Below, piece by piece: positions 1 through 64,000 of a stretch of 64,000 bases of DNA; the stretch's first letter is position 1; the number at the start of each line of letters is the position of its first letter. Below the pieces are notes generated by a model. That model did not search any database. It was not told where the DNA came from and worked only from the letters and a program-made list of their open reading frames with translations. The translations under genes were made by a program, and so were the position numbers. Origin of the DNA: a bacterium (GTDB lineage: Bacteria > Electryoneota > RPQS01); assembly GCA_036504735.1 (NCBI GenBank), contig DASXUQ010000009.1, positions 1 through 64,000 of the forward strand, given 5' to 3'.

Positions 1-8769: not shown

Positions 8770-9333
8770 TCACACCGATCCGGCGCGTTGATAGGTGAGC
8801 ATAACCAGGCCTGAAGTGAACGGCAGAGCGCTGGAGAACGTTAATTTGAGCGGGTGCTCCAAACCCGCGAACAGGGATTTGCCATGCCCCAGCACCACGG
8901 GATTTACTATGATCCGGTATTCATCAATCAGACCATGTTCCGAAAGCATACTCGCCAGATCAGAACTACCGAAGACGGCCATGTCTTTGCCGGATTGCCG
9001 TTTCAGCTTTGTGACTTCCGCCGCGGCGTCTTCTTTAACCAGCCGCGTGTTGCTCCAATCCACCTTTTGCAGTGATGTGGAGAAAACGACTTTCGGCAAG
9101 CTGTTCATTTTGGCCGCGATCATCGGATCATCCGTGAGGGCGGCGGGGCTTGGCCAGTAGTCCGCCATGAGTTGATAGGTTACCCGTCCGAACAGAAGGG
9201 CGTCCAAGGAATCAAGCAGGTCGGCGGCATAATTGTTGAACTCTTCATCCACAGTATGCCAGCTTAGGTCTCTGTTCGGGCCCTCAAAGTAGCCATCGAG
9301 GCTAATCATCATTTGAAAGATGACTTTTCTCAT
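8770..9333 (-). CDS. dihydrofolate reductase-like (RibD C-terminal domain) family protein
   Basis: 187 aa, MRKVIFQMMISLDGYFEGP... Typical YwjB/RibD_C family. Confidence 0.8.
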   Translation of the reverse strand: MRKVIFQMMISLDGYFEGPNRDLSWHTVDEEFNNYAADLLDSLDALLFGRVTYQLMADYWPSPAALTDDPMIAAKMNSLPKVVFSTSLQKVDWSNTRLVKEDAAAEVTKLKRQSGKDMAVFGSSDLASMLSEHGLIDEYRIIVNPVVLGHGKSLFAGLEHPLKLTFSSALPFTSGLVMLTYQRAGSV

Positions 9334-9342
9334 AGTGGTCTG

Positions 9343-9840
9343 TCACTCGCTCCTGCTTTGCGCCAGAAGAGCCGCCAGACGATCCATAGATTCAGCCATC
9401 CCTTGCTCCATGCCGGAGTTCAGCATGCCATCCCGATCCTGCACCGATTGAAAGAGCGCCCGGGTTTTCAGGATGGTCTTTTTGTCCTGCTCTTCAAAGG
9501 TAATCGTGTCGATGATCACGTGGCCGGGCATTGGTTCGAATTCAAAGGTGGAGACGATACGCTCGGGCGGCGTGACGGTCTGATAGGTGCCGTGAAACGC
9601 GTACTCTTTGCCGTCCGGTCCGCGCTGCACGAAGCGCCATGTGCCACCGGGCTTCACATCCATCTTCTCCACTTTGGTGGTGTAAATTTTCGGCCCCCAC
9701 CACTGTGGAATGAGGTCGGGATCCACATAAGCCTTGAACACGAGGTCACGGGGCGCATCGAAGCTTCGCGTCATAACAACCTCCCGATCCGACGGCAGGG
9801 TCACGGTCAAGGCATTGTCTGTTGCCACATTTTCTGCCAT
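9343..9840 (-). CDS. SRPBCC (AHSA1/Aha1-like) family protein
   Basis: ATG 9840 is preceded by AAGGAG. Motif RSFDAPRDLVFKAYVDPDLIPQWWGP. Tandem paralog of the next gene. Confidence 0.75.
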   Translation of the reverse strand: MAENVATDNALTVTLPSDREVVMTRSFDAPRDLVFKAYVDPDLIPQWWGPKIYTTKVEKMDVKPGGTWRFVQRGPDGKEYAFHGTYQTVTPPERIVSTFEFEPMPGHVIIDTITFEEQDKKTILKTRALFQSVQDRDGMLNSGMEQGMAESMDRLAALLAQSRSE

Positions 9841-9859
9841 GATGCTCTCCTTGCCAGGG

Positions 9860-10330
9860 TTATTTGAGACTTTGGACAAGTTTGTCGATGGACTCGTTCC
9901 AGCCGGTCTCGGCCATCTCGCTCATTTCGCCTTCGGGGAAACCTTCATGGCGCAGCGTCATGTGGGTCTTGCCGTTACGTTCTTCGAAGGACACCGTCAC
10001 CAGCAGTTCCAGCGGGAAATCCCCTTCCATGCCGTAGTAGGAAGCCTGGACTACATTGCCCTTCTCATCGGCAAAGCTGTCGGTCATCACCAGACGCTCC
10101 TGCGGGACGATTTCGCGGTAGACACCGGTGCTCCAGAAGTCCTGGCCGTCCGGCGAGCGCATGCAGAAAAGGTATTTGCCGCCCACATGGAGGTCGAGTT
10201 TAATGGCTGGCGCAGTGTAGCCTTTGGGCCCCCACCAGCGCTTGGCGCGCTCGGGCTCCGTCCAGGCTTTCCATACCAGATCGCGCGGCGCATTAATGTC
10301 GCGTTCGATGACTAATCCCTGCTGAATCAT
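9860..10330 (-). CDS. SRPBCC (AHSA1/Aha1-like) family protein
   Basis: ATG 10330 (MIQQGLVIERDINAPRDLVWKAWTEPERAKRWWGP). Confidence 0.75.
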   Translation of the reverse strand: MIQQGLVIERDINAPRDLVWKAWTEPERAKRWWGPKGYTAPAIKLDLHVGGKYLFCMRSPDGQDFWSTGVYREIVPQERLVMTDSFADEKGNVVQASYYGMEGDFPLELLVTVSFEERNGKTHMTLRHEGFPEGEMSEMAETGWNESIDKLVQSLK

Positions 10331-10567
10331 GAGATCTTTCCTTTGTCTACGGGTCCAGAATACCATTACTACAAACGGCCAAAACAGCGGCCTATGTTTT
10401 TGTACGCGCAACGGCTCGGAACGGTTCAAGCTTTAGAGCCGGAGTGACTCGACAGCAATGTGTCCGGCGGGTTATTCTATGTTCTGCTCAAACTGTACTT
10501 GTGTTCAGGATGCGGCACAGTATGGATTTTCGGGACTTCTAACTCTTCGAAAGTCAGGAGGCCTAAC

Positions 10568-10600
10568 AACAAGACTCCCCTTTGCCGGGGAGTCTTGTGC
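10568..10600 (-). terminator. rho-independent terminator after response-regulator gene
   Basis: caagactcccc / ggggagtcttg stem, 6-nt loop. T-rich tail on the minus strand. Confidence 0.6.
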
Positions 10601-10630
10601 TTGCAGCAGAGGTACTGTGCTCAAAGTCTC

Positions 10631-12031
10631 TTACGTGGCGTTCTCTCCGCCGTCGCCGTGCAGCACGCCGTAGCCTTTCATGATCCGGTAGATGGTCCGG
10701 CGGTCCACACCGGCCCGGAGGGCGACACGGGTGATATTGCCGCGCTCCTCGTCGATCAGCCGCGTGAAGTATTCCCGCTGAAACTGGTCGAGCAGTTTGG
10801 CTTTGGCGTCTTCATAGGACTCGGTCACATCCACGCGGATGCTGCGGGAAGGAGCTTCCTGCAAGGACGCGGGCAGGTCTTCTTCGCGGAGAATCGGGTG
10901 GGTAGCAAGGGAGACGGCACGTTCCACCACGTTGCGCAGTTCGCGCACATTGCCCGGCCACGCATAGCGGGTCAGCCGGTCGAGCACTTGCGGCGAGAAG
11001 CCTTCGATTGTGCGTTTGAAATCGGCGGCAATCTCCGCCAGAAAATGCGCGGCCAGCACGGGAATATCCTCGCGCCGCTGCCGCAGAGGTGGAACATCCA
11101 CCATCACCACGGCAAGCCGGAAGAACAGGTCTTCACGCAACAGTTTTTGCTGCACCGCCGCTTTGGCGTCGCGGTTGGATGCAGCGATGATGCGTACATC
11201 GAGGTCGATCTCACGATTTCCGCCGACCCGTCGCACCTTGCGTTCCTGCAGGACGCGGAGCAATTTGGACTGCATGGCCATGTCCATTTCGGTGACTTCA
11301 TCGAGGAAGAAGGTGCCACCGTGGGCCTCTTCAAGCAGTCCCTTGCGCGTCGTAACGGCTCCGGTGAAGGCGCCCTTTTCGTGGCCGAAGAGTTCACTCT
11401 CGATGAGCTGCGCGGGGAGCGCGCTGCAGTTCACGGCCACGAACGGCCCGGCGCTGCGGCGGCTGGCGCCGTGAATCGCGCGCGCGATCACCTCTTTGCC
11501 CGTGCCGGATTCCCCCTGAATCAGCACGCTGGCATCGGTGTCCGCCACACGGGTGATGGTCGAGAGCACAAGCTGCATGGCGGGCGAGACGGCCACCACG
11601 GCGTCTTTCAATTGCTGGCGGTCCAGTTCGCGGCGCAGCCGCTGGTTCTCGAGAACCAAGGTGCGGTTCGTGAGCATCCGCTGCACCAGCAGCAGAAGCT
11701 GGTCTTTAGAGAAGGGTTTGACCAGATAATCGGCCGCACCGTGCTTCATCGCCTCGACGGCGGTTTCCACCGTGGCATAGGCCGTCATGATGACCACCGG
11801 CACATCGGTGTGCGACCAGTGGAGTTCACTTAACACCGCCATGCCGTCCTGCCCCGGCATCATCAGATCGGTCAGCACCAGATCGGGGTCGCAGGCGGCC
11901 ACCGTGGCGGACAGGTCGCGGCTGTCCTGCAGAGTTTGAATATCATAGCCCGCGCGCGACAGAATCAGCCGGCAGTTGTCGAGCATATCCGGCTCGTCGT
12001 CAATGACCAGAATCCGGGATTTTTCGTTCAT
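10631..12031 (-). CDS. sigma-54-dependent response regulator (NtrC family: REC + AAA+ sigma-54 activator + Fis-HTH)
   Basis: GESGTGKE Walker A, GAFTGA motif, C-terminal HTH. ATGA overlap with the kinase gene. Confidence 0.9.
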   Translation of the reverse strand: MNEKSRILVIDDEPDMLDNCRLILSRAGYDIQTLQDSRDLSATVAACDPDLVLTDLMMPGQDGMAVLSELHWSHTDVPVVIMTAYATVETAVEAMKHGAADYLVKPFSKDQLLLLVQRMLTNRTLVLENQRLRRELDRQQLKDAVVAVSPAMQLVLSTITRVADTDASVLIQGESGTGKEVIARAIHGASRRSAGPFVAVNCSALPAQLIESELFGHEKGAFTGAVTTRKGLLEEAHGGTFFLDEVTEMDMAMQSKLLRVLQERKVRRVGGNREIDLDVRIIAASNRDAKAAVQQKLLREDLFFRLAVVMVDVPPLRQRREDIPVLAAHFLAEIAADFKRTIEGFSPQVLDRLTRYAWPGNVRELRNVVERAVSLATHPILREEDLPASLQEAPSRSIRVDVTESYEDAKAKLLDQFQREYFTRLIDEERGNITRVALRAGVDRRTIYRIMKGYGVLHGDGGENAT

Positions 12032-13527
12032 GTGGCCTGGACCTGCTTCTCCAAAACCGGGAAACGGACGACAAAGGTGGTTCCCTTGCCGATTTCACTC
12101 GAGACCAGGATGTTGCCGTCGTGATTCTCCACGATGCGGTAGGTAATGGAAAGACCGAGCCCTGTTCCCACGCCGACATCCTTGGTGGTAAAGAACGGAT
12201 CGAAAATTTTCGAAAGATATTCGGGGGCGATTCCCTGTCCCGAATCGGTGATCTGCACGTGCAGGCTCTCACCCTTGGCCTGCGCGGTGAGCGTAATGCT
12301 TCCGCCGCGCGGCGTGGCATCCATCGCGTTCACCAGCAGGTTGATAAACACTTGCTCGATTTCCGTGCTGTTGCCCTTGAAGGGCGGCAGGTCCTCGGGA
12401 ATGTTGACGTCGAGCGCGATGCCGCGTTTTTCGATTTCCTTGCGTGTCAGGAGCAGCACGCCGCTGAGCAGCGTACTCAAATTCAGCGGCATCTTGCCCG
12501 TGCCGGATTGCCGCGCAAAGGAGAGCAGCCGTCCCACGATGTTCGAAATGCGGCCGGTGTTACGGTGCATCATGGCCAGATGCGCTTCCAGATCGTCGAC
12601 CGGCCTTCCGGCATGCACGTCATCAAGCAGCAACTCGAGCCGATTCTGGATGTTGCCGACAGGGTTGTTGATTTCATGCGCCACGCCCGCGGCCAGTTGC
12701 CCCGTAGCGGCCATCTTTTCCATCTGCACCATTCCGGCCTGCGTGCTGCGGAGTTCCTGAGTCCGCTGAGCGACGATAGTTTCCAGCTCGTCATTCTGCT
12801 TGCGAATGCGCTCGGCCAGCACCATCCGTTCCCGGTTCTCTTCGGTGATAATCCGGTCGGCGCGGGCGGCAATCAGCCACACGACCAGAAACAGCGCGAG
12901 GCCGGTGGCCGCCGTGCTGAGGATAATCACATTGCGGAGCTGCCGCACCTTGGCATACATGGCCGAGACGTCCATCAGCATCGCAAAGGCGAGGCGCTCG
13001 GTCGAGTCCGTTCCGGCGCGGACCTCCACCGGAACATAGGCCAGCAGATGGTCGCTCATATCGGCAACGCCGGCGGTATTCCCCGCCGGATACTCTTTGA
13101 TCAGCTTCGAGACCGCGTGTCCGGCCAGCGCGGAGAAGAGCATCGAATTGGACGGCTCTTCTTTGCCCTGCATCGTGGAGTCCGTCGAGAACAGAATGCG
13201 GTAATGCTTGTCATAGATGCTCACCTTTTCCACATTGAAGCCGTTCACGAAGGTGCGCACGACTCCGACCAGCTCCTCATTGGCAATGGGATTGTCGAAG
13301 GGATAGGTGGCAAAGGTCAATTCCCACGGCGCCATGTAGAACTGATCGAGGGAGCGGGCAAGGTGATTGGCTACCGCGGCGCTGGTCTGGCTGGAGACAT
13401 CGAGCATCCGGTTGCGTCCGAGGCCATAGGAGACAACCCCGCTGCCGCCGACAATGAGGATTTCCAGCAGAATGAAGTTCAGTCCAAAATAACGGGAGAA
13501 GCGACTCTTGGGAATCATGGCGATCAT
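12028..13527 (-). CDS. sensor histidine kinase (membrane sensor + HisKA + HATPase_c)
   Basis: H-box HEINNPVGNI. N/G1/G2 boxes (LVNAMDA, DSGQGI, GTGLGL). N-terminal TM segments. Confidence 0.85.
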   Translation of the reverse strand: MIAMIPKSRFSRYFGLNFILLEILIVGGSGVVSYGLGRNRMLDVSSQTSAAVANHLARSLDQFYMAPWELTFATYPFDNPIANEELVGVVRTFVNGFNVEKVSIYDKHYRILFSTDSTMQGKEEPSNSMLFSALAGHAVSKLIKEYPAGNTAGVADMSDHLLAYVPVEVRAGTDSTERLAFAMLMDVSAMYAKVRQLRNVIILSTAATGLALFLVVWLIAARADRIITEENRERMVLAERIRKQNDELETIVAQRTQELRSTQAGMVQMEKMAATGQLAAGVAHEINNPVGNIQNRLELLLDDVHAGRPVDDLEAHLAMMHRNTGRISNIVGRLLSFARQSGTGKMPLNLSTLLSGVLLLTRKEIEKRGIALDVNIPEDLPPFKGNSTEIEQVFINLLVNAMDATPRGGSITLTAQAKGESLHVQITDSGQGIAPEYLSKIFDPFFTTKDVGVGTGLGLSITYRIVENHDGNILVSSEIGKGTTFVVRFPVLEKQVQAT

Positions 13528-13815
13528 TAAATGTTATGCTTAAAGATAGCGGTCAGGCTCCAGAGATGCAACGGGAGGCCTGAATCCGCATGCCTTATCT
13601 ATCCTGTTCATACCTGATCAAAAGGAGTGTGACATTGTAGCCTCACTATGCTCTGGATAACAATAACAGAACCTTGCAGGATTGTGAGGCATTCCTGCCA
13701 CACTTTGCAGCTATGCCAGCCGTCGCCACTGTTATAGCAACTTCACGTAAAAAAGAGTCCATATAATCATAATTTTCAAGATTTTAAAATCGAAGAATGT
13801 AGAGTTCCAGCCTAT

Positions 13816-13831
13816 TGGCATATCCATTGCC
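13816..13831 (+). promoter_or_regulatory. candidate sigma-54 promoter (TGGCAT-N5-TTGCC) upstream of yceI-CHRD-cupredoxin genes
   Basis: ttggcatatccattgcc. Spacing between GG (-24) and GC (-12) is canonical. About 80 nt upstream of the yceI start. Divergent from the NtrC-type two-component genes. Confidence 0.55.
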
Positions 13832-13913
13832 ATACACAATAGCAGGCAGGGCAATGGATCAAACCTGCATACATAGTATACGCGCCACCACCTCGATAAA
13901 CCCTGTGACTCTT

Positions 13914-14519
13914 ATGAAAAAGCTATTCCTTTCGGTTTCACTACTCATCGCCACCGTCGCTATGGCTCAGTCGGCGACGTTCAAAGTTGTGGCGGGGGAT
14001 GTCCACACACTGGTTCAGTTCGAAAGCAAGGCCTCTCTCGAAACGGTGACAGGCAAGACCCGCACGGCGACCGGCTTTGCTGAACTGGATGGCGGTGGAG
14101 GCCGCGCGGAAGTTCACGTAGACCTGGCCTCACTACGCACCGGCATCAGCAAACGCGATCAGGACATGCGCGAGCAGTTTCTGCAAACCAAGCAATATCC
14201 GGAAGCGGTCTTCACCGTTACCACTCTTCAATTGCCCGCAACCGGGTTGCAGGAAAATGCCCGCACGCGGGTGTCGGTCAAGGGAAATCTGACGCTTCAC
14301 GGCACGACCCGCGAAGTCGAGCCGGAAACGTATCTCACATTAGGAACTGGCGGCCAGACACTGCGGATCGAGTCAGCCTTCCTCGTGAAGCTCCAGGATT
14401 ACACCATCGAGCGGCCCCAGTTCCTATTGCTTCGTCTGGCCGAAGAGCAGCATATCTCGGTCGACATCACAGCGGTCAGCGATAACCGCGGGGAGACGTC
14501 CCGGCAGGGCGGCAATTAG
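13914..14519 (+). CDS. YceI-like periplasmic protein
   Basis: Signal peptide MKKLFLSVSLLIATVAMAQS. YceI-like beta-barrel sequence. The track ORF starts earlier, at 13815. Confidence 0.7.
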   Translation: MKKLFLSVSLLIATVAMAQSATFKVVAGDVHTLVQFESKASLETVTGKTRTATGFAELDGGGGRAEVHVDLASLRTGISKRDQDMREQFLQTKQYPEAVFTVTTLQLPATGLQENARTRVSVKGNLTLHGTTREVEPETYLTLGTGGQTLRIESAFLVKLQDYTIERPQFLLLRLAEEQHISVDITAVSDNRGETSRQGGN

Positions 14520-14679
14520 CGCGCCCACGACGAGCAACATATCAACCCCTGCCTGCCCCAAGGGCAGGGGTTGTACTCCCGCGGTGGCAGTGCACACGAT
14601 TCACGCGATCTGATATCCATATAGAAGTGTTACGACGAAACAAAAGACAGATTGCCCGCACAGAGGCAAGGAGACATTC

Positions 14680-17235
14680 ATGAAGACTTATGCACAGCTT
14701 GTAGCGAGTGCTATGCTCGCACTTCTGATGTGTGCCGGAGCTGCACACGCGAATCAGTTTATCGCCCGTTTGAGCGGAAGCCAGGAGCCGGAACATGTAG
14801 TGACAACGGCGCAGGGCACGGGCACTTTTACGCTGACTGAAGAAGGTCTGGCCTATCATATTACGGTGGACGGACTGAGCGGGCCGATTGGCGCGGCGCA
14901 CTTTCACGACGGAATGATGGGCACCAACGGCGGAATCGTCCGCACGATTGAGTTCAACGGCAACACCGCCAGCGGCATCTGGTCACCGACCGATGCCGAA
15001 CCGCTGACGGACGACATCAAGACCGACCTGTTGCTCGGGCATGTATATGTCAATATTCACACCAGCGAGCACGCCGCAGGCGAGATTCGCGGACAGGTAA
15101 TCGTCAGTTCGGGGACAGCGCTGAGAGCGCGGATTACGCCATTTCAGGTGGCCCAGCATGGCGGACACCGCTCCACGGCAACCGGAACCGGAAGCTTCAC
15201 GCTGGTGGAAGAAGGGCTGCTTTACAAGATTACGATTAATGGGATTCCGGGCTCGGTGGTGGGAGAATTCGGGCTGGGCAAGCCCGGAGTACAGGGACCG
15301 CCCTTGAAGACCATGACCTTTACCGGCAATACCGCCGAAGGAATTTGGCATTATGATGACACGCCGCCCTTGACGGACTCGCTGGAAGCCGAGCTGCTGG
15401 CCGGACATGTCTACTTCGAAATCGGCACCGGCGGGTACTATGGCAATGAAATGAAGGGACAGATTTATCCGTCGGAAGGCTGGGGATTCGAATCGTCCGC
15501 CGATGCCAATCAGGAAACCCATTCCGTGAATTCGACGGGAAAAGCCTCCGGCGCATTCCTGCTGACCGAGCGGGGACTATCGTACAACATTACGGCCTCG
15601 GGATTGACTTCGGCGATTACGGCGGCGGATCTGCATGTGGGCAGCGCGGGGCAGAGTGGCTCGGTAATCAAAACTATTATCTTCAACGGCAACTCGGCCT
15701 CCGGAGCCTGGCTGAAAGATGATGCGGCGCAGCCGTTGACGGCGGACGTGCAGGCGGCGTTGCGCCGGGGGGATGTGTATTTCGAAATCCACACCATGAG
15801 CTACGCGGACGGCGAGATCCGCGGCCAGATGATGCCAGCGACGGGCAGCACCTTTGTTCAGGCGGAATTGTCTTCGGCCCAGGAATTCGATCCGGTGCCC
15901 AGCGGCGCGACAGGCAGCGGCGTGTTCAAGGTTACGCCGCAAGGTCTGGAGTATCATATTACGGTCAGCGGACTCTCCGGCACGGTGTCGGCGGAGTTTG
16001 ACCGCGGCGATATGGGACGCAACGGATCGCGGGTCGGGGAAATCAGCTTTGACGGCAACAGTGCCGATGGCGTCTGGTCGCCCGATGATCATCAGCCGTT
16101 TACTGACAGCCGTCTGATGGATCTGCTGACCGGAAGTCTGTTCATCAACATCAGCACATCGCAATATCCGGGCGGCGAGATTCGGTCGCAGCTCTTTGTC
16201 GTCGGCGGTTCGGGACTCGGCACCGACTTGTCCACGCAGCAAGAGGGGCATCCGGTGACGTCGCCGGGCGCGGGCGTAGGCTCGTTCACTTTGACTCCCG
16301 ATGGATTGGTGTACCAGATTACAGTCAATGATCTCAGCGGTCCGATTGGCGAGGCGCATTTCCACTATGCAGCGACTGGCGAAGACGGCCCGATTGTGCG
16401 CACCATCCCCTTCGACGGCAATAATGCCAGCGGTGTATGGCGCAGCAGCGACGCCGAGCCGCTGACAGATGAATTTGTCGAAGACCTGCTTTCCGGAGAA
16501 ATCTACGTCAACATTCACACGTCATCCTACGCCGCAGGTGAGATTCGCGGGCAGGTCTTCCTGAACAGCGGCATCGGTCTGGGCGCGGGAATGGATCCGG
16601 CGCAGGAGACGCATCCCGTGACCTCCGGCGGCACCGGAACCGTTGCCACGATTCTTACGGAAGAGGCCTTAGTCTATACCGGGACGGTGAACGGTCTGAC
16701 CGGACCCATTGGGGAGACACACTTCCACAATGCCGCGCCCGGAACGGACGGCCCGATCATCAAGACGCTGGAATTCAACGGCACGGCGATTTCCGGTATC
16801 TGGAAAGCCTCAGACTCGGAACCACTGTCGGTGGCCAATATCAATGCTCTGAATGCGGGCAACGTGTATATCAATGTCCATACGTCGCAATTCGCCGCGG
16901 GTGAACTGCGCGGCCAGATGGGCAGTACCCAGGGAGCGTCGGCAGCCGGACCTGTACCATCGAGCAGGCCAAGCAGTTTTGCCCTCGCGCAGAACTATCC
17001 CAATCCTTTCAACCCCAGCACGGTGATTCACTTCGACGCGGCTCAATCGGGGCGTGTGCGATTGACGGTTTTCAATCTGCTCGGGCAGAGAGTGGCAACA
17101 CTGCTGGACAATCCGGTTCAGGCCGGGGCGCATGAAGTCAACTTCAACGCGGCGGCCTTACCGTCCGGCGTCTACCTATACTCTCTCGAAGCTGGAAATA
17201 CGAAACTGGTCCGCAGGATGATCCTCCTGAAGTGA
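14680..17235 (+). CDS. secreted protein with six tandem CHRD domains and T9SS C-terminal sorting domain
   Basis: Signal peptide. Six repeats ending in the CHRD signature (AHFH..G.nGgiV... / GhVYVNIHTs...GEIRGQ). C-terminus LAQNYPNPFNPSTVIHF...LYSLEAGNTKLVRRMILLK. Confidence 0.8.
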   Translation: MKTYAQLVASAMLALLMCAGAAHANQFIARLSGSQEPEHVVTTAQGTGTFTLTEEGLAYHITVDGLSGPIGAAHFHDGMMGTNGGIVRTIEFNGNTASGIWSPTDAEPLTDDIKTDLLLGHVYVNIHTSEHAAGEIRGQVIVSSGTALRARITPFQVAQHGGHRSTATGTGSFTLVEEGLLYKITINGIPGSVVGEFGLGKPGVQGPPLKTMTFTGNTAEGIWHYDDTPPLTDSLEAELLAGHVYFEIGTGGYYGNEMKGQIYPSEGWGFESSADANQETHSVNSTGKASGAFLLTERGLSYNITASGLTSAITAADLHVGSAGQSGSVIKTIIFNGNSASGAWLKDDAAQPLTADVQAALRRGDVYFEIHTMSYADGEIRGQMMPATGSTFVQAELSSAQEFDPVPSGATGSGVFKVTPQGLEYHITVSGLSGTVSAEFDRGDMGRNGSRVGEISFDGNSADGVWSPDDHQPFTDSRLMDLLTGSLFINISTSQYPGGEIRSQLFVVGGSGLGTDLSTQQEGHPVTSPGAGVGSFTLTPDGLVYQITVNDLSGPIGEAHFHYAATGEDGPIVRTIPFDGNNASGVWRSSDAEPLTDEFVEDLLSGEIYVNIHTSSYAAGEIRGQVFLNSGIGLGAGMDPAQETHPVTSGGTGTVATILTEEALVYTGTVNGLTGPIGETHFHNAAPGTDGPIIKTLEFNGTAISGIWKASDSEPLSVANINALNAGNVYINVHTSQFAAGELRGQMGSTQGASAAGPVPSSRPSSFALAQNYPNPFNPSTVIHFDAAQSGRVRLTVFNLLGQRVATLLDNPVQAGAHEVNFNAAALPSGVYLYSLEAGNTKLVRRMILLK

Positions 17236-17311
17236 TCTTCTAAATGACAGCCTTCAAGGCCCGCACCTCTGAACCTATTCATGAACTAACATATTCGTAG
17301 AGGAGAAGGAA

Positions 17312-17710
17312 ATGACCGGCAGAAAAAAGGTCATTCTCGCACTGGCCATGAGTGTGGCCGCACTTCTGATCATCATCGCCGGGTGCAGTAGCAAGAACAG
17401 CACCGGCTACAATAATCCGGTAGGGAATCCGGGCGGCAGTCCGGGCGCTAATGAGGTCTGGATGCAGAACACGCAGTTCAATCCGTCAAGCAAAACGGTC
17501 AGCGTGGGTACCGCGCTTACTTGGACCAATAAGGACGGCATTCCGCATACGGTGACCAGCGGTGCGCCGGGCAGTCCCAACGGCACCTTCGACAGCGGCA
17601 ACATGGCGGGCGGAGCGACGTTTTCGCACACCTTCAGTCAGGCGGGGACATTCCCATATTACTGCCGTATCCACGGCACCATGATGACCGGAAGCATTAC
17701 CGTACAATAG
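17312..17710 (+). CDS. cupredoxin (plastocyanin/pseudoazurin-like blue copper) lipoprotein
   Basis: Lipobox LIIIAGCSS. Cu ligands H..C..H..M in PHTVTSG ... YYCRIHGTMM. SD GAGGAGAAGG. Confidence 0.75.
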   Translation: MTGRKKVILALAMSVAALLIIIAGCSSKNSTGYNNPVGNPGGSPGANEVWMQNTQFNPSSKTVSVGTALTWTNKDGIPHTVTSGAPGSPNGTFDSGNMAGGATFSHTFSQAGTFPYYCRIHGTMMTGSITVQ

Positions 17711-17761
17711 CTGCGGCTCGAGATCCCTGTCGAGCCACCGTACCTATAGACTCCCCTCACG

Positions 17762-17794
17762 AAAATAGCGTCTCTGCAAGGCGCTATTTTCTTT
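17762..17794 (+). terminator. rho-independent terminator after cupredoxin gene
   Basis: aaatagcgc..gcgctattt stem followed by TTTTCTTTG. A second hairpin lies at 17715..17736. Confidence 0.65.
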
Positions 17795-18023
17795 GTGGAT
17801 AGCCTTGTCCAAAATCACTTTCACGGCGACCACCATCTCGAAATAAAGTATTTACTTATGCTTACTTGATCAAATACGAAGCGTCATGCCTCCCTCGTCT
17901 GGCTTGGAAAGAATGGAACGGCGCTATAAGTCATCTGAAAAAATTCTGAATGACTGTTTATTGTTCAAAAAACTTGCGGATTTTTGCTAAAAGTTGTTGT
18001 AAAAAGCGAAATAATGGTTATAT

Positions 18024-18035
18024 TGTCATCTGACA
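18024..18035. promoter_or_regulatory. palindrome TGTCATCTGACA upstream of TetR gene (candidate operator)
   Basis: Perfect 5+2+5 inverted repeat about 90-120 nt upstream of the TetR start. A nearby half-site-like agtgacagtgg. Confidence 0.4.
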
Positions 18036-18123
18036 GTATCGAGTGACAGTGGCGTTCGATTGCCAGTGCGCGGGCGAAAGGCTTTCGAGTCTTTCCTGAC
18101 ATCTTGCGCTGAAGATCGCATCG

Positions 18124-18837
18124 TTGAAGCCGGGAATCTGCTTGCTGATGCCGACAATAACGGAAACTACGGGAAGGCCGGTACCGGTGAGCAAGGCGAA
18201 CAGAGTGGAAATACCGGCAGATACGCAGACACCTCGCGCCCGAATTCTGGCCGCCGCTACGCACCTGTTTGCCGAACACGGATTCAAGGGGACCAACACC
18301 CGCGCCATTGCCGAGAGTGCCGGGGTGAAGCAGGTCATGCTCCACTACTATTACGGCAGCAAGGAGCGGTTGTATGAAGCGGTCCTCAAGCATGAAGGCC
18401 TGGCGATGCTGACCGTGATCTTCGGCACGGATCCCGACCGGAAATCTTCGCTGGACATGTTGATCAGTTCGCCGATCCGCTTGATGACAGTGCTGCGGGA
18501 CAACCCGCAGTGGTCCTCGCTGTTGCGGCGGGAAATTGCCGATGGCGCCGAGCATCTGCGCGCGGCACTGCGCGACATCGGAGAGCACGGCCCGCTCGGC
18601 GCAAATCTGCATTTTCAGGATGCCTACATGGATGCGGTGCACGAAGGCAAAGCGGTCAATCTGCCCGTGGAAGCGGTCGGGGAGTGCTTGCTGGCTATCG
18701 GGTACAGCGCCATTTATCTGGCGCCGCTGATTTTGATGATCAGTGAACGGGACATTCAGGATGATGCCGTGTGGGAGGAATGGACGCTGACCTTGAGCAC
18801 GATTCTCCACAGGGGACTGTTGACCGACAAGCCGTGA
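18124..18837 (+). CDS. TetR/AcrR family transcriptional regulator
   Basis: HTH RARILAAATHLFAEHGFKGTNTRAIAESAGV. Start 18124 vs 18148 is uncertain. Confidence 0.8.
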   Translation: MKPGICLLMPTITETTGRPVPVSKANRVEIPADTQTPRARILAAATHLFAEHGFKGTNTRAIAESAGVKQVMLHYYYGSKERLYEAVLKHEGLAMLTVIFGTDPDRKSSLDMLISSPIRLMTVLRDNPQWSSLLRREIADGAEHLRAALRDIGEHGPLGANLHFQDAYMDAVHEGKAVNLPVEAVGECLLAIGYSAIYLAPLILMISERDIQDDAVWEEWTLTLSTILHRGLLTDKP

Positions 18838-18864
18838 CCGTCCGCTGCAACTAAAAAGGATGAT

Positions 18865-19053
18865 ATGGAGACGAATATTACAGGTTTAATTCTCGGCATA
18901 CTGCTCATCGCATTGCTGGCGGTGCTCGTCACCCTGGTAGGCGCGTATATTTCGCTGATGATGAAGAGCGCCTGCCCGCACTGCCGGACCCTGATGCCGC
19001 GCAAGGCCGCCCTTTGTCCGCATTGCGGAAAAGCCGCTCTGCAGACCACCTGA
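18865..19053 (+). CDS. small membrane-anchored zinc-ribbon protein (TM + CPHC...CPHC)
   Basis: 62 aa: one TM helix, then CPHCRTLMPRKAALCPHC. Paralog of 20300..20461. Confidence 0.5.
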   Translation: METNITGLILGILLIALLAVLVTLVGAYISLMMKSACPHCRTLMPRKAALCPHCGKAALQTT

Positions 19054-19198
19054 TCGTTACCGAACGTCTTGTTCTCACGCATATTTAAAAGACGGGCCGT
19101 GTTTCGCAGAGCGGAAGCGGCTCCTATGACGGCCTGCCGGGCGGTGCTCGCACCGGACCGGTGCATTTATCGTTTAGTTGGGTATTGGGTGTTTGGCT

Positions 19199-20245
19199 AT
19201 GCATCGCGAAGATTCCCGTCTGGGCGCTGTAGACACGACGACCGCTGTCAAGCCGGTCCAGTCCACAGCCGCCAGCGTATGGCAGGTGGTAAATACCATC
19301 CCCCCGTTTTGTGGTCTGCTGTTTCTCATGTACCGTTTGCTGCCGGTCTCCTATCTGTTGGTTCTGGCGCTGGCGGTTCTTGCGGCGGGCTTTATGGTCC
19401 GCACGTTCATCATCCAGCATGATTGCGGCCACGGCTCCTTCTTCAAGTCCCGCAAGGCTAACGACCGGATGGGCTGGTTCTGTAGCCTGTTCACGCTGAT
19501 CCCCTATCACTACTGGAAGCGGGAACACGCACTGCACCACGCCACCAGCGGCAACCTGGACCGGCGTGGCTACGGTGATATGGACATCTTCACGGTAGGC
19601 GAATACATGCAGCTCTCCCGCTGGAAGCGGTTCCGCTATCGCGCGTATCGCCATCCGCTGGTGTTTCTGCTGGTCGGTCCGCCGGTCGCGGTCCTGCTGC
19701 AGCATCGCATGGCTTCCGACAAGAAGCAAACCACCAAGCGGCAGCGGCGCAATGTCTACACGACAAACCTGACGATGGTCTCCACGGTGCTCATCCTCGG
19801 ATGGCTGATGGGATTCGTCAACCTGCTGCTGATTGCCGTTCCGGTGCTGTATCTTGCGCTGGGCGCAGGGATCTGGCTGTTTTACATCCAGCACCAGTTC
19901 GAACACACCTACTGGAAACGCGGCGCGGAATGGAACAGCATCCATGCGGCCATGCAGGGAAGTTCCTTTTACAAGCTGCCGAAAGTCCTCCAGTGGTTTA
20001 CGGGCAATATCGGCTTCCATCACATCCATCATCTCGATGAGCACATGCCCAACTACCGGCTGCCGCAGATTTACGAGCAGCACCCGGAGTTGCAGGATGT
20101 CTTCACGGTGACCATCAGGTCCAGCCTGAAGACGGCGTTCCTGAGTGTGTGGGATGAGCGGCAGGAGCGGCTGATCAGCTTCCGCGAGTTGAAGCGGCGC
20201 TACAGCGGCGAGCCGGCGGAGGATGCGGTTTCCAGTGCGGGGTAA
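19199..20245 (+). CDS. membrane fatty acid desaturase family protein
   Basis: His boxes HDCGH, HALHH, HHIHH. Multiple TM segments. ATG at 19199 (the track ORF begins with TTG at 19178). Confidence 0.85.
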   Translation: MHREDSRLGAVDTTTAVKPVQSTAASVWQVVNTIPPFCGLLFLMYRLLPVSYLLVLALAVLAAGFMVRTFIIQHDCGHGSFFKSRKANDRMGWFCSLFTLIPYHYWKREHALHHATSGNLDRRGYGDMDIFTVGEYMQLSRWKRFRYRAYRHPLVFLLVGPPVAVLLQHRMASDKKQTTKRQRRNVYTTNLTMVSTVLILGWLMGFVNLLLIAVPVLYLALGAGIWLFYIQHQFEHTYWKRGAEWNSIHAAMQGSSFYKLPKVLQWFTGNIGFHHIHHLDEHMPNYRLPQIYEQHPELQDVFTVTIRSSLKTAFLSVWDERQERLISFRELKRRYSGEPAEDAVSSAG

Positions 20246-20299
20246 CAGGTTTCCTATCGTCATGTCCGGCATATGTAATTCCTGAAAGGAACACTCGCC

Positions 20300-20461
20300 A
20301 TGGTCGGAATTATCATTATCGTGGTCCTTGTCGGCGTGGCCGTGGCGGCGTTCTACACCATCTCCTCCTCCAAGCGCATGTGTCCTCACTGCCACTCAAC
20401 GATGCCGAAGAAATCGGTCAAGTGTCCCCATTGCCGCCGGGCCGTTCCACTGGGATACTAA
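20300..20461 (+). CDS. small membrane-anchored zinc-ribbon protein (paralog)
   Basis: Not in the ORF track (53 aa): MVGIIIIVVLVGVAVAAFYTISSSKRMCPHCHSTMPKKSVKCPHCRRAVPLGY. Read directly from the sequence. Confidence 0.45.
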   Translation: MVGIIIIVVLVGVAVAAFYTISSSKRMCPHCHSTMPKKSVKCPHCRRAVPLGY

Positions 20462-20529
20462 CAGCACTTTCGCGTATCCGAAAACTCCCGGTGAAGTGTT
20501 CACCGCCACGATCCAAGGCATTGCAGACT

Positions 20530-20985
20530 ATGAAGCACACATTACTGGCCGTGATTGCCGCAGGACTTGCCGTTTTGATTTTGACCGCAGGCTGCAACAA
20601 GTCCCTGAAACAGACCATCGAGCGGGCCAAGGGCAACGCCGCCGAAGAGCAACGGGCCGAAGAGCGGGCCGTGCAAGACTCGGAGTCGGACTACATGGAT
20701 GAATGGCAGGCTTTCCGCGGCAACGCGGAAAAGCAGATTGCCGCGAACGCCGTGACCATCGATGAGCTGAAGGCCAAGGCCGCCGGAGCCGATGAGAAGG
20801 TCCGGGCAAAGTTCAGCGCCACGGTGGACGTTCTGGTGCAGAAGAATAAAGAATTGAAAGGCAAGCTGGACGCCTATCAGGATGAAGGCAAAATCAACTG
20901 GGACGCGTTCAAGCGGGACTTTTCCCATGACCTTGAGAGTCTGGGGCAATCTCTAAAGGATCTCGATGCAACCGCGAAAAAGTAG
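20530..20985 (+). CDS. coiled-coil lipoprotein, hypothetical
   Basis: MKHTLLAVIAAGLAVLILTAGC lipobox. Charged helical remainder. Confidence 0.55.
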   Translation: MKHTLLAVIAAGLAVLILTAGCNKSLKQTIERAKGNAAEEQRAEERAVQDSESDYMDEWQAFRGNAEKQIAANAVTIDELKAKAAGADEKVRAKFSATVDVLVQKNKELKGKLDAYQDEGKINWDAFKRDFSHDLESLGQSLKDLDATAKK

Positions 20986-21025
20986 CGCCGGAATTCCCGA
21001 GGGACGAAACGGAGGGACGAAACTG

Positions 21026-22036
21026 ATGAAAGCACGAGTGAACCGGCAGATTCTGCTGGTGAAACGGCCGTCGGGAATGCCCGAGGAGAGCGATTTCCGC
21101 ATGGTGGAATCGCCGCTGCCGTCGCCCCAGGACGGCGAAGTTCTGATCGAAACCCATTACCTTTCCGTCGACCCCTCCATGCGCGGCCGGATGAACGAGC
21201 GCAAGGCGTTCACGCCGCCGTTTGTCCTGAATGAAGTGATCATAGGCAGCGCGGTGGGAAAAATCACGGACAGCCGTTCGCCGCTTTTCCACAAGGGGGA
21301 TTACGTGTCGGGCATGCTGGCGTGGGAGGATTACTCTGTCGCCAACGAAAACAACGTGCGCAAGATCAATCCGGATCTGGCTCCGGTGAGCACGGCGCTG
21401 GGCGTCTTAGGGATGCCCGGTCTGACGGCCTACTTCGGGATGCTGGAGATCGGCAAGCCCAAACCCGGTGAGACGGTGGTGATTTCGGCAGCGGCCGGCG
21501 CCGTCGGCGCGTTAGCCGGCCAGATCGCCAAGCTCATGGAGTGCCGCGTGGTCGGCATCGCCGGCTCTCACCGCAAGGTGAAGTATATGCTCGACGATCT
21601 GGGCTTTGACGCGGCCATCAATTACAAGAATCCGTCGGATATCCGGGCCTCGCTGGGCAAAGCCTGCCGCGACGGTGTGGACATCTATTTCGATAACGTC
21701 GGCGGCGACATTTCCGATGCCGTCTTTGCCCTGATCAACGACAATGCGCGCATCCCGATCTGCGGCCAGATTGCGCTGTACAATATGAAAGAAACCCACG
21801 GCGGACCGCGGGTTCAGGCGCAGCTTCTCTCGCACACGGCGATCATGCAGGGATTCCGGGTCGGGCAGTATGCCGACCGGTTCGAAGAAGGCCGCGCCCA
21901 GCTTTCCGAATGGCTCTCGCAGGGAAAAATCAAAGTGAGCGAGAGCATCGTGGAAGGGCTGGAGAATACGCCGCGGGCTTTTCTGGGACTATTCCGGGGC
22001 GAAAACCTCGGCAAGCAACTGGTCAAGGTGTGCTGA
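21026..22036 (+). CDS. NADP-dependent oxidoreductase, MDR superfamily (YncB/PTGR-like)
   Basis: Motif AAAGAVGALAGQIAKL. Typical zinc-independent MDR. Confidence 0.85.
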   Translation: MKARVNRQILLVKRPSGMPEESDFRMVESPLPSPQDGEVLIETHYLSVDPSMRGRMNERKAFTPPFVLNEVIIGSAVGKITDSRSPLFHKGDYVSGMLAWEDYSVANENNVRKINPDLAPVSTALGVLGMPGLTAYFGMLEIGKPKPGETVVISAAAGAVGALAGQIAKLMECRVVGIAGSHRKVKYMLDDLGFDAAINYKNPSDIRASLGKACRDGVDIYFDNVGGDISDAVFALINDNARIPICGQIALYNMKETHGGPRVQAQLLSHTAIMQGFRVGQYADRFEEGRAQLSEWLSQGKIKVSESIVEGLENTPRAFLGLFRGENLGKQLVKVC

Positions 22037-22101
22037 TCCGGATTCGTCCGGTTTCCGCAGACTCACGCAATTTTCGATTTCAATAGATGCCTCAAGGGAG
22101 G

Positions 22102-22219
22102 CTCTTCGCAGGCCACTGTCACGAGATGTTTGGACTTACACATTCTTCTTCGGCTGGCGATAGGTTATCAGGTGGCAGGAAGGGGACGCCATCCCCGCCA
22201 ATCCGGAAAGGATCATATC
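22102..22219 (+). promoter_or_regulatory. conserved 5' leader of RRM gene (shared with leader at 39146..39258)
   Basis: Blocks ctcttcgcaggccactgtcacgaga, ttcggctggcga, and hairpin gggacgccatccc immediately 5' of the SD ggaaagga. Confidence 0.55.
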
Positions 22220-22495
22220 ATGGTCAACATTTACGTGGGCAATCTGTCCTACAACACGTCGGAAGACGATCTTCGTCAGCTCTTCGAATCGCACGGCACG
22301 GTCGACCGCGCCAACCTCGCGATGGACCGTGGCACGGGCCGCGCCCGCGGCTTCGGCTTTGTGGAAATGCCGAATGACGCCGAAGCGAGAACCGCCATTG
22401 ACTCGCTGAACGAGACCGAACTGGGCGGCCGCAAGCTGATGGTCAACGAGGCCAAGCCGAAGGTCGAACGCAGCTCGCGCCAGGACCGCTGGTAA
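22220..22495 (+). CDS. RRM-type RNA-binding protein (glycine/arginine tail)
   Basis: MVNIYVGNLSYNTSEDDL. RNP1 RGFGFVEM. Confidence 0.9.
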   Translation: MVNIYVGNLSYNTSEDDLRQLFESHGTVDRANLAMDRGTGRARGFGFVEMPNDAEARTAIDSLNETELGGRKLMVNEAKPKVERSSRQDRW

Positions 22496-22516
22496 GCGCC
22501 AAGTTCTGATACACGT

Positions 22517-22547
22517 AGCGGGGCGGACCTTTAAGGTCCGCCCCGCT
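22517..22547 (+). terminator. GC-rich hairpin after RRM gene
   Basis: agcggggcggacc tttaa ggtccgccccgct. No clear T-run. Confidence 0.45.
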
Positions 22548-22587
22548 ATGACTCATCGGCTGGAAACCACGACAGTGAGAATACCCT

Positions 22588-22890
22588 GTGATGAACGGCA
22601 AGCAATTCGGTTTTGAAGAAGCGAAGCGGATCGGTGACGCGCTGGGCGCGGACTGGAATATGTTTCCGGTCGAACAGTTCCGCCTCGGTCTGGGTGTGGA
22701 ACTCGAGCATGGCAGCAGGGATCCGCAGACGGATGTCACCCATGACGATCTTCTCTTGACCGGACGGATTGTGTGGGCACACCTGAAAGAGATTCCCGAC
22801 TACTACACGCGCCTTCTCAAAATGGAGAAAGAAGCGGGCAAGTACTGGGCCTCGGAAATGAACTTTCCCCGGAAGAACCCCGGACGCTGA
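22588..22890 (+). CDS. conserved hypothetical protein (DUF-type)
   Basis: 100 aa. Motif LTGRIVWAHLKEIPDYYTRL. Confidence 0.5.
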   Translation: MMNGKQFGFEEAKRIGDALGADWNMFPVEQFRLGLGVELEHGSRDPQTDVTHDDLLLTGRIVWAHLKEIPDYYTRLLKMEKEAGKYWASEMNFPRKNPGR

Positions 22891-22984
22891 CCGCACAACC
22901 GGCTTATGACCGCCTCGCACTGACCTTTGTGAAGTTTACTTTGCAAAGGTTTTTTGTGCCTCGAACCGCTTCGCGAGAAGAGGT

Positions 22985-23347
22985 TTATTTCATCGAGAGG
23001 CAGGTGAAGATCCGGCGCGAACTGCCGTCCTGCAACGGAATGGGCGCTTCCATGATGCGGCGGATACTGTCGGGCGAAATCCGGGCCGGATCATAGGTGA
23101 ACACCGCGCGATGCTCGGTGGCATACGTTTCGATGGCCGCAACGCCGGGGGTCTCTTCGTAGAGACGGGTAAGAAAGGCCGCGGTTCCTTTGCATTTCAA
23201 ACCCTGCACCGTGCAGGAAATCTTCTGGCCGCCCTTTCCACCAAGGGAGATATTCGTGGTGGGCTGTGTGAAGACTGAGCGCAGCACATAGCCTCCCAAC
23301 AGCGTCGCCAGCACCAAAAGGGGCAGAATATAGCGGGGGAGTTTCAT
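22985..23347 (-). CDS. membrane-anchored HMA-like (ferredoxin-fold) protein with atypical C-x6-C site
   Basis: Signal/anchor. KISCTVQGLKCKGTAAFLTRL...VAAIETYATEHRAVFTYDP resembles an HMA domain but lacks MxCxxC. Confidence 0.4.
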   Translation of the reverse strand: MKLPRYILPLLVLATLLGGYVLRSVFTQPTTNISLGGKGGQKISCTVQGLKCKGTAAFLTRLYEETPGVAAIETYATEHRAVFTYDPARISPDSIRRIMEAPIPLQDGSSRRIFTCLSMK

Positions 23348-23366
23348 CCGAGTCCTCCGGCAAAGG

Positions 23367-24146
23367 TTACAGGGTGGCTTTCAGTTCCAGAGCGTCTTTG
23401 ACCGGACACGCATCCACGCACTCCAGACAAAGGGTGCAGTCGCGGTGACGCAGCTTGACCACCGATTGCGGAGCAAGGTTCTGCGGACACTTTTTCTGGC
23501 ACACATTGCACATGGTGCAGGTCGCTTCGTTACGAACGACCTTCAGGACACCGAGGCGGCTGAGCGGGTCCAGCGTGGCTCCCAGCGGGCAGAGGTAGCG
23601 GCAGAAGAACATGGGGATAAGCAGCGCGCCCGCCACCAGAGCGCCCAGCACGATCCAGCTCGTGATGCCCAGTGCGCCGTGCCCGAAGCCGGAGAAGATC
23701 AGAAAGAAAGGATCGTAGCCGCGCAGAATCAGTTCGCCACTCTTGTAGGTAAAGTACAGCGTCAGCGCAAGGGCCAAATAGCGCAGACCTTTTAGAGCGC
23801 TGTTCACTTTGGGCGAAGGTTGCGGCCTTTTCTTCCAGAATAGCCCCGTGAGACGCGCGCCAAGCTCTCCTAAGAAGCCGATAGGACATGCCCAGCCACA
23901 GAAAGCTTTCTTGGCAACGAGCGCCAGCAACAGCACGCCGATCAGCAGCGAGAGATTCAGCGGCCCGAGAGTGCAACTGAATTCACGAGTCTGATACAGG
24001 CCCCAGAGGCTTTCCACTCCGCCGAACGGACAGAAATCTTCGAAGGACCGGCCGCCAAAACCGAGCGCCAGATAAGCCACGAGGGCAAGGATGACGCTGA
24101 GCAACGAGTAGCGCAGCCAGCGGGTGGAGGGAGTCCGTTTCTTCAT
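23367..24146 (-). CDS. NapH/MauN-like membrane polyferredoxin (4Fe-4S binding)
   Basis: CGWACPIG and CRYLCPLG TM-associated motifs. C-terminal CTMCNVCQKKCP ... CTLCLECVDACP clusters. Confidence 0.7.
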   Translation of the reverse strand: MKKRTPSTRWLRYSLLSVILALVAYLALGFGGRSFEDFCPFGGVESLWGLYQTREFSCTLGPLNLSLLIGVLLLALVAKKAFCGWACPIGFLGELGARLTGLFWKKRPQPSPKVNSALKGLRYLALALTLYFTYKSGELILRGYDPFFLIFSGFGHGALGITSWIVLGALVAGALLIPMFFCRYLCPLGATLDPLSRLGVLKVVRNEATCTMCNVCQKKCPQNLAPQSVVKLRHRDCTLCLECVDACPVKDALELKATL

Positions 24147-24256
24147 ACGCGAACATATCCTGAGATAGATGTGGGCGGCACAAGCACAAAAGGCGGGCAG
24201 GATCCGTCCCGCCCGCCTTCTGCTCGATAAACCTGTTCGATTCTTACGCCGTCCGG

Positions 24257-24667
24257 TTACTTCTTGGGAGTGCAGCCAGCTTTAGCTTTCATGGGGCAGC
24301 CGCCGCCGGACATGGTGGCGCACTTGGTGGGATCACACGTTCCCGCCGCAGCGGTTTTGACCGCGCCGGTCTTCATCATTGCTCCGTGGTTCTGGCAATT
24401 GCCGGGGCAGCGACCGTCTTTCTTGCACTGCTCCATGTTGACGCACTTTCCGTCCTTATGATGGACCGCCATGCTGTCGCACACGCCGTCCTTGTTGCCG
24501 TCCACGAACTTTGCACAGGTCGCCGCGCAGGTATGGCCTGCCATGGTGGCCGTCGAATCTTTTGCCGGGGCCTTCATGGCCGCATCTTCCGAGAAGGCGG
24601 ATCCGGCGAGACCGATCACAAACATCAACGCCAGCGAGATGAACACCAAGGTCGCACTCTTCTTCAT
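24257..24667 (-). CDS. secreted Cys/Met/His-rich putative metal-binding protein
   Basis: Signal peptide. 16 Cys in 110 aa (HTCAATCAKF, CDSMAVHH, CPGNCQNHGAMM, CDPTKC, GGGCPM). Confidence 0.55.
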   Translation of the reverse strand: MKKSATLVFISLALMFVIGLAGSAFSEDAAMKAPAKDSTATMAGHTCAATCAKFVDGNKDGVCDSMAVHHKDGKCVNMEQCKKDGRCPGNCQNHGAMMKTGAVKTAAAGTCDPTKCATMSGGGCPMKAKAGCTPKK

Positions 24668-24693
24668 GACTTTCCCTTTCGAAATCGAATGAC

Positions 24694-25233
24694 TTATTTC
24701 CTATCGTTCCGGATATGATTTTTCTGGCAACCGGTTTGTTCGCCGCTCATTATGCCGGCATGTCCCACGCAGCCGCCGTTGTTGCGCATCATGGCAAACA
24801 GGGTTGTCTGCTGCGTGGCGTTCAGCACACGTTTTTCCTCGAGCAGATGATTAACTACCAGCCGCTGCATGCGTTGCTGCACCGTGCCGATCTCACCTTC
24901 CTTGGCCTCAATCGCCACCGGGTTAACCTGCGGCTCGGCCAGCAGGTCCATCAGTTGCCCCCGCAGAGAGTCGGCGGTGGTGCCCAGTGTTGCGGATGCC
25001 GTTTGGAAATCCCGCTGCAGTGGTTCCAGGGAGCGCCATTGTTCGGCGGTAGTTCCCAGCGCGCGGTGCAGAGGGCACCAGATGCGGCAACTGCTGTCCG
25101 GCATGCAGACGGTCTTTTGAGGTCTGGCCGCGCGCGCGGTCTGCGTGAGCGTCTTCATTCCCCACGCAGTGACGAACGCGACGTTCAGGCTGACCGAAAG
25201 GATGATGAGCAGAATGCGAGTTCTGGAGTGCAT
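24694..25233 (-). CDS. periplasmic heavy-metal sensor (Metal_resist/Spy-CpxP-like, LTxxQ motifs)
   Basis: Signal anchor. LNATQQ-type repeats. Typical partner of ECF/anti-sigma pairs. Confidence 0.55.
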   Translation of the reverse strand: MHSRTRILLIILSVSLNVAFVTAWGMKTLTQTARAARPQKTVCMPDSSCRIWCPLHRALGTTAEQWRSLEPLQRDFQTASATLGTTADSLRGQLMDLLAEPQVNPVAIEAKEGEIGTVQQRMQRLVVNHLLEEKRVLNATQQTTLFAMMRNNGGCVGHAGIMSGEQTGCQKNHIRNDRK

Positions 25234-25236
25234 GGC

Positions 25237-25740
25237 TTACCTCCCGCCATCGGTTGGAGCGGCGAGAGTCAAGTAGACTTCCGCAGGCGATCCGCCGGGG
25301 CTGTCGGACAGGTAGTCCGCATGAATGGAAGAGGCAGGATCGGGATCGGGCACGGTGGCCGCAACCATCGGAACACGCGTCACACCGGCAGAATTCCATC
25401 CCAGCCATGTTCCTACGGACAGGCCGACCATCAGCACGATTACCGCAGCGGCGCGCATGGTGGACGGTAGGGCCTCCCACCAGTCTATATGCAGCAGGCG
25501 ACGCGGCTTGGGGGAAGCCAGTTGGGTTTGACCGCGCGCCACAATCCGTGCCGCAAGCCCTGCCGGGACCTCGGGGATCACGCTTTCCTGCACTGTGGAG
25601 GCCAGCCGTTCGAGCCGCGCCATTTCCTCCCGGCACTTCTCGCAGGAGCGCAGGTGTTCTTCCACCGCGGATCGCTCTGTGGCGGACAACTCGCGGTCGG
25701 CAAATGCGCCAAGCTGATTTCGAATTCTATCGCATGTCAC
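25237..25740 (-). CDS. anti-sigma factor (zf-HC2, single TM)
   Basis: HLRSCEKCR zinc finger. TM AAAVIVLMVGLSVGTWLGW. GTG 25740 preceded by AGGAGGAG. Confidence 0.7.
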   Translation of the reverse strand: MTCDRIRNQLGAFADRELSATERSAVEEHLRSCEKCREEMARLERLASTVQESVIPEVPAGLAARIVARGQTQLASPKPRRLLHIDWWEALPSTMRAAAVIVLMVGLSVGTWLGWNSAGVTRVPMVAATVPDPDPASSIHADYLSDSPGGSPAEVYLTLAAPTDGGR

Positions 25741-25810
25741 GGCTTTTGAACTCCTCCTATCTATAAACGGACAACCTTGCAAAATCCCCCGCCGTCCCTC
25801 AACTACCGAG

Positions 25811-26356
25811 CTAATCCCAGTCCTTTAAAGTATTTCCCAGTGCCTCGCGGCCTCTTGCCAGCAGTCGCTCCACCGCTTTTTCTGTCGTGTCCATGGCTTC
25901 AGCAATGTCGCGGTAACTGCAATCCTCGTAATAGCGGAGGATGATGGCCAGCCGCTGATTAGGAGGCAAGAGGGTAATCCCGCGCCGCACCGCTGAAGCT
26001 TGCTCCTCGCGGACGACAATTCCATCGGGCAACGGCGAAGTATCCGCACATTCGGGCAGTTCATCGCAGACCACAGGCCGTTTCTTTTCCATATGATCCA
26101 GGCACAGACGGCAAATAATGCGGGAGAGATAGGTTCGGAAGGACGCGGTGGGGCGGTAGCGCGCGGCGGCGGCCAGCAATCTTAGAAAGGCATCCTGCAC
26201 CAGATCTTCGGCATCTTCCCGGTTGCCGACAAAGCGGTACGCAACGCTCCACGCGAACGCCTGATGCCGCAGGACAATCTGTTCGAAAGCCTGCACATCT
26301 CCCTGGCCCGCGGCCAGCATCAGCTCGTCGTCGCGTGGAGTTTGAATCATGGCCAT
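25811..26356 (-). CDS. ECF RNA polymerase sigma factor
   Basis: Region 2 (DAEDLVQDAFL) and region 4 (SYRDIAEAMDTTEKAVERLLARGR). ATG 26356 or 26350. Confidence 0.85.
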   Translation of the reverse strand: MAMIQTPRDDELMLAAGQGDVQAFEQIVLRHQAFAWSVAYRFVGNREDAEDLVQDAFLRLLAAAARYRPTASFRTYLSRIICRLCLDHMEKKRPVVCDELPECADTSPLPDGIVVREEQASAVRRGITLLPPNQRLAIILRYYEDCSYRDIAEAMDTTEKAVERLLARGREALGNTLKDWD

Positions 26357-26387
26357 CAAATTAGCAAAATAACCGGCCCAAGTCAAA

Positions 26388-26415
26388 TGAAAGAACCAGC
26401 CCACGCTGGTTCTTT
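26388..26415. terminator. bidirectional hairpin terminator between YeeE-rhodanese and ECF genes
   Basis: gaaccagc ccac gctggttc flanked by A/T runs. Confidence 0.55.
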
Positions 26416-26453
26416 TTCGATACCATCCTGTTTGGGCAGCAACCCACTGCGGG

Positions 26454-27647
26454 TCAGCAGCCACCCTTGATCTTCTTCTCGGTCTTGACCGCCTTTGGCG
26501 CGATATTCTTGCCGGCATCAATCATGCGGGCAATCTCGGCGCGGGCGGTTTGACGGAAGGTCTTGACGTCGTTGTCCCAGCGGCTGCCGGTGGGCACAAA
26601 GGCTGTCGAGTCCAGAATGACATGCTTGAACGTCGGAAGTCCACCTTCAAGCGCCGCCACATTTTCATAACCGAGGCTCTGCAACAACAGGCAGCCCGCC
26701 TTCTCTTGTGCCTCGTCATCAGCCACGATCACCTTTTTAACATGCCGCTGCGAGAACAGCGCGGTATTATCTTTGCTGAAGAAATCACGCAGGGAAATGT
26801 TGCGGGATCCGGGAAGAGCCAGCTTGGCAAACTGCTCGGGGCTGCGGATGTCCACCATCTGCAGACGCGTCTCCTTGTCCACCAGAAGATATGCCAGTTC
26901 ATCCACGGGCATGACCTTGACCGGATGCGCGGCGACATACCCTGCACTGGAAACCGTGCTGATCATGTGCGCCTTGCGCTCGGGCAGCACCAAAAACACC
27001 AGCCCCAGGGCAAGCACGCCGATGGCCGCAAGGCGGTGCTTGGACAGATTGAAGTCCCGCGACAATGATGCGGAATTGACCTTGCGCTCAATAATGGTGG
27101 TGATGGCAAAGGCGCTCACCGCCACGGCAATCAGGATGAAGGCAAACAGTCCACCGGAAATTCCCAGAGAGTCATAGACCCGCACCGGACCTAAGGCGGT
27201 GGAGTTGAAGAAAGTTTTGAACAGCGGAAACATCTCGCCAAACACAAAGACCCCCAGCAGTCCGCCGCCCACAAAGAACATCGCATCCACTTTGCCAATG
27301 GCCGCCGCGCACACACTGGTGCCGGGGCAATAGCCGCCCAGCACAAAACCTAATCCCATAATGGCCCCACCCACAACCGCCGGCCAGAGCCAGGTGGGAT
27401 TGATGTAGATGGCTTCGGTATCGAGCAGGCCCGCGTAGCCGAGCAGCAGGATGCCGCTCATCGCCGTTACGGCGGCAGTGAAAAAGACACGCAGCACGGT
27501 GAAATCATAGCCATAGAAGACTCCGGCCAGGCGGCGCGAGGACGAAAAGCCCGCCTGTTCCAGCACAAAGCCAAAGGCTATTCCCAGGATCAGCGCCACA
27601 ATTAAATTGAGCTGATCGGAGATGAGGTCAGGAACGAAGGGTCCCAT
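26454..27647 (-). CDS. YeeE/YedE-family sulfur-compound transporter fused to C-terminal rhodanese domain
   Basis: GGYCPGTSVCAAAIG motif. Downstream rhodanese-like block (VDIRSPEQF...). Confidence 0.7.
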   Translation of the reverse strand: MGPFVPDLISDQLNLIVALILGIAFGFVLEQAGFSSSRRLAGVFYGYDFTVLRVFFTAAVTAMSGILLLGYAGLLDTEAIYINPTWLWPAVVGGAIMGLGFVLGGYCPGTSVCAAAIGKVDAMFFVGGGLLGVFVFGEMFPLFKTFFNSTALGPVRVYDSLGISGGLFAFILIAVAVSAFAITTIIERKVNSASLSRDFNLSKHRLAAIGVLALGLVFLVLPERKAHMISTVSSAGYVAAHPVKVMPVDELAYLLVDKETRLQMVDIRSPEQFAKLALPGSRNISLRDFFSKDNTALFSQRHVKKVIVADDEAQEKAGCLLLQSLGYENVAALEGGLPTFKHVILDSTAFVPTGSRWDNDVKTFRQTARAEIARMIDAGKNIAPKAVKTEKKIKGGC

Positions 27648-27668
27648 AATATTCTTTTGCTTTCTGCC

Positions 27669-28181
27669 TTAGATCCAGAGTTTGCGGAAGAAGTAGGCGA
27701 CGGCGAAACCCGTGCCGAAGATCGCAAGCATGGCGATAAACCCTGCGGTGGACAGTACCGCCATGCCGCTTAAGGCCGCGCCGCTGGTACAGCCCCGCGC
27801 AAACTGGGCTCCCGCGCCAAACAGGGCTCCGCCGATCACGGCGAAAATCCAGCGCAGTTTCGGCTGCACGCGCGGTCCGGATTCCGTCACCACTTTCAGG
27901 CGATCCGATACGAGACCCGAGATAAACGCACCGATCAGCACGCCGATCACTTCGAACACCAGCCACGATTTCATCGGGCTCTCCTTGCCCTCGCCGAAGT
28001 AGGACCCGAAGAAGGTGGAGTGTTCGGCATGAGCCGGAGCAATCGCATGGACCGTCGTCAGAACCACGTCCTTGACCGCGCCGCTTGCTCCGAGGCCGCG
28101 GCCCGTGATAAAGATGGTCGCCAGCAGCACGAGGCCCAGAAAGAAACCGGCGAGGTAGGGATTCATGTATTTGGTGTTCAT
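27669..28181 (-). CDS. YeeE/YedE-family membrane protein
   Basis: ARGCTSGAALSG motif. ATG 28181 in ATGA overlap with the cytochrome b stop. The upstream 130 aa of the track ORF overlaps cytochrome b and is rejected. Confidence 0.7.
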   Translation of the reverse strand: MNTKYMNPYLAGFFLGLVLLATIFITGRGLGASGAVKDVVLTTVHAIAPAHAEHSTFFGSYFGEGKESPMKSWLVFEVIGVLIGAFISGLVSDRLKVVTESGPRVQPKLRWIFAVIGGALFGAGAQFARGCTSGAALSGMAVLSTAGFIAMLAIFGTGFAVAYFFRKLWI

Positions 28182-28780
28182 TTCAGATCCTCGTAGCCGG
28201 TGATCATTGCTTTCAGATTGGAGGTCACGCTCGATCCGGTGGTGATGAGATACACGTGTGCGATAAAGAAGCAGACCAGCGCAAACGCGCCGAGCGTATG
28301 GACCAGCGCAATGGCTTTCAGGCCGCCGACATTCAGGCTGATCACGTCGTGCCGCTGCGGATAGCGGTAGAACATGTACAACAGCCCGGATACCGCCATT
28401 ACCGGAATCACCAGCGCCTTCAATCCCGCGTAGACGAGCTTCTGCAACGGGTTCAGCTTGCTCAGTACCTGCTTTTTGGTAGGATGCGGAGCGCCGCGGA
28501 AGATGCCAAAGATGTAATAGTTGACCTGAGCGCGCAGATGCTCCCGTGTGGGCAGGTACTGCCGCCATTCGCCCGTGGTGAAATGCCAGAAGACGGCGAA
28601 GACAATCAACACGAGAAAGCCAATGGCCGAGCTGTTGTGCAGAGCGACCGCCTGCCGGAAGCCGAAGAAGTGAATGGCGCCGTGGATCTCGAAGCCGGTT
28701 ACGCCAAGCATAAGAATCACGGCCGCCTGCGTCCAGTGCCAGAAGCGCTCAAAGGCGCGATAGACATAGTCGTGTTTCAT
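28178..28780 (-). CDS. b-type cytochrome membrane subunit (PhsC/FdnI/HyaC-like)
   Basis: 200 aa, 4-5 TM with conserved His. Adjacent to a multiheme c. Confidence 0.65.
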   Translation of the reverse strand: MKHDYVYRAFERFWHWTQAAVILMLGVTGFEIHGAIHFFGFRQAVALHNSSAIGFLVLIVFAVFWHFTTGEWRQYLPTREHLRAQVNYYIFGIFRGAPHPTKKQVLSKLNPLQKLVYAGLKALVIPVMAVSGLLYMFYRYPQRHDVISLNVGGLKAIALVHTLGAFALVCFFIAHVYLITTGSSVTSNLKAMITGYEDLK

Positions 28781-28781
28781 A

Positions 28782-30344
28782 TCAGCGGCCTCCCTTCCGC
28801 TTGCGGCTCACGACGACCCGGGCGCCACCGTGCGCTATCACTCCTGCAAGGGTCATCAGAATCATCGCCGCGCCGAATTTTTCCAGCCCCGCGCTGTAAT
28901 TGCGGCCCGGCATGTAGAAGTCGTTCAGGCCGGCCAAGCGGCTATCGGTGCGCGTATGGCATTCATTGCACTGCACCACGCTGGTTTTCGGCGAGACCAT
29001 GTGATTGACAGGCCAGTACATTTCGGTTTCGGCAAAACCGTATTTGCCGCTGTAAGGAAGGTCGACCCGCTTCATGCCTTCTTCAGCGGCACGGTTCCAG
29101 TTGAATTCCTTCCAGTAGCCGCCATCACCGGCGACTGTTGAAAACGTCTTGGGCTGAATCAGATAATGGTTCTGCGTATCGTAAATCTGTTTGGTGCGCA
29201 TGATCTTCACCGGGATGATCTTCGCCTCGGGATCGTTGTATGCGCCATAGAGCGGGTTGATCTTCAGCGGCTGGGAAGGATCGAAGGTATCACCGATCAG
29301 GTAATGGGACGCCGTGCCGTTGAACCACACATAGTCCGGCTTCAGATTCTTGCCCCAGCGGAAGGAGCCCTTGATCGACATGTACACATCGTCGCCCGTC
29401 GAGTCCTTCTCTTCGTACGGCTGACCGTCCTTGAGTTTTCCCGCCGTGGACCAGTCCCAATCGGTCTTGGTGGGATTGACTTTGGCATAGGTGGGGATGT
29501 GGCAAGTTTGACAGGCGACCTTGATGGTGTGCTTGTTCAATACATCATCGGAATGCGGCAGGGCGCTGTGGCAGCTTTCGCACTCGGCGCGGTTACGGTT
29601 CATCGAAGAGACCGAGAAGGCCTTGCCGAGCATCTGATGCTTGCTGGCCGTGTGGCAATCCACGCACTGCATGTCTTCGCCGTCGGAGGCCATGTGCACG
29701 TCGACATCGCGGGACGGGTCAAACAGAGCTTTCTCCAGATCGCCGTGCTTGACATTGTTCCCGCCGCCGCCGAAAAAGTGACAGGTTCCGCAGTTCGTGC
29801 GCTGCGGTTTTCCCACGTGCTGCGCCACAGTGGCCAAGTCCACCGACGGATCGGGATTTCCCGCGCCGGCTTTGATGTAGCTGTTGCTGTTGTCATGGCA
29901 GGCGAGGCAATCGACGTTGTAGGCATTCTGAAAATCGAAGGAAGGGCTGTCATAGCCGTAGCCGATGTGGCAGCGGTTGCAGCTCGGTTCGTTGCCGGAA
30001 ATGCCGATGCAAAAATTATTCAGGATGTTTCGCTTGCCGACAGTACGAATGCCCTTGCCTTCGACATACTCTGTGCGTTCCCAATTCCAGTGGGACGACT
30101 GCATCACTTCCTTGTGCCGTTCGGTGTGACAGGAGATACAGGCTTCGGTAACCTCCTGCGGTTTGCCGAAGCGCTTTTGCAGCACCGCGAACCGGGTGTG
30201 ATCTACCGAAGGCTTTTCCTTCTTCTGATAGCGGGCTTTCAGTGCGGCCAAGGGTGTTTGATCCTCACTCTTTTTCGGCAGCACGCTCAGCATGAGGGCA
30301 AGCACGGCACCGAAAACAAGCAGGACCAGAAAAATACGTTTCAT
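28782..30344 (-). CDS. octaheme c-type cytochrome (tetrathionate reductase Otr-like family)
   Basis: Eight CxxCH (CISCH, CNRCH, CLACH, CGTCH, CVDCH, CESCH, CQTCH, CNECH). Signal peptide and C-terminal hydrophobic anchor. Confidence 0.6.
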   Translation of the reverse strand: MKRIFLVLLVFGAVLALMLSVLPKKSEDQTPLAALKARYQKKEKPSVDHTRFAVLQKRFGKPQEVTEACISCHTERHKEVMQSSHWNWERTEYVEGKGIRTVGKRNILNNFCIGISGNEPSCNRCHIGYGYDSPSFDFQNAYNVDCLACHDNSNSYIKAGAGNPDPSVDLATVAQHVGKPQRTNCGTCHFFGGGGNNVKHGDLEKALFDPSRDVDVHMASDGEDMQCVDCHTASKHQMLGKAFSVSSMNRNRAECESCHSALPHSDDVLNKHTIKVACQTCHIPTYAKVNPTKTDWDWSTAGKLKDGQPYEEKDSTGDDVYMSIKGSFRWGKNLKPDYVWFNGTASHYLIGDTFDPSQPLKINPLYGAYNDPEAKIIPVKIMRTKQIYDTQNHYLIQPKTFSTVAGDGGYWKEFNWNRAAEEGMKRVDLPYSGKYGFAETEMYWPVNHMVSPKTSVVQCNECHTRTDSRLAGLNDFYMPGRNYSAGLEKFGAAMILMTLAGVIAHGGARVVVSRKRKGGR

Positions 30345-30434
30345 ACTCCATCTTCCTTCCTTGCGAATTTTCGTGCAAGGATAGGCTGTGAAAAGCCTGC
30401 CGTTCATCATCGACACGGCAGGCAGCTATCGTTG

Positions 30435-30824
30435 TTATGTGAGGCTGGCCAGCGCCTTTTTCATCAGACTTCGCGCCTGCGCCCCATGCGGCGTCAAGAC
30501 GGGATCGCCAAGGGTTTCTACCACGGTGCCAGGATCGAGCGCCCAGACAGAGACGGTGTCATCCTCTTCCTGCCGCAGGCATACGGAGCAAGGCAGAAAC
30601 ACGCCGACTTCCGGGCGCACCGCCAGCGCTCGGTGGGCGATCTGCGGATTGCAGGCGCCGAGTATCCGGTAGGGCGCGGTGTCCACACCCAGCTTCTCCT
30701 TGAGCACCTTGTCCGCTTCGATCCGGGTCAGGATTCCGAAGCCCGATTCTTTCAGCGCGGCGGTGATGCGCGTTTCCACATCATCGATAGTGCCATGCGC
30801 GCGAGTGGATAGCACGAAGTTCAT
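30435..30824 (-). CDS. DUF302 domain protein
   Basis: GFGILTRIEADKVLKEKLGVDTAPYRILGACNP. Confidence 0.8.
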   Translation of the reverse strand: MNFVLSTRAHGTIDDVETRITAALKESGFGILTRIEADKVLKEKLGVDTAPYRILGACNPQIAHRALAVRPEVGVFLPCSVCLRQEEDDTVSVWALDPGTVVETLGDPVLTPHGAQARSLMKKALASLT

Positions 30825-30827
30825 GGT

Positions 30828-31217
30828 TCAGGAGTCCTTCACGACCGGCAGCGGCGCCAGTTTGTCGAGCTTCTGCCGCAGGGTCTCGATGGGAATCAAG
30901 CCCACCACCTGATCCACGATCTTGCCGTCCTTGATAAACATTAGGGTTGGGATGCTGCGGATGCGAAAGGCGGAGGCGGTCTGCATGTTCTGTGACACGT
31001 TCAGCTTGAAGATGTTCACACGTCCCACATATTCCGGGCCGAGGTCCCGCAGTAAACCGCCCATGACCTGGCAAGGCATGCAGGTCGGCGACCAGAAGTC
31101 CAGCAGTACCGGGAGTTCGGATTTAAGAATATCCTGATCGAAGGTGGCGTCGCTGGTTTCCATCGGCTTGCCCGGCTTAACCTCGCCGCCATTGAAGAGG
31201 GATTTGAAAATACTCAT
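30828..31217 (-). CDS. thioredoxin (variant WSPTCMPC active site)
   Basis: Trx fold. ATG 31217. Confidence 0.8.
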   Translation of the reverse strand: MSIFKSLFNGGEVKPGKPMETSDATFDQDILKSELPVLLDFWSPTCMPCQVMGGLLRDLGPEYVGRVNIFKLNVSQNMQTASAFRIRSIPTLMFIKDGKIVDQVVGLIPIETLRQKLDKLAPLPVVKDS

Positions 31218-31279
31218 CGTCTGTGCTCCTTGCACGTTCCGTTATTATCCTGCATCTTCATAAACTAAGAATCCATTTG

Positions 31280-31945
31280 TCAGCCGTGCACCACGGGCAT
31301 TCCCGCCGCTTTCCATTCGGCCACGCCATCGCCGAGGCGGATCGCTTCGAAGCCCTTGCTGCGCAGTACCCGCACAGCTTCTCCCGCCAGCACGCAGTAC
31401 GGTCCGCGGCAATAGGCCACAATCTGCTGTCCCTGCGGGAGACGGTCCAGATGGCTTTTCAACTTGTCCAGCGGAATGGAGAGCGCGTGAGGAATATGCT
31501 CGGCGGCATACTCATCTTCCGGCCTGACATCCAGCATGATAATCTTTCCGCCCTTGGCCAGCTTCAGGAGCTTGTTGCGGTCGATGATCTCGACCTCTTT
31601 AGGATCATCGGTGATGTCGGAGAGCACGCGCTCGACTTCGGCCAGGCGGGACTGGGCGACCTTCTTCATATTGCTGACCAGATCATAGACCTGTCCGTCG
31701 GCCAACCGATAGAACACGTAGATTCCTTCGCGCCGGGTCTCCACCAATCCCGCACCTCTTAGAACCTGCAGGTGCCGCGAGGTGTTGGCAATGGTCATTC
31801 CGGTGTTGGCTACCAGCGTCTCGACACTCTTCTCGCATTGGTGCAAAAGTTCTAAGAGTTCCAAGCGTTTAGGGCTGGACAGTGCGTGTCCAATTCTGGC
31901 GAACTGCTCGTTGAGCTTGTCTTTGATATCCCGGACGGTCGGCAT
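31280..31945 (-). CDS. ArsR-family HTH regulator fused to rhodanese domain
   Basis: ATG 31945 with AGAAGGAG SD. Rhodanese active-site Cys in YCRGPYC. Confidence 0.75.
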   Translation of the reverse strand: MPTVRDIKDKLNEQFARIGHALSSPKRLELLELLHQCEKSVETLVANTGMTIANTSRHLQVLRGAGLVETRREGIYVFYRLADGQVYDLVSNMKKVAQSRLAEVERVLSDITDDPKEVEIIDRNKLLKLAKGGKIIMLDVRPEDEYAAEHIPHALSIPLDKLKSHLDRLPQGQQIVAYCRGPYCVLAGEAVRVLRSKGFEAIRLGDGVAEWKAAGMPVVHG

Positions 31946-31961
31946 AATTTCTCCTTCTATC

Positions 31962-31981
31962 ATTCAATCGAACGCTTGAAT
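31962..31981. promoter_or_regulatory. inverted repeat ATTCAA-N8-TTGAAT 17 nt upstream of ArsR-rhodanese start
   Basis: attcaatcgaacgcttgaat. Confidence 0.45.
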
Positions 31982-32059
31982 ATACGAAAAAGATCCACCA
32001 GAGTCAAGTCCCCCCTGTCGGAACATTACTATTTCCATGGTAGCTGTGAACTTAAGTCA

Positions 32060-32095
32060 ATAAAAACGGCTGACCTTCCGGGTCAGCCGTTTCAT
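32060..32095 (-). terminator. strong rho-independent terminator after ArsF-like gene
   Basis: aacggctgacc ttcc gggtcagccgtt followed by TTTTTATT on the minus strand. Confidence 0.7.
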
Positions 32096-32115
32096 GTTCA
32101 GTTTATGGCGCGCGG

Positions 32116-32565
32116 TTACTTTGCGTTCAGGTAAGCGCGGACTTCATTCTGCACATACGTGAGATAATCCGGTTTTGCTCCCACCAGCTCCCAGATCTTC
32201 TCGCAATTCTTCCAGTGTGCCTGCTTGCCATCCTCCAGACGAACGATGATCAGCGACTTTGTTTCCAGCTTGAAATCGTTCCAGAAGTGCTCATACTCCT
32301 TTTGGCCCGTGTCGTAGCTGTGCCATTCAACGGTGCCCTGTTGCAGCTCTTTGGCAAAGCCCGTCTCCACGGCCTCTTTGGCAAAGGCTTCCATGTTGAT
32401 ACAGGTCTCACAACGGGGCGTAAAGTAAAGGTAGTAAACCACCACTTTGGGATTGGACGCGGCTTGAGCGTGGACGCTGTCGGCAACGGCAGGGACGGCC
32501 TCTTCGGCCCGCGCGGGCAGCGCCGCCAGGATCACGTACAGTATTATCTGAAACGCGAACTTCAT
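32116..32565 (-). CDS. secreted thioredoxin-like CxxC protein, ArsF-like family
   Basis: Signal peptide. VVYYLYFTPRCETCINMEAF resembles the thioredoxin-like 'nitrophenyl nitroreductase subunit ArsF' family. Family assignment from memory. Confidence 0.4.
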   Translation of the reverse strand: MKFAFQIILYVILAALPARAEEAVPAVADSVHAQAASNPKVVVYYLYFTPRCETCINMEAFAKEAVETGFAKELQQGTVEWHSYDTGQKEYEHFWNDFKLETKSLIIVRLEDGKQAHWKNCEKIWELVGAKPDYLTYVQNEVRAYLNAK

Positions 32566-32583
32566 GCTTCGGTGCTCTTTGGG

Positions 32584-33240
32584 TTAGTGAACAGGATTGG
32601 ATGCGGTGGACGTGCCTTTATCGGGAAGCATCGGCGCGAGGGTAAGAGCCGCTGCGGCCAGCAGGCCGAGGTCTTCCCATATTCCCATACTGAAGGCCGC
32701 GGTGGATCCGACCAGGACCCACAACAGCGGAATCACCAGCAGAAGTTTGGGCGGCTTGGGATCGACCCAGAGCAAAAGCCCCAGAGAAAAAATAGTGGTT
32801 GGGCATGGCAGCCCGAAGGTCGGCGCGGAGGGATAGACATGGCCAAGGAAATATCCTAAGATCGGATAGACCACCAGACTGTACGTCATCAGCATCGAGC
32901 CCCTGATTCCCGGGCAACCCTTCCGGAGGCTGAACGTCAACTGGCCGCGGAACACACCGCTATAGAGAATCAAGAGTCCCTGCACGACAAACAGCGCTCC
33001 GAAAAGATACGCGGCGCGGTTGATACCGCTGAAGTAGATCCAATGATAGACCACACCCATCCAGATCCAGAGCAGCCCCAGCAGCGCACTGATGATTCTG
33101 CCCCGTTGCCCGCCGGGCCGGATGGCCAGAAAGATCGCTGCCAATGCGGCGGCGTTCAGCAGGATCTGTGCCGGCCAGACCGCCTGATTGTAGCCGGCAA
33201 ACACCGCCAGAAACTGTTCCACTGTAAACGGTAAGCTCAT
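32584..33240 (-). CDS. conserved integral membrane protein (DUF-type, MSLPFTVEQFLAVF...)
   Basis: 218 aa, about 6 TM. Confidence 0.55.
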   Translation of the reverse strand: MSLPFTVEQFLAVFAGYNQAVWPAQILLNAAALAAIFLAIRPGGQRGRIISALLGLLWIWMGVVYHWIYFSGINRAAYLFGALFVVQGLLILYSGVFRGQLTFSLRKGCPGIRGSMLMTYSLVVYPILGYFLGHVYPSAPTFGLPCPTTIFSLGLLLWVDPKPPKLLLVIPLLWVLVGSTAAFSMGIWEDLGLLAAAALTLAPMLPDKGTSTASNPVH

Positions 33241-33273
33241 CTTACACTCCGCTCAAAGATTTTCGGCTTGAAA

Positions 33274-33975
33274 TCAGAAGAGTTTCCAGACCATATAGAG
33301 GCCGCCCAGAATCACCAGGGCACCGCAAATGCGTTTGATCCAGCGCGTCACACCCGAGCGCTCGGTCCAACTCAAATAGTCGCCAATGCGGCTGGCCAGC
33401 ACGCCCGCGACCACGATGACCGCGCAGTGCCCGAGGGCAAAGGCTCCCAGCAAGGTCACTGCACCTCCGACATTGGTGGTCGCCGTTTTGAAGACCACGC
33501 CCAGCACCGGCGCCATAAAGGCAAAGGTGCACGGACCCAGCCCAATGCCGAAGATCAGTCCCAGCGTCAGCGCCGACAGAAGTCCCGAGTAGCTCTGGCC
33601 GGAAAAATGCAGACCGTTCCAGGACAGCGGCAGGATGTCCATCAGGTACAGCCCAATAGCCAGAAAGACCAGCGCCACCAGCACGTTCCCCACCATGCCG
33701 ATGTCCCCCAGCAGGCGTCCGAGCATCGCGGTGGCCAGTCCGATGGCGGCAATCGTCACCAGAATGCCCAGAGCAAATGTGACGGAAAGCCAGAACACGC
33801 GCCGTGCGTTGGCCGACTCCTGACTGCTGATAAAACCGATCAGCAAGGGGATGCTCGCCAGATGGCAGGGACTGAGCAGAATGCTCGCGATGCCCCAGAA
33901 CACGGCAGCGACAATTCCCAGCCAAAGGCTCGCTGCGAGTCCCTCATTCAGTGTCGTAAACAGGCTTTCGATCAT
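33274..33975 (-). CDS. ccdA: cytochrome c biogenesis / thiol-disulfide transporter CcdA (DsbD family)
   Basis: SPCHLASIPLL and GPCTFAFMAPV Cys-in-TM motifs. ATGA overlap with the upstream gene. Confidence 0.8.
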   Translation of the reverse strand: MIESLFTTLNEGLAASLWLGIVAAVFWGIASILLSPCHLASIPLLIGFISSQESANARRVFWLSVTFALGILVTIAAIGLATAMLGRLLGDIGMVGNVLVALVFLAIGLYLMDILPLSWNGLHFSGQSYSGLLSALTLGLIFGIGLGPCTFAFMAPVLGVVFKTATTNVGGAVTLLGAFALGHCAVIVVAGVLASRIGDYLSWTERSGVTRWIKRICGALVILGGLYMVWKLF

Positions 33976-34367
33976 GATAGCGGCGTCAACCCCTGCGCTT
34001 TAAGAAATTTGTCGATTTCCTCTTCGGCAAAGAAGCCTTCGTGGCGCATCAGTTCCTTGCCGGACGAATCGAGAAACACCTGCGTCGGAATCAGCTTAAT
34101 GCCGAAGGCTTGGGACTGTGCGCGGTCCTTCATGACATCGTGGAAGATCACTTTGACCTGTCCCGCATAGCGCGTCTCGATGGCCTTCATCACCGGCTGC
34201 ATCTTTTTGCAGGGGATACAGGTTGTCGAGCCCAGTTCCACAAAGGTGATCCTGGCCGCTGACGTGCTCGCCGTTTTGCTTACCGCGGCTTTGTCGGCGC
34301 CGCCACATGAGATCAGCAGCACGGCAATTCCCACAACAGCCGAAAATAAAAATGTCCGGCGTGCCAT
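33972..34367 (-). CDS. TlpA/ResA-like periplasmic thioredoxin lipoprotein
   Basis: Lipobox LLISCGG. TCIPCKKM active site. Confidence 0.75.
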   Translation of the reverse strand: MARRTFLFSAVVGIAVLLISCGGADKAAVSKTASTSAARITFVELGSTTCIPCKKMQPVMKAIETRYAGQVKVIFHDVMKDRAQSQAFGIKLIPTQVFLDSSGKELMRHEGFFAEEEIDKFLKAQGLTPLS

Positions 34368-34384
34368 TGGCAGTTCTCCGCAGG

Positions 34385-34618
34385 TTAGACCAGCAGTTTC
34401 TTGATTTCGTCCATCGACAACACGCGGCCTACCGCCTTGACGTCGCCGTCGATCACCAGCCCCGGTGTCTGCCAGACTTTGAACTTCATGATCTCGCTGA
34501 TTTCCGAGACCTTTTCCAGAGTGTAGTCGAGGCCCAGATCATTGGCGGCCAGTTCCGCGTTTTCCTGAAGCTTTTTGCAGCGGGCACAACCGGTGCCCAG
34601 AATCTGAATCTTTCGCAT
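34385..34618 (-). CDS. thioredoxin family 'redox-active disulfide protein 2'
   Basis: MRKIQILGTGCARCKK... Small Trx-like protein, common in ars loci. GTG 34627 is an alternative start. Confidence 0.8.
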   Translation of the reverse strand: MRKIQILGTGCARCKKLQENAELAANDLGLDYTLEKVSEISEIMKFKVWQTPGLVIDGDVKAVGRVLSMDEIKKLLV

Positions 34619-34631
34619 GGTCAGCACTCGC

Positions 34632-35651
34632 CTATATCAACAGATTGAAAAGATAGCCCACCATCAGAATTCCGATGCCGACCACGCCGATGAAGGTGCC
34701 GATCAGGCGCGGCTTGAGCACCTTGCGCAGAATCACCATCTCCGGCAGTGAGAGCGCAATCACGGCCATCATGAACGCCAGCACCGTTCCCAGTGCCGCG
34801 CCCTTTTCCAGCAGCGCCTGCACCACGGGGACAATTCCAGCCGCGTTGGAATACATGGGAATACCGATAATCACCGCCACGGGAACGCTCCACCATGCGT
34901 CCTTGCCCATGATCGACGCCAGAAAATTCTCCGGCACAAAGCCGTGAATCCACGCCCCCACACCAATGCCGATCACCACATACAGCCAGACCTTGCCGAC
35001 AATTTCCTTCACAGCAGTCAGGCCACACTGAACGCGCTCGGGCCAGGACAGGCGCTCTTCACTCTGGCTGCCGTCGGTCTGCATCTCATAGACCCAGGGC
35101 TCCACGTGTTTTTCCACGTGCAGGCGGCCAATCACCCAACCGGAGACCATGGCAATCAGCAAGCCGGTGCCCATATAGAGGGCGGCAATCTTCCAGCCGA
35201 AGAGTCCCAACAACAGCACTACGGCAATTTCGTTGACCATCGGCGCGGAGACCAAAAAGGAAAACGTCACGCCCAGCGGCACGCCCGCGGTCACAAAACC
35301 GATAAACAACGGCACCGCAGAGCACGAGCAAAACGGCGTCACAATTCCCAGCAGCGCCGCCAGTACGTTGCCCGCAGACTCGCGTTTGCCCGCCAGCATC
35401 TGCCGCGTGCGCTCCGGAGTGAAAAACGAGCGCACGATGCCCACACCAAACACCACCAGCGTCAGCAGCATCAGCACCTTGGGAGTCTCGAACAGGAAGA
35501 ACTCCACGGCAGTGGAAAGGTGCGTGCCGGGCGTCAGGATTGTGACTTGCGCCGTCAGCCAGCGCGCCCACGGTGCAAGCTGGCCGTAGAGCAAAACCCA
35601 CAGCGCCAATGCGGCGGGAAGCCACACCGCCGTGCGGGTGAAAAGGTTCAC
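34632..35651 (-). CDS. arsP: ArsP-type organoarsenical efflux permease
   Basis: TPFCSCSAVP motif characteristic of ArsP. About 8 TM. Start uncertain: GTG 35651 or nearby. Confidence 0.65.
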   Translation of the reverse strand: MNLFTRTAVWLPAALALWVLLYGQLAPWARWLTAQVTILTPGTHLSTAVEFFLFETPKVLMLLTLVVFGVGIVRSFFTPERTRQMLAGKRESAGNVLAALLGIVTPFCSCSAVPLFIGFVTAGVPLGVTFSFLVSAPMVNEIAVVLLLGLFGWKIAALYMGTGLLIAMVSGWVIGRLHVEKHVEPWVYEMQTDGSQSEERLSWPERVQCGLTAVKEIVGKVWLYVVIGIGVGAWIHGFVPENFLASIMGKDAWWSVPVAVIIGIPMYSNAAGIVPVVQALLEKGAALGTVLAFMMAVIALSLPEMVILRKVLKPRLIGTFIGVVGIGILMVGYLFNLLI

Positions 35652-35703
35652 ATGATGGTGTGTACGGGACTCGGGAATGCTCACCGCGATTATCCTGTAA
35701 AGG

Positions 35704-36090
35704 TTAGGCGCGCTCGCGCGCGGCGATTCGGCTGGTAGAGGCCTCACGGGTGACGCCGCAACTCTTCTGTTCCCGCCACTCCGCCAGCTTAAGGTTCAAC
35801 ACACGCATCTTCTCCGCGTCGAGCAGTTGCTCCACGCTGTCCAGAATCGACCTTTGGGCCGGACTCAATTCCCCGGCAATCCGGTAGTAGATCCACACCG
35901 CGGCCCTCCGATCCTGCACCAGACCGGCATTCAGCAGGTAGCGCAGGTGCCGCGACGCTTTCGACTGGCCTATTTGCAGAACAATCTCCAGATCGCACAC
36001 ACACAGCTCGCCATTCTGCCGCATCAGTGCCAGCATATAAAGCCGCGTTTCATCCGCCAAGGCGCGGAACAGAGCCGCTGGATTGCTCAA
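35704..36090 (-). CDS. arsR: ArsR/SmtB family metalloregulator (paralog)
   Basis: ELCVCDLE site. About 75% identical to the 3684..4070 product. Confidence 0.85.
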   Translation of the reverse strand: MSNPAALFRALADETRLYMLALMRQNGELCVCDLEIVLQIGQSKASRHLRYLLNAGLVQDRRAAVWIYYRIAGELSPAQRSILDSVEQLLDAEKMRVLNLKLAEWREQKSCGVTREASTSRIAARERA

Positions 36091-36116
36091 TCATCACCTC
36101 CATCTTGCTGAACATC

Positions 36117-36146
36117 AATATAACCGTATAGACGGATAGATGCAAG
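36117..36146 (-). promoter_or_regulatory. candidate ArsR operator, second copy
   Basis: aatataaccgtatagacggatagatgcaag. CCGT-N4-ACGG palindrome. Same 27-56 nt spacing to the ATG as the first copy. Confidence 0.5.
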
Positions 36147-36226
36147 AGGAGGCTTTGTCGCAATTTACTCCCCGGCACAGCATGTTTATGTTACGTCAAT
36201 GCCGATATTAACAACCACATGCTCGT

Positions 36227-37144
36227 CTAAGACTCTGTAACCTCGAGGGTCACGTGCACAAGTTCCGAGAACGCACCCAGCCTCTGGCGAAAGGCGGCAG
36301 CACTCCCTTTCTGTGCCCGCTGAACCTCAATTGCCGCCGCGTAGATGCCGGGACCGATACTCCACACGTGCAGGTCGGTCACCTTTCCCCCGGCAGACTC
36401 CAGCGCCTCGCGAATGCGATGCAGCAGAGCTTGAGGTGCCTGACGGTCCAAAAGCACCCGCGCCGAAACCAGGGAGAGCCCGATGGACCAGCGAGCAACC
36501 AGCACTGCGCCGACAATTCCCATCAGCGGATCGAGCCAATTCCACCCCAGATATTTGGCTCCGAGCAGCGCGAAAATTGCCAGCACGGACGTCAGGGCAT
36601 CGGCCACAACGTGCAGATACGCCGCCCGTAGATTGTGGTCATGCTCGTGCGCATGGTGATCCTGCTCATCCGGATGATGGTGGTGTCCACCCTGTAGAAT
36701 CCACACGCTGACCCCGTTCACAATCAGTCCGATCACTGCCACAAAGATCGCCTGGTCAATGGTGATAGTCACCGGATGCAGCATGCGCATCACACTCTCA
36801 TAGGCCATGATCAGGGCAAACAGCCCGAGCATTACCGCGCTGGTGTAGGCCGCCAGAGAATTCATTTTGCCGCTGCCGAAACTGTAGCGGCTGTCAAGCG
36901 CATAACGCCGGGCCAGGACATAGGCCGCATAGCTCAGGCCCAGCGCCGCTGTGTGCGAGGCCATGTGCAAGCCGTCCGCCAAAAGAGCCATGGAGCCGTA
37001 AAACAGTCCGGCGGCAATTTCCACCACCATCATCAGTGCCGTGACGATCACGACCATCAGTGTGCGGCGTTCGCCGGCCTGAACAGCCTGCTGCCCGAAA
37101 TCGTGCCGGTGCTCGCCGGCTGTCTGGGAGATTGAGTCTATCAT
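36227..37144 (-). CDS. cation diffusion facilitator (CzcD/ZitB-like) transporter
   Basis: His-rich loop GGHHHHPDEQDHHAHEHDH. CDF TM signature. Confidence 0.85.
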   Translation of the reverse strand: MIDSISQTAGEHRHDFGQQAVQAGERRTLMVVIVTALMMVVEIAAGLFYGSMALLADGLHMASHTAALGLSYAAYVLARRYALDSRYSFGSGKMNSLAAYTSAVMLGLFALIMAYESVMRMLHPVTITIDQAIFVAVIGLIVNGVSVWILQGGHHHHPDEQDHHAHEHDHNLRAAYLHVVADALTSVLAIFALLGAKYLGWNWLDPLMGIVGAVLVARWSIGLSLVSARVLLDRQAPQALLHRIREALESAGGKVTDLHVWSIGPGIYAAAIEVQRAQKGSAAAFRQRLGAFSELVHVTLEVTES

Positions 37145-37521
37145 CTGTTGTGGGTTTATTTGCTTGAGGTCTTGTTACGGGGTGCTTTACGCCGCTCCCG
37201 CTCGGCTAAGTTACAGACTTTTCTAAAGGTTGTCAATGTTGGCCTGCATCGCGGGTGAGAGGAGTACCCTCTTCTGCCGCATGGGTATGCTCGGCAACTG
37301 CTAACCATGCGCCATCAATTTGATAAACATTGCACAAACAGAATCTTACCCCATGCACCGTACCGATCTGAAAGCCCGACTCTCGTCGATAATCTCTCCG
37401 AAAAGCCTGTTGCGGACGTCATGGGTGCGCGATTACCGGGTTTTTGTATTGTGCGAAGCAGTAAAAACACGTTGACTCATATCGCTTGAAAGTGGTATAT
37501 TCTTGACGTCAAGAGATCAAG

Positions 37522-37890
37522 ATGGTTACACGTCATGCTGTAATGTCGGAAGCTGAAGACATGGGACGAGGTAGTAAGAGCGCGAAGGACGGTGCAGCAT
37601 CGATGGAGAACCAGTCAGATCTCGAACATTTGCGGGCGGGACGAACCGCCTTGCCGGAAAAATACACGAAGGCGACGGTCCCTCTCTTTGACCGTCAAAT
37701 TGCCGCATTAGACGAGATGCGGGCGGCGATCAAGCGCAACACGGGAGCATCGGTCATGCGGGCGGAAATTATCCGCGCCGCGCTGGACGCGATTCTCGAT
37801 GCAAATATTGACCTGACATCGGTGCGGCCCGATCCGGAATTCAAAAACCGGGATCTGAAGAAGATCATTTCGGCCCGGCTCAAAGGTTAA
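37522..37890 (+). CDS. hypothetical protein, possible ribbon-helix-helix DNA-binding
   Basis: ATVPLFDRQIAALDEMRAAIKRNTGASVMRAEIIRAAL resembles Arc/MetJ-type. Weak call. Confidence 0.4.
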   Translation: MVTRHAVMSEAEDMGRGSKSAKDGAASMENQSDLEHLRAGRTALPEKYTKATVPLFDRQIAALDEMRAAIKRNTGASVMRAEIIRAALDAILDANIDLTSVRPDPEFKNRDLKKIISARLKG

Positions 37891-38025
37891 GCCCACGTGA
37901 CTCCCGCTGTGCGGAGAGCCTTCATTTTTGCAGACGCCATGGATATGATGACGCTTCGCGAACGTTCGCCTGCCGAGTCCATCGCGAGGTCTGATTATTA
38001 GTTATGGTTTCTGGGTATTAGCACT

Positions 38026-39102
38026 GTGACAGCATTGCGCATTGGCGATCTTGTAGCCGGACTCCCCATCATTCAAGGTGGCATGGGGGTCGGCATTTCG
38101 CTCTCCGGCCTCTCCGCCGCCGTCGCCAATGAAGGCGGCATCGGAGTGATTGCCACGGCCGGCATTGGCATGCTGGAGCCGGACTTCTTTTCCAACTTTG
38201 TCGAAGCCAATCTGCGCGCGCTCCGGCGGGAAATCCGCGCCGCGCGTGCGGCGACCAAGGGGATCCTCGGCGTCAACATCATGGTTGCCCTTAGCACCTA
38301 TGCCGAACTGGTGACGACGGCGCTCGAAGAGAAGATCGACATTATCTTTTCGGGCGCGGGTCTGCCGCTGAATCTTCCCGGTTTTCTGACCAAAGATTCG
38401 GTGAGCAAACTGGTTCCCATCGTCTCTTCGGGACGGGCAGCGGCCTTGCTCTGCAAACGCTGGACGGAGCGCTTCGATTATCTGCCGGACGCGATTGTGG
38501 TGGAAGGGCCGCGGGCAGGCGGCCATCTCGGGTTTAAGACTCAACAGATTTCCGATCCGGCCTTTGCGCTGGAAAAACTGATTCCTGACGTGATTGAGTC
38601 CGTGCGTCCCTTCGCATTGGCCGCAGGCAAAACCGTTCCCGTGATTGCCGCCGGAGGAATTTACACCGGCGCGGATCTGCTCAAGTTCATCCGGTTGGGT
38701 GCAGCGGGCGGACAGATGGGGACGCGGTTTGTGACCACCCATGAATGCGATGCGTCGCTGCAATTCAAGCAGACCTATCTGGAATCCAAGGAAGGCGACA
38801 TCGTGATCATTCAGAGTCCGGTGGGGATGCCGGGCCGCGCGATTCGCAATGCGTTCATCGATGCCATCAATATGGGCGAGAAGAAACCCTTCCGCTGCCC
38901 CTATCATTGCATCGTCACCTGCGATTATCAGAACAGTCCCTACTGCATCGCCCTGGCCCTGGTCAATGCGCAGAAGGGCAACTTGAAATTGGGTTTTCCG
39001 TTCGCCGGTGCGAACGCTTACCGTACTCACGAAATCATCTCCGTCAAGGAACTCATGCGCTGCCTGATGCAGGAATATGCGGATGCAGAACATGCTCTCT
39101 GA
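38026..39102 (+). CDS. nitronate monooxygenase (NMO/2-nitropropane dioxygenase, FabK-like) family flavoprotein
   Basis: GGMGVGIS, TIM-barrel FMN oxidoreductase blocks. Confidence 0.8.
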   Translation: MTALRIGDLVAGLPIIQGGMGVGISLSGLSAAVANEGGIGVIATAGIGMLEPDFFSNFVEANLRALRREIRAARAATKGILGVNIMVALSTYAELVTTALEEKIDIIFSGAGLPLNLPGFLTKDSVSKLVPIVSSGRAAALLCKRWTERFDYLPDAIVVEGPRAGGHLGFKTQQISDPAFALEKLIPDVIESVRPFALAAGKTVPVIAAGGIYTGADLLKFIRLGAAGGQMGTRFVTTHECDASLQFKQTYLESKEGDIVIIQSPVGMPGRAIRNAFIDAINMGEKKPFRCPYHCIVTCDYQNSPYCIALALVNAQKGNLKLGFPFAGANAYRTHEIISVKELMRCLMQEYADAEHAL

Positions 39103-39145
39103 GACGGTGTGGTCATAAGTTTTTCCAAATAGCGCCCCCCGGGGG

Positions 39146-39258
39146 CTCTTCGCAGGCCAGTGTCACGAGAAGGTTGGCTTTCGTCCTTTTCGGCTTGTCG
39201 ATAGTGAAGCGGTGACAAAATCGGGACGCCATCCCGTAAGTCCGGAAAGGATCAAATC
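39146..39258 (+). promoter_or_regulatory. conserved 5' leader of second RRM gene
   Basis: ctcttcgcaggccagtgtcacgaga ... ttcggcttgtcga ... cgggacgccatcccg ... tccggaaagga. Confidence 0.55.
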
Positions 39259-39534
39259 ATGGTAAACATTTATGTAGGCAATCTGTCGTACAACACGACC
39301 GACGAAGACCTTCGCAACATGTTCGAAGCGTATGGCCGTGTCGACCGCGCCAGCGTCGTTATGGATCGCATGACCAACCGCAGCAAGGGCTTCGGTTTTG
39401 TGGAAATGCCGAATGACGCCGAAGGCAAAGCCGCCATCGAAGGCTTGAACGAGATGGAGACCCAGGGTCGCAAGCTCATGGTCAACGTGGCTCGTCCGAA
39501 GGAAGATCGCCCCGCCCGTCGCGACCGCTACTAA
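39259..39534 (+). CDS. RRM-type RNA-binding protein (paralog)
   Basis: MVNIYVGNLSYNTTDEDL. RNP1 KGFGFVEM. Confidence 0.9.
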   Translation: MVNIYVGNLSYNTTDEDLRNMFEAYGRVDRASVVMDRMTNRSKGFGFVEMPNDAEGKAAIEGLNEMETQGRKLMVNVARPKEDRPARRDRY

Positions 39535-39554
39535 ATCGCGCGAGTGAAGAGTTG

Positions 39555-39590
39555 AAGAAGGGCGAACCTTGCGGTTCGCCCTTCTTGTTT
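39555..39590 (+). terminator. rho-independent terminator after RRM gene
   Basis: gaagaagggcgaacc ttgc ggttcgcccttcttg ttt. Confidence 0.7.
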
Positions 39591-39616
39591 AGACGAACGT
39601 GCGTCTCCGAAACGAA

Positions 39617-39655
39617 TTCAGGCCCTTCGAGAGCATCGAAGGGCCTGAACTTTTT
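39617..39655. terminator. second hairpin between convergent genes (bidirectional)
   Basis: ttcaggcccttcga gagca tcgaagggcctgaa cttttt. Confidence 0.6.
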
Positions 39656-39676
39656 AAGATCGTCTGAAGGTCAGCG

Positions 39677-42600
39677 TTAGCGCATCAGCAGCATCTTGTT
39701 AACGGCCGTAAAGCTGCCTGCTCGCACCTGGTAGAAGTACACACCACTGGAGACATCCGCGCCGCCGGCGGTCCGGCCATCCCACGTTACCGCGTAGGAA
39801 GCGGCTGCCCGGGTTTCATCCAACAGCGTGGTGATGTGCTGTCCCAGTGAGTTGAACACATCGAGGCGCACGTGTTCCGCCTTCGGCAGATCAAAGGCAA
39901 TCTGCGTCGTCGGGTTGAACGGGTTCGGGTAGTTCTGCCGCAGGGCAAATTCCGCCGGGATCTGCCGCGCCGGCTTTTCCACCGCCGTAATCCGGTTCAC
40001 CACCAGTGTCACCGGAACGATAATGGTGGAATCATACACCGCGCTCGAAACCCGCAGGTTCACGTGATAGGTATCGTTCCGCAGTATGGTCGGATCGAAA
40101 GTGATCTGAACATCCTGCGACCCTGTGCCGGCCACCGTTCCCGTGCTCGGCACCAGATGCATCCAGGTCGAATTGAACACCATCTCATGGATCGCCAGTC
40201 GTGAGCCGGTGGTGCCGCGAATCACGCCGCCGAACACCAGCAGGGTGCTGTTCCAGTTCGGGGTGATCGTGCAGCCCGCCGCCCGGTCGCCCGCTGCGGA
40301 AGGAAGATCCACCACCGTCTGGAATTGGCGCGCCGTCGGGTTGAACTTCGAGACGCGGGTCAGACCCTCACCGTCACGGCTGAAGATATAGAGCTTGTAG
40401 CCGTTCGCATCCGTCGCGTTCCACGCCATGCCCGTAATGTTCAGCCCGGGGTTGGTGACTTCCACAACGATTCCGCCGGAGCGGTCAAGGCAGTAGAGGT
40501 TCGAGGTATAGTCCGCCGCCCAGAAGTAACCCAGCGCCGGATCGTACGCCAAGGCGCGCGAGGGATTGAGCGGGCTGGGGATCGTGTCGTGGACCTGACC
40601 GTTGGCATTGATGCCGATGATTACGTGGCTGTCCGAGCCATACAGATAGGTCCCGTCGGTCGCGATGTCAAACCAACCCGTCGCCGAGGAGCCCGGTTGC
40701 GGAATCGAACCCAGATAGGTTCCGTGGTCGTCGAACCGGTAGATGAGGCCCTGCCCGGTCAGTCCGTTGCTGCCCGTCACCCACCAGTTGCCGTTCATGA
40801 ATTCACAGCCCCACGCCTGATCATCCTGCGTAAGCTGCGAGACCGGAACAGAGGCCACCGAGTCCCACGGCGCGGGGTTGTTGTCGCCCGCGAAGTAGAT
40901 GCTCGTGGTCCAGTCCAGCGGTCCGTTACCCGCATTGTTGATGGTGAAGGCCGTCTGAACCGAACCGCCCAACGTGCTGTCTTCAATCGTACTCACCGAC
41001 AGCGCCATTTCCGGATGGTTGATGTGGAAGTCCAGCGTCGTCGTGCTGTCCAACGCCACAAACACGTTCGAGGCGGTGTCGCCGTTGAAGCGGTAAGCGG
41101 AGGTCATCACGTGATAGGTGCCAATCACCACGTTGGTCAGGTGATAATAGCCCGTCGCATCCGTCGTATCGTTGAACGGATAGCGGTCGGTCGAGACGTG
41201 CACGCCGGCCAGCGGCTGATTGGTTCGCGCGTCGTACACGTGCCCTTCAACCTGTCCGAACAGCACGCGCGCATCCGTCGTAAACAGGATCGACCTGCCA
41301 TTTTGAATGGTCGCGGCTCCCGGGGCGTAGTCGGTCACATAAGCGTAGGAGAGCCCCATCAGCGACCGGGGAGCCTGAATGCCGATGGTACAGCCTTCGC
41401 GCTCGTCGTATTCGGGCGGATCGATGTTCATCACCGCCTGATTGTACTGCATCACGATTGCGCCGTTGCCGTCCAGCGTCGGACGCGCCGCGGAATCATA
41501 CAGAATTACTTCAAAGTCCAGCGGGGACGGCGGCGTATTGCGGCCTGTCGCCTTCCACTGAATCACATACCGCCCGCTATCGGGCTGATAGGTCGCGAAT
41601 ACACCCAATCCAGCTCCGCCTGTTGTGATCAGGTCGTCCCAGTAGGGGGCAATCATCGCCTCGGGAGCCTGCGGCGCGGGAATCGGATAGTTGCGGAAAT
41701 TGTCGAACCACGCCTGATTGCCCAGCGCGCACCAGCCATTCGAGCAGACCGTAACGGAGTCGTAGAAACGGCCATAATACTTGAACCGGAACGGCAGCGG
41801 GCGAACCGTGGACCAGAGTTCGGAAGTAGACGTCTTTTCGCCGACATCATTCAGGTTCAGGTTATTGGCGCTGTTCGAGGAGATATCGACGTACTGGAAG
41901 ACCGGGTGAATATCGTAGCTCAGATCGGTGTTGTCATAGGCATAGTAACCGTACGCGTCCGGGCCGGTGGGATCGGTGCTCTGCGCCGTTCCCACGTTCA
42001 CCATAAACATCACCGTGTCCGACGCGCCGCTGGGGGTGCTCATCACCAGCATCATCGGCGCCTGATGGCCATTGAAGGTGAGCGGGTTGGCGGTCAGCAC
42101 GAAGGGCGCCGTAGTATTGGAATCCTGCGCGCCCGCCGCAATGTCGCCGTAGGTTGCATCCGCCGTACCCAGCGTGACAAAGGGACTCAGCGATTGCAGG
42201 TGGCCGGTCACGCCGATCAGCGACACCGCTCCCGCGTTCAGAACCGTCACGGACAGGTTGCGGGTTAAGCCGGGCCCAAAGGCGCCATTTGTGAATTGGT
42301 ACCGCGTGTACTCCAGATCTCCGGCGGCGCAGGTCAGTTCGACCAGACCGTTAGTCGTTCCGGCAGAAGATGTGATTGCCAGCAGCAACTGGACCGTCAC
42401 GCCATCCTGCAGATTGCCGGCCACCTGAATCCGGAAGGGCTGCGCGCCCAGTGCCGAATCTCCGGGGGCGATGTTGGCATAAGAAGCTGTACCCGTCACC
42501 ACCGTTACGCGCGGATTGGTGCTCGTCATGGTAGCGGAGACGCCGGTCGCCGTCACGGATGCGCCGAAATTGCGGATATACACCGGCAGGTCGATCGTCT

Positions 42601-44695
42601 CGCCGGGGTTCATGATGTGATTGCCATTACCCTGTGTGCCGCCGTTGTTGTCATCGTCCACCGTATGGGAACTGGCCATGGGCATGCAGTCCACCGATCC
42701 ACACGGAATCGTGAACAGGTAGGGCTTGTGATTCTGCTTGGTCACCGTCAGGTACATATCGCCGGCGGCGTTCACCGATACCGGCAGTACCACGTGGCCA
42801 TTGACATCCGTCATGCCGCGCACCCAGGTGGAATCCGCTCCGCGCTTCCACAGGCAGACCACGGCATCCTGAACGGGGACGCCGTCTGCGTCGCGGTGCA
42901 CCACCACGTCTACGCTGCGCGCGCCGATATTCAACGCCGTCGGATGGGTTACATTCAGCACTTTCGGCGCGGTCGTCCAGATGGACAGGCTGGGTTCGCC
43001 AAACAGGTTATTATACCGCGAAAACTGGCCGGCAAAACCGCTCCAGTCAGCAAAGGTCGTGTACAACAGCGCCTTGGCTCCCGACATGCATGTGCCGAGA
43101 TTCTCCACATTCAAATTGATGATGTTGTAGAGCAGTCCGCCCGTGAAGGTGATATTTTCGGGGTTGTGGGTACCTGCCGTCGTTGAACCGATACCGCACA
43201 CGCCGCCCTTCGGATTGGAGACGGTTCCGGCCGTCAGAAACGAGGGCGCCATGCCGTTCGATCCCGTAAAATCACCCGCCGTGCAGGTGATCGCCAGACA
43301 GATGGGAAGCCGCCACCCGGAATTGCATCCCGCCGCCAGACCGGTATTGACTTCGCTGATCCACGCGCCGCGCCAGAGGAAGAAGCCGATGCCGTTCTGG
43401 AAATGCGGATTGCACTGTGTCGCTTGCGGAGTTCCCTGCACCGTCTCGACTCTCACGCTGTCCACGTCGGTGAACTGCGTAAACTGGGACGCGCCCCACT
43501 CCATCAGCAGATAGTTGCTGGCGCAGCTCATGGCCGTTCCCGCCAGCAAAAAGGCCTTGTGGAACCACATCGTGTCGGCCACGCCCGGCGAGCTTTCCAT
43601 GCGCGGGTTGCGCTCATAACTCATGATCTTGGCATTAATCAGGGCCATCTCTGCGGAAGTTCCACCCGTCAAACGACCAACGCCGACATCTTCCAGATCG
43701 TCTCCGGTGTTGCCCAGCGCGAAGGCGTGGTCATAGTCACTATTGGACGTGGGGACACCAAAGCTCGCGAACACTCCGCCCATCAGGCAGACATATTCCA
43801 GCGGTGGATCCTGGCTGGCATAGAGCTGTCGAATCCGGGTCTGCATCGTCCCCGCGTCCCAGTTGCTCCGAGAATCCACAATCACCCGGTAACCTTGCCG
43901 CGTCTTCCACTGAAAGAGACTGTCCACAAACGGGTTCACGGACTGCGCGTCCGGCTTGCAGAGAATCAGGTAGCTGCCGGGGGTCGTCGTCGCATCCAGC
44001 AGGGCATTCTCATCGAGGTTGGCAATCACAGTCCGGTAAATGGGCACCCATGATCCGGTGGGACGGCGCGGGGTCACCAATTCGTTGACACTGGGCCGGT
44101 CATTGGCGACCACATCCGCGCTGAGATTGCGATAGATACGCGCTTGATGCGTCACGGGGTTCACCTGCACCGGATAGAGTGTGACCGACACCACGCGGAA
44201 ATCGCGCATGATCATCGGATCGCTCATCACCACCGGGTTCGCCGGATACCAGCCGTCCTTCGAGTAGAGAGCTTCATCCCGCACCAACTGCCCGAAAGCG
44301 GAGACTTCTGGTTGCACGGGGTAGGGGGTGATGTTCTCCACCAGTTCGAAGTCGGCGTTGGTGATCACCAGATCGGCGCCGCCGGTATTCGGAATGCGGT
44401 ACAAGCGGGACACCTGCGGAATCGATGGGCTGCCTTCGGTCGGGATAGATACCTCGCCGGCGATACCGAACGATTGATAGGTCTGAAAGTCCACCACCTG
44501 CTCGCGCATCATCACCGCCGGCGTCTGCATACTAATGGACGTCATTGCCGGTGACGGGTTGGTCACTGACAGGTGCGCTTGTGATCGGGAAAAATCGGGC
44601 ACACCCTGCGGCAAGGCCGCCGTTTCTGTTGCGAATGCCGATCCGGCTGATACCATGAGGCACGCACAAAGAAGCAAACCAGCTAAAAATCGCAT
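39677..44695 (-). CDS. very large (1672 aa) secreted T9SS-sorted surface protein, possible C25-like peptidase region and carboxypeptidase-regulatory-like domain
   Basis: Signal peptide MRFLAGLLLCACLMVSAGSAFA. C-terminal CTD LRQNYPNPFNPTTQIAFD...MLLMR. The C25 assignment is weak. Confidence 0.7.
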   Translation of the reverse strand: MRFLAGLLLCACLMVSAGSAFATETAALPQGVPDFSRSQAHLSVTNPSPAMTSISMQTPAVMMREQVVDFQTYQSFGIAGEVSIPTEGSPSIPQVSRLYRIPNTGGADLVITNADFELVENITPYPVQPEVSAFGQLVRDEALYSKDGWYPANPVVMSDPMIMRDFRVVSVTLYPVQVNPVTHQARIYRNLSADVVANDRPSVNELVTPRRPTGSWVPIYRTVIANLDENALLDATTTPGSYLILCKPDAQSVNPFVDSLFQWKTRQGYRVIVDSRSNWDAGTMQTRIRQLYASQDPPLEYVCLMGGVFASFGVPTSNSDYDHAFALGNTGDDLEDVGVGRLTGGTSAEMALINAKIMSYERNPRMESSPGVADTMWFHKAFLLAGTAMSCASNYLLMEWGASQFTQFTDVDSVRVETVQGTPQATQCNPHFQNGIGFFLWRGAWISEVNTGLAAGCNSGWRLPICLAITCTAGDFTGSNGMAPSFLTAGTVSNPKGGVCGIGSTTAGTHNPENITFTGGLLYNIINLNVENLGTCMSGAKALLYTTFADWSGFAGQFSRYNNLFGEPSLSIWTTAPKVLNVTHPTALNIGARSVDVVVHRDADGVPVQDAVVCLWKRGADSTWVRGMTDVNGHVVLPVSVNAAGDMYLTVTKQNHKPYLFTIPCGSVDCMPMASSHTVDDDNNGGTQGNGNHIMNPGETIDLPVYIRNFGASVTATGVSATMTSTNPRVTVVTGTASYANIAPGDSALGAQPFRIQVAGNLQDGVTVQLLLAITSSAGTTNGLVELTCAAGDLEYTRYQFTNGAFGPGLTRNLSVTVLNAGAVSLIGVTGHLQSLSPFVTLGTADATYGDIAAGAQDSNTTAPFVLTANPLTFNGHQAPMMLVMSTPSGASDTVMFMVNVGTAQSTDPTGPDAYGYYAYDNTDLSYDIHPVFQYVDISSNSANNLNLNDVGEKTSTSELWSTVRPLPFRFKYYGRFYDSVTVCSNGWCALGNQAWFDNFRNYPIPAPQAPEAMIAPYWDDLITTGGAGLGVFATYQPDSGRYVIQWKATGRNTPPSPLDFEVILYDSAARPTLDGNGAIVMQYNQAVMNIDPPEYDEREGCTIGIQAPRSLMGLSYAYVTDYAPGAATIQNGRSILFTTDARVLFGQVEGHVYDARTNQPLAGVHVSTDRYPFNDTTDATGYYHLTNVVIGTYHVMTSAYRFNGDTASNVFVALDSTTTLDFHINHPEMALSVSTIEDSTLGGSVQTAFTINNAGNGPLDWTTSIYFAGDNNPAPWDSVASVPVSQLTQDDQAWGCEFMNGNWWVTGSNGLTGQGLIYRFDDHGTYLGSIPQPGSSATGWFDIATDGTYLYGSDSHVIIGINANGQVHDTIPSPLNPSRALAYDPALGYFWAADYTSNLYCLDRSGGIVVEVTNPGLNITGMAWNATDANGYKLYIFSRDGEGLTRVSKFNPTARQFQTVVDLPSAAGDRAAGCTITPNWNSTLLVFGGVIRGTTGSRLAIHEMVFNSTWMHLVPSTGTVAGTGSQDVQITFDPTILRNDTYHVNLRVSSAVYDSTIIVPVTLVVNRITAVEKPARQIPAEFALRQNYPNPFNPTTQIAFDLPKAEHVRLDVFNSLGQHITTLLDETRAAASYAVTWDGRTAGGADVSSGVYFYQVRAGSFTAVNKMLLMR

Positions 44696-45530
44696 GAAGA
44701 AACTCCTCGGATTCAGTCTCGAACGTCCAATGGAAGTATTATTTTATCAGTCAATTTGAAAGTTACGGATCGTACAATCACTTTGCAAGAGGTTGCCATA
44801 CCAAATCTTATCAATTCTTCAATTTGTCTCTCTTTATCCTACCCGCCAAAACACGCATGCAAAATATTGTAATTATATAAATTGCATGACATAGAGCATT
44901 TGACTCGCTTGTCTTCAAAGCGCTCAATTTCCTGTGCTGTTTCAATCCATCTGCGCCGCCATCTGGCAACTGCTCATCGCTTGCCTCTACACTACTGTAA
45001 TTTAAAGCCTTACTATCAACCAGCCGCTGAAGCCGATCTATCGTCCATTCAGGCTCATAAAAGAGGCGAGATTAGGGCTTTGTTCGCAATGGTGGCATCC
45101 GCGAGTGCCCGGAACTCTGGGTCAGGATATGATATCCGACCGCAGTGTCTATTACTTATGTGTTTGATCGCGGATTGTCCGGAAGCCACATGCAGAGCGC
45201 CCACAAGGCCTGCCGCGCTGGGACAGTAGTGTTTTCGGCCTGCGATCCATCGGCATCGGTGTTCCAAAAAACCTCTCATTCTATCTCGCTTCGGATTGCC
45301 GCATCGATGCCGTCTTACAATCGCTTGTGAATGATGGGTTTGGCAGAAATCGCCGCGCTGGGTAGATTTTTAAAACTGGAGACTGTGATTGATAGGGCCC
45401 CTGAATGTCTGTATATTGTTGGATGCAAGGGTAGTAAGGTCTGGCTCGCGCACAACTGCTCCTGTGGATGCACCTCGGATGATCCTATGTACATTCTATG
45501 AGCCCCCGATTCTAATGTAAGGGTTTTGGC

Positions 45531-48449
45531 ATGAAGACAAGAATTCTATGGTTTACAGGTCTTGGATTTCTGATTAGCGCGTTGACCGTTTTCGCAGCGA
45601 CGGCGGTCATCCACAACATCGCGAATGGAACATCTCCGAAGCCTGCGGAACCACAAGCCGTGCAACTGGGCGTCTCAATTCCCCAGTTATCTCAGACAAC
45701 ACCTGGAAGTGTGCCTTCCTCTACCCTTGACGCCGCCGCGTCAAAAATTATTGCCGACAAGAGTGAACTGCGCAGTGTGCTGGCACAGATTCAGGCTGCC
45801 AAGCGCGCAGGCCAAAGGCCCGGCAGCGATTTGTACCGCCGTCTGCAGGATATGGTCCCGGCATCGCCCCGCAGAGGTGGCCATCTGGACCAGGGCGGCG
45901 AAGCCTGCGCCAGCGCCGCCGTGATTCCTTCCGTGCCGTATTCGGATTTCGGAACGACCACCGGCTATCAGGACAACCTGCCCGAGTGTGACGGCAGCGG
46001 CAATGCGCCGGACGTGGTGTATTCCTTTACGCCGTCCGTCAGCGGCGACTATCACATCAGCCTTTGCGGATCCTCGTACGACACCAAACTCTTTGTGTAC
46101 GAAGGTACCTGCACCGGCACGCCCATCGCCTGCAATGACGACGGCGTGGCGTGCGGCGATGTCTCGTCGGATCTTCCGCGCGTGACGCTGAACGGCGGAA
46201 CGACGTACTACATTATCGTGGACGGTTGGGATGGAAGTTTCGGCGATTACGCCTTCCTGCTCGAAGAAGTGGCACCCCCGCCCACCGGCGATGTCTGCGC
46301 CGACCCCATCGTTATTCCCAGTCTGCCCTTCAGTGTAGAAAACGCGTGGACCTGCGGCTTCAATAATGACTATTCCGGCTCGACCTGTCTGGGAAGCGCC
46401 GATAGCGGCCCCGATGTTGTCTACACGTTTACCTTGACCACGGCATCGTCGGTAGAAATTATTCTGAACGCCCATCCGTCGACGACTCCTCCCATGGAAC
46501 AGTATGTCTGGCCGGGCGTCCTGCTCAGCGACCATTGCCCGCCGGATTGGAATTGCCTTGCCTCCGCCTCGAACATGACGGCTGACCTCCTGTATCTGCC
46601 GTGCCAGGCGCTTCAGGCTGGAACGTACTATGTGGTCGTCGACAATGCCAACATGTTCCAGGCCTGTTACAGCTACGATCTCACCATCCGGAACTGCGGC
46701 CCCTGCACCGTTACCAGCCATCCCGGCGACGTCGCCGAAGTGACGGAGCCGTTTCCGGTTCCGGGGACATTCTCGGTGAACGATCCCAACGGCGGCTGCA
46801 ACAATGCGAGCCCTTACCTTCCACGGTACCAGACCGTTACGAGCGGCGAGACGGTTTATGGCCGCACGTTCTTCTACACGGATTCCATCACCGGCTCTCT
46901 CAAAGCGGATACCGACTGGTACCGTCTGCTGGTGACCACACCGTCCACGGTGACGTGCACATATGCCGGCGAATCCCTGCTGCGTATCGCCATAATTCAG
47001 CCGCCGTGCCCCGGGGTGATTGTTCTGAACGGAGTGCCCTCCACGCCGTGCAATGCCGGAACGATTTCCTCCTGTATGGAACCGGGTGAATATTACATTC
47101 GCATCAGCCGCGGCGGTCCGCAAACCGGGCCGGATGCCCAGACGTTTGCCTATCGCGCGTCGTTCAGTTTGACTCCGTGCCAGTTGCCGCTGGGCCGCTG
47201 CTGCTATTCCGGGACCTGCGCCACCAACACCCATCCCGAGTGCGTGGCCCTGACCGGAACCTGGTTTGCCGGTCTGACGTGTGATACCCCCTGCCCGGTG
47301 ATTCCGCCCAATGACAATTGCCAGAATGCCGGCACCCCCGCCTCCCTGCCCGCGACCTTTACGGGCAACAACATCAATGCCACCAACGACTGCCCGTTGT
47401 ATGAAGGCGATCCGCAGGTTTGGCATGTGTTCACCACCACCGAGGCGCAGGATATTCAGGTTGACTATTGCGGCACGCAGAACTTCCACAGCTTCAATCC
47501 CTACCTGTATCAGGGATGCCCCTGCGGATCGCGGGTGATGCTGGACCTCGTCGACTGGGGCCTCTGTTCCCCCACCGCCATGACCGGAATCTGGCGCAAT
47601 CTGCCCGCCGGCACGTGGTACATTTCGGTCACCCTGTACAATCCCAACAGCATCGGGGATTACACGATCCATGTTAATTCCATTCCCAGCGGACCGCCGG
47701 CCAATGATGAATGCACCGCGGCCACGCCGATCACGCTGGTTCCGAATGGTCAGGTCACGGTGACCGGATCGACGATCAATGCCACGGTCAGTTGCTCGAA
47801 CATCTGCAACGAAGGCGGCTTCGACTACACCTCCTCGGGCGGCGACGTGTTCTATTCGCTGACGCTGACGGAGTGCCGCCGGATTGCCATGGCCCTGGGC
47901 ATCGGTGACATGCATATCGCCGTCTATCAAGGCGTGGCGCAGTGCTGCACCGGACCGGCTTTGCTCTGCAACGACGACGACGCTCACTTCCTGCCGCTGC
48001 CGGCATGGGATGTGCCCGCGCAGCATCCGGGAGAATCGCGTTCGTATGTGGCCGCTTCGTTGAATCCGGGCGTTTACCTGATTCGCGTGGCCAAGTATGC
48101 GTCGCAGTCCGGCGCGTACACGCTGACCGTGTATGATAACGGTCCGTGCTGTCTGCCTCCCGCGGCCAACGATGTCGCGGTCCTGCGCGTCAACAACACG
48201 GTCGACGTTCGCTGGAGCACCGATGCCGCGTCTGCCACACGTGGAACGTACCGCATTTACTCCAACACGAACGACATGCCGGTGGGTGATCCGAGCTGGA
48301 CCATTGTCGCGGACAATATCGTCCCGGTGGTTGGTCAGCATCACCCCTACTACAGCGCGCCGTTCGCCGCGGACGAGCGCCGGTTCTACTACGTCACCGG
48401 AATTTGCAATGAAGCATTTACCGGGACGTCCACCACATCCAAACCATAA
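45531..48449 (+). CDS. large secreted Cys-rich protein with repeated PPC-like domains (no T9SS tail)
   Basis: Signal peptide. At least 5 repeats of the pattern Y.f.l...CgssyDT.L.VY.G.C.g...ACNDD. Confidence 0.65.
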   Translation: MKTRILWFTGLGFLISALTVFAATAVIHNIANGTSPKPAEPQAVQLGVSIPQLSQTTPGSVPSSTLDAAASKIIADKSELRSVLAQIQAAKRAGQRPGSDLYRRLQDMVPASPRRGGHLDQGGEACASAAVIPSVPYSDFGTTTGYQDNLPECDGSGNAPDVVYSFTPSVSGDYHISLCGSSYDTKLFVYEGTCTGTPIACNDDGVACGDVSSDLPRVTLNGGTTYYIIVDGWDGSFGDYAFLLEEVAPPPTGDVCADPIVIPSLPFSVENAWTCGFNNDYSGSTCLGSADSGPDVVYTFTLTTASSVEIILNAHPSTTPPMEQYVWPGVLLSDHCPPDWNCLASASNMTADLLYLPCQALQAGTYYVVVDNANMFQACYSYDLTIRNCGPCTVTSHPGDVAEVTEPFPVPGTFSVNDPNGGCNNASPYLPRYQTVTSGETVYGRTFFYTDSITGSLKADTDWYRLLVTTPSTVTCTYAGESLLRIAIIQPPCPGVIVLNGVPSTPCNAGTISSCMEPGEYYIRISRGGPQTGPDAQTFAYRASFSLTPCQLPLGRCCYSGTCATNTHPECVALTGTWFAGLTCDTPCPVIPPNDNCQNAGTPASLPATFTGNNINATNDCPLYEGDPQVWHVFTTTEAQDIQVDYCGTQNFHSFNPYLYQGCPCGSRVMLDLVDWGLCSPTAMTGIWRNLPAGTWYISVTLYNPNSIGDYTIHVNSIPSGPPANDECTAATPITLVPNGQVTVTGSTINATVSCSNICNEGGFDYTSSGGDVFYSLTLTECRRIAMALGIGDMHIAVYQGVAQCCTGPALLCNDDDAHFLPLPAWDVPAQHPGESRSYVAASLNPGVYLIRVAKYASQSGAYTLTVYDNGPCCLPPAANDVAVLRVNNTVDVRWSTDAASATRGTYRIYSNTNDMPVGDPSWTIVADNIVPVVGQHHPYYSAPFAADERRFYYVTGICNEAFTGTSTTSKP

Positions 48450-48518
48450 ACCACGCATCTATACGGCGATGGACATGGTGACGACCGTGGAATCTTTATG
48501 GCTTGATCTCTGAATAAG

Positions 48519-48556
48519 CAGCGACCGGAGTCGTCACTCCGGTCGCTGTCTTGTTC
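48519..48556 (+). terminator. rho-independent terminator
   Basis: agcgaccggag tcgtcac tccggtcgct gtcttgtt. Confidence 0.6.
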
Positions 48557-48586
48557 CCCAGGCTTATTTTTTCGAGAAGGAGTAAC

Positions 48587-50563
48587 GTGCGCGACTTCAC
48601 GCTGTACCTGATCTTTGCACTGACTTGCCTGACTGCGCCGCGTGTTCTTGCCCAACCGGATACTCTCTGGTCGGCGCGAGTCACCGCGACCGGAAACCCC
48701 GCGATTTACAGCGCGATCAACCATTCCAGCGGTGATCTGATCCTGGTGGGTGAAACCAATCCCGGGCTGCCGTCATCCAATTTTCTGATTTCCCGCTTAA
48801 GCCCCGCCGGCGCAGTCGTGTGGACTCGCACCTTTGGCGGTTCAAGCAACGATGCCGCCTACTCTTGCGTTGAACTTCCGGACGGAAATCTGGTCGTGGC
48901 AGGCGGATTCGGCGGTAATGCTATTCAACTTATGGCGCTGAGCACTTCAGGTGACAGCCTGTGGAGCCGTGCCTATGCCAATGGGACTACTTCGACTGTC
49001 TGCGACATCACGCTCCTGCATGACGGGACCATCGCGGTGGTGGGCACGCGGCTCGCATCGGACACCGTGCGGTCCGATCTCTGGCTGCTCAAATGCACGG
49101 CCAGTGGTGATACCGTGTGGACCCGGGTTTTTGGTGGAAGCAATTCCGACATCGGTTATCGAATCAGCGAGCGGCCGGACCGAAGCTTGCTGATGACAGG
49201 TTACTCCCGCAGTAACGGCGCGCGGGATTATGATTTCTGGCTGCTGCATACCGATTCGCTGGGAAATCCGCTCACCTCCACCCTGTATGGAAGCAGCGGG
49301 CCGGATATGTGCTACGATTTTGCAGACGGTGACAGTGTTGTTTACCTTGCCGGCAAGACCACGATTGCCAGCGCCAACCGGGGCTATCTGGCCAAGGCCA
49401 ATGGCGCGGGAGATTCTCTGTGGGCTCGCAGCTACACTCATGGCGGTGTGGAAGAACAGCTTCGCGGAATTGTGGCGCAGGAATCCGGCGAAGCCATCTG
49501 TGCCGGCTGGTCCGGCCCCAGTTGGAATGACCGGCAATGCTGGCTCTTTGCCATTACGCCTGACGGGTCCGAAAGCTGGCAGTGGGTCTATGGTCCGGCG
49601 GCAAGCGGTTTCTACGGCATCATTCCTGTCACCGCAGGCGGCTACTTGGCTTTCGGACAGATCTCCGAAGCCAATGTTCGCAAGGGCTACGCGGTGCGGT
49701 TGTCCCTCTCCCAAATTCGCGGCTCTGTGGTGGAATGGGGAACCGGCGCCGTGGTGGCAAGCGCGCGAGTAGACATCGGCGGCACAACGCAGTATGTCAT
49801 CACCGATGCGCACGGCGAGTTCCGCCTCGGCATCGTGAACGGCACCTATGACCTCACGGTGTCGGGGAGCTGCATTTCCCGCGACACTCTGAGGCAGGTT
49901 GTCGTCCCGCCCGATTCCTTTGTCACAGCGGACTTTCACGTTCGCCGCCCGCACGTCGTCTGGCTGGAATCGTCCATCAGCACCGTGGTTCACAATCATG
50001 TACGTACGACTTTGCCACTTCACATCGTAAACTCCGGCAATGGAGCGATGGACTTTGGCATCATCGCTCAGCCTGTACGGCCTGCAGGTCCCTGGCTTTC
50101 GGTGACCCCGGACACAACGCGGATTAACGCGGGTGATACCCTGACCGTGCAGGTAGAGATTGCGCCGGACACCACGGATGACGGAACCCATGAATTCTAC
50201 GGAAACCTGCTGGTCCGCACCAATTCCTGCCCCGGCAGCACGGAGACGATTCCTGTTACCGCGTTTGCCCTCAACGCCGACGGTAAGGCCGCCTTATCTC
50301 CCCAGAACTTTTCTCTGGCAGCGTATCCCAATCCGTTCAATCCCCGCACAACACTTACACTTTCTGTTCCGCAAGCGGCGCGCATCACGCTCTCGATCTA
50401 TGATATTACGGGGCGGTGCGTCGCGGTGTTGACCGATCAGCCGTTTGCACCGGGGACCTATCTTCTCCCCTTTGACGCAGGATCATTGCCGTCCGGACTC
50501 TACTTTGCACGCGTCGAAAGCGCACTGTTCACATCCACCCGAAAGCTCATGCTGCTGAAGTGA
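48587..50563 (+). CDS. secreted SBBP-repeat beta-propeller protein with CarbopepD_reg-like domain and T9SS C-terminal sorting domain
   Basis: GTG 48587 after GAAGGAG. Repeats ...TRTFGGSSNDAAYS..DG..VV.G... CTD LAAYPNPFNPRTTLTLSV...KLMLLK. Confidence 0.7.
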   Translation: MRDFTLYLIFALTCLTAPRVLAQPDTLWSARVTATGNPAIYSAINHSSGDLILVGETNPGLPSSNFLISRLSPAGAVVWTRTFGGSSNDAAYSCVELPDGNLVVAGGFGGNAIQLMALSTSGDSLWSRAYANGTTSTVCDITLLHDGTIAVVGTRLASDTVRSDLWLLKCTASGDTVWTRVFGGSNSDIGYRISERPDRSLLMTGYSRSNGARDYDFWLLHTDSLGNPLTSTLYGSSGPDMCYDFADGDSVVYLAGKTTIASANRGYLAKANGAGDSLWARSYTHGGVEEQLRGIVAQESGEAICAGWSGPSWNDRQCWLFAITPDGSESWQWVYGPAASGFYGIIPVTAGGYLAFGQISEANVRKGYAVRLSLSQIRGSVVEWGTGAVVASARVDIGGTTQYVITDAHGEFRLGIVNGTYDLTVSGSCISRDTLRQVVVPPDSFVTADFHVRRPHVVWLESSISTVVHNHVRTTLPLHIVNSGNGAMDFGIIAQPVRPAGPWLSVTPDTTRINAGDTLTVQVEIAPDTTDDGTHEFYGNLLVRTNSCPGSTETIPVTAFALNADGKAALSPQNFSLAAYPNPFNPRTTLTLSVPQAARITLSIYDITGRCVAVLTDQPFAPGTYLLPFDAGSLPSGLYFARVESALFTSTRKLMLLK

Positions 50564-50787
50564 ACCGCACATCTTAGATGTTAGTCTTCTAACAGGCTCC
50601 CCAGAAGTGGGGGGCTTGTTGACTCTTAGGGGTTCGGTTGATTCGGAGGCTGCCTCAGCGGCAGCTTCTTTCACGTGTCTTGGATTCACATCTTATTAAT
50701 AAGTCTAACTATAGCAAACTTGACTCTTCAGGAGCGGCTACTTATATTGTGACCAGTCAGTCATGTTGTGACCGTGAAGTTCTAATT

Positions 50788-50803
50788 ATGACTATAAGGT
50801 CAT
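50788..50803. promoter_or_regulatory. palindrome ATGACTATAAGGTCAT upstream of TetR/efflux operon
   Basis: 5+6+5 inverted repeat 45 nt upstream of the TetR start. A second inverted repeat, tgaccagtcagtca, lies at 50749..50762. Confidence 0.4.
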
Positions 50804-50848
50804 GTTTGGCCACTTCGGTACAACTGTTCAGGGCAAAGGGAGTTCAGC

Positions 50849-51493
50849 ATGGACAAAGAGTCTCAAACACGTAAGACGATGCGGCGGGAGCAGGAATCCC
50901 AGCTCCGCCGGCGGGAAATCATGCTTGCGGCACGAACCCTGTTTATCGAAAAGGGGTTTCGCAACACGACCCTCGATGAGATCGCAGAGCAATCGGCGTT
51001 CGGGAAGGGGACGATTTACAATTACTTCGCGAACAAAGACGATCTGTTCCACGCGATTATCGATCAGTTGATTGATGAGACCTTTGCCGAGACGCGGGTG
51101 GCCATGCAACAGGCGGGAGATGATGCGCGGGCCCAAGTATCAGCCTATGCTCGAGCTTCGGTGCTCCACTTTCACACAAATAACGAAGTCTTCCTGATGA
51201 TCATGCGCGAACACAATCAGCTTGTTCCGCAGATGATGGAGAAGTTCTTCCACCGTTACCTGGAAAAGCTGACCCTTATTTCCAAACCGCTTGAAACCGG
51301 CATGCGTGCCGGAGCCATCCGGCCCGGGGATCCGCAGAAACTCGCGGCGCTGTTTGACGGCATGATCCGCACCTACTGTCTGGCAGGCAGCCAGGGGCTC
51401 TGGCCCAGCGGCAATCAATCGCCCGAAGATGCCGCCGCATTGCTGGTCTCCGTCTTCTTCGATGGAATCGAAAACAATTCTAAACAGGGATAA
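50849..51493 (+). CDS. TetR family regulator
   Basis: RREIMLAARTLFIEKGFRNTTLDEIAEQSAFGKGTIYNYF. Confidence 0.85.
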   Translation: MDKESQTRKTMRREQESQLRRREIMLAARTLFIEKGFRNTTLDEIAEQSAFGKGTIYNYFANKDDLFHAIIDQLIDETFAETRVAMQQAGDDARAQVSAYARASVLHFHTNNEVFLMIMREHNQLVPQMMEKFFHRYLEKLTLISKPLETGMRAGAIRPGDPQKLAALFDGMIRTYCLAGSQGLWPSGNQSPEDAAALLVSVFFDGIENNSKQG

Positions 51494-51497
51494 CGTT

Positions 51498-52877
51498 ATG
51501 TCGAACAGGATGCGCACCGGCAGCAAAAAGCTCCTTTGGGTAGTGTTGCTGTGTGCGGCCGTCAGTTCTTCACCGGCTGCGATGGCGGCGGATTCAACCT
51601 CCGCGGCCCCCGCCCTCACCCTCACGCTGCCCAAAGCCATTGCACTGGCCCTCGACCGCAACCGTGACGTGCGGATTGCCGGACAGGAGCGCGCCAAGGC
51701 ACAGGCGCAGGTCAGCGAAGCATGGTCCAATGCTCTGCCGCGGATCAGCGCCAGCGGCGATTACCTCCGCAATCTGCAGCTTCCGGTCATGTTCCTGCCC
51801 GCCAACTCCTCCTTCAATCCGACCAGCTCCACAAAATCGATGGCCATCGGCTCGAACAACTCGTACACGATGGGCGCGTCGTTTGCCCAGCCGCTGTACA
51901 ACCGCAAGGTGGGAGTGGCCCTTGATATTGCCAGCACGTATGAAGCCTACGCGGATCAGGCCTTTCAGGCTACGGCGGAGGATGTTACCCGCAATACCAC
52001 CAAGGCCTTCTATCGCGTGCTGCTTGCCAAAGAGCTGGTGGAAGTGAACAAGCAGGGCCTCGATGTGGTGAAGGCCAACCTGGATAATGTGCGTACGCTG
52101 CAGCAACACGGCAGCGCCGCCGAATATGATCTGCTTCGCGCCGAAGTGCAGTATGCCAACACCGAGCCGCTGCTGATTACCGCGCAGAACAGTCTCGAAC
52201 TGTCCATGAATTCCCTGAAGGCTCTGCTCGCGCTGCCGCTCGATCAGAACCTCGAACTCGACGGCGCCTTCCAGTTCGAAGCCATTCCGCCTGCAGAACT
52301 GGAAACGGCGCGGCAGAACGCCATCACCCGTAATTCGGGTTTGGCGCAGATTGCCTTGCAGGAATCGCTGGCCACGCAAAACATCGCCGTCGTCAGGGCG
52401 GATTACTTTCCTTCCTTAAGCCTTATCGGTTCTTATGGCTGGCAGACGCAGGATAACACCTATCAGATGAACCGCTACAAGTGGGCGAACACGCTGGCAC
52501 TGGGTCTGCACCTGTCCTATACGCTGTTCGACGGCATGGCCACCCGCTCCCGCATCGCCGAGGCCACCAGTGACCGCACCAAGCTTCAGTATCTGCGCCT
52601 GAAGGCTGAAGAAGGCTTGCGGATTCAGATCCGCACCGCCGAATCCCAGATGGAAGAGGCCGGCAAACGGATTGAAGCGCAACAGAAGAGTCTGGGGCAG
52701 GCCCAAAAGGCGCTGCAGATTTCCCAGACCCGCTACAAAAGCGGGATTGGCACCCAGCTCGAACTGCTGGACACGCAGGTGGCGATGACCCGCGCCCAGA
52801 CCAATTACTCGCAGGCGATTTACGATTATCTTACGGCGAAGGCCGACTGGCAATATTACGTGGGGAACCTTCGATGA
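51498..52877 (+). CDS. TolC-family outer membrane efflux protein
   Basis: Signal peptide. Two OEP repeats. Confidence 0.85.
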   Translation: MSNRMRTGSKKLLWVVLLCAAVSSSPAAMAADSTSAAPALTLTLPKAIALALDRNRDVRIAGQERAKAQAQVSEAWSNALPRISASGDYLRNLQLPVMFLPANSSFNPTSSTKSMAIGSNNSYTMGASFAQPLYNRKVGVALDIASTYEAYADQAFQATAEDVTRNTTKAFYRVLLAKELVEVNKQGLDVVKANLDNVRTLQQHGSAAEYDLLRAEVQYANTEPLLITAQNSLELSMNSLKALLALPLDQNLELDGAFQFEAIPPAELETARQNAITRNSGLAQIALQESLATQNIAVVRADYFPSLSLIGSYGWQTQDNTYQMNRYKWANTLALGLHLSYTLFDGMATRSRIAEATSDRTKLQYLRLKAEEGLRIQIRTAESQMEEAGKRIEAQQKSLGQAQKALQISQTRYKSGIGTQLELLDTQVAMTRAQTNYSQAIYDYLTAKADWQYYVGNLR

Positions 52878-53971
52878 GCCATCTGTGCATGAAACCGAGG
52901 AACAGAACCTTGCTCACTATATTTTTTTCCCGTGGCCGGATGGCCGCCGTGCTGATGATCGGCGCCGCGCTGCTGAGTCTTGGCTGCAAAGGGAAAGCCT
53001 CTCCGGCCCAGGGCGCTGCGGCGGCCCCGCGGCTTGTGCCGGTCGAAACCGCTACCGTACAGCGCGAGAATCTGTCGCTGACAAAGACCTATTCCGGATC
53101 CCTTGAAGGCGAAGAGCAGGCCAATCTGGTGGCGAAAATTCCCGAGCGGGTTACCGCCATCAAGCTTCAGGTCGGAGACCATGTCTCGCAGGGGCAGGTC
53201 TGCATCACCCTTGATAAGAGCGGATCTTCCTCTCAATATTTTCAGGCCGAGGCCAACTTCAGCAATGCGTCCAAGACGCTCGAGCGGATGAAATCGCTGT
53301 TTACCGAAGGCGCGATTTCACAGCAGGCTCTGGACGGAACGCAGACCGCCTATGATATCGCCAAGGCGAATTTCGAAAGTGCGCGCAGCACGGTGGAACT
53401 GTCCTCGCCCATCGCCGGGATCGTAACCGCGATTAATGTGACGGTGGGCGATCTGGCCAATCCCGGCGTGGTGCTGGCCACCGTGGCCCGCAATGAGCGG
53501 ATGAAAGTCATCTTCAACCTGAATGAAACCGATGTTGCCGATCTGGCGGTCGGACAAAAGGTAAAGGTTTTCGCCGACTCGCGCCCCGACATCGTAACCG
53601 AAGGAACCATCACTCAGTTCTTCAAATCGGCGGACACCCGCTCGCGTTCCTTTGAAGTCCGCGCGATGTTCCCCAACACCAAAGATCACTGGTTCCGCCC
53701 CGGTATGTATGTCAAAGTGACTTATGACCGTGCGCCCCGCCAGAATGTGCTTACGATTCCCACCGCCGCCATTCAGAGCACGGGCGAGACCGGCCGCGTC
53801 TTTACGGTGCGCAACGGGCGCGCGTTCAGCACGTCTGTGACCTCGGGCGTAGCCAACGATGAGAAGACCGAAATTGTCAACGGCCTTGCCGAGCGGGACA
53901 CCGTGGTCGTCGTCGGCGCCAACGACCTGCAGGATAGCGCCTATGTGTCGATTGCCGGATCATCCAAATAG
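52874..53971 (+). CDS. RND efflux periplasmic adaptor (MFP/HlyD family)
   Basis: ATGA overlap with the TolC gene. Lipoyl/beta-barrel adaptor blocks. Confidence 0.8.
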   Translation: MSHLCMKPRNRTLLTIFFSRGRMAAVLMIGAALLSLGCKGKASPAQGAAAAPRLVPVETATVQRENLSLTKTYSGSLEGEEQANLVAKIPERVTAIKLQVGDHVSQGQVCITLDKSGSSSQYFQAEANFSNASKTLERMKSLFTEGAISQQALDGTQTAYDIAKANFESARSTVELSSPIAGIVTAINVTVGDLANPGVVLATVARNERMKVIFNLNETDVADLAVGQKVKVFADSRPDIVTEGTITQFFKSADTRSRSFEVRAMFPNTKDHWFRPGMYVKVTYDRAPRQNVLTIPTAAIQSTGETGRVFTVRNGRAFSTSVTSGVANDEKTEIVNGLAERDTVVVVGANDLQDSAYVSIAGSSK

Positions 53972-53988
53972 GGTCAACGGGTCCCGTT

Positions 53989-56900
53989 ATGAAGCTTTCT
54001 GATGTTTCGATTCAGCGCCCCGTTTTCGCCACGATGATGATCATGGCGCTCATTGTGCTGGGCCTGTTCTCCTATGTTAAACTGAATATTGATCAGTATC
54101 CGGACGTCGACTTCCCGTTTGTCACTATCACCGCCGTACTACCCGGAGCCGGCCCGGAGCAAGTCGAAACCGATGTGACCAAGAAGATCGAGGACGCAGT
54201 CAATACCATCGGCGGTATTGATCACATCCAATCCATCTCGCAGGAAGGCGTCGCGATTATCGTCGTCCAGTTCAAGCTGGAAGTGGACGGACGCCAGGCG
54301 GCACAGGAGGTGCGCGAGAAGATTGCCGCCATCAGCTCCGATCTGCCGGACGATCTCGAAGATCCGGTGGTGCAGCGGATTGATCCTGCCAGTACGCCGA
54401 TCTTTAACCTGACGGTGGCGGGAAACCGTTCCGAAAAAGAGATCACCACCTACACCAAGAACGTCATCAAGAAGCGTCTGGAAAATGTTCCGGGTGTCGG
54501 TCGGGTGGATCTGGTAGGCGGCGCCGAACGCGAGATTCAGGTGGAGGTGGATGCCGCCCGCTTGCAGGCCTATAACCTCTCCATTCAGGACGTCATCCAG
54601 AGCGTCACCAGTTCCAACATGGAAGTCCCGGCGGGAAATCTGACCCAAGGATCGCGGCAGATTCTGCTGCGCACGATGGGCAAGTTCATCCGCGTGGAAG
54701 ACTTCAACCATGTGGTGGTGGCGACTCCCGGCGGCAAGCCGGTCTACCTGTCCGAAGTCGCCCGCGTGGTGGACGGCGTCAAAGAGCAGACCAGCCTGAC
54801 GCGGCAAAACGGAAAGATTGCGGTCGGTCTCAGCATCCTGAAGCAGTCCGGCAGCAATACCGTGCGTGTCGCCGAAGCCCTGCAGCGTCAGGTCGCCGCC
54901 ATTCAAAAGGAATTGCCGTCCGACCTCACGCTCAGCATTGCCCGCGACAACAGCACCCGCATCCGGGATATGGTCGGCGACGTGCTGTTCGACATTTTCT
55001 ACGGCGGTCTGCTCGCCGTAGTCGTGGTCTTCCTGTTTCTGGCCAATCTACGCGCCACCATCATCAGCGCCATTGCTCTGCCGACCTCGATCATCGCCAG
55101 CTTCATTGTGATGTCCGCGCTGCATTTTACGCTGAACATGATGTCGCTGTTGGCGCTCTCACTGGCGGTAGGACTCTTGATTGACGATGCGATTGTGGTC
55201 ATCGAGAACATTTACCGGCACATGCAAATGGGGGAAACTCCCATGCAGGCGGCCAAGGCGGCAACCTCCGAAATCGGACTCGCGGTCATGGCCACCACCT
55301 TTGCCATTGTGGCCGTATTTGTGCCGGTGGCGTTCATTCCCGGCTTGATTGGCCGCTTCTTCTTTCAGTTCGGCATCACGGTCTCGGTGTCCGTGCTGGT
55401 CTCGCTCTTCGTCGCCTTCACCCTCACTCCCATGCTGGCCTCCCGCTGGCTTCACAAGGAGGATGAAGAATTGAAGAAGGACGGCAACCTGCTGCAAAAG
55501 GCGCTGTTCTATTTCAATCACTTCTTCGAGCTGCTCAGCCACCGCTACCAGCGGGCCGTTGCCTGGTCGCTGCAGCATCGCAAGACCGTGCTCGTCGGCT
55601 CCATTGCGGTGTTCGTGGCCAGCATGTTTTTTATGCGGTTCCTCGGTTCCGCCTTCTTTCCCAATTCCGATCAAAGCGAGCTGACGGTCACGGTTCAGTC
55701 GGCGCCGGGCAGCTCGCTTGCTCGCACCGCGGATATCTGCGCGCGGATCGAAACCCTGCTCTCGAGCCGTAAGGAAGTCGTCTCCACCCTTACGACCATC
55801 GGTGCGGGCAATGATCCCGTCACCAATGGCTCCATTCTTGTCAAGCTCGTGAAAAAACACGAGCGCGACAAGGGTGTCGCGCAGATTCAGGATGAACTCC
55901 GCACCGCGCTGGGCAGCATTCCCGGAGCGTCCATCAGCTTCGGCACGACCCAAGGCCCCGGCGGTGGCACCAAGCCGGTCTCCATGAGCGTGCGCGGCGA
56001 TGATCTGGGTCGGTTGACGAAGCTTGCCGATAAGGTGGAACGCATTGTGCGCGGAACCACCGGGGCGGTGGACGTCACCAACAGTCTGGAAACCTCCAAG
56101 CCGGAATTGCGGATCGTCATCGACCGCGAGCGGGCCTCCGATCTCGGCGTAAACGTCGGCCTGATTGCGTCCAGTGTGCGGGCAATGGTGGACGGCTTTG
56201 TGGCCACGCAGTATCAGGAAGGCGACGAGCAGTTCGATACCCGGATCCGTCTGAGTCAGAGCGACCGCACCTCGCTGGATGATGTGAACAATCTGACCGT
56301 CAAGAGTTCCAAGGATCTGGGCAACAATCAGAAGGCGCTGATTCCCGTCAGTGCTGTTGCAGACGTTCGTTCGGCGTCCGGCCCGTCCCGTATTAACCGC
56401 TACGACCGCCAGCGCGAGATTCGCGTCGAGGCGAATCTTTCGGGAATTCTGCTGGGTGAGGCTCTGAAAAGCATCGGCAAGGAAACGAAGAAGCTGGATG
56501 TTCCGCCGGGCTATGCGATTGGCGTAACCGGACAGGGCGAAATGCAGGCGGAAGCGTTCGCCAACATTCTGATGGCCCTTGTGCTCGCCATTGTATTTGT
56601 CTACATTGTGCTGGCCGCGCAGTTCGAGAGCTTCTCCTATCCCTTCGCCATCATGTTCTCCCTGCCCATGGCGCTCATCGGAGCCGTCTTTGCCCTCATC
56701 GCCTTCCACAGCGCGCTCTCGGTGATGTCGATGATCGGCATTATTATGCTGATGGGTCTGGTCACCAAGAACGGCATTTTGCTGGTGGACTTTGCCAATG
56801 TTCTCCGGTCACGGGGCATGGCCCGCACGGAGGCGCTGATTCAGGCCGGCGCAGCGCGACTGCGGCCGATTCTCATGACCACCTTTGCCATGATCTTCGG

Positions 56901-57141
56901 CATGGTGCCCGTGGCCTTTGCCCTCGGTGAAGGCAGCGAGTTCCGTTCGCCGATGGGGCAGGCCGTGATCGGCGGACTTCTGACGTCGACCCTGCTCACT
57001 CTGTTCATCGTTCCCGTGGCCTATTCGATCCTCGATGACTTTTCTTTCAGCCGGCTCTTCTCCCGGAAGTCACGAAAGCAAGGGAAAGAAGGTCACCCAT
57101 CACGAGTCCCAATTCCGGAAAGAGTATTGGAGAACGATTAG
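53989..57141 (+). CDS. RND efflux transporter permease (AcrB/HAE1 family)
   Basis: 1050 aa, 12 TM, AcrB-like. Confidence 0.9.
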   Translation: MKLSDVSIQRPVFATMMIMALIVLGLFSYVKLNIDQYPDVDFPFVTITAVLPGAGPEQVETDVTKKIEDAVNTIGGIDHIQSISQEGVAIIVVQFKLEVDGRQAAQEVREKIAAISSDLPDDLEDPVVQRIDPASTPIFNLTVAGNRSEKEITTYTKNVIKKRLENVPGVGRVDLVGGAEREIQVEVDAARLQAYNLSIQDVIQSVTSSNMEVPAGNLTQGSRQILLRTMGKFIRVEDFNHVVVATPGGKPVYLSEVARVVDGVKEQTSLTRQNGKIAVGLSILKQSGSNTVRVAEALQRQVAAIQKELPSDLTLSIARDNSTRIRDMVGDVLFDIFYGGLLAVVVVFLFLANLRATIISAIALPTSIIASFIVMSALHFTLNMMSLLALSLAVGLLIDDAIVVIENIYRHMQMGETPMQAAKAATSEIGLAVMATTFAIVAVFVPVAFIPGLIGRFFFQFGITVSVSVLVSLFVAFTLTPMLASRWLHKEDEELKKDGNLLQKALFYFNHFFELLSHRYQRAVAWSLQHRKTVLVGSIAVFVASMFFMRFLGSAFFPNSDQSELTVTVQSAPGSSLARTADICARIETLLSSRKEVVSTLTTIGAGNDPVTNGSILVKLVKKHERDKGVAQIQDELRTALGSIPGASISFGTTQGPGGGTKPVSMSVRGDDLGRLTKLADKVERIVRGTTGAVDVTNSLETSKPELRIVIDRERASDLGVNVGLIASSVRAMVDGFVATQYQEGDEQFDTRIRLSQSDRTSLDDVNNLTVKSSKDLGNNQKALIPVSAVADVRSASGPSRINRYDRQREIRVEANLSGILLGEALKSIGKETKKLDVPPGYAIGVTGQGEMQAEAFANILMALVLAIVFVYIVLAAQFESFSYPFAIMFSLPMALIGAVFALIAFHSALSVMSMIGIIMLMGLVTKNGILLVDFANVLRSRGMARTEALIQAGAARLRPILMTTFAMIFGMVPVAFALGEGSEFRSPMGQAVIGGLLTSTLLTLFIVPVAYSILDDFSFSRLFSRKSRKQGKEGHPSRVPIPERVLEND

Positions 57142-57172
57142 TTCTGCAATACAGCCTTTCCTCGCAGCAAAC

Positions 57173-57201
57173 AGAAGCCCCTTCCGGGGGCTTTTGTTTT
57201 T
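57173..57201 (+). terminator. rho-independent terminator after RND operon
   Basis: aagcccc ttcc gggggctt ttgttttt. Confidence 0.75.
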
Positions 57202-57262
57202 GATAGACTGCGGTGTGCAACCCTCGAGATAACCATTGAGTGCCGGTTACCTCACACAGAAC

Positions 57263-58399
57263 TTAATGTTCGAACCAGCGGCTCTGGCGGCTCGCTCCGT
57301 ACTGCTGCTTCTCTTTGGCCAGCTCAACCGAGGCCGCGGTGTAGCGTCCTGTGGGTGACGGCCCGGAGAGAAAATCCACATCCACGCGCCCGACCCGCTC
57401 GCCGCCAAACTCGACATAGCAGGTTCCCGCTCCTGTATAGGCCGCCGGTTCTTCGCCGCCTTGCAGCTCTGCAATAATCGATGCGGCAGCGACCCGCGCC
57501 GCGTTTTCGGCGAACACACCCGCCTTAGGAGTGGTCCCGACACTGGTGACATCACCCACAGCCCACACGCCGGGAAAGCGCGTCCTGAGGTTTTTCGGGG
57601 TGACGGGAATCCAGCCGGCCTCGGTCATGCCGCTCTGGACAACAACCTGCGGGACACAGTGCTTCGGAACCCCGAGGAACAAGTCATAGGGCATCTCACT
57701 TCGGTCATCCAAAACAGCCACGCGCCGTACAGGGTCAAGCTCCACCACACACCGGTTCGGGACGAAGCCGATTCCCCGCTCGGCAAAGGCCGTAAGCAGA
57801 GCGTTGGACGTGTCGGGCGAAGGCGGAATCGGTGTGCCGAACGGCATGACCAGGCTGATCCGGCAGGCATCGCGTACTCCGCGCGTTACAAGGTCGTCGT
57901 GCAGCAGCAGGGCGGTTTCGCTGGGAGCCGGCGGACACTTGAACGGCGCCGCCGCAACGCCCACAATCGCGTGTCCTCTCGAGAAGGTGGGCAGCACCTC
58001 CCGCAGCCGCTCCGCGCCCGCAAAAGAGTAGAATTCATTGCCTCCCTCCGTCAGCCCCGGTGTCGCTCCAAAATCGTAATCTGCGCCCAGCGCCACCACC
58101 AGAATATCGGCCTCGTAGCTTCCCTTCCGGGTGGTGACGCGCCGGGTTTCAGGGTCGATGGCGGTGATGGTCTCCCGCAGAAAGCGCACTCCGGGTTTCA
58201 GAATACTGCGGTAGGCAAGCCGCACCGAATCCGGCGTCTTGCGGCCAAACATCACGTCGAGCTTGGAAAAGCCGAAGACGAAGCAGTCACTCTTGTCGAT
58301 CAGCGTAAGGTCAAGGCTGTCGGTGAGCGTCTCGGACAGGATGGTGCTGATTTCGAGTCCACCGAAACCCGCTCCTAAAATGAGAACACGTAATTTCAT
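57263..58399 (-). CDS. FAD-dependent pyridine nucleotide-disulfide oxidoreductase, sulfide:quinone oxidoreductase-like
   Basis: GAGFGGLE dinucleotide fold. FKCPPAP Cys motif. ATG 58399. Confidence 0.6.
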   Translation of the reverse strand: MKLRVLILGAGFGGLEISTILSETLTDSLDLTLIDKSDCFVFGFSKLDVMFGRKTPDSVRLAYRSILKPGVRFLRETITAIDPETRRVTTRKGSYEADILVVALGADYDFGATPGLTEGGNEFYSFAGAERLREVLPTFSRGHAIVGVAAAPFKCPPAPSETALLLHDDLVTRGVRDACRISLVMPFGTPIPPSPDTSNALLTAFAERGIGFVPNRCVVELDPVRRVAVLDDRSEMPYDLFLGVPKHCVPQVVVQSGMTEAGWIPVTPKNLRTRFPGVWAVGDVTSVGTTPKAGVFAENAARVAAASIIAELQGGEEPAAYTGAGTCYVEFGGERVGRVDVDFLSGPSPTGRYTAASVELAKEKQQYGASRQSRWFEH

Positions 58400-58636
58400 G
58401 CGTAAGGGGTACTCCATTTAAGCAGATAAATAGGTAATGTTCACATCGCGTTGCGTTCCTGGAGTTCAGGTCTACAACCTAACTTTATAGACGGGCAAAT
58501 GCAATTCACCCCCAACATCTTTTCTTGCAAGTTTTCGAACTTTCTGAGCAGCGGCGAGCCTCCTTACTGATGCTCTCCTGTCTCATCTTGTTCTCTGCGG
58601 CGAAATGCCGAGAGGCAGCTTCATCTCGGAAGAGAA

Positions 58637-58664
58637 ACAGGCTCCCCCTTACGGAGGAGCCTGT
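58637..58664 (-). terminator. terminator hairpin after VIT-VWA gene
   Basis: acaggctcc ... ggagcctgt with a T-rich tail on the minus strand. Confidence 0.55.
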
Positions 58665-58699
58665 GCCGGCGATCACGAGAACGTCAGGGTGTGCGGTTG

Positions 58700-60961
58700 T
58701 TACTCGATCAGGTAAGCCGTGCCACGAAGCAGGATCGCCAGTTTCTCGCTCGGCTTCTGGGAAGCCAGAACCTTGTTTTCTTCTGCGGTGTTCTCGCGGG
58801 TGAGAGCAAAATACTCTTCGGAGAACCGCTGAATGATTTTAAATTTGCTGCGGTCCTTCACCGGATCGCGGTCGCCGACTGAAGCGGTCACCCAAATGTC
58901 ACCGTGCTTGTACAGGGTCTCGTTGCCGGCGATGCGGATGGTGGTGATGGCGTCGCTCCCCCCGCGCTCATACTGGGTTTGACTGGATGCGCCCAGCCGC
59001 ATCGCGTGGCCTTCGGTATCCACCTTGAATCCCGGACTTTTCGAGATCAGCGCCTCTGTGCTGGCGGCGGCATCCATTTGAGCCTGCGGGCCGGTGACGG
59101 AATGACTCCTCGTCAAGGCCTTGGAGGACACTTGCCTACGCACTTCCTGGGAGGACAAGTCATATTGCCGTTCATCCGCAAGGTAACTCGTGTACGGCGT
59201 GACTATCCCGTACTGTTTGCTGAGCCGGATCAGTTCATCGACGGTCTCTTCCGCGCGGCCCCGGAGCCGGATCTCTTCAAGCAATTGGCCGATGCGCCGC
59301 GTTGCCCAGAGCTTCTCCACAAACCGGTGGGAGGAAGATTCGCCGTTCGCATCGAGGGCAATCGGATACTCGAAACTACGGTGCTCCCCGCCGAACATGC
59401 CCGACACCGTCAGCATCGCCGGACAGTCACGCGCCTGCATCAGGTCGTAGGCCTTGTCGCTGTTCGGATAAATCCTTCCCGCCCGAATCAACTGATCTCC
59501 TTCGAAGAGATCGCCCAGTTCAGCGGGGCTGTCGTCACCGGTGCCGAATCCATCCAGCGCCACGGAGACATTGGTCATGAACGGATTCTTGATCCGCTTG
59601 TAGAGCGCGGATACTTTCGCTTCGATGGATTCATTCGGCTTTACATAATCGCTGCGGCCATGATTTTGATTGACCAGATTGTCCAGCAGCCGCACGTTGA
59701 CATCATAGCCGACGCCGAAGGAAAACAGCCGCACGCCCGCCTGATTGGCGCGGGAGGTGTTCTCCAGAATGGCCGTCTCATCGGTGTTGCCCACCGTAGG
59801 CAGACCATCGGTCAAGAAGATAATGAACGCCGGACGCTTGCTTCCGCGCTCACCATCGAACCGGTTATGGGGAAACTGCGTCATGGCATCATCAAGGGCA
59901 CGGTAGATGTTTGTGCCGCCCGACGCTTCCACCCGGTCCAGCCTGTCCATCGCCCGTTCGATATTCTGCCGCGAGGCCGTCTGCAGCGAATTGAAGCAGG
60001 GTGCCGGGCTGTCATTGTAGGTAATGAAGTTGAAACGGTCGCGGGAATTGAGATTGCGCAGAATGAACCGCGCGGCGTCGCGCGCCTGTCGAATCTTTTC
60101 ACCGCCCATCGAACCGCTGCGGTCCAATACCACAATGATGTCCTTGGCCAGGGCGGTGCCGGCCTCGGCGCGCGGATTGGGGCTCACCATCAGGAAATAG
60201 TAGCCATCTTTGGAGTGATCCGGCCAATAGGTCAGCAGCGTCGCGCCCACCTGATCGTGTGACGTCTCGTAGAAGAGCTGCAGGTCGGACTGCGGACGGT
60301 ACTGCTTGGCCGCATAGCTTACGACCACACGGTTCGGGCCGCGGCGGTCCACATCCAGATCCATCGTGGGAGAGTACACATTCACAATATCCGCCGCCGA
60401 CCGGATGTCCGCCGACACCCGGAAGCGGCCCACCGGTTCCGCTCCGAACCGGCCCGTGGTCATAGGGTACCATAGTTCTACCACGTCGCCATCCTTTTTG
60501 CAGGTGGCGGTGTAATGCACCACAAGGAGCGCCGCCTGGTGCGCTCCCAGCGGAAATGCGCTGGAGCGGTAGAAGCCATAGCCTGCATATTCAAGCAGAC
60601 CGGGATCGCGCCTGCGGCGGACAATGTCATTGTAGACCTGTCTCGCCTCCTGAGCATCCAGCATCCGCCCGGTCAATTCCCGGCCATCCACCACCAATGT
60701 AAACTGATCCACCGCCGCATCGGCGGGCAGCGGAAACACATATTCCACTTCCACATCATGGTCACTGGGATTGGTCACCGCATCCGTCACCGTAACCGAT
60801 GCCACCTGATCCTGCACCTGCATATCCACGGTGCGCTCGCGTACCGACCAGCACTCCCACCCGTAGTCCCCACGTATTGGAAGCGCCATCTGCCCGAGGG
60901 CGCGTGAGGCGGCCCACCCCATTAGAAAGATCATGGCTAAGAATTTGATGCGCGGTGACAT
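58700..60961 (-). CDS. secreted VIT + von Willebrand factor A domain protein
   Basis: Signal peptide. MIDAS DRSGSM..T..G. Confidence 0.75.
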   Translation of the reverse strand: MSPRIKFLAMIFLMGWAASRALGQMALPIRGDYGWECWSVRERTVDMQVQDQVASVTVTDAVTNPSDHDVEVEYVFPLPADAAVDQFTLVVDGRELTGRMLDAQEARQVYNDIVRRRRDPGLLEYAGYGFYRSSAFPLGAHQAALLVVHYTATCKKDGDVVELWYPMTTGRFGAEPVGRFRVSADIRSAADIVNVYSPTMDLDVDRRGPNRVVVSYAAKQYRPQSDLQLFYETSHDQVGATLLTYWPDHSKDGYYFLMVSPNPRAEAGTALAKDIIVVLDRSGSMGGEKIRQARDAARFILRNLNSRDRFNFITYNDSPAPCFNSLQTASRQNIERAMDRLDRVEASGGTNIYRALDDAMTQFPHNRFDGERGSKRPAFIIFLTDGLPTVGNTDETAILENTSRANQAGVRLFSFGVGYDVNVRLLDNLVNQNHGRSDYVKPNESIEAKVSALYKRIKNPFMTNVSVALDGFGTGDDSPAELGDLFEGDQLIRAGRIYPNSDKAYDLMQARDCPAMLTVSGMFGGEHRSFEYPIALDANGESSSHRFVEKLWATRRIGQLLEEIRLRGRAEETVDELIRLSKQYGIVTPYTSYLADERQYDLSSQEVRRQVSSKALTRSHSVTGPQAQMDAAASTEALISKSPGFKVDTEGHAMRLGASSQTQYERGGSDAITTIRIAGNETLYKHGDIWVTASVGDRDPVKDRSKFKIIQRFSEEYFALTRENTAEENKVLASQKPSEKLAILLRGTAYLIE

Positions 60962-61198
60962 GGCGGGTCCCTTTCAATGCAATGATGAGGTTGCGTTCCA
61001 AGGCGTCAAGGCTGGTTGCCTTCCGGTTCAACCCAGTGATTTGAACTGATCCTGTTTTCTTACCGCGTCCCTAAAAGAGCAACCGAAAAATCGTAAAACG
61101 ATGGAAATAGGATCTTTACCTGTTGCCATCGCGTTCTATTGACAGCCAAGGTCCGGATCATTACATTGTAGCATGAACCTCGAGAGGACGCCGCCGCA

Positions 61199-61795
61199 AT
61201 GATGAGTGAACAGGATCTGGCCCGGCACCTCGCCCAGGCAAAAGCGGGCGATGCGGCGAGCCTTGGCCTTTTGTGCGAAGAGGCCAGGGTAAGACTTCAG
61301 CTCGTGGTCAAATATCGGTTGGGACGGTGGCCGGAGGCCGACCGCGAGGACTTGGTGCAGGATGCCTTGATGACATTTTGCGACAAGCTTCAGGAAATAG
61401 ACCGGACTCCCATGGCCTTCGCGCTGTGGATTCTCCGGCAGAAAATCGGCAATGAATTCCAAAAGGCTTACCGGAACCGGGAGCGCTCTTTTACCGAAGC
61501 CTTTGGACTTCCCGGACGGGAGGGAGAGGACCGAATTGTGGAGCCTCCGGATCCGGAGGATGATCTGGCCGTCCAATATGATCGCAAGGAAACCGTGGAG
61601 CGTATGCGCGTGGCTATCCGTGGGCTCAGTGATTTCTGCCGGGCCGTCTTTGCGGGCGTGCTCGAAGGACTGCGCATGCAGGATATCTGGGAGCAGTACC
61701 GGCAGATTGAACCGGGCTTGCAGCGCAGCGCCTTTGACAAGCGCACGCACGATTGCCGCCGCAAACTCTTCGCGCGGATGGGAGCAGCCGAATGA
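61199..61795 (+). CDS. ECF-type RNA polymerase sigma factor
   Basis: Regions 2 and 4. ATGA overlap with the anti-sigma gene. Confidence 0.7.
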   Translation: MMSEQDLARHLAQAKAGDAASLGLLCEEARVRLQLVVKYRLGRWPEADREDLVQDALMTFCDKLQEIDRTPMAFALWILRQKIGNEFQKAYRNRERSFTEAFGLPGREGEDRIVEPPDPEDDLAVQYDRKETVERMRVAIRGLSDFCRAVFAGVLEGLRMQDIWEQYRQIEPGLQRSAFDKRTHDCRRKLFARMGAAE

Positions 61796-63171
61796 AGAAC
61801 GACATCCGGCAATTGCAGTGCGTAAATCCCGAACTGGGCGAACGGCTCTTCCCCTACGGATTGGGAACCCTTGCTGCGGAGGACGCGGCAGCGTTTGAAG
61901 ACCACCTGATGGAGTGCGCCTACTGCCGCACCGAACTGGCGGCGGGATTCGAAGCCTTTGCCGCGCTGAAAGAGCATCGTTCGGATCTCGTGGAGCAGAT
62001 GAAAGCCTCCGGCGAAGATTATGATACTCTGTTTGCCAAGTTGCGCGAGGCCGCAGAGCCTGAGCGCCGACGCGCGATTTCCTTGCCCACACGATGGAAA
62101 CAATTCATCGATGCCGTGCTGAATCCGTGGGTCTATGGCCCGGTCGTGACCGCCGCGGTCGCGGTCATTCTTATTTTGCATACGACGCGTCCTCCCCAGC
62201 TCGGCACTCCCTCAGCGCCCCGGACCCACTCGGGGGACACTCATCAACTTCGTGCACTGGAAGAAGCAAAGCCCGAGTCTCAGCCTTCCCAACCACAGGC
62301 AGAAGAGAAGACTATTGAGCGCATTGCGCCACCCGTACCGGAGACCGCGCCGCTGGCGGATCAGGTGATGCCCCAGCAGAGAAGTCTCAGTCCGGATGTG
62401 GCGAAGCAAGCCGTGCCGGCGCTGCCCGAACCGCGCGCCATGCGCGCAGGCCATTCAACTTCCGAGCTGCGCTCCGAAGTGCGGGTGCTGCCCCCTCAAA
62501 GCGTTTCTGCGCCGCCGGAATCTGCGGTGCCACAGCAGGACATCACCTACCAGTCTCCGCCGGTCAAGATCGACGTCTCCTCCAAACAGATGCGGTTTGC
62601 AGCCGGCCAGAGCCACGAAACGCCTTTGCCGCCTGCGGTTCAGAACCGGGCGCTGGCCCTCATTGCAAATCCACCCCTGATGCAAGAGCGCGCTGCCTCG
62701 ACGTCCATGCAGCAGATGTTATCCAAGCAACCGGGATTCAAGGTGGATCCTTCCGGCGAGAAGCATGTACGGAAGAGCCATGAAAGTGCGGCTCCGGATA
62801 CAGCCCGGCCACATCCTGTTCTTGCAGGAATGGCTGCGTACCGCCACGGGGACTATGCCGCCGCCATTCCCGCATTCGCAGAAGCGGCGCGCGAGCAGCC
62901 CGCCGACAGCAGCGTCTGGTTCAATCTGGGCATCTCGCACCTGCAACTGAGCCAGTGGGCGGCAGCCGCCCAAGCGCTGACCAAGGCCGATTCCCTTTCC
63001 GGCAGCCGCAATCCGCTGCCACACTATTATCTTGCCCTGGCTACGCTCCTGAACGGCGACCTTGAAACCGGACGACTGCTGCTTAAAGGATTGTCCGCAA
63101 GGCAGGATTCATTGGGCATCCGCGCCGCCGAGCTTGAGCGTCTGCTCGACGCTCCTGTCAAACGCAGGTAA
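61792..63171 (+). CDS. anti-sigma factor (zf-HC2) with TM, Pro-rich linker and C-terminal TPR domain
   Basis: HLMECAYCR. TM VYGPVVTAAVAVILIL. TPR-like C-terminus. Confidence 0.65.
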   Translation: MKNDIRQLQCVNPELGERLFPYGLGTLAAEDAAAFEDHLMECAYCRTELAAGFEAFAALKEHRSDLVEQMKASGEDYDTLFAKLREAAEPERRRAISLPTRWKQFIDAVLNPWVYGPVVTAAVAVILILHTTRPPQLGTPSAPRTHSGDTHQLRALEEAKPESQPSQPQAEEKTIERIAPPVPETAPLADQVMPQQRSLSPDVAKQAVPALPEPRAMRAGHSTSELRSEVRVLPPQSVSAPPESAVPQQDITYQSPPVKIDVSSKQMRFAAGQSHETPLPPAVQNRALALIANPPLMQERAASTSMQQMLSKQPGFKVDPSGEKHVRKSHESAAPDTARPHPVLAGMAAYRHGDYAAAIPAFAEAAREQPADSSVWFNLGISHLQLSQWAAAAQALTKADSLSGSRNPLPHYYLALATLLNGDLETGRLLLKGLSARQDSLGIRAAELERLLDAPVKRR

Positions 63172-63191
63172 CCGTTTCTCTATCGAACACA

Positions 63192-63228
63192 AAGCGGGCG
63201 ACCCTTCAAGGTCGCCCGCTCTGTGTTT
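63192..63228 (+). terminator. rho-independent terminator
   Basis: agcgggcgacc cttcaag gtcgcccgct ctgtgttt. Confidence 0.65.
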
Positions 63229-63581
63229 AGGCCCAACGCCCAAACTGTGATTTGCCCCGTGGTCGTATCAGGATTTTATGGCACAACGTCTCGAAGCCTT
63301 GCGCGGCCAACTGTAAATATGCGTCTACAGGACGATTTTAGGATCTCATGGCATTCCGCCCGCTGCCGGAGAGGTCTCCGCCTCATAAAATCTCAAATAA
63401 CAGAATATTGGATCTACTGATCGTTATGTTTATTCATGACTTGCGATGTGCTCCCCTGTATTATCACTTGCTCAATTTACTTGTGTGAGAATGCAGGAAC
63501 CCCTATACTGGAGGGATATTACCATTATGTCATTATGGTGACCCTAAACTGGCAGCCCGTGCGCTGTCTCCGGACGTAATT

Positions 63582-64000
63582 ATGGCGACTGACAAGAAAA
63601 AGGGCGCAGTAAGACGGCCTAAAGTCCCTTCCGCGGAACTACACACCGCAACGAACCAGACAACCGAACCCATGCACCGCAGCCCCGAGAGCGACCTGCC
63701 TGAACTGCACCAGGCAACCCTGAGCGCTATCCTCGAAAGCTCTGATCAGCCGATCTTTGCCATAGACCGGAGCTATTGCTATACCGCTTATAACGCGGCC
63801 CATGCCCGGGCGATGAAGGCGCTCTTCGGTACGAGGATTGAAATCGGCGCCAATATCCTGGATTACCATACGCTTCCCGAAGAACGCGCCACCGCAAAAT
63901 CCAACATCGATCGCGCTCTGCTCGGAGAATCTGTAGTCGTCGAACACTATGCCGGCGACGAAGCCTTCGAACGCCGCTATTTTATGATCGTTCATAATCC
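63582..64000 (+). CDS. PAS-domain sensor protein, 5' partial (runs off window)
   Basis: Read from the sequence: MATDKKKGAVRRPKV...LSAILESSDQPIFAIDRSYCYTAYNAAHARAMKALFG. Not in the track because no stop lies within the window. Confidence 0.55.
   Translation, partial: MATDKKKGAVRRPKVPSAELHTATNQTTEPMHRSPESDLPELHQATLSAILESSDQPIFAIDRSYCYTAYNAAHARAMKALFGTRIEIGANILDYHTLPEERATAKSNIDRALLGESVVVEHYAGDEAFERRYFMIVHN

What the first reader, a model, noticed from the sequence alone, without database searches (positions are those of the whole stretch)
10631..17794. NtrC-type two-component system divergent from a sigma-54 promoter driving yceI, a 6xCHRD T9SS protein and a cupredoxin
TGGCAT-N5-TTGCC at 13816..13831 has canonical -24/-12 spacing about 80 nt upstream of yceI. 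The only sigma-54 activator in the window is encoded divergently. The putative regulon comprises a YceI-like protein, an 851-aa protein with six CHRD domains (function unknown) exported by T9SS, and a blue-copper cupredoxin. Together they suggest an extracellular or periplasmic electron-transfer or metal-related function under enhancer-dependent control.
Basis: partly seen in the sequence, partly recalled or inferred. Interest (0 to 1): 0.6.

Follow-up and report, generated by a model that had tools for sequence, protein, structure and literature searches.

The report
Sigma-54 two-component switch for envelope copper/lipocalin genes
An uncultured bacterium carries a sensor kinase and sigma-54 activator next to a conserved enhancer-dependent promoter that very probably switches on exported copper and lipid-carrier proteins; the regulation is ordinary, but the gene set is undescribed and gives a testable idea about an unknown domain.

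Summary
TGGCAT-N5-TTGCC (13816-13831) is not significant inside the window alone (4 near-matches, 5.1 expected). However, nine orthologous loci from KSB1/Calditrichota-like metagenome bacteria each carry exactly one TGGCAC-N5-TTGC in the same place and orientation (0.0055 expected).

Upstream lie two 20-bp dyads, consensus GTGTGGCAT-N2-ATGCCACAC, at 13627-13646 and 13684-13703. With a matrix built only from other loci they are the two best hits in the 64 kb. In most of the ten loci they sit about 132 and 189 bp upstream of the -24 element.

The activator has an intact receiver Asp, Walker motifs and GAFTGA. The kinase has a periplasmic PDC-like sensor with no Pfam family.

The conserved core of the regulon is a YceI lipocalin plus an amicyanin-like type-1 copper cupredoxin. 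The T9SS cargo varies: a BNR propeller in most loci, 6xCHRD here. CHRD repeat 1 models as a Cu,Zn-SOD-like barrel, and 873 bacterial CHRD domains keep or lose a His triad together.

The most likely function, by inference, is an extracytoplasmic copper-dependent redox or antioxidant module, analogous to BcnA-LcoA. This is a new member of a known kind, of moderate interest.

The parts
10631..12031 (-). NtrC-family response regulator / sigma-54 enhancer-binding protein (466 aa). Its start overlaps the HK stop by 4 nt.
   Evidence: Pfam Response_reg 102 bits, Sigma54_activat 235.7 bits, AAA_lid_14 97.9 bits, HTH_8 19.8 bits (below the cut-off of 22). D55 in DLMMPG, Walker A at 173, GAFTGA at 220, Walker B DEV at 244. 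Best NCBIfam models are AtoC, NtrC and ZraR, all below their equivalog cut-offs. It is the only EBP in the window.
12028..13527 (-). Sensor histidine kinase (499 aa): TM1, a ~150-aa periplasmic PDC-like sensor, TM2, a coiled coil, then HisKA and HATPase.
   Evidence: Pfam HisKA and HATPase_c. AF2 model mean pLDDT 79.6, with the sensor (aa ~38-187) at about 90: a long helix followed by an alpha/beta sheet. The sensor has no Pfam family even at E<=1. The kinase core is closest to the ZraS cytoplasmic domain, 35-36% identity. 29 full-length orthologues at 55-63% identity, some named KSB1 or Calditrichaeota.
13543..13571 (-). Candidate sigma-70-type promoter of the HK-RR operon: TTGCAT (13571-13566), 17-nt spacer, TATCTT (13548-13543).
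   Evidence: The same hexamers and 17-nt spacer occur in L081 and L087, and as TTGTAT-N17-TATCTT in L157. They are absent in four other divergent loci. No sigma-54 motif lies on this strand. This is an inference, not a test.
13627..13646 (.). Upstream activator site A (distal dyad), GTGTGACATTGTAGCCTCAC, 189 bp upstream of the T of TGGCAT.
   Evidence: 16.2 bits with a palindromic matrix built only from other loci; second-best hit in the 64 kb. Matches at -187 to -191 occur in W, L081, L087, L089, L157 and L159 (L087 -24 position).
13684..13703 (.). Upstream activator site B (proximal dyad), GTGAGGCATTCCTGCCACAC, 132 bp upstream of the -24 element.
   Evidence: 22.3 bits, the best hit in the window and above the maximum of 20 shuffles (18.7). 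The degenerate pattern with up to 3 mismatches finds only sites A and B, against 0.12 expected. Matches at -131 to -134 occur in W, L081, L087, L084, L089 and L157 (L087 -24 position).
13741..13800 (.). AT-rich tract between the enhancer and the promoter, with an IHF-like AATCATAATTTTC at 13765-13777. Possible bend site.
   Evidence: The 13500-13999 block has GC 0.456, against about 0.58 in the flanks. AT-rich tracts occupy the same place in all loci. L087 has a perfect WATCAANNNNTTR (AATCAATTAATTA) about 41 nt upstream of -24. The IHF consensus is from my own knowledge. Inference only.
13816..13831 (+). Sigma-54 (-24/-12) promoter TGGCATatccaTTGCC; predicted TSS about 13842; 5'UTR about 72 nt.
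   Evidence: Conserved as TGGCAC-N5-TTGC(C/T) in L081, L087, L084, L089, L085, L156, L157, L158 and L159.
13822..13859 (.). Perfect 10-bp inverted repeat ATCCATTGCC / GGCAATGGAT with an 18-nt spacer, overlapping the -12 element and positions +9 to +18. Role unknown.
   Evidence: L081 has CTTGCC-N18-GGCAAG at the same place. It is not general in the other loci.
13914..14519 (+). yceI: periplasmic YceI-family lipocalin (201 aa, Sec signal peptide).
   Evidence: Pfam YceI 78.5 bits. Solved relatives include 1WUB, 1Y0G and 5IXG. Orthologues of 45-79% identity lie in all related loci.
14543..14573 (+). 12-bp G+C-rich stem-loop 24 nt after the yceI stop, with no U tract. Candidate attenuating terminator or mRNA stabiliser.
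   Evidence: ViennaRNA fold. Unique in the window. The same stem CAACCCCTGCC/GGCAGGGGTTG with different loops follows yceI in L081 and L087.
14680..17235 (+). 851-aa secreted protein: signal peptide, six CHRD (SOD-like) repeats, T9SS type-A C-terminal sorting domain.
17312..17710 (+). Cupredoxin lipoprotein (132 aa; lipobox IAGC; Gly/Pro/Asn linker; amicyanin-like type-1 copper site H...C-x2-H-x2-M).
   Evidence: Pfam Copper-bind 42.9 bits. Amicyanin, plastocyanin and halocyanin are the best NCBIfam models, all below cut-off. The ligands are conserved in all eight orthologous cupredoxin domains.
17761..17798 (+). Intrinsic terminator ending the operon (13-bp stem followed by UUUG).
   Evidence: ViennaRNA fold. 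Conserved after the cupredoxin gene in L081.

Best explanation
This is an enhancer-dependent (sigma-54) envelope regulon under a dedicated two-component system.

Proposed mechanism:
1. The membrane kinase (12028-13527) detects an extracytoplasmic signal through a periplasmic PDC-like domain and phosphorylates D55 of the NtrC-family activator (10631-12031).
2. The activator binds two 20-bp dyads (13627-13646 and 13684-13703; consensus GTGTGGCAT-N2-ATGCCACAC).
3. It contacts sigma-54 holoenzyme, held as a closed complex at TGGCAT-N5-TTGCC (13816-13831), by looping over an AT-rich tract. ATP hydrolysis (GAFTGA loop) then opens the promoter.
4. Transcription starts near 13842 and runs through yceI, past a conserved hairpin that probably lets only part of the transcripts continue, into the 6xCHRD T9SS cargo gene and the cupredoxin lipoprotein gene. 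It stops at the terminator at 17761-17798.
5. The kinase-regulator operon itself appears to use a sigma-70-type promoter.

Shown by sequence and comparison: the domain make-up, conservation of the promoter and dyads, and the conserved pairing of YceI with a type-1 copper cupredoxin.

Inferred (about 0.35-0.4 on its own): the products form an extracytoplasmic, copper-dependent one-electron redox or antioxidant module.
- The YceI lipocalin would carry an isoprenoid quinone.
- The cupredoxin would be its one-electron partner, taking the place of cytochrome b561 in the BcnA-LcoA system.
- The surface-exposed SOD-like CHRD repeats would bind a metal at their His triad and deal with superoxide or related radicals.
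For: Promoter:
- Exact -24/-12 spacing.
- One match per orthologous intergenic region in 10 of 10 loci, always on the operon strand, against 0.0055 expected.
- In ~65 non-orthologous YceI loci only four scattered matches, none just upstream of the yceI homologue; only 2 other matches in 155 fetched loci.

Enhancer:
- A matrix built from other loci only ranks the two window dyads first and second in 64 kb (22.3 and 16.2 bits).
- The degenerate pattern gives 2 hits against 0.12 expected.
- Spacing to -24 is conserved at about -132 and about -189 in most of the ten loci (seven have at least one site at these positions); the dyads stay with the promoter where gene order differs.

Activator: REC, AAA+ and lid domains; D55, Walker A and B, GAFTGA; the only EBP in the window.

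Kinase: orthologues of 55-63% identity always sit next to the same activator and the same target genes.

Operon:
- Terminator after the cupredoxin gene, conserved in L081.
- No sigma-54 motif (at most one mismatch) anywhere in the operon interior.
- In L089, L158 and L159, stem-loops start at +2 of the predicted TSS and carry compensatory changes.

Function:
- The cupredoxin His-Cys-His-Met ligands are conserved in all orthologues.
- YceI-family BcnA works with a linked redox protein against lipid peroxyl radicals, and YceI proteins bind ubiquinone-8 or octaprenyl compounds (PMC9113575).
- CHRD repeat 1 model has pLDDT 95.6, with HxH on strand 4 and the third His on strand 7.
- In 873 bacterial CHRD domains the His triad is complete in 754 and absent in 65 (1.2 expected if independent), with few partial cases.
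- A Polynucleobacter CHRD protein lies next to, and co-varies with, a catalase-related peroxidase (PMC7522526).
Against: - No experimental data exist for any member.
- rpoN is not in the window (no RpoN box), and the rest of the genome could not be searched.
- The window's -24 hexamer is TGGCAT, whereas all orthologues have TGGCAC.
- Assigning the dyads to this activator rests on co-conservation only.
- The HTH_8 match is below Pfam's cut-off (19.8 against 22 bits).
- The 12-bp hairpin after yceI could terminate most transcripts, so co-transcription of CHRD and the cupredoxin gene is not certain.
- The sensor domain has no conserved Cys/Met/His cluster (only H55 is invariant), so the signal is unknown.
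- CHRD shows no sequence-level similarity to SOD1 (hhalign probability 0.1) and lacks the zinc and electrostatic loops. Chordin CHRD binds heparan sulfate and no metal (PMC13382577).
- CHRD is present in only two of the ten loci, so it is not essential to the module.
Confidence: 0.75

Rival explanations
1. Copper homeostasis or resistance module. The kinase would sense periplasmic copper. The cupredoxin (as for CopI-type proteins) and the His-triad CHRD repeats would sequester or oxidise copper outside the cytoplasm, and YceI would be accessory.
For: The type-1 copper ligands are conserved in all cupredoxin orthologues. A conserved, co-varying His triad sits in a fold shared with Cu,Zn-SOD and the copper chaperone CCS. 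The kinase core is closest to the metal-responsive ZraS, and the gene arrangement resembles zraP-zraSR.
Against: The sensor domain lacks the Met/His/Cys-rich motifs usual in copper or silver sensors; only one His is invariant. There is no CopA, CusCBA or multicopper oxidase in the operon or in any orthologous locus. A redox-competent His-Cys-His-Met site is typical of electron carriers. The invariant partner is a lipocalin, which copper handling does not explain.
Confidence: 0.15
2. Cell-surface substrate oxidation or extracellular electron transfer. A T9SS-exported propeller (or the CHRD array here) would oxidise or reduce an external substrate and pass electrons through the amicyanin-like cupredoxin and a YceI-bound quinone to or from the respiratory chain, in the manner of methylamine dehydrogenase-amicyanin.
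For: In six of the seven orthologous loci where the cupredoxin gene was seen (L084, L089, L156-L159), the cupredoxin is fused to a BNR/Ycf48-like beta-propeller with a T9SS sorting domain. Amicyanin is the best NCBIfam model, and the site has the C-x2-H-x2-M spacing. YceI proteins bind quinones (PMC9113575).
Against: No dehydrogenase cofactor domain, cytochrome or outer-membrane conduit lies in any locus. BNR/Ycf48 propellers have no known redox activity. The propeller is replaced by CHRD, or by a small unrelated protein, in the window's closest relatives. That argues the cargo domain is not a specific catalytic partner.
Confidence: 0.12
3. Surface glycan-binding or adhesion proteins. CHRD (as in chordin) and BNR propellers would bind polysaccharide, the cupredoxin would be a structural or degenerate domain, and the system would remodel the cell surface in response to an envelope cue.
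For: Human chordin CHRD domains bind heparan sulfate and carry no metal (PMC13382577). BNR/Sortilin propellers occur in glycan-active proteins (my own knowledge). Sigma-54 regulons often concern the cell exterior (PMC3162934 abstract).
Against: The copper ligands of the cupredoxin are strictly conserved. The bacterial CHRD His triad and Arg113 are conserved and co-vary, unlike in chordin. This reading gives YceI no role.
Confidence: 0.06
4. The -24/-12 match is fortuitous, and yceI is transcribed from a sigma-70-type promoter (for example the lone TATAAT at 13762-13767). The neighbouring two-component system would control something else.
For: Within the window the motif is at chance frequency. 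A perfect TATAAT lies 47 nt upstream.
Against: 10 of 10 orthologous regions carry the motif, against 0.0055 expected. Dyads lie at conserved distances from it. TATAAT has no -35 partner, and the scan finds no + strand sigma-70 site in the intergenic region. The TATAAT is not conserved beyond L087.
Confidence: 0.02

Closest known systems
ZraS-ZraR / zraP (E. coli envelope-stress, zinc-responsive sigma-54 system)
   Same: A membrane kinase and an NtrC-family sigma-54 activator are transcribed divergently from a sigma-54 promoter that drives a periplasmic protein, with activator sites in the shared intergenic region (the ZraSR/zraP arrangement is from my own knowledge). The kinase core is the closest solved relative: ZraS cytoplasmic domain 9JFJ, 35-36% identity. 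ZraS and ZraR are among the best NCBIfam models.
   Different: Scores are far below the equivalog cut-offs (ZraR 388 against 760; ZraS 182 against 479). The sensor domain matches no family. The targets are YceI, cupredoxin and CHRD rather than the Spy/CpxP-like ZraP. The kinase-regulator operon here has a sigma-70-like promoter and no sigma-54 motif.
DctB-DctD / dctA (rhizobial C4-dicarboxylate system)
   Same: A PDC-type periplasmic sensor kinase and a sigma-54 activator are divergent from their target. Two tandem upstream activator sites lie roughly 100-200 bp upstream of the -24/-12 promoter (my own knowledge of DctD). Here the sites are at -132 and -189.
   Different: The sensor and the target (a transporter there, secreted redox proteins here) are unrelated, and the dyad sequence differs. 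Not tested beyond domain architecture.
BcnA-LcoA lipid peroxyl radical detoxification system (Burkholderia cenocepacia; PMC9113575)
   Same: A YceI-family lipocalin is genetically locked to a small redox protein and induced by stress. YceI proteins carry ubiquinone-8 or octaprenyl ligands. The window's YceI matches the same solved family: 5IXG, 1Y0G, 1WUB.
   Different: The partner here is a type-1 copper cupredoxin (periplasmic lipoprotein or T9SS cargo), not a membrane cytochrome b561. Control is by a sigma-54 two-component system. There are extra T9SS cargo domains. No functional data exist.
Cu,Zn superoxide dismutase family, including Cu-only SODs (SOD5, DR_0644) and SOD-like YojM
   Different: There is no detectable sequence similarity (hhalign probability 0.1). 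No fourth (bridging) His is conserved. The domains are arranged as tandem arrays of 2-13 repeats. Activity is untested, and eukaryotic chordin CHRD has no metal.
Amicyanin / halocyanin-type cupredoxins
   Same: Single-domain cupredoxin with His, Cys-x2-His-x2-Met ligands. These are the best NCBIfam models.
   Different: Below the family cut-offs (38.7 against 110 bits). No methylamine dehydrogenase is present. The protein is either lipid-anchored or fused to a BNR propeller and T9SS domain.

Membership tests
Sigma-54-dependent promoter | GG and GC dinucleotides 10 nt apart within TGGCAC-N5-TTGCW, upstream of a gene and in its orientation | tested here: met
   TGGCATatccaTTGCC at 13816-13831, 82 nt before the yceI ATG.
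Sigma-54-dependent promoter | Conservation of the element in orthologous loci beyond chance | tested here: met
   10 of 10 intergenic regions have one match each on the operon strand, against 0.0055 expected.
Sigma-54-dependent promoter | Cognate enhancer-binding protein with a GAFTGA loop, and upstream activator sites | tested here: met
   GAFTGA at residue 220. Two conserved dyads at -132 and -189. Binding itself is inferred.
Sigma-54-dependent promoter | rpoN present in the genome; TSS 12 nt downstream of -12; RpoN-dependent expression | not testable with these tools
   No RpoN box in the 64-kb window.
NtrC-family response regulator (bEBP) | Receiver with phospho-acceptor Asp, AAA+ sigma-54 interaction domain, and C-terminal Fis-type HTH | tested here: met
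   Pfam Response_reg 102 bits and Sigma54_activat 235.7 bits. D55 and the Walker motifs. HTH_8 only 19.8 bits (cut-off 22), but the full-length alignment to AtoC covers 1-456 of 461.
AtoC/AtoS, ZraR/ZraS, NtrC, GlrR (named equivalogs) | Score at or above the NCBIfam equivalog cut-off | tested here: not met
   AtoC 483.7 against 714; NtrC 430 against 559; ZraR 388 against 760; AtoS 204 against 646; ZraS 182 against 479.
YceI lipocalin family | Pfam PF04264 above the gathering score, and a signal peptide | tested here: met
   78.5 bits against 23.7. The N-terminal MKKLFLSVSLLIATVAMA is read directly from the sequence.
BcnA-LcoA system | YceI gene linked to a cytochrome b561 gene | tested here: not met
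   No b561 lies in the operon or in any of nine orthologous loci; the linked redox protein is a cupredoxin.
CHRD domain | Pfam PF07452 above the gathering score | tested here: met
   386.5 bits, six stretches. The library holds 11,711 representative proteins with E<=0.001.
Cu,Zn superoxide dismutase | SOD Greek-key fold | tested here: met
Cu,Zn superoxide dismutase | Sequence-family membership and the full metal ligand set (four Cu His plus the Zn site) | tested here: not met
   hhalign probability 0.1 against human SOD1. Only three conserved His, and no zinc loop in a 119-residue repeat.
Cu,Zn superoxide dismutase | Metal binding and dismutase activity | not testable with these tools
   Needs purified protein.
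T9SS cargo (type A CTD) | C-terminal Por_Secre_tail / TIGR04183 domain and an N-terminal signal peptide | tested here: met
   PF18962 37.7 bits against 27; TIGR04183 40.4 against 23.
T9SS cargo (type A CTD) | T9SS machinery encoded in the genome | not tested
   Not looked for in the window. The KSB1/Calditrichota affiliation of the orthologues is compatible with it.
Type-1 (blue) copper cupredoxin | Cupredoxin fold with His, Cys, His, Met ligands | tested here: met
   PF00127 42.9 bits against 21.2. PHTV...YYCRIHGTM aligns with the conserved H/C/H/M in eight orthologues.

The most novel reading that the evidence does not exclude
The YceI-cupredoxin pair would be a copper-based counterpart of the BcnA-LcoA (lipocalin-cytochrome b561) system. 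It would quench lipid-derived or oxygen radicals in the envelope and, through T9SS, on the cell surface. Bacterial CHRD domains (more than 11,000 representative proteins, function unknown) would be metal-binding, Cu-only-SOD-like modules whose His triad is the active site. A dedicated sigma-54 two-component system with a new PDC sensor would then be an extracytoplasmic oxidative-stress sensor in KSB1/Calditrichota-type bacteria.
Probability: 0.2. Interest if true: 0.65.

Novelty: new member of a known kind. Interest (0 to 1): 0.4.

Why it matters
The regulatory logic is textbook: kinase, NtrC-type activator, upstream sites, -24/-12 promoter. Its value lies in three things.

1. It gives a complete, comparatively validated cis-regulatory map for an uncultured FCB-group lineage: promoter, two enhancer dyads with fixed spacing, terminators and a candidate sigma-70 promoter. 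Almost no promoters are known in this lineage.
2. It ties YceI lipocalins, whose role is still debated, to a second kind of one-electron partner, a cupredoxin. This supports the idea that they are redox shuttles.
3. It places a CHRD array in a copper and redox context. Together with the all-or-none His triad and the SOD-like model, this turns the "function unknown" CHRD domain into a directly testable metal-enzyme hypothesis.

Tried and rejected
- the genome-contig scan with the full-length kinase returned only kinase-core paralogues (matches to residues ~230-491).
- an exact look-up of the window's YceI found nothing, although the identical protein P0001 is in the collection.
- a homology search with the sensor domain alone (aa 1-241, typed as letters) returned no hit. 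This is probably a limit of the word index. The full-length query then worked.
- hhalign of the six CHRD repeats against human SOD1 gave no signal. The SOD link therefore rests on fold only.
- Foldseek with the whole kinase model was dominated by kinase cores and said nothing about the sensor.
- Rfam found no RNA family in 13400-14750 (best hit sX11, 19 bits against 70).
- A sigma-54 promoter for the kinase-regulator operon was looked for and rejected (no match on that strand).
- The other three near-matches to the sigma-54 consensus in the window: two (47367, 52495) were rejected as intragenic; the one at 668 was not looked at.
- Literature searches for YceI with cupredoxin, YceI with sigma-54, cupredoxin with T9SS, and bacterial CHRD with SOD found nothing relevant. 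One search was badly framed and wasted.
- ORF 17965-18810(-), 281 aa, has no Pfam match, an odd Arg/Gln/His-rich composition, and overlaps the TetR gene on the other strand. I treat it as non-coding.

Full report
**1. Observation**

- Sequence. The sequence at 13816-13831 is TGGCATatccaTTGCC on the + strand. The GG and GC dinucleotides have the canonical sigma-54 spacing.
- Start codon. The true yceI start is the ATG at 13914. The mechanical ORF begins at a TTG at 13815, but the 201-aa product from 13914 is identical to database protein P0001. The -12 element therefore ends 82 nt upstream of the gene, and the predicted TSS is about 13842.
- Gene calls.
  - an NtrC-type regulator at 10631-12031(-), with Response_reg, Sigma54_activat and AAA_lid_14;
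  - a HisKA/HATPase_c kinase at 12028-13527(-), whose stop overlaps the regulator's start by 4 nt;
  - YceI at 13914-14519;
  - an 851-aa protein with six CHRD stretches and a T9SS Por_Secre_tail at 14680-17235;
  - a 132-aa cupredoxin at 17312-17710.
- Only one EBP. A tblastn of the regulator against the window finds only itself, so it is the only EBP in the 64 kb.

**2. Is the motif more than chance?**

- Within the window: no. TGGCAY-N5-TTGCW with at most one mismatch occurs 4 times, against 5.1 expected. Two of the other three hits (47367, 52495) lie inside long ORFs; the one at 668 was not examined.
- The decisive evidence is comparative. I collected nine distinct orthologous loci: L081 (=L082/L086), L087, L084, L089, L085 and L156-L159.
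  - The YceI route was a homology search followed by contig look-ups and a metagenome scan.
  - The kinase route was a full-length homology search followed by contig look-ups.
  - The kinase orthologues are 55-89% identical. Some are named candidate division KSB1 or Calditrichaeota; the window's own record says only "bacterium".
- Result. Every one of the ten intergenic regions (4332 nt in all, otherwise unalignable) carries exactly one TGGCA[CT]-N5-TTGC. It is always on the strand of the target operon and never on the other. Mononucleotide shuffles give 0.0055 matches per set.
- Controls. In about 65 non-orthologous YceI loci fetched in the same scan, only four scattered matches appear, none placed just upstream of the yceI homologue. 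Across all 155 loci then held, only two unrelated matches to the TTGCC form exist.

**3. The enhancer**

Reading the orthologous regions side by side shows a 20-bp dyad, present twice per region, with consensus GTGTGGCAT-N2-ATGCCACAC. L085 has a perfect palindrome, GTGAGGCATGCATGCCTCAC.
- A palindromic weight matrix built only from sites in other loci ranks 13684-13703 (22.3 bits) and 13627-13646 (16.2 bits) first and second in the whole window. The best hit exceeds the maximum of 20 shuffled windows, which was 18.7 bits.
- A degenerate pattern with up to three mismatches finds just these two sites, against 0.12 expected.
- Spacing is conserved:
  - the proximal site lies 131-134 bp upstream of the T of TGGCA in W, L081, L087, L084, L089 and L157;
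  - the distal site lies 187-191 bp upstream in W, L081, L087, L089, L157 and L159.
- In L085 and L156 the regulator gene lies upstream on the same strand. The dyads still sit between it and the promoter, so they belong to the promoter rather than to the kinase gene.
- Between enhancer and promoter all loci have an AT-rich tract. L087 has a perfect IHF consensus there, and the window a two-mismatch version at 13765-13777. This is a lead, not a test.

**4. The proteins of the switch**

- Regulator. It has the phospho-acceptor Asp (D55), Walker A (173), GAFTGA (220) and Walker B (244).
  - It aligns end to end with AtoC, NtrC, ZraR and GlrR models, but always far below their equivalog cut-offs.
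  - It is therefore an unnamed member of the NtrC family.
- Kinase. The AF2 model (29-sequence alignment, mean pLDDT 79.6) shows two transmembrane helices around a confidently modelled domain (pLDDT about 90) with a long helix and an alpha/beta sheet. This is a PDC-like fold.
  - The domain matches no Pfam family even at E<=1.
  - It has no conserved Cys/Met/His cluster, so the signal is unknown.
  - The cytoplasmic core is most similar to ZraS (9JFJ, 35-36% identity).
- Kinase-regulator promoter. The operon has no sigma-54 motif. TTGCAT-N17-TATCTT is conserved in W (13571-13543, minus strand), L081 and L087, and nearly so in L157. This is a candidate sigma-70-type promoter.

**5. The transcription unit**

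- Downstream of yceI lies a 12-bp G+C-rich stem-loop (14543-14573) without a U tract.
  - It is unique in the window.
  - Its stem sequence recurs after yceI in L081 and L087 with different loops, whatever the next gene is.
  - I read it as a partial terminator or a stabiliser that sets YceI above the downstream products.
- No sigma-54 motif (at most one mismatch) lies anywhere downstream within the operon. The operon ends at a 13-bp stem plus UUUG (17761-17798), also conserved in L081.
- In L089, L158 and L159, long stem-loops begin at +2 of the predicted TSS and carry compensatory changes. This indirectly supports the predicted start.
- Rfam finds nothing in the region.

**6. What the regulon is**

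- Across the ten loci, the invariant partners of the two-component system are a YceI lipocalin and a cupredoxin domain.
- In six of the seven orthologous loci where a cupredoxin gene was seen, the cupredoxin is the N-terminal domain of a ~496-aa protein with a BNR/Ycf48-like propeller and a T9SS sorting domain, followed by yceI.
- The window and its closest relatives have reshuffled this:
  - the window has yceI, then 6xCHRD with a T9SS domain, then a separate lipoprotein cupredoxin;
  - L081 has a 202-aa T9SS protein, then yceI, then the cupredoxin;
  - L087 has yceI, then CHRD.
- The type-1 copper ligands (His, Cys-x2-His-x2-Met; amicyanin-like) are conserved in all eight cupredoxin domains aligned.
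- Flanking genes differ from locus to locus, so the cassette is self-contained.

**7. CHRD**

- The only solved relatives by sequence are the recent human chordin structures. Their authors describe four SOD-like Greek-key domains without metal that bind heparan sulfate (PMC13382577).
- A profile of the six repeats finds 11,711 representative proteins, mostly tandem arrays of 4, 6, 8 or 12 repeats.
- In 873 domains from the best 150 proteins, His occupies profile positions 50, 52 and 103 in 88-90% of cases.
  - The three are kept or lost together: 754 domains have all, 65 have none (1.2 expected under independence), and about 40 are partial.
  - Arg113 is present in 852 of 873.
- In the model, HxH lies on strand 4, His103 on strand 7 and Arg113 on strand 8. 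From my own knowledge, these are the strands that carry Cu ligands H46, H48 and H120, with R143 nearby, in SOD1.
- In the window protein, repeats 1, 5 and 6 have the full triad, repeat 3 has two of three, and repeats 2 and 4 have none.
- Sequence-level similarity to SOD1 is nil, so this is a fold and site analogy, not family membership.

**8. Mechanism proposed for the products (inferred)**

- YceI-family BcnA and its linked cytochrome b561, LcoA, protect the Burkholderia envelope against lipid peroxyl radicals.
  - YceI proteins carry ubiquinone-8 or octaprenyl compounds.
  - The authors propose that the cytochrome re-reduces the lipocalin-bound quinone (PMC9113575).
- Here the lipocalin is locked instead to a one-electron copper carrier. 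In this genome it also comes with a surface array of SOD-like domains.
- A Polynucleobacter CHRD protein lies next to, and co-varies with, a catalase-related peroxidase (PMC7522526).
- The most economical reading is an extracytoplasmic, copper-dependent redox or antioxidant module switched on by an envelope signal. I give this about 0.35-0.4.
- Rivals are copper homeostasis, surface substrate oxidation, and glycan binding. The regulatory model itself I put at about 0.9.

**9. Comparison and novelty**

- The architecture works like zraP-zraSR and dctA-dctBD, but the system fails the equivalog tests for every named family.
- It resembles BcnA-LcoA but lacks the defining cytochrome b561.
- I found no paper linking YceI with cupredoxins or sigma-54, cupredoxins with T9SS in this sense, or assigning a function to bacterial CHRD.
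- Verdict: a real, conserved, previously undescribed member of a well-known kind of regulatory system. Its cargo makes the CHRD and YceI questions experimentally approachable. Interest is moderate (0.4).

**10. Limits**

- No rpoN could be sought outside the window.
- No binding or expression data exist.
- The ten loci are related, although their intergenic DNA is otherwise diverged.
- The assignment of the dyads to this regulator, the IHF site, the role of the hairpin and all functional statements about the products are inferences.

Noticed in passing
window 14543-14573; L081 about 2027-2057; L087 about 1345-1377: A 12-bp stem CAACCCCTGCC/GGCAGGGGTTG follows yceI in three loci. The loops differ and so does the downstream gene. 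It has no U tract. It could be a conserved 3' element: an attenuator, a stabiliser or a processing site.
   Followed up: partly
window 13822-13831 / 13850-13859: A perfect 10-bp inverted repeat overlaps the -12 element and positions +9 to +18 of the predicted transcript. L081 has CTTGCC-N18-GGCAAG at the same place, but the other loci do not. It could be an operator for a second regulator, or chance.
   Followed up: partly
L089 6265-6320; L158 and L159 equivalent positions (5'UTRs of the cupredoxin-propeller genes): Long stem-loops begin at +2 of the predicted sigma-54 TSS (GGGGACCGCAAGG... / GGGGACCGUAAGC... / GGGGGCCGUAAGG...). They carry compensatory base changes between loci.
   Followed up: partly
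873 CHRD domains from P0046-P0195: Bacterial CHRD domains keep or lose a His-x-His...His triad together (754 all, 65 none, about 40 partial). Arg113 is nearly invariant. Tandem arrays come mostly in even numbers (4, 6, 8, 12).
   Followed up: yes
window 18124-18837 (+) and 19178-20245 (+): A TetR-family regulator and a membrane fatty-acid desaturase lie directly downstream of the operon. A link to membrane lipid unsaturation or peroxidation is conceivable but was not examined.
   Followed up: no
window 9343-9879 (-) and 9860-10429 (-); L156 14183-14650 (-): Two tandem AHSA1/SRPBCC (START-like lipid-binding fold) genes lie just downstream of the regulator gene on the same strand. An SRPBCC gene also lies near the cassette in L156.
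   Followed up: no
L156 8488-9886 and 10232-11983: In this locus the regulator is called as two ORFs (299 and 177 aa), which suggests a frameshift or an assembly error. The target protein has two tandem cupredoxin domains before the propeller. The target operon lies on the same strand behind a terminator.
   Followed up: no
L085 964-2921: A variant regulon: the sigma-54 promoter drives yceI, a MarR-family regulator gene and a second yceI. No cupredoxin lies within the 3-kb contig.
   Followed up: no
window 17965-18810 (-): This 281-aa ORF has no family match and an Arg/Gln/His-rich composition, and it overlaps the TetR gene on the opposite strand. It is probably not a gene.
   Followed up: partly
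window 12964-13416 (-) (kinase residues 38-188): The periplasmic PDC-like sensor domain is conserved in at least 29 proteins (invariant H55, D61, Y64, W68, S114-T115-D116, N127). It has no Pfam model, so it is an uncurated sensor family.
   Followed up: partly

What the first reader, a model, noticed from the sequence alone, without database searches (positions are those of the whole stretch)
22102..22219. Conserved about 125-nt 5' leaders shared by the two RRM RNA-binding protein genes
The leaders at 22102..22219 and 39146..39258 share several blocks. These are ctcttcgcaggccaStgtcacgaga, ttcggctKgYcga, and a short hairpin gggacgccatccc abutting the SD, followed by tccggaaagga and ATG. Conservation of non-coding sequence between paralogs suggests a cis-regulatory RNA, for example autoregulation or cold response as in other RRM/Rbp genes.
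Basis: seen in the sequence. Interest (0 to 1): 0.55.

Follow-up and report, generated by a model that had tools for sequence, protein, structure and literature searches.

The report
Structured leader RNA of RRM genes
Both small RNA-binding-protein (RRM) genes in this window carry the same conserved, folded mRNA leader of about 135 nt, which recurs in about 45 related uncultured bacteria, matches no Rfam family, and contains a stretch that can pair with the ribosome-binding site, so it most likely switches translation of these genes on and off.

Summary

The same leader precedes single-RRM genes in 44 distinct loci from KSB1/Calditrichota-type metagenome bins. It is absent from 76 other RRM loci of other phyla and matches no Rfam 15 family. 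Chlorobi-RRM was detected in control loci, so that search works.

In relatives with a clear sigma70-like promoter, the whole motif lies inside the transcript.

P1 shows solid compensatory changes. In 44/44 leaders, a pyrimidine segment (UCCUUUUCGGCUUG) is the best complement of the Shine-Dalgarno region. This SD-masking helix is in the minimum-free-energy fold of 37/44.

The same segment can instead pair with the nearly invariant 5' domain, which is transcribed first. Covariation for these competing helices is thin.

Best reading: a new RBS-sequestering, two-state leader. It probably gives negative auto- and cross-regulation by the RRM proteins and/or a cspA-like cold response. It is a new member of a known kind, of moderate interest.

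The parts
22089..22102 (+). Copy A, hairpin P1: GCCUC-AAGG-GAGGC.
   Evidence: In alignment A6, 4 of 5 pairs show compensatory changes (GCUCC/GGAGC, GCCCC/GGGGC, GCCUC/GAGGC, GGGUUC/GAACCC, GGGGUCC/GGGACCC).
22102..22126 (+). Copy A, nearly invariant 5' block. It contains UCGCAGGCC (22106-22114, the 5' strand of P2), a variable NNN, and GUCAC (22118-22122, complementary to GUGGC at 22172-22176).
22123..22151 (+). Copy A, variable hairpin region (P3). The purine run GAGAUGU lies opposite the pyrimidine run. P3 is weak in this copy ('type C').
22142..22159 (+). Copy A, anti-SD strand AUUCUUCUUCGGCUGGCG. It pairs with 22196-22213 (OFF) or, through GGCU/GCGA (22152-22160), with 22106-22114 (P2, ON).
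   Evidence: RNAduplex gives -18.2 kcal/mol over 16 bp. Enforced folds: OFF -39.2 against the free minimum-free-energy fold -40.8, which contains P2.
22160..22177 (+). Copy A, conserved joining region AUAGGU...AGGUGGCA, with GUGGC at 22172-22176.
   Evidence: GUCAC:GUGRC is paired in 99.5% of cells but is invariant. RNAalifold predicts it independently.
22182..22196 (+).
   Evidence: The outer pair covaries: G-C here, C-G in copy B.
22196..22213 (+). Copy A, SD-side strand CGCCAAUCCGGAAAGGAU. The SD GGAAAGGA is at 22205-22212 and the start codon at 22220.
22220..22495 (+). Copy A, 91-aa single-RRM protein gene.
22516..22548 (+). Copy A, GC-rich terminator-like hairpin after the gene. It has no U tract.
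39134..39146 (+). Copy B, hairpin P1: GCCCC-CCG-GGGGC.
39146..39170 (+). Copy B, invariant 5' block. UCG.GGCC (39150-39158) is the 5' strand of P2. GUCAC (39162-39166) is complementary to GUGAC at 39212-39216.
39167..39191 (+). Copy B, hairpin P3. GAGAAGG (an SD mimic, or anti-anti-SD) pairs with CCUUUUC.
   Evidence: P3 forms in the fold of the 5' prefix. There is no register-specific covariation.
39183..39200 (+). Copy B, anti-SD strand GUCCUUUUCGGCUUGUCG.
   Evidence: RNAduplex gives -20.5 kcal/mol over 17 bp with 39235-39252. The helix is in the minimum-free-energy fold.
39201..39217 (+). Copy B, joining region AUAGUG...GGUGACA.
39222..39236 (+). Copy B, hairpin P4: CGGGA-CGCCA-UCCCG.
39235..39252 (+). 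Copy B, SD-side strand CGUAAGUCCGGAAAGGAU. The SD is at 39244-39251 and the start codon at 39259.
39259..39534 (+). Copy B, 91-aa single-RRM protein gene (66% identical to copy A).
39556..39590 (+). Copy B, intrinsic-terminator-like hairpin followed by a UGUUU tail.

Best explanation
This is a lineage-specific structured 5' leader RNA that controls translation initiation of single-RRM RNA-binding-protein genes. It spans about 135 nt from hairpin P1 to the AUG. Relatives that have their own promoter carry about 55 nt more, including an extra hairpin P0.

The pivot is a pyrimidine-rich segment in the middle of the leader, UCCUUUU(U)CGGCUUGKCG, here called the anti-SD.

OFF state. The anti-SD pairs with the ribosome-binding region (...CAAGUCCGGAAAGGA). 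This gives a 10-17-bp helix of -11 to -24 kcal/mol. The helix closes around hairpin P4 and occludes the SD.

ON state. The same segment is held by the nearly invariant 5' domain, which is transcribed first:
- UCGC.GGCC pairs with GGCU..GCGA (helix P2).
- The purine run GRGAAGG, an SD mimic, pairs with CCUUUUC (helix P3).
- GUCAC pairs with GUGRC.
The SD is then free, or presented in a small hairpin loop.

Proposed control. The balance between the two states is probably set by two inputs.
(a) The RRM proteins themselves. They would bind the invariant 5' block, which is single-stranded only in the OFF state, and so lock the leader OFF. This gives negative auto- and cross-regulation of both paralogs, which share the block.
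(b) Temperature. Cold would slow refolding from the co-transcriptional ON fold to the more stable OFF fold, as in cspA.

What is shown: conservation; exclusive association with RRM genes; a transcribed position in relatives; covariation in P1; and conserved SD/anti-SD complementarity together with an energetically competitive alternative.

What is inferred: that the two folds actually interconvert, and what drives the change.
For: Conservation and specificity
- The block is non-random in the window.
- A 19-base pattern scan of metagenomes gave 42 loci. About 28 of them carry the full leader, and an RRM ORF follows about 118 nt downstream wherever the contig extends far enough. The rest are chance hits inside coding DNA.
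- Every RRM homolog of this clade that was looked up by protein alone also carries the leader.
- The covariance model finds the leader in only 4 of 80 RRM loci of other species.
- Rfam gives no match, while Chlorobi-RRM is detected in control loci.

RNA level
- A sigma70-like promoter lies 64-67 nt upstream of block 1 in 11 relatives.
- G-U pairs are abundant in the helices.
- P1 has 4 of 5 pairs with compensatory changes.

OFF helix
- The anti-SD is the best complement of the SD region in 44/44 leaders, median z = -3.2.
- Duplex energies are -11 to -24 kcal/mol.
- The helix is in the minimum-free-energy fold of 37/44 leaders.
- 92.5% of cells are paired, against 81.5% or less in slid registers.
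- In the partner-swap test, own pairs average -17.5 and swapped pairs -16.5 +/- 0.34 kcal/mol; 3 of 2000 permutations did as well.

ON fold
- P2 is 95% paired, against 52% or less when slid. It has one G-C to A-U compensation, in L148.
- In folds of the 5' prefix alone, P3 forms in 31/44 leaders and P2 in 19/44.
- RNAalifold picks GUCAC:GUGRC independently.
- Window copy A: ON -40.8 against OFF -39.2 kcal/mol. Copy B: OFF -43.1 against ON -36.9 kcal/mol.

Other
- The genome uses AGGA/GGAG-type SDs at other genes.
- Precedent: Bacteroides RRM-1 proteins are cold-induced, have 122-155-nt 5' UTRs, and show negative auto- and cross-regulation that is partly post-transcriptional. Whether those UTRs act as thermosensors is left open (PMC13370968). 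The rbpB mRNA carries an RbpB CLIP site (PMC11697453).
Against: - Neither window leader folds more stably than its shuffles (z = +0.8 and -0.05).
- Statistically convincing covariation exists only for P1.
- P3 pairs equally well when slid by 1-2 nt and shows no covariation. Its partner-swap test is not significant.
- The OFF core has only one compensatory cell, and 45 of 500 shuffles reach its paired fraction.
- Alignment A6 was fitted to the OFF structure, which biases counts towards it.
- In 'type C' leaders, including window copy A, the core SD:anti-SD duplex is no better than shuffles (z = -0.4). OFF is not the minimum-free-energy fold there.
- No promoter or transcription start was found for either window copy. 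Both sit 31-52 nt after an upstream gene, so read-through or processing is possible.
- Thermodynamically, cold favours OFF (median ddG 7.9 kcal/mol at 15 C against 5.6 at 37 C). Cold induction would therefore need a kinetic or protein-mediated route.
- No expression or binding data exist for these uncultured organisms.
Confidence: 0.55

Rival explanations
1. A pure cspA-type RNA thermosensor. The leader alone senses temperature through alternative co-transcriptional and equilibrium folds. The RRM proteins play no part.
For: - The two competing folds share the anti-SD, and the 5' fold forms first.
- Some sources annotate homologs as 'cold-inducible RNA-binding protein'.
- The question of whether rbp 5' UTRs act as thermosensors is raised in PMC13370968.
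Against: - About 45 nt are nearly invariant, including positions unpaired in every model (for example the CA in UCGCAGGCC). That is more than helices need and suggests sequence-specific recognition.
- Equilibrium energetics favour OFF in the cold.
Confidence: 0.2
2. A stability or processing element only. P1 (and P0 in relatives) protects the 5' end. The conserved blocks are RNase or chaperone sites that set mRNA half-life, without an SD switch.
For: - P1 is the only helix with strong covariation.
- The window copies follow upstream genes closely, so a processed 5' end at P1 is plausible.
- The Anabaena rbpA1 5' UTR affects transcript accumulation in the cold (Ehira 2005, listed in the references of PMC6091082).
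Against: This does not explain why the best complement of the SD in 44/44 leaders is one conserved segment. It also does not explain why that segment has a second conserved partner.
Confidence: 0.12
3. A small-molecule riboswitch. The invariant, possibly pseudoknotted 5' domain would be the aptamer.
For: - The architecture resembles an aptamer plus an expression platform.
- The conserved core has variable loops (NNN and the P3 apex).
Against: - All instances precede RRM genes, and none precedes a metabolic or transport gene.
- No Rfam riboswitch matches.
Confidence: 0.04
4. A DNA-level element, that is a shared promoter or operator, or simply recent duplication without selection.
For: - No transcription start is known for the window copies.
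- The blocks are strongly conserved as sequence.
Against: - The blocks lie 64-67 nt or more downstream of the -10 box in relatives.
- P1 shows compensatory changes, and the helices contain strand-specific G-U pairs.
- The paralogs are old (66% amino-acid identity, third codon positions 59% identical), yet the leader is 72% identical.
- The leader is conserved across 44 loci.
Confidence: 0.03

Closest known systems
Chlorobi-RRM RNA motif (Rfam RF01697; Weinberg et al. 2010, PMC2864571)
   Same: It is a conserved structured element in the presumed 5' UTR of single-RRM protein genes in one FCB-group lineage. Its function is unknown and presumed cis-regulatory.
   Different: - There is no sequence or structure homology. 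RF01697 scores 65-71 bits on Chlorobiales loci L078 and L023, but gives nothing on the window or on L001, L002, L004, L032 and L148, even at E <= 10.
- It is 73 nt with two hairpins, against about 135 nt here with a long-range SD-masking helix.
- The taxon differs.
E. coli cspA 5' UTR (cold box; RNA thermosensor, Giuliodori et al. 2010, from own knowledge; discussed in PMC13370968)
   Same: - It is a long leader of a small RNA-chaperone gene.
- It has a box conserved among paralogs.
- It has alternative folds that differ in SD accessibility.
- The protein exerts negative feedback.
   Different: - The protein family is unrelated (CSD rather than RRM), and so is the sequence.
- Temperature dependence and feedback are not shown here.
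Bacteroides thetaiotaomicron rbpA/B/C 5' UTRs (PMC13370968; PMC11697453)
   Same: - The protein family is the same (RRM-1, about 80-100 aa) and the superphylum is the same (FCB).
- The UTRs are 122-155 nt.
- There are several paralogs per genome.
- Negative auto- and cross-regulation acts partly through the 5' UTR.
- The rbpB mRNA is bound by RbpB.
   Different: - The covariance model finds no homolog in the Bacteroidota RRM loci.
- No structure has been proposed for the Bacteroides UTRs. Here a specific anti-SD/SD model is available, but there are no experiments.
Cyanobacterial rbpA1 5' UTR (Sato and Nakamura 1998; Ehira et al. 2005; cited from the reference list of PMC6091082)
   Same: The 5' UTR of a cold-regulated single-RRM gene is needed for cold regulation.
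   Different: - The phylum and the sequence differ.
- The mechanism reported there concerns transcript accumulation.
- Homology could not be tested beyond the negative Rfam and covariance-model searches.
Autoregulatory leaders of RNA-binding proteins, for example the rpsO (S15) pseudoknot and other ribosomal-protein leaders (own knowledge)
   Same: The leader of an RNA-binding protein's own mRNA adopts alternative folds around the RBS. Protein binding selects the repressed one.
   Different: - No binding has been shown here.
- No mimicry of a known target is known.
- The pseudoknot (P2 crossing GUCAC:GUGRC) is hypothetical.

Membership tests
Chlorobi-RRM (RF01697) | Matches the Rfam covariance model at or above the gathering score (45 bits). 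| tested here: not met
   The window gives no hit at the gathering score or at E <= 10 on either leader. Related loci give no hit either, while positive controls L078 (70.7 bits) and L023 (65.2 bits) do.
Chlorobi-RRM (RF01697) | Located directly upstream of an RRM-domain gene. | tested here: met
SD-sequestering translational riboregulator (generic) | A conserved segment complementary to the SD/RBS that can form a stable helix with it. | tested here: met
   - The anti-SD is the best complement in 44/44 leaders.
- Duplex energies are -11 to -24 kcal/mol.
- The helix is in the minimum-free-energy fold of 37/44.
- It is weaker in window copy A.
SD-sequestering translational riboregulator (generic) | Covariation that proves the masking helix. 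| tested here: inconclusive
   - 92.5% of cells are paired, but only one compensatory cell occurs in the core.
- The partner-swap test gives 3 of 2000 permutations.
- The SD strand is constrained by its own function.
Two-state (riboswitch-like) expression platform | A mutually exclusive alternative pairing of the anti-SD with an upstream anti-anti-SD. | tested here: inconclusive
   - P2 is 95% paired with one compensation.
- P3 has pairing potential but is not register-specific.
- The energies are competitive.
cspA-type cold-shock leader / thermosensor | A long (over 100 nt) transcribed 5' UTR with a box conserved among paralogs. | tested here: met
   - The promoter position in relatives implies a UTR of about 180 nt.
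- The two window paralogs share a 25-nt block.
- The transcription start of the window copies is unknown.
cspA-type cold-shock leader / thermosensor | A temperature-dependent structural change that alters translation. | not testable with these tools
   Only equilibrium energies could be computed, and these favour OFF in the cold.
Autoregulatory leader of an RNA-binding protein | The encoded protein binds its own leader and represses it. | not testable with these tools
   There is only precedent in Bacteroides (PMC13370968, PMC11697453). Invariant unpaired nucleotides in the 5' block are compatible with a protein site.
Metabolite riboswitch | Association with metabolic or transport genes, and a match to a known aptamer. 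| tested here: not met
   All instances precede RRM genes. No Rfam riboswitch matches.

The most novel reading that the evidence does not exclude
The nearly invariant 5' domain may fold into a compact pseudoknot. In this fold P2 would cross the GUCAC:GUGRC helix, with P3 inserted. It would work as a true aptamer for the RRM protein (or another ligand), making the leader a protein-sensing, bistable 'riboswitch'. The SD-like AGGUGA element in the joining region would serve as a second SD/anti-SD pair or as a ribosome standby site. If so, this would be the first defined RNA target and recognition fold for a bacterial single-RRM protein.
Probability: 0.2. Interest if true: 0.7.

Novelty: new member of a known kind. 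Interest (0 to 1): 0.5.

Why it matters
Bacterial single-RRM proteins are emerging as Hfq- or Csp-like global RNA chaperones in lineages that lack the classical ones. Their own regulation is an open question. The 2026 Bacteroides study explicitly asks whether rbp 5' UTRs are thermosensors or autoregulatory sites.

This motif gives a concrete, conserved and mutationally testable model: an anti-SD, an SD mimic and an invariant box. It also gives a candidate high-affinity natural ligand for this protein family. It adds an undescribed cis-regulatory RNA family for the poorly known KSB1/Calditrichota lineages.

Tried and rejected
- Rfam at the gathering score on the whole window, and at E <= 10 on both leaders, gave nothing relevant. 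The hits were only terminator-like hairpins downstream of the genes.
- The sigma70 and terminator scans around both leaders found no promoter.
- Single-sequence folding z-scores are not significant.
- An exact-protein look-up of the window's own RRM protein found nothing on record.
- A viral-contig scan with a two-block pattern gave one chance hit with no other blocks and no RRM gene.
- The second covariance model found no further members among 76 RRM loci of other phyla.
- The first RNAalifold run suggested a small local hairpin inside block 1 (UUCG..GCC/GGU..CGRG). All its columns are invariant, so it cannot be judged.
- P3 as a register-specific helix is not supported: slid registers pair equally well.
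- I considered a 6th and 7th pair extending GUCAC:GUGRC. It holds in copy A only.
- I considered pairing of the AAYAG linker before P1 with the variable NNN. It is not conserved.
- A leader peptide is rejected. The ATG-initiated ORF at 22087 is not conserved in copy B or in relatives.
- PMC147538 (Sato and Nakamura 1998) is not held in the library.

Full report
**Observation**

A pairwise alignment gives 77% column identity.
- The 25-nt block CTCTTCGCAGGCCASTGTCACGAGA occurs exactly twice in the 64-kb window, even when 3 mismatches are allowed. It occurs in none of 100 dinucleotide-preserving shuffles.
- GGGACGCCATCCC occurs exactly only at these two places.
- Both downstream ORFs (22220-22495 and 39259-39534) are 91-aa single-domain RRM_1 proteins, 66% identical to each other. 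They are the only RRM genes in the window.
- From P1 to the AUG the leader is 72% identical between the copies. That equals the CDS (72.5%) and exceeds third codon positions (59%).

**Related sequences**

A protein-based scan of one genome per species returned 80 RRM loci from many phyla. Only L001 (68% identity) visibly carried the leader.

An exact scan of metagenome contigs for CTCTTCGCAGGCCNNNGTCACG gave 42 loci. About 28 carry all the other blocks, and an RRM ORF starts about 118 nt downstream wherever the contig reaches that far. The remaining hits are chance matches inside unrelated coding DNA.

That sample was selected on block 1. I therefore also fetched loci by protein alone, using homologs at 52-77% identity. 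Some sources name these 'candidate division KSB1' or 'Calditrichota'. Every one of them carries the leader. This includes divergent versions (L148, L150, L151, L154, L155, L158, L161) in which P1 has a completely different sequence.

Two covariance models built from these alignments find the motif in only 4 of the 80 species-representative RRM loci: L001, L002, L004 and L032. They find it in none of the Planctomycetota, Acidobacteriota, Bacteroidota, Chlorobiota, Lentisphaerota or Actinomycetota loci.

The window encodes T9SS-sorted proteins. This fits an FCB-superphylum organism such as KSB1 or Calditrichota.

**Known families**

Rfam 15 gives no hit for the window at gathering thresholds and nothing relevant at E <= 10 on either leader. 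As a positive control, the same search finds Chlorobi-RRM (RF01697) upstream of the RRM genes of Chlorobiales loci L078 and L023. It finds nothing in loci that carry the present motif. This motif is therefore an analogue of Chlorobi-RRM, not a member of it.

**RNA or DNA**

Eleven relatives have a textbook sigma70-type promoter, TTGC[AT]T-N17-TATA[TC]T. Its -10 box ends a constant 64-67 nt upstream of block 1. In those loci all the blocks are transcribed. They are preceded by an additional 5' hairpin (P0) that shows compensatory changes.

The proposed helices contain many G-U pairs, which are meaningful only in sense-strand RNA.

The two window copies lack this promoter and lack P0. Their P1 hairpins begin 52 nt and 31 nt after the stop codons of an oxidoreductase gene and an NMO gene. 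The same synteny is seen in L081/L102 and in L104/L148. No promoter was detected, so their 5' ends are unknown.

**Structure**

It is the best-supported helix. It is 98% paired, and 4 of 5 pairs show compensatory changes in 20 sequence-cells. RNAalifold recovers it independently.

Its outer pair switches from G-C in copy A to C-G in copy B.

The most striking feature is a pyrimidine-rich segment, UCCUUUU(U)CGGCUUGKCG, complementary to the region that contains the SD, CGMCAAGUYSRAAAGGA.
- RNAduplex gives -11 to -24 kcal/mol in all leaders.
- The helix is part of the minimum-free-energy fold in 37 of 44 leaders.
- In 44 of 44 leaders this segment is the best complement of the SD region anywhere in the leader, with median z = -3.2 against shuffles.
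- Own partners pair better than swapped partners: 3 of 2000 permutations did as well.
- All variation on the SD side is wobble-compatible.

The same segment can also pair with the 5' domain.
- GGCU..GCGA pairs with UCGC.GGCC (helix P2). P2 is 95% paired, against 52% or less in slid registers. In L148 a G-C pair is replaced by A-U.
- CCUUUUC pairs with the purine run GRGAAGG, which mimics the SD (helix P3).
- P3 forms in the fold of the 5' prefix, before the SD has been transcribed, in 31/44 leaders. P2 forms there in 19/44.
- GUCAC in block 1 is the exact complement of the conserved GUGRC. RNAalifold selects this helix on its own. Together with P2 it would form a pseudoknot.

For the window copies the two states are close in energy.
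- Copy A: the free minimum-free-energy fold, which contains P2, is -40.8 kcal/mol, and OFF enforced is -39.2.
- Copy B: OFF is -43.1 kcal/mol and P2+P3 is -36.9, before any contribution from GUCAC:GUGAC.

**Limits of the structural evidence**

- Only P1 has statistically convincing covariation.
- P3 pairs as well when slid by 1-2 nt. It is a purine run facing a pyrimidine run, and it shows no covariation.
- The OFF core has one compensatory cell.
- GUCAC:GUGRC is invariant.
- Alignment A6 was fitted to the OFF structure.
- Neither window leader is more stable than shuffled sequence.
- In the 'type C' subgroup, which includes copy A, the core SD duplex is weak. It relies on the extension UGGCG/CGCCA.

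The strong primary-sequence conservation of about 45 nt includes positions that are unpaired in every model. This limits covariation, and it also suggests recognition by a factor.

**Mechanism**

I conclude that this is a translational control leader built around competition for the anti-SD segment. Default masking of the RBS is the best-supported part.

The effectors are inferred from precedent. In Bacteroides thetaiotaomicron, which belongs to the same superphylum and has the same protein family:
- the three RRM-1 proteins are cold-induced;
- they have 122-155-nt 5' UTRs;
- they repress their own and each other's expression, partly post-transcriptionally;
- whether the UTRs are thermosensors is stated to be open (PMC13370968);
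- RbpB cross-links to its own mRNA (PMC11697453).

In Anabaena, the rbpA1 5' UTR is required for cold regulation (Sato and Nakamura 1998; Ehira 2005; cited from the reference list of PMC6091082).

A coherent model follows. The ON fold forms co-transcriptionally. It then relaxes to the more stable OFF fold, which exposes the invariant 5' block as single-stranded RNA. The ssRNA-binding RRM proteins bind this block and lock OFF, giving negative feedback that both paralogs share. Cold slows the ON-to-OFF transition.

Equilibrium energetics alone would favour OFF in the cold. A simple melting thermometer is therefore unlikely.

**Novelty and verdict**

The element is a previously undescribed RNA motif family. 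It has no Rfam match, and I found no description in the searched literature. It belongs to a known functional kind, namely leaders of RNA-chaperone genes. It is of moderate interest: the finding is not surprising in kind, but it offers a concrete, testable structure for an open question about bacterial RRM proteins.

Noticed in passing
L084, L088, L089, L101, L103, L109, L121, L133, L143, L144, L147 (about 60-130 nt upstream of block 1): Relatives carry a sigma70-like promoter, TTGC[AT]T-N17-TATA[TC]T, at a fixed distance of 64-67 nt from block 1. They also carry an extra 5' hairpin P0 (CAUGUG..CACAUG, with compensatory variants). Both window copies lack the promoter and P0.
   Followed up: partly
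window 20966-22036 with 22220-22495; window 38026-39102 with 39259-39534: There is conserved synteny. An ADH_N_2/zinc-dehydrogenase gene precedes RRM copy A (also in L081 and L102). An NMO (nitronate monooxygenase) gene precedes copy B (also in L104 and L148). Only 31-52 nt separate the stop codon from P1, so co-transcription or processing is possible.
   Followed up: partly
window 22039-22054: A small hairpin, CCGGA-uucg-UCCGG followed by UUUCC, lies right after the stop codon of the upstream oxidoreductase gene. Hairpins of different sequence sit at the same place in L081 and L102. It could be a weak terminator or a processing signal.
   Followed up: no
L092:951-1091 and L092:1638-1772: Two tandem RRM genes on one contig each have their own copy of the leader.
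   Followed up: no
L113:1731-1870: This leader copy has an internal deletion. It joins the 5' half of P4 directly to about codon 7 of the RRM CDS, removing the SD and the start codon. It is either an assembly artefact or a pseudogene.
   Followed up: no
window 22170-22177 and 39210-39217 (AGGUGRCA); 22118-22122 and 39162-39166 (GUCAC): AGGUGA equals the 3' part of a perfect extended SD (AAGGAGGUGAUC). GUCAC resembles the 16S 3' end (AUCACC). These could be a second SD/anti-SD-like pair or a ribosome standby site inside the leader.
   Followed up: no
window 14680-17235, 39677-44695, 45531-48449: These are large secreted proteins with T9SS C-terminal sorting domains or T9SS-associated domains: a CHRD-repeat protein, a 1672-aa C25 peptidase, and GBD_T9SS_assoc. 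They mark the organism as a member of the FCB superphylum.
   Followed up: partly
window 22588-22890: A DUF5661 gene lies directly downstream of RRM copy A, on the same strand and after the terminator-like hairpin.
   Followed up: no
window 9974-10031: The covariance model gives a weak hit here (10.5 bits, E = 4.6) that resembles block 1 only (GUUCUUCGAAGGAC..GUCAC). It is probably chance.
   Followed up: no
L148:1906-1977, L067:3423-3495, L012:3405-3491: tRNA genes lie immediately downstream of RRM genes in several unrelated lineages.
   Followed up: no

Follow-up and report, generated by a model that had tools for sequence, protein, structure and literature searches.

The locus raises the question of whether six co-directional genes, all on the minus strand of the 64,000-nucleotide stretch analysed here (the window), constitute one periplasmic metal-stress regulon, in which an ECF sigma factor, its anti-sigma factor and a Metal_resist sensor drive three effectors: a secreted Cys-rich protein, a membrane polyferredoxin, and an HMA-like protein. 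Open reading frames and a domain search recovered the six genes where the original prediction had placed them (Table 1), and its domain assignments hold (Pfam Sigma70_r2/r4_2, zf-HC2, Metal_resist, and Fer4_5). The genes form a conserved cassette made up of two separable evolutionary parts. Part A comprises, in order, the ECF sigma factor, a ZAS-type single-pass anti-sigma factor, a membrane-anchored Metal_resist (CnrX-like) sensor, and a secreted protein rich in Cys, Met, and Lys; part B consists of the membrane polyferredoxin followed by a membrane-tethered HMA domain without a CxxC motif. Judging from its sequences, the probable role of the cassette is to cope with metal or thiol stress in the cell envelope, and the six-gene combination is uncharacterised, in agreement with the claim that it is no standard characterised operon. 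It is rare yet conserved, its hosts being uncultured sediment-type bacteria.

Terminator-like hairpins delimit the cassette. The one at its 5' boundary, claimed at 26388..26415, is real and sits between the stop of a YeeE/rhodanese gene (26454) and the sigma gene, with an analogue 5' of the sigma gene in contig L003; the one at its 3' boundary lies between the convergent HMA-like and DUF5661 genes. No promoter for the cassette was identified by a sequence scan, and reading of the gene neighbourhood found no efflux pump attached to it, as had been predicted.

Table 1. Genes and hairpins of the cassette in the window, from its 5' to its 3' boundary.
Feature	Coordinates	Strand	Basis
Hairpin, 11-bp stem, 5' boundary	26390..26415	-	Terminator-like scan
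ECF (group 4) sigma factor, 181 aa	25811..26356	-	Pfam Sigma70_r2 4.7e-20, Sigma70_r4_2 1.1e-15
ZAS-type single-pass anti-sigma factor, 167 aa, GTG start	25237..25740	-	Pfam zf-HC2 1.6e-11
Membrane-anchored periplasmic Metal_resist (CnrX/Spy/CpxP clan) sensor, 179 aa	24694..25233	-	PF13801, 35.2 bits (cut-off 29.2)
Small secreted Cys-rich protein, 136 aa, signal peptide	24257..24667	-	Residue counts; no Pfam match
GC-rich intercistronic hairpin, then UUUUGUG	24184..24223	-	Fold, z = -2.8
YccM/CcoG/NapH-superfamily membrane polyferredoxin, 259 aa	23367..24146	-	Pfam Fer4_5 1.8e-16
Membrane-tethered HMA-fold protein, 120 aa	22985..23347	-	
Hairpin, 3' boundary	22922..22951	.	Terminator-like scan and sequence

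The sigma factor scored 116.7 bits against the NCBIfam sigma70-ECF superfamily (cut-off 42.9) and reached no NCBIfam equivalog cut-off; comparison of homologue N-termini makes ATG 26350 a possible alternative start. The GTG start of the anti-sigma factor is backed by its homologues (MTCDR...) and by both public gene calls, and leaves a gap of 70 nt after the sigma gene, where spacings of 30 nt or less had been claimed; a TTG start, with a gap of 28 nt, is unsupported. In an alignment of six homologues, the anti-sigma motif C3-x25-H29-x3-C33-x2-C36 is invariant, and both the TM helix and a periplasmic tail of about 50 aa (H.DYLSDSPSGSPA.VYL) are conserved.

Across 18 aligned homologues, the sensor retains invariant W52-C53-P54-L55-H56-R57, E70-P71 and E133, together with H129 at 90% or more and conserved TM residues (S13, L16, N17, F20, and W24). 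A weak profile alignment against the PDB (E = 0.08-0.5) matches H56 with CnrX His46, H129 with His119 and E133 with Met123, and places C53 one residue off His42, while CnrX Glu63 has no conserved counterpart in that alignment. From these aligned ligand positions we infer that the sensor detects a metal, most likely a thiophilic one because a Cys replaces a CnrX His. The conserved TM segment of the sensor, together with the conserved TM helix and tail of the anti-sigma factor, would fit a contact of the CnrX-CnrY type. Homologue alignment also showed additional Cys residues (C43, C49, C154, and C168) in cassette-linked sensors. At JGI, members of the sensor family are named 'Spy/CpxP family protein refolding chaperone', and one distant relative of the sigma/anti-sigma/sensor trio adjoins a MacAB/TolC-like (MacAB/OEP) pump rather than a metal system.

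The secreted protein contains 11 Cys, an odd number and fewer than the 16 originally counted, along with 10 Met, four His and abundant Lys; its motifs are C-x3-C-x2-F-V-D-x-N-K-D-G-V-C-D and KDGxC repeats. Only nine homologues occur among 5.8 billion proteins, and AF2 gave no usable model (pLDDT of 44). Wide conservation is limited to a DxNxDG motif, which resembles a calcium loop and has Cys on its flanks, so the Cys residues may form structural disulfides rather than metal thiolates; in remote relatives the FVDxNxDGxCD motif is common, with faint matches to Excalibur, EF-hand, and LNR. The gene lies directly 3' of the Metal_resist gene in all cases with an identifiable gene upstream, and is always the last of the sigma module, being followed by convergent genes in contig L044 and, in one short contig with an unassigned 86-aa fragment upstream, by a DedA gene.

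In part B, the polyferredoxin spans the membrane with four TM helices; its Cys motifs comprise two CX3CP on the cytoplasmic side and two of the [4Fe-4S] type, CxxCxxCxxxC(P). A periplasmic loop peculiar to this family adds a conserved Cys pair, C39 (in CPFGG) and C58, and alignment of 53 homologues shows every one of the 14 Cys to be conserved. The description of the polyferredoxin as NapH-like is imprecise below the level of the superfamily; by BLASTP, the protein is closer to E. coli YccM (102 bits, E = 5e-30, 30% identity from TM2 to the C-terminus), whose corresponding loop, RPGGIEGW, contains no Cys, than to E. coli NapH (68.6 bits, 29% identity over 192 residues). Against the NapH/MauN model TIGR02163 (napH_) it scored 97.8 bits, below the cut-off of 213.05, and the Fer4_18 score was 18.8 bits (cut-off 27). 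The HMA-like protein, which scores below the Pfam HMA cut-off, begins with a TM anchor (P9, G19, Y20, and R23 conserved) followed by FTQPTT, and V-x-G-x-K-C52-K-G-T55-A stands in place of GMTCxxC. Cys116 is conserved at 98% and Cys45 at 79%, and E78-H79 is also conserved. Because R/K at positions 2 and 5 make the N-terminus positively charged, an N-in, domain-out topology is favoured, with the HMA domain probably on the periplasmic face.

The polyferredoxin/HMA pair is an autonomous, widespread and uncharacterised unit. It is a strict two-gene unit in 53/53 species-level genomes (Zixibacteria, KSB1, Calditrichota, and relatives; MAGs), stands alone in variable contexts in all but one of them, and has no recurrent neighbour across the set; in the sister clade, stand-alone pairs are preceded by AT-rich regions with TTGACA/TATAAT-like (sigma-70-like) boxes of their own. 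In the window, the gap before the polyferredoxin gene measures 110 nt rather than 89 nt and holds a strong hairpin and U-tract that had been overlooked, read here as a terminator, an attenuator or an mRNA-stabilising element and matched by no Rfam family. A GC-rich hairpin follows the Cys-rich gene in 4/4 cassettes read (window, L003, L064, and L065), its position kept and its sequence different; the stems of the latter three span 13-17 bp, and that of L065 is followed by TTTTTT. With this conserved terminator-like element standing between the Cys-rich gene and the polyferredoxin/HMA pair, the claim that one operon drives all three effectors is overstated. From the hairpin to the polyferredoxin ATG, the four cassettes have 31-53 C-rich nucleotides, within which no promoter-like sequence was found; with the conserved hairpin, this would fit attenuated read-through from part A into part B.

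Conservation of the neighbourhood, proposed with the original prediction as a check, was borne out: the six genes recur in the same order in four further contigs (L003, L064, L065, and a 5142-bp JGI contig) and, since the upstream flanks differ, their clustering is more than chance. Window and L003 share 67% identity in the sigma factor and 68% in the HMA-like protein. An NJ tree of a single protein, computed without bootstrap, groups all same-order cassettes in one clade; they therefore count as one evolutionary event. In L044, which branches outside this clade, the pair adjoins a sigma module in the reverse order (pair, then module).

The explanation that we tentatively favour, at somewhat less than an even chance, is a CnrX-like sigma module with a Cys-rich binder and partial read-through into a CcoG/CopZ-like part B. 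By analogy with CnrYXH, whose signalling mechanism has been described (PMC6851896), a periplasmic ligand, most likely a thiophilic metal in the mono- or divalent state, would bind the sensor at a site formed by C53/H56 and H129/E133, the positions of CnrX His42/His46 and His119/Met123. Binding would alter how the sensor grips the anti-sigma factor at its TM helix and periplasmic tail, releasing the sigma factor to transcribe its own operon, which would end with the Cys-rich protein as a putative periplasmic binder or buffer. The hairpin would let only a fraction of transcripts run on into part B, which in the cassette clade appears to have no promoter-like sequence of its own. Part B might work like CcoG plus CopZ, with cytoplasmic [4Fe-4S] clusters supplying electrons and the HMA partner, probably periplasmic, passing the metal on; C39 and C58, the conserved pair on the periplasmic side of the polyferredoxin, may be involved. 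What survives of the predicted metal-stress regulon is the sigma/anti-sigma/sensor logic, which resembles a metal-stress ECF system and has the architecture of ECF281, a group of which we know no characterised member. A specificity for Hg, Cu or Ag is purely conjectural, as is detoxification by a redox route. Several observations count against the favoured explanation: the CnrX matches in the PDB are weak, the Metal_resist clan includes the chaperones/stress sensors Spy and CpxP, the input could instead be cytoplasmic thiol oxidation, given the full ZAS motif, and the HMA domain is without the second Cys of CxxC.

An envelope response to thiol, redox or sulfur-species stress rather than to metal appears unlikely, with evidence on both sides. 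Here the ZAS anti-sigma factor or the Cys-bearing sensor would detect oxidants, electrophiles, sulfide or polysulfide, the Cys-rich protein would be a sacrificial or buffering periplasmic thiol protein, and the polyferredoxin Cys pair and single-Cys HMA-like protein would form an Fe-S-driven thiol/disulfide or persulfide relay. The invariant, full RsrA-type C-x25-H-x3-C-x2-C motif, the extra Cys of cassette-linked sensors, the periplasmic Cys pair absent from YccM (in a loop not alignable with NapH), and the separated C52 and C116 of the HMA-like protein in place of CxxC speak for it, as do several neighbouring genes. The sigma gene of L064 is preceded, at a distance of 18 nt, by genes for Trx, CcdA (DsbD_TM), and a secreted CxxC protein; orthologues of the latter two (74% and 57% identity) occur upstream in the window, where genes for YeeE/rhodanese, an ArsR-rhodanese regulator, and DUF302 lie directly before the cassette; and downstream of the cassette, L064 and L065 have a gene for a CCP_MauG peroxidase. 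However, the Trx/CcdA linkage is limited to the two closest relatives, the flanks of L003 and L065 being different, and many ZAS proteins are not redox sensors; moreover, the sensor belongs to the CnrX family with His at two CnrX ligand positions, and the HMA fold and the kinship with CcoG/YccM point to metals.

Parts A and B could also be functionally independent and merely adjacent, the four genes of part A forming an ECF operon closed by a true terminator and part B being a housekeeping pair, for instance for cuproenzyme maturation, that landed beside it in one lineage. The solitary occurrence of the pair in 52/53 genomes, the single event behind the monophyletic cassettes, the hairpin in every cassette read (with canonical U-tracts in the window and L065), and the DedA or convergent genes that elsewhere follow the Cys-rich gene all favour independence. 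We nevertheless doubt it, as adjacency persists despite changed upstream flanks and the divergence between window and L003, L044 provides a second arrangement outside the clade, and the cassettes have no promoter-like boxes where stand-alone sister-clade pairs have sigma-70-like ones. Very improbable is a general system for envelope protein-folding stress, in which misfolded proteins would titrate the Metal_resist protein, a periplasmic chaperone or inhibitor like Spy/CpxP, and the Cys-rich protein would be no more than a stress-induced envelope protein. Membership of the CpxP/Spy/ZraP/CnrX clan, a faint LTXXQ match in homologues, the JGI names, the presence of Spy in the PDB profile list (E = 5.2), and the distant trio beside a MacAB/OEP pump agree with it, whereas the sensor resembles CnrX, and differs from the soluble Spy/CpxP, in having a membrane anchor with conserved TM residues; it also has invariant Cys/His/His/Glu at the CnrX ligand positions and is matched better by CnrX and NccX than by Spy.

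Compared with known proteins, the Cys-rich protein and its remote relatives share with Excalibur (DxDxDGxxCE) and Notch LNR a C-x-x-F-V-D-x-N-x-D-G-x-C-D loop flanked by Cys, but the Pfam matches are all sub-threshold and confined to the remote relatives, and the window protein differs further in its KDGxC repeats, Met content, and odd number of Cys. Unlike MerP, CopZ, and Atx1, the HMA-like protein has C-K-G-T for CxxC, an extra C-terminal strand with the conserved Cys116, and a TM anchor with the FTQPTT motif. NapH, MauN, and NosH belong to the polyferredoxin superfamily and share its four TM helices, two CX3CP and two [4Fe-4S] motifs, but here the N-terminal loop is not alignable with NapH, and there is neither a NapG-like partner nor any nap, mau or nos gene.

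As for part A, ECF281 (Casas-Pastor et al., 2021, NAR), a bioinformatic group that took in some members of the original, scattered ECF20, has a zinc-finger anti-sigma factor at +1 and a heavy-metal-resistance (PF13801) protein at +2 of the sigma gene (PMC7826278). This order is exactly that found here, the match being one of gene architecture and not of sigma sequence membership, and the published description includes neither the Cys-rich gene nor the polyferredoxin/HMA pair. An experimentally confirmed relative is CnrH, in ECF291 (PMC7826278). CnrYXH/NccYXH of Cupriavidus metallidurans (Ni/Co sensing) share with the cassette a single-pass anti-sigma factor that binds the ECF sigma factor, carries a short periplasmic tail and is itself controlled by a membrane-anchored periplasmic four-helix Metal_resist sensor, and His is conserved at the CnrX His46 and His119 positions. 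The cassette differs in its ZAS class I anti-sigma factor, rather than the short CnrY type, in its sigma/anti-sigma/sensor order (against Y-X-H), in having Cys (offset by one) for His42, Glu for Met123, and no conserved Glu63, and in being without a CnrCBA-type efflux pump. For part B, the closest parallels are CcoG (FixG), a cupric reductase with two [4Fe-4S] clusters of which YccM is a shorter homologue, and CopZ of A. fulgidus, in which an HMA domain is fused to an Fe-S reductase domain (PMC7558416). The polyferredoxin is without the FixG_C Ig-like domain and any ccoGHIS or cbb3 context, has the additional periplasmic Cys pair (CPFGG...C), and its HMA partner is membrane-tethered, probably periplasmic, and devoid of CxxC; yet, like CcoG and YccM, it is a membrane protein that combines CX3CP motifs (Fer4_5) with a pair of [4Fe-4S] motifs at the C-terminus, and it is genetically paired with an HMA-fold protein, where CcoG works with the HMA chaperone CopZ.

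The six co-directional genes on the minus strand were confirmed where the original prediction had placed them, and Pfam recovered its ECF sigma factor, zf-HC2 anti-sigma factor and Metal_resist protein in that order (see the table). Three of the intergenic gaps (3, 26 and 19 nt) lie within the proposed limit of 30 nt, from which a single exception of 89 nt had been allowed; the gap between the sigma and anti-sigma genes measures 70 nt, because the anti-sigma gene was taken to begin at the GTG codon (MTCDR...), the start indicated by five homologues and by both of the public gene calls, and that preceding the polyferredoxin gene measures 110 nt. Of the 16 cysteines attributed to the secreted protein, 11 were counted. 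The hairpin expected 5' of the sigma gene is present, and its designation as a bidirectional terminator is meaningless, as no plus-strand gene converges there. The JGI call for the sigma factor (217 aa, window 26356-26521) begins within the preceding YeeE/rhodanese gene, across this hairpin; a start at 26350-26356 is favoured by Logan's 179-aa call and by the N-termini of homologues. Annotation of the neighbouring genes revealed no efflux genes within or adjoining the cassette, in agreement with the original proposal of a module without an efflux pump.

Features of the window, in order of position
Feature	Position	Strand	Domains or composition
YceI-like, CHRD and cupredoxin genes	13815-17710	plus	YceI-like protein; 851-aa CHRD protein with type IX secretion sorting domain; plastocyanin/azurin-type cupredoxin
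RNA-binding protein	22130-22495	plus	RRM_1, 79.7 bits
DUF5661 protein	22588-22890	plus	DUF5661
HMA-like protein, 120 aa	22985-23347	minus	
Polyferredoxin, 259 aa	23367-24146	minus	Fer4_5
Intercistronic hairpin and U-tract	24184-24223		
Secreted Cys-rich protein, 136 aa	24257-24667	minus	no Pfam match
Metal_resist protein	24694-25233	minus	PF13801, 35.2 bits (cut-off 29.2)
Anti-sigma factor	25237-25740	minus	zf-HC2
Sigma factor	25811-26356	minus	Sigma70_r2, Sigma70_r4_2
Hairpin 5' of sigma gene	26390-26415		
Sulfur and thiol-redox block	26454-34367	minus	YeeE/YedE-rhodanese fusion; second YeeE half; cytochrome b; 544-aa multihaem cytochrome (Cytochrome_cB); DUF302; thioredoxin; ArsR-HTH + rhodanese regulator; secreted 149-aa PRCETC CxxC protein (no Pfam match); DUF6064; DsbD_TM/CcdA; thioredoxin
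RND pump cluster	50849-57141	plus	TetR regulator; outer-membrane efflux protein; membrane-fusion protein; AcrB-type RND pump, 935 bits

Immediately 5' of the cassette comes the sulfur and thiol-redox block. In L064, a contig with a homologous cassette, orthologues of the CcdA (74% identity) and CxxC protein (57%) of this block precede the sigma gene by 18 nt; in the window, therefore, approximately 5.5 kb of YeeE and cytochrome genes appear to have been inserted between them and that gene. The RRM_1 and DUF5661 genes run towards the 3' end of the cassette from the opposite strand. Further away, the RND pump cluster, approximately 25 kb distant, is unlinked to it, and the genes at the low-coordinate end indicate that the organism has a copper protein and a type IX secretion system. 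Together with the taxonomy of homologues, type IX secretion sorting domains encoded near the cassette assign the window to candidate phyla of the FCB type.

The last two genes, encoding the polyferredoxin and the HMA-like protein (hereafter the pair), are a separate and widespread unit. Scanning one genome per species yielded 53 HMA-like loci, in metagenome-assembled genomes (MAGs) labelled Zixibacteria, KSB1, Calditrichaeota, GN15, LCP-89, Eisenbacteria, Ignavibacteria and others; the polyferredoxin gene was immediately upstream of the HMA-like gene in all of them (53/53), and the sigma module was present at a single one, L044. Clustering of 1015 flanking ORFs detected no recurrent neighbour of the stand-alone pairs beyond generic families. 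In the same clustering, a gene for a di-haem cytochrome c peroxidase of the CCP_MauG type followed the pair only in L064 (8303-9421) and L065 (8346-9371), 3' of the HMA-like gene; tblastn with the L064 protein (E <= 1e-5) found no counterpart in the window.

Conservation of the neighbourhood, proposed as a check on the module, was evident within one lineage, since the six genes recur in the same order in four further contigs: L003 (461 kb), L064, L065 and a 5142-bp contig. The four cassettes with long flanks differ upstream, where YeeE/rhodanese and cytochrome genes are found in the window, a two-component system in L003, ArsR, Acr3-like, ArsP, Trx and CcdA genes in L064, and TauE, FmdE and a CDF transporter in L065. 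In a neighbour-joining tree of the polyferredoxin, a single protein without bootstrap, all same-order cassettes form one clade, which argues for one origin. L044, in which the pair lies upstream of the sigma module, branches outside this clade and its stand-alone sister group; its gene order and placement suggest either an ancient linkage followed by loss or a second juxtaposition. Elsewhere, one homologue of the Cys-rich protein is followed by a DedA gene instead of the pair, and a distant trio by an OEP/MFP/MacB pump. The L044 locus itself (Microflora Danica MAG, CAVTJX010000016.1, 7270-10100) shows apparent frameshifts, by which the polyferredoxin, sigma and Metal_resist genes are broken up and the anti-sigma and sensor reading frames become fused; indel errors of long-read sequencing, not pseudogene formation, are the probable cause.

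The junction between the two units bears a strong hairpin with a U-tract, overlooked in the original prediction, which occupies part of the gap before the polyferredoxin gene. A GC hairpin of 13-17 bp directly follows the stop codon of the Cys-rich gene in all four cassettes for which DNA was available, with differing sequences; of the T-runs behind them, that of L065 is canonical and that of the window reasonable, while those of L003 and L064 are weaker. The hairpin and the polyferredoxin ATG are only 31-53 nt apart, a C-rich interval, whereas upstream of stand-alone pairs in the sister clade the DNA is AT-rich and contains TTGACA/TATAAT-like boxes. The most economical interpretation is that the pair in the cassette clade has lost its own promoter and would be transcribed by read-through, with attenuation, from the sigma operon. 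An Rfam scan of 22000-27000 (E <= 1) returned nothing, so the hairpin corresponds to no known riboswitch or leader, and a sigma-70 promoter scan of the same interval was equally negative. Bipartite-motif enumeration in the regions upstream of the sigma genes of four loci (L001, L003, L065 and L044) gave no common -35/-10 pair; an ATTTGA(C/A) box recurs there, not consistently with any -10. As no ECF promoter could be defined, we infer, rather than observe, that the sigma factor controls the downstream genes.

The Cys-rich protein has a signal peptide (…AGSAFS/ED) and, besides its cysteines, 10 Met, 4 His and many Lys. Just nine homologues were found among 5.8 billion proteins, and a few more were recovered from the loci themselves; in L064 (6565-7005) the gene was left uncalled by JGI, which instead called an 87-aa ORF on the opposite strand, and protein databases consequently underestimate the number of such small Cys-rich genes. 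A Metal_resist gene lies upstream of the Cys-rich gene wherever identifiable, namely in the window, L003, L044, L062, L064 and L065 and in the contigs carrying the homologues P0006, P0135, P0002/P0132 and P0005/P0137, which makes the Cys-rich gene the constant fourth member of the sigma module; the contig of P0007 has an unidentified 86-aa fragment alone upstream. A profile search of 1.84 billion representatives retrieved mainly small secreted proteins with the element C-P-x-F-V-D-x-N-x-D-G-x-C-D, often repeated, the resemblance being mostly at motif level. This element is a DxDxDG-type loop, present and conserved in the window protein (D55-x-N57-x-D59-G60-x-C-D63). Given this loop and the sub-threshold matches of remote relatives to Excalibur (21.9 bits against 22), LNR (14.7 against 21.2) and an EF-hand model, the cysteines may in part serve a structural role, in a disulfide module stabilised by Ca, instead of acting as metal thiolates. 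The AF2 model of the protein (pLDDT 44) permitted no fold assignment. A scan of metagenome contigs for further loci yielded a single distant one, L063 (454-825, low-GC contig JGI20214J51650_10325946), where an ECF sigma gene immediately precedes a secreted (M)KDGKC hexapeptide-repeat protein; this distant relative is a second, different link of such proteins to ECF sigma factors.

Regarding the pair, the polyferredoxin retains all 14 cysteines across 53 aligned homologues, including the CX3CP motifs FCGWACP and FCRYLCP and the [4Fe-4S] CxxCxxCxxxC motifs CTMCNVCQKKCP and CTLCLECVDACP. It had been described as NapH-like; with two CX3CP and two [4Fe-4S] motifs it does share the layout of NapH/MauN, but it falls below the cut-offs of that family (TIGR02163, 97.8 bits against 213.05; PRK09477 NapH, 82.3 against 234) and matches Escherichia coli YccM (102 bits, E = 5e-30) better than NapH (68.6 bits, 4e-18). 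A true NapH was accordingly rejected, and no NapG/MauM-type partner, nap or mau genes were found at the window locus or in the 53 related loci. A true CcoG was likewise rejected: CcoG/FixG combines Fer4_5, Fer4_18 and the Ig-like FixG_C domain within ccoGHIS, whereas the polyferredoxin reaches only 18.8 bits against 27 for Fer4_18 and lacks FixG_C, and no cco genes were found near the window cassette. Its first periplasmic loop carries a Cys pair, C39 (in CPFGG) and C58; the homologous YccM loop, RPGGIEGW, has no cysteine. To our knowledge, E. coli YccM has no assigned function, and CcoG is the sole known class of specific bacterial cupric reductases. CcoG, of which YccM is the short homologue, is a cupric reductase that carries two [4Fe-4S] clusters and is thought to feed Cu(I) to CopZ; one archaeal CopZ unites an HMA domain and an Fe-S reductase domain in a single polypeptide (PMC7558416).

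The HMA-like protein is one of a tight family with at least 130 members of approximately 120 aa, 52-79% identical, and its description as atypical was borne out. The ferredoxin-like beta-alpha-beta-beta-alpha-beta fold of PF00403 is retained, while the GMxCxxC motif is absent and the window protein scores 21.2 bits against a Pfam gathering threshold of 24.8. Its metal loop reads G-x-K-C52-K-G-T55 (G-L-K-C-K-G-T in the window), the second Cys of CxxC being replaced by Thr in all 33 aligned members, for which reason a MerP/CopZ-type CxxC chaperone was discarded. An additional strand at the C-terminus bears a further cysteine, C116, with 98% conservation. The N-terminal transmembrane anchor, in which residues 2 and 5 are R/K, weakly suggests that the HMA domain faces the periplasm.

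As for the regulatory trio, the sigma factor has the ECF (group 4) layout of approximately 180 aa with sigma2 and sigma4 domains only (Sigma70_r2, 28-93; Sigma70_r4_2, 123-173); it scores 116.7 bits against 42.9 for TIGR02937 and reaches no NCBIfam equivalog cut-off, the best being PRK05602 (153.9 bits against 208). In the 167-aa anti-sigma factor (zf-HC2 match, 1.6e-11), the ZAS motif C3-x25-H29-x3-C33-x2-C36 is complete and invariant across six aligned homologues, and the protein also has one conserved transmembrane helix and a conserved periplasmic tail of approximately 50 residues. The sensor is membrane-anchored, with invariant residues S13, L16, N17, F20 and W24 in its transmembrane helix; among 18 homologues W52-C53-P54-L55-H56-R57, E70-P71 and E133 are invariant and H129 nearly so. 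When the family profile was compared with solved structures, CnrX and NccX were the best specific matches, at weak E-values (0.08-0.5). The equally weak CnrX profile alignment equates H56 with His46, H129 with His119 and E133 with Met123, places C53 one residue off His42, and shows no conserved acid in the sensor homologues at the position of CnrX Glu63.

In the mechanism that we propose, a CnrX-like sensor with a putative Cys/His/His/Glu site would control the ZAS anti-sigma factor, the sigma factor would induce its own operon, ending in the putative secreted Cys-rich binder, and a fraction of the transcripts would run on into the pair, a putative CcoG/CopZ-like reductase and chaperone. One main rival is a response to thiol, redox or sulfur stress, which is favoured by the ZAS motif, the extra Cys of the sensor, the periplasmic Cys pair of the polyferredoxin, and the CcdA/Trx and secreted CxxC protein genes that immediately precede the L064 cassette and have orthologues 5' of the one in the window. 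The other two hold, respectively, that the cassette comprises two independent units in mere adjacency, and that it is a Spy/CpxP-like folding-stress system.

A more far-reaching interpretation, which we regard as unlikely, makes the pair an unrecognised trans-membrane redox device, in which electrons would pass from YccM-like cytoplasmic [4Fe-4S] clusters via the periplasmic Cys pair (CPFGG...C) to a metal or thiol on the tethered single-Cys HMA domain; such a device would be widespread in Zixibacteria, KSB1, Calditrichota and related phyla and, in one lineage, wired to a Cys-containing CnrX-like ECF sensor and a new secreted Cys-rich DxNxDG family. If true, it would act as a metal reductase facing the periplasm or as an alternative to CcdA/DsbD that depends on Fe-S clusters. 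Should the ordinary reading hold, the cassette simply adds another to the lineage-specific regulons for envelope stress.

A regulatory architecture of this type has been described before, as have the HMA and polyferredoxin folds; the effectors, with 11 cysteines in one and YccM/CcoG family membership in another, are less exotic than initially described, and the single operon and redox-based detoxification of the original prediction are best regarded as hypothetical. What is new is the six-gene combination, in line with the original view that it is no standard characterised operon, together with the Cys-rich DxNxDG family as an invariable ECF output and the finding that a YccM-like/HMA two-gene unit is strictly conserved in several candidate phyla. 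At least 53 species-level genomes, from poorly known phyla, contain this unstudied pair, and its function, if established, could inform that of E. coli YccM and extend the CcoG class of cupric reductases. We know of no characterised member of the sigma factor group ECF281, modules of which have been described bioinformatically, and the unusually explicit output genes of the cassette, a constant secreted Cys-rich protein with linked polyferredoxin and HMA-like protein, offer a tractable way into ECF281-type modules.

ECF281 neighbourhoods comprise the sigma factor, a zinc-finger anti-sigma factor at +1 and a heavy-metal-resistance protein at +2, and the group is related to CnrH (ECF291) of an experimentally confirmed Ni/Co system (PMC7826278). 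The cassette matches this gene order (zf-HC2 at +1, PF13801 at +2), its sigma factor being a candidate member of the group, and the same order is repeated in L003, L064, L065, the 5142-bp contig and the contig of the homologue P0144. On the latter (JGI 3300072015, 110,893 bp), a distant trio (42% identity) is followed by genes for OEP, a membrane-fusion protein, an ABC ATPase and two MacB/FtsX permeases; in another setting, therefore, this type of sensor is connected with an efflux pump. In CnrYXH, metal binding to membrane-anchored CnrX shifts its grip on the periplasmic tail and transmembrane helix of CnrY, freeing CnrH (PMC6851896). Membership of that system was discarded because the cassette has a 167-aa ZAS anti-sigma factor instead of the short non-zinc CnrY type, orders its genes differently and lacks an efflux pump, cnrCBA-type genes being absent from its vicinity. 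The sensor, however, is likewise membrane-anchored and periplasmic, with a PF13801 match above the cut-off, and by analogy the CnrYXH mechanism would be the best model at hand for the trio.

What the first reader, a model, noticed from the sequence alone, without database searches (positions are those of the whole stretch)
26454..36090. About 10-kb minus-strand array combining organoarsenical efflux, a periplasmic thiol-disulfide relay and sulfur-compound respiration/transport
Fifteen consecutive same-strand genes, in order of transcription: arsR, arsP (TPFCSCS), Trx-2, TlpA-like, CcdA, DUF membrane protein, ArsF-like CxxC, then a terminator, then ArsR-rhodanese, Trx, DUF302, then a hairpin, then octaheme cytochrome c (Otr-like), cytochrome b, YeeE, YeeE-rhodanese. 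The combination links arsenical detoxification with thiosulfate/tetrathionate/persulfide handling, for example thioarsenate or methylarsenical-sulfur chemistry. I do not know it as a described system.
Basis: inference. Interest (0 to 1): 0.75.

Follow-up and report, generated by a model that had tools for sequence, protein, structure and literature searches.

The report
Arsenic operon beside tetrathionate respiration cassette
The ten-kilobase gene row is real, but it is two self-contained units lying side by side, an arsenic-resistance operon with a periplasmic thiol relay and a widely conserved tetrathionate-type respiration and sulfur-import cassette, rather than one new arsenic-sulfur machine.

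Summary
The gene calls are confirmed: 14 genes (not 15) lie on the minus strand at 26454-36090, with the predicted domains, a canonical terminator after arsF and two further hairpins.

The array is a mosaic of two units.
- Block A (arsR to arsF) is an ArsR-controlled unit. It holds an ArsP-type permease, an ArsE-family thioredoxin, CcdA, a TlpA-like lipoprotein, DUF6064 and a secreted ArsF-family thioredoxin.
- In relatives, block A sits with Acr3, ArsC or ArsA/D. In L085/L086 arsF runs directly into the ECF-sigma/NapH-like genes that in the window lie beyond the array.
- Block S holds ArsR-rhodanese, Trx, DUF302, Otr, cytochrome b and a split PmpAB-type YeeE. It has its own promoter-like site.
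- Block S travels as a unit in several unrelated contexts.
- Its four-gene core is collinear in 68 of 68 genome loci with room, across Ignavibacteriota, Bacteroidota, Acidobacteriota and KSB1. It usually sits behind a MerR-type regulator.

A and S are adjacent in only 2 of 9 close S blocks, and lie within 10 kb in 5 of about 55 others. The co-location is recurrent but optional. No result supports thioarsenate chemistry.

One undescribed feature appeared. The YeeE-rhodanese protein has a non-catalytic rhodanese domain, predicted to be periplasmic, that ends in a conserved GGC tail like that of SoxY.

The parts
36227..37144 (-). DmeF-type CDF metal efflux gene. It is an upstream neighbour, probably a separate transcript. 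A CDF recurs next to these blocks in relatives.
   Evidence: NF033827, 381 bits against a cutoff of 250. A 64%-identical CDF lies downstream of block S in L098. CDFs are also present in L083, L005 and L014.
35704..36090 (-). arsR, an As(III)-type ArsR/SmtB repressor and the first gene of block A.
   Evidence: HTH_5 at 1.7e-13; NF033788, 86 bits against a cutoff of 55. The ELCVCDL motif is seen in the translation. A TTGCAT-17-TATATT site was read by eye upstream.
34632..35651 (-). ArsP-type permease (PF03773) with a vicinal Cys pair, TPFCSCS.
   Evidence: ArsP_1, 261 bits. It is below the cutoffs of SaoE and SO_0444. It is 65-84% identical in L005, L014, L015, L025, L031, L083, L085 and L098.
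34385..34627 (-). Small cytoplasmic CxxC thioredoxin of the MTH895/ArsE family.
   Evidence: TIGR00412, 100 bits against a cutoff of 62; Thioredoxin_3. No hydrophobic segment.
33972..34367 (-). TlpA/ResA-like thioredoxin lipoprotein with a CIPC site; periplasmic.
   Evidence: Thioredoxin and Thioredoxin_2 hits. N-terminal hydrophobic segment with an LLISC lipobox.
33274..33975 (-). CcdA (DsbD_TM), the transmembrane electron conduit of the thiol relay.
   Evidence: PF02683 at 8.7e-12. Both membrane Cys motifs (SPCH, GPCT) are visible in the translation. The gene overlaps the TlpA-like gene by 4 nt.
32584..33240 (-). DUF6064 membrane protein. It is an extra gene found only in the window's version of block A.
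   Evidence: PF19540, 185 bits. It is absent from all other A-type loci.
32116..32565 (-). Secreted ArsF-family thioredoxin-fold protein (PRCETC plus Cys121), the last gene of block A.
   Evidence: NF040494, 96 bits against a cutoff of 60. Signal peptide and invariant Cys residues. AlphaFold pLDDT 83; the top PDB folds are all thioredoxins.
32059..32090 (-). Intrinsic terminator that ends block A.
   Evidence: ACGGCUGACC-CGGAA-GGUCAGCCGU followed by UUUUUAUU; -21.8 kcal/mol, z = -6.3.
31979..32007 (-). Sigma-70-like promoter match in front of block S.
   Evidence: TTGACT-17-TATATT, 10 of 12 positions. It is a consensus match only.
31280..31963 (-). ArsR-HTH fused to a rhodanese with a CRGPYC loop. 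It is the likely sulfane-sulfur or thiosulfate sensor of block S.
   Evidence: HTH_5 plus Rhodanese. Cys185 and Cys190 are 100% and 99% conserved in 119 homologs. Its closest homologs share contigs with the closest Otr homologs.
30828..31217 (-). Cytoplasmic thioredoxin (CMPC site), part of block S.
   Evidence: Thioredoxin at 8e-23. It is conserved after ArsR-rhodanese in L098, L099, L101, L057 and the P0007 and P0154 contigs.
30435..30824 (-). DUF302 protein, part of block S.
   Evidence: PF03625 at 1e-19. It is 73% identical in L098 and L099.
30391..30423 (-). Hairpin with a short U-run between DUF302 and otr, possibly a partial terminator.
   Evidence: -19.0 kcal/mol, z = -2.8.
28782..30344 (-). 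Octahaem cytochrome c of the Otr family, with an N-terminal signal or anchor and a C-terminal TM helix.
   Evidence: TIGR04315, 593 bits. PDB 1SP3 at E = 2.6e-132, with Lys56 and Cys64 aligned. Eight CXXCH motifs. Hydrophobic segments at 4-22 and 490-508.
28178..28780 (-). Cytochrome b (Ni_hydr_CYTB, PhsC-like), the presumed quinol dehydrogenase for Otr.
   Evidence: PF01292 at 6.8e-27. It is collinear with otr in 68 of 68 loci.
27669..28172 (-). PmpA-like half YeeE. It matches the C-terminal half of TsuA and has the Cys293-equivalent in GCTSG.
   Evidence: Sulf_transp profile positions 177-308 of 310. Aligned to 8K1R/6LEO residues 235-325.
26454..27647 (-). PmpB-like half YeeE, followed by two extra TM helices, a non-catalytic rhodanese-homology domain, a Lys-rich linker and a C-terminal GGC.
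   Evidence: Sulf_transp profile positions 10-192 plus Rhodanese. No catalytic Cys in the family. A GGC end in about 62 of 69 close homologs and 69 of 94 distant ones. Charge pattern gives N-out and a periplasmic tail.
26390..26415 (-). Terminator-like hairpin that ends block S.
   Evidence: -19.4 kcal/mol, z = -4.5.
22985..26350 (-). Block E: ECF sigma, zf-HC2 anti-sigma, Metal_resist, Cys-rich secreted protein, NapH-like Fer4_5 protein and a 120-aa HMA-like protein. In relatives it is linked to block A, not to block S.
   Evidence: Pfam and NCBIfam. It follows arsF directly in L085/L086, at 54-86% identity. It follows further downstream in L083. The NapH-like and 120-aa genes are nested inside block A in L087/L088.

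Best explanation
The array is a mosaic of two autonomous gene units in a metal(loid)/redox-stress region of an uncultured FCB-group bacterium.

Block A (36090-32116):
- It is an ArsR-repressed operon that ends at its own terminator.
- An ArsP-type permease is inferred to export a trivalent (organo)arsenical or similar thiol-reactive species.
- A thiol relay is inferred to run from cytoplasmic ArsE-type Trx, or general Trx, through CcdA to a TlpA-like lipoprotein and then to secreted ArsF. It would keep periplasmic dithiols reduced, or process arsenical adducts, while arsenic is present.
- Its natural partners are Acr3, ArsC, ArsA/D and the ECF-sigma/NapH-like genes.

Block S (32007-26454):
- It starts at its own promoter-like site and is probably one autoregulated transcript with an internal attenuating hairpin.
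- ArsR-rhodanese is inferred to sense sulfane sulfur or thiosulfate on its CRGPYC cysteines, and Trx to reset it.
- Cytochrome b is inferred to pass quinol electrons to membrane-anchored periplasmic Otr, which reduces tetrathionate or a related polythionate.
- The PmpA/PmpB-like heterodimer is inferred to import the sulfur product.
- Its periplasmic rhodanese-like domain with a terminal GGC cysteine probably acts as a tethered carrier or receiver of the sulfur species.

Shown here: gene content, transcript punctuation, and the independent conservation and modular shuffling of the blocks.
Inferred: substrates, electron path, topology and the carrier role.
For: Separate transcription units:
- A canonical terminator follows arsF and a promoter-like site precedes ArsR-rhodanese.

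Block S is autonomous:
- otr, cytb, yeeE1 and yeeE2-rhd are collinear in 68 of 68 genome loci with room.
- The full seven-gene form recurs in L098, L099, L101 and the P0007 contig, which have different flanks; the P0154 contig carries its first genes before the contig ends.
- The regulator varies while the core stays fixed. A MerR-type regulator is present in 54 of 75 loci, ArsR-rhodanese in the window clade plus L034 and L057, and a sigma-54 activator follows the cassette in many Acidobacteriota loci.

Block A is autonomous and arsenic-linked:
- In L005, L014 and L015 it is embedded among arsR, LMW-PTP arsC and Acr3.
- L083 has ArsD and ArsA. L092 has arsR and Acr3.
- L085/L086 are collinear with the window at 54-86% identity from arsR to the NapH-like gene. 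They lack DUF6064 and the 5.6-kb block S, and arsF is 18 nt from the sigma gene.

Otr identity:
- TIGR04315, 593 bits. PDB 1SP3 at E = 2.6e-132, with the Lys56 haem ligand and Cys64 aligned.
- Published tetrathionate induction of an acidobacterial otr (PMC8528874).

Split YeeE:
- The halves match the C- and N-terminal halves of TsuA, with the Cys293 and Cys91 equivalents. This is the arrangement described for PmpA/PmpB (PMC11582611).
Against: - A and S are neighbours more often than chance would give. This holds for the window, L098, and 5 of 55-58 other Otr loci within 10 kb. The binomial P is about 1e-5 at 0.5% per genome, but it is not corrected for shared ancestry.
- Block A in L083 and L092 carries a nested heptahaem cytochrome with a membrane or cytochrome b domain. 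Some dependence between the thiol relay and multihaem reductases is therefore not excluded.
- Promoter and terminator calls are consensus or energy based. FCB-group promoters may differ from the consensus used.
- No expression or biochemical data exist for this organism.
- Otr also reduces nitrite and hydroxylamine in vitro (cited in PMC11237559 and PMC7509429).
Confidence: 0.7

Rival explanations
1. This is the first reader's model: one integrated arsenic-sulfur system. Otr and YeeE would handle thioarsenates or methylarsenical-sulfur species, and ArsP with the thiol relay would export or repair them, under joint control.
For: - All 14 genes are on one strand.
- The same A-then-S order occurs in L098.
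- An ars module lies within 10 kb of otr in L005, L014, L015, L025 and L031.
- Both blocks begin with ArsR-family regulators.
Against: - A strong terminator and a promoter-like site lie between the blocks.
- S occurs without A in L099, L101, L100, L034, L057 and the P0007 and P0154 contigs, and in about 50 other loci.
- A occurs without S in L083, L085-L088 and L092.
- Where the two are near each other, the spacing, the intervening genes and even the strand differ.
- No result bears on thioarsenates.
Confidence: 0.1
2. The CcdA/TlpA-like/ArsF relay serves multihaem cytochromes. It would be an arsenic-inducible copy of the apocytochrome CXXCH-reducing branch of cytochrome c maturation. It would protect haem attachment to Otr and other multihaem proteins, or the GGC carrier thiol, from As(III). 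That would explain the recurrent co-location.
For: - CcdA plus a TlpA/ResA-like Trx is the canonical System II reducing branch (established knowledge).
- Block A sits beside Otr/cytochrome b in the window and in L098.
- Block A encloses a heptahaem-cytochrome b protein in L083 and L092.
- The top structural match of the ArsF model is an arsenic-treated thioredoxin. This reflects the shared fold only.
Against: - L085-L088, L005, L014 and L015 have block A with no cytochrome gene inside it or next to it.
- No CcsBA genes were seen in any locus.
- Most Otr cassettes lack the relay nearby.
Confidence: 0.15
3. Block S is a nitrogen-oxide (nitrite or hydroxylamine) reductase or detoxification module rather than a sulfur one.
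For: Shewanella Otr reduces nitrite and hydroxylamine in vitro (Atkinson 2007, cited in PMC11237559). MAG papers list both options (PMC7509429).
Against: - Otr is invariably linked to the YeeE/PmpAB sulfur-transporter halves, in 68 of 68 loci.
- The regulator is fused to a rhodanese.
- An acidobacterial otr rose 36-fold with tetrathionate (PMC8528874).
- No nitrogen-cycle genes are in the cassette.
Confidence: 0.08

Closest known systems
Octahaem tetrathionate reductase Otr of Shewanella oneidensis (PDB 1SP3; Mowat et al. 2004), and the 'Otr + cytochrome b561' clusters noted in Ignavibacteriae and Acidobacteriota MAGs (PMC7509429, PMC8528874)
   Same: - TIGR04315 membership.
- Eight CXXCH motifs.
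- Lys56 and Cys64 are conserved in the alignment, at E = 2.6e-132.
- An adjacent cytochrome b.
   Different: - Here Otr has a C-terminal TM helix.
- It is always followed by two half-YeeE genes, the second carrying a rhodanese-like domain and a GGC tail.
- The papers I could read do not mention these partners.
PmpA/PmpB half-size YeeE proteins and the TsuA(YeeE)-TsuB(YeeD) thiosulfate uptake system (PMC11582611, PMC11073785; PDB 6LEO, 8J4C)
   Same: - Two half-size Sulf_transp proteins match the C- and N-terminal halves of TsuA.
- They carry the Cys293 and Cys91 equivalents.
   Different: - There is no TusA/YeeD-like partner.
- The Cys22 position is Ser.
- The PmpB-like half carries two more TM helices, a Cys-less rhodanese domain and a conserved C-terminal GGC.
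- NCBIfam TsuA models score far below their cutoffs: 47 against 400.
ars operons with the ArsP methylarsenite/roxarsone(III) efflux permease (Chen et al. 2015; PMC6205960) and the ArsEFG genes of Shewanella putrefaciens (Chen, Zhang, Rosen 2019; recalled from memory, paper not held)
   Same: - An ArsR with ELCVCDL.
- A PF03773 permease with TPFCSCS.
- ArsE-family and ArsF-family proteins above the NCBIfam cutoffs.
- Acr3, ArsC and ArsA/D next to the module in relatives.
   Different: - CcdA and a TlpA-like lipoprotein are inserted between the ArsE-like and ArsF-like genes.
- ArsF is secreted.
- DUF6064 is added.
- Block A is linked to ECF sigma, NapH-like and HMA-like genes.
- Nitroreductase activity is untested.
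ArsR-type sulfane-sulfur sensors (BigR, SqrR, and sHdrR/SoxR of Hyphomicrobium, which work with SoxT YeeE-like transporters; PMC11582611, PMC12423496)
   Same: An ArsR/SmtB HTH regulator encoded together with YeeE-family transporters in a sulfur gene cluster.
   Different: - The regulator is fused to a rhodanese domain with an invariant CRGPYC.
- The HTH cysteine is only 57% conserved.
- The BigR model scores 50 bits against a cutoff of 155.
SoxY sulfur-carrier protein (C-terminal GGCGG swinging arm)
   Same: A conserved Gly-Gly-Cys lies at the extreme C-terminus after a flexible basic linker, in a predicted periplasmic location. In lucinid symbionts, otr is reported next to a divergent soxY (PMC11237559).
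   Different: The tail is attached to a rhodanese-like domain on a membrane transporter half, not to a SoxY fold. No SoxZ or other Sox genes are present.
CcdA-ResA/TlpA reducing branch of System II cytochrome c maturation
   Same: A DsbD_TM protein with two membrane Cys residues, plus a periplasmic CxxC Trx lipoprotein, with the two genes overlapping.
   Different: It is under ArsR control in an ars context, followed by a second secreted Trx-fold protein (ArsF). No ccsBA genes are nearby.

Membership tests
Otr (tetrathionate reductase family octahaem cytochrome c, TIGR04315) | Score above the curated family cutoff | tested here: met
   593 bits against a cutoff of 375.
Otr (tetrathionate reductase family octahaem cytochrome c, TIGR04315) | Eight CXXCH haem sites, and the distal Lys ligand of the active-site haem (Lys56 in 1SP3) with the nearby Cys64 | tested here: met
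   Eight CXXCH motifs. GKRN...NNFC aligns with GKKN...NNFC of 1SP3. The positions are invariant in 15 homologs: K104 and C112.
Otr (tetrathionate reductase family octahaem cytochrome c, TIGR04315) | Tetrathionate reductase activity | not testable with these tools
   There is only indirect support. An acidobacterial otr rose 36-fold with tetrathionate (PMC8528874).
PmpAB-type split YeeE/YedE transporter | Two half-size Sulf_transp proteins that cover the N- and C-terminal halves of TsuA | tested here: met
   Profile positions 10-192 and 177-308 of 310. PDB alignment. Definition taken from PMC11582611.
PmpAB-type split YeeE/YedE transporter | Conserved Cys equivalents of TsuA Cys91 and Cys293 | tested here: met
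   Cys107 is 100% conserved in GYCPGT. GCTSG aligns with the GGCNIG of Cys293.
TsuA/TsuB (YeeE/YeeD) thiosulfate uptake system | Full-length YeeE reaching the equivalog cutoff, with an adjacent TusA-like YeeD | tested here: not met
   TsuA models score 47.5 and 28.4 bits against cutoffs of 400 and 645. No TusA-like gene is present in the cassette.
ArsP (trivalent organoarsenical efflux permease) | PF03773 permease with a vicinal Cys pair in a TM segment, encoded in an ArsR-controlled ars context | tested here: met
   ArsP_1, 261 bits. TPFCSCS is in the translation. arsR lies upstream. Acr3, ArsC and ArsA/D lie beside the 65-84%-identical orthologs. The role of the Cys pair is recalled from Chen et al. 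2015, which was not read here.
ArsP (trivalent organoarsenical efflux permease) | MAs(III)/Rox(III) efflux activity | not testable with these tools
   A review notes two arsP clades that may differ in function (PMC6205960).
ArsEFG (nitroaromatic arsenical detoxification) | ArsE-family and ArsF-family proteins above the NCBIfam cutoffs | tested here: met
   TIGR00412, 100 bits against 62. NF040494, 96 bits against 60.
ArsEFG (nitroaromatic arsenical detoxification) | ArsG permease and nitro-group reduction | not tested
   The ArsEFG paper was not available, so I could not establish the ArsG family. The activity is not testable here.
BigR/SqrR-type persulfide-sensing ArsR repressors | Equivalog score, and the conserved Cys pair in the HTH core | tested here: not met
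   The BigR model scores 49.7 bits against a cutoff of 155. The HTH Cys43 is only 57% conserved. The invariant Cys residues lie in the fused rhodanese instead.
Catalytic rhodanese (for the YeeE2 C-terminal domain) | Active-site Cys in the loop after the central beta-strand | tested here: not met
   The position is G or A across 69 homologs. The best PDB matches are Cys-less rhodanese-homology domains.
SoxY carrier | SoxY fold with a C-terminal GGCGG | tested here: not met
   Only the terminal GGC(+0-2 residues) motif is shared. The domain in front of it is rhodanese-like.

The most novel reading that the evidence does not exclude
The co-location could be functional. The ArsR-controlled CcdA/TlpA/ArsF relay would then be a periplasmic thiol-protection or adduct-reduction service for multihaem quinol oxidoreductases. 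These would include Otr with its GGC-tailed carrier in the window and L098, and the nested heptahaem-cytochrome b protein in L083 and L092. The region would be an arsenic-hardened sulfur-respiration island.

Within that island, Otr would act on a sulfur species bound covalently to the periplasmic C-terminal Cys of the PmpB-rhodanese protein. That would be SoxY-style carrier-mediated polythionate respiration, coupled to import through the PmpAB channel.
Probability: 0.15. Interest if true: 0.75.

Novelty: new variant of a known kind. Interest (0 to 1): 0.45.

Why it matters
The physiological role and partners of Otr have been unclear since its structure appeared in 2004.

- An invariant cassette, present in at least four phyla, joins Otr to a quinol-oxidising cytochrome b and to a split YeeE whose periplasmic tail ends in a carrier-like cysteine. 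This gives a concrete, testable model for how sediment and soil anaerobes respire and then take up sulfur-cycle intermediates.
- The ars side shows that ArsP/ArsE/ArsF-type genes commonly come with a CcdA-TlpA periplasmic reducing pathway. This points to periplasmic thiol damage as a target of arsenic stress in anaerobes.
- For genome annotation, same-strand runs like this one should be split at terminators and checked by synteny before being named as one system.

Tried and rejected
- The metagenome scan anchored on ArsF returned only 9 loci, most under 4 kb. Block A statistics therefore rest on few contexts.
- The word-indexed search found only 22 ArsF relatives.
- The ArsEFG and ArsP primary papers and an efflux review were not held. 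Statements about ArsG and the ArsP Cys pair rest on memory.
- I looked for insertion signatures around block S. There are no tRNA genes, no Rfam hits and no flanking direct or inverted repeats, and GC content is flat. 'Insertion' therefore means only a difference from L085/L086, with no direction implied.
- I found no operator motif shared between the ArsR-rhodanese promoter region and the DUF302-otr gap, by eye.
- I did not model the YeeE2-rhodanese protein, because the allowed inputs would have given a single-sequence model. Topology rests on charge statistics and the published TsuA topology.
- High-GC acidobacterial loci (L025, L031) gave noisy ORF maps. Only their tblastn matches were used.
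- I considered and rejected three assignments: the permease as SaoE or an SO_0444 Cu/Zn exporter (below cutoffs); ArsR-rhodanese as BigR or TsoR (below cutoffs); and the YeeE2 rhodanese domain as a catalytic sulfurtransferase (no Cys).

Full report
**Source and observation**

The window is part of a 968-kb JGI metagenome contig (3300035523, Ga0376481_000006). A T9SS-tail protein nearby, and the nearest named homologs (KSB1, Ignavibacteriota, Bacteroidota), place it in the FCB group. The phylum is not resolved.

There are 14 genes, not 15. The same-strand run extends on both sides, from a DmeF-type CDF (36227-37144) to a 120-aa HMA-like protein (22985-23347). That gives 21 genes.

The 'hairpin' after DUF302 exists (-19.0 kcal/mol, z = -2.8). 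A third hairpin follows the last gene (-19.4 kcal/mol, z = -4.5). A TTGACT-17-TATATT match lies between the arsF terminator and ArsR-rhodanese.

**The sulfur block (S)**

I anchored a search of one genome per species on an alignment of Otr homologs. It returned 80 loci at 59-77% identity, from Ignavibacteriota, Bacteroidota, Acidobacteriota (Thermoanaerobaculia, Holophagales, Vicinamibacteria), KSB1 and Kryptoniota MAGs. I then ran tblastn with all 20 window proteins against these loci.

- otr, cytb, yeeE1 and yeeE2-rhodanese are collinear on one strand in 68 of 68 loci that have room.
- Clustering of the flanking ORFs showed a fifth conserved gene about 500 nt upstream of otr in 54 of 75 loci. 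It is a MerR-HTH regulator with a Cys-rich C-terminal half.
- The window, L034 and L057 have ArsR-rhodanese at that position instead. Many acidobacterial loci have a sigma-54 activator after the cassette.
- The core is therefore fixed and the regulator is swapped.

In the window's own clade, the closest ArsR-rhodanese homologs share contigs with the closest Otr homologs. The full unit (ArsR-rhodanese, Trx, DUF302, Otr, cytb, YeeE1, YeeE2-rhodanese) recurs in four other places with unrelated flanks:

- L098;
- L099, which is flanked by CRISPR-Cas and methyltransferases;
- L101;
- the P0007 contig, flanked by LptFG and ZnuA.

The P0154 contig carries the first genes of the unit behind a Cus/Czc RND pump, but the contig ends within the gene at the otr position.

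**What S encodes**

*Otr.*
- It reaches TIGR04315 at 593 bits and matches Shewanella Otr (1SP3) at E = 2.6e-132.
- The unusual Lys56 haem ligand and Cys64 are aligned and invariant in relatives.
- It has eight CXXCH motifs, an N-terminal signal or anchor and a C-terminal TM helix.
- The cytochrome b belongs to the Ni_hydr_CYTB/PhsC-like family.
- Published work reports an 'Otr + cytochrome b561' cluster in an Ignavibacteriae MAG (PMC7509429). It also reports a 36-fold rise of an acidobacterial otr transcript after tetrathionate addition (PMC8528874).

*The two YeeE genes.* They are half-size. The first matches the C-terminal half of TsuA, with the Cys293 equivalent. The second matches the N-terminal half, with the Cys91 equivalent 100% conserved and the Cys22 position a Ser. 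This is the arrangement described for PmpA/PmpB, which were proposed to form a heterodimer (PMC11582611).

*The C-terminal extension of the second half.* This is new.
- Its rhodanese-homology domain has no catalytic Cys anywhere in the family. Its best PDB matches are Cys-less rhodanese domains.
- The protein ends in K[IV]xGGC in about 62 of 69 close homologs.
- An exhaustive search of 1.84 billion representative proteins found 255 relatives at E <= 1e-30. Of the 94 full-length proteins among the best 150 listed, 69 end in GGC plus 0-2 residues, and one ends in GGCGG as SoxY does.
- Loop charges across 69 homologs alternate cleanly. Mean K+R is 0.0, 2.0, 0.01, 1.3 and 4.25.
- Combined with the published nine-TM, C-terminus-in topology of TsuA, this predicts an N-terminus outside, six TM helices and a periplasmic rhodanese-GGC tail. 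That is the same compartment as Otr. This is an inference, not a measurement.
- An independent paper notes otr next to a divergent soxY in lucinid symbionts (PMC11237559).

*The ArsR-rhodanese regulator.* It has an invariant CRGPYC in the rhodanese domain. Its HTH cysteine is poorly conserved. It does not reach the BigR or TsoR cutoffs.

**The arsenic block (A)**

*Gene products.*
- The first regulator carries the ELCVCDL arsenite-site motif.
- The permease is PF03773 with TPFCSCS.
- The small Trx and the last gene reach NCBIfam's ArsE and ArsF family cutoffs.
- The TlpA-like protein has a lipobox. ArsF has a signal peptide, an invariant PRCETC and a third invariant Cys.
- Its AlphaFold model (pLDDT 83) matches only thioredoxins.

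*Contexts of close homologs.* These tie the module to classical ars genes.
- L005, L014 and L015: arsR, LMW-PTP arsC and Acr3.
- L083: ArsD and ArsA.
- L085, L092 and L098: arsR and Acr3.

*Relation to the downstream genes.*
- L085/L086 are collinear with the window at 54-86% identity from arsR through ArsF. The collinearity then continues through ECF sigma, anti-sigma, Metal_resist, the Cys-rich protein and the NapH-like protein.
- These loci have no DUF6064 and no block S. In them the arsF stop lies 18 nt from the sigma start.
- In L087/L088 the NapH-like and 120-aa genes sit inside block A.
- No repeats, tRNA genes or compositional shift mark the junctions. The direction of the change cannot be stated.

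**How often A and S meet**

- Among nine S blocks of the ArsR-rhodanese type, only the window and L098 have A next to them. In L098 an Aminotran_5 gene lies between the two blocks, and the CDF is on the other side.
- Among 55-58 Otr loci with at least 5-8 kb of upstream sequence, an ArsP-Trx3-TlpA-CcdA module lies within 10 kb in five. It is on the same strand in L005, L014 and L015 and on the opposite strand in L025 and L031. Spacers differ, at 2-8 kb of unrelated genes.
- That exceeds a naive chance expectation (binomial P about 1e-5 at 0.5% per genome). The test ignores shared ancestry and the clustering of stress genes.
- In L083 and L092, block A encloses a different multihaem protein. 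It has 7 haems and 845-901 aa, and the two copies are 77% identical. The L092 copy carries a cytochrome b domain.
- A loose affinity between the ars thiol relay and multihaem quinol oxidoreductases is therefore real. It is unexplained.

**Verdict**

The interpretation as a single arsenic-sulfur system does not.

The best-supported reading is two autonomous transcription units in a metal(loid)/redox-stress region. The first is an ars operon variant with a periplasmic reducing pathway. The second is a broadly conserved Otr, cytochrome b and PmpAB-like cassette, most likely for tetrathionate or polythionate reduction and sulfur import. In this clade it is governed by an ArsR-rhodanese sensor.

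Each unit is a new variant of a known kind. The undescribed part, within the literature I could search, is the invariant link of Otr to a split YeeE with a periplasmic, Cys-less rhodanese domain ending in GGC.

A functional coupling of A and S remains possible at low probability. Transcript mapping and a phylogeny-corrected synteny survey would settle it.

Noticed in passing
L003-L082, about 500 nt upstream of otr (for example L005 9494-9997 and L074 9519-10004): A MerR-HTH regulator of about 161 aa, with a C-terminal half holding about 8 conserved Cys residues, precedes otr in 54 of 75 genome loci. It is replaced by ArsR-rhodanese in the window clade. Its ligand or cluster is unknown.
   Followed up: partly
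window 26454-26500 (C-terminus of the YeeE-rhodanese protein); P0263-P0412: The protein family ends in a basic linker plus GGC. This holds for 69 of 94 distant full-length representatives, and one of them ends in GGCGG. The rhodanese domain in front of the tail has no catalytic Cys.
   Followed up: yes
L092 4127-6832; L083 5932-8469: A heptahaem cytochrome c of 845-901 aa is nested inside the ars/thiol-relay module, between the ArsE-like Trx and CMD-TlpA-CcdA-ArsF. In L092 it is fused to a cytochrome b domain, which I recall (untested) as the CbcL architecture. A porin gene follows in L092 (Alginate_exp) and lies further downstream in L083 (Porin_O_P).
   Followed up: partly
window 22985-26350: This stretch holds ECF sigma, zf-HC2 anti-sigma, Metal_resist, a Cys/Met-rich secreted protein, a NapH-like Fer4_5 membrane protein and a 120-aa weakly HMA-like protein. 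The set is conserved with the ars module in L083 and L085/L086. It is partly nested inside the module in L087/L088.
   Followed up: partly
window 32584-33240: A DUF6064 membrane protein sits between ccdA and arsF only in the window. Every other locus with this module lacks it.
   Followed up: no
L098 6691-8199; P0007 contig; L005 1290-2810: An Aminotran_5 (cysteine-desulfurase-like) gene of about 500 aa lies directly upstream of ArsR-rhodanese in two relatives. A 506-aa ORF that I did not run against Pfam lies near the ars genes in L005. The window has no such gene here.
   Followed up: no
P0007 and P0154 contigs and L100; L014 7961-8212; L015 6828-7055: A small Cys-bearing membrane protein (YgaP-like_TM or DUF6132, 65-83 aa), often with a thioredoxin, recurs just upstream of otr or its regulator. 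The window's 90-nt gap between DUF302 and otr has no room for it.
   Followed up: no
window 36227-37144; L098 14176-15144; L014 3210-4151; L083 13849-14787: A CDF metal exporter (DmeF-like in the window) recurs beside the ars and Otr blocks, on varying sides.
   Followed up: no
window 28782-28880 (Otr C-terminus): Otr carries a conserved C-terminal hydrophobic helix followed by basic residues (consensus LTLAGVxVHGGAR...RxRK). The alignment to the 443-residue Shewanella chain 1SP3 ends well before this helix, at query residue 466 of 520. It suggests a membrane-tethered enzyme.
   Followed up: no
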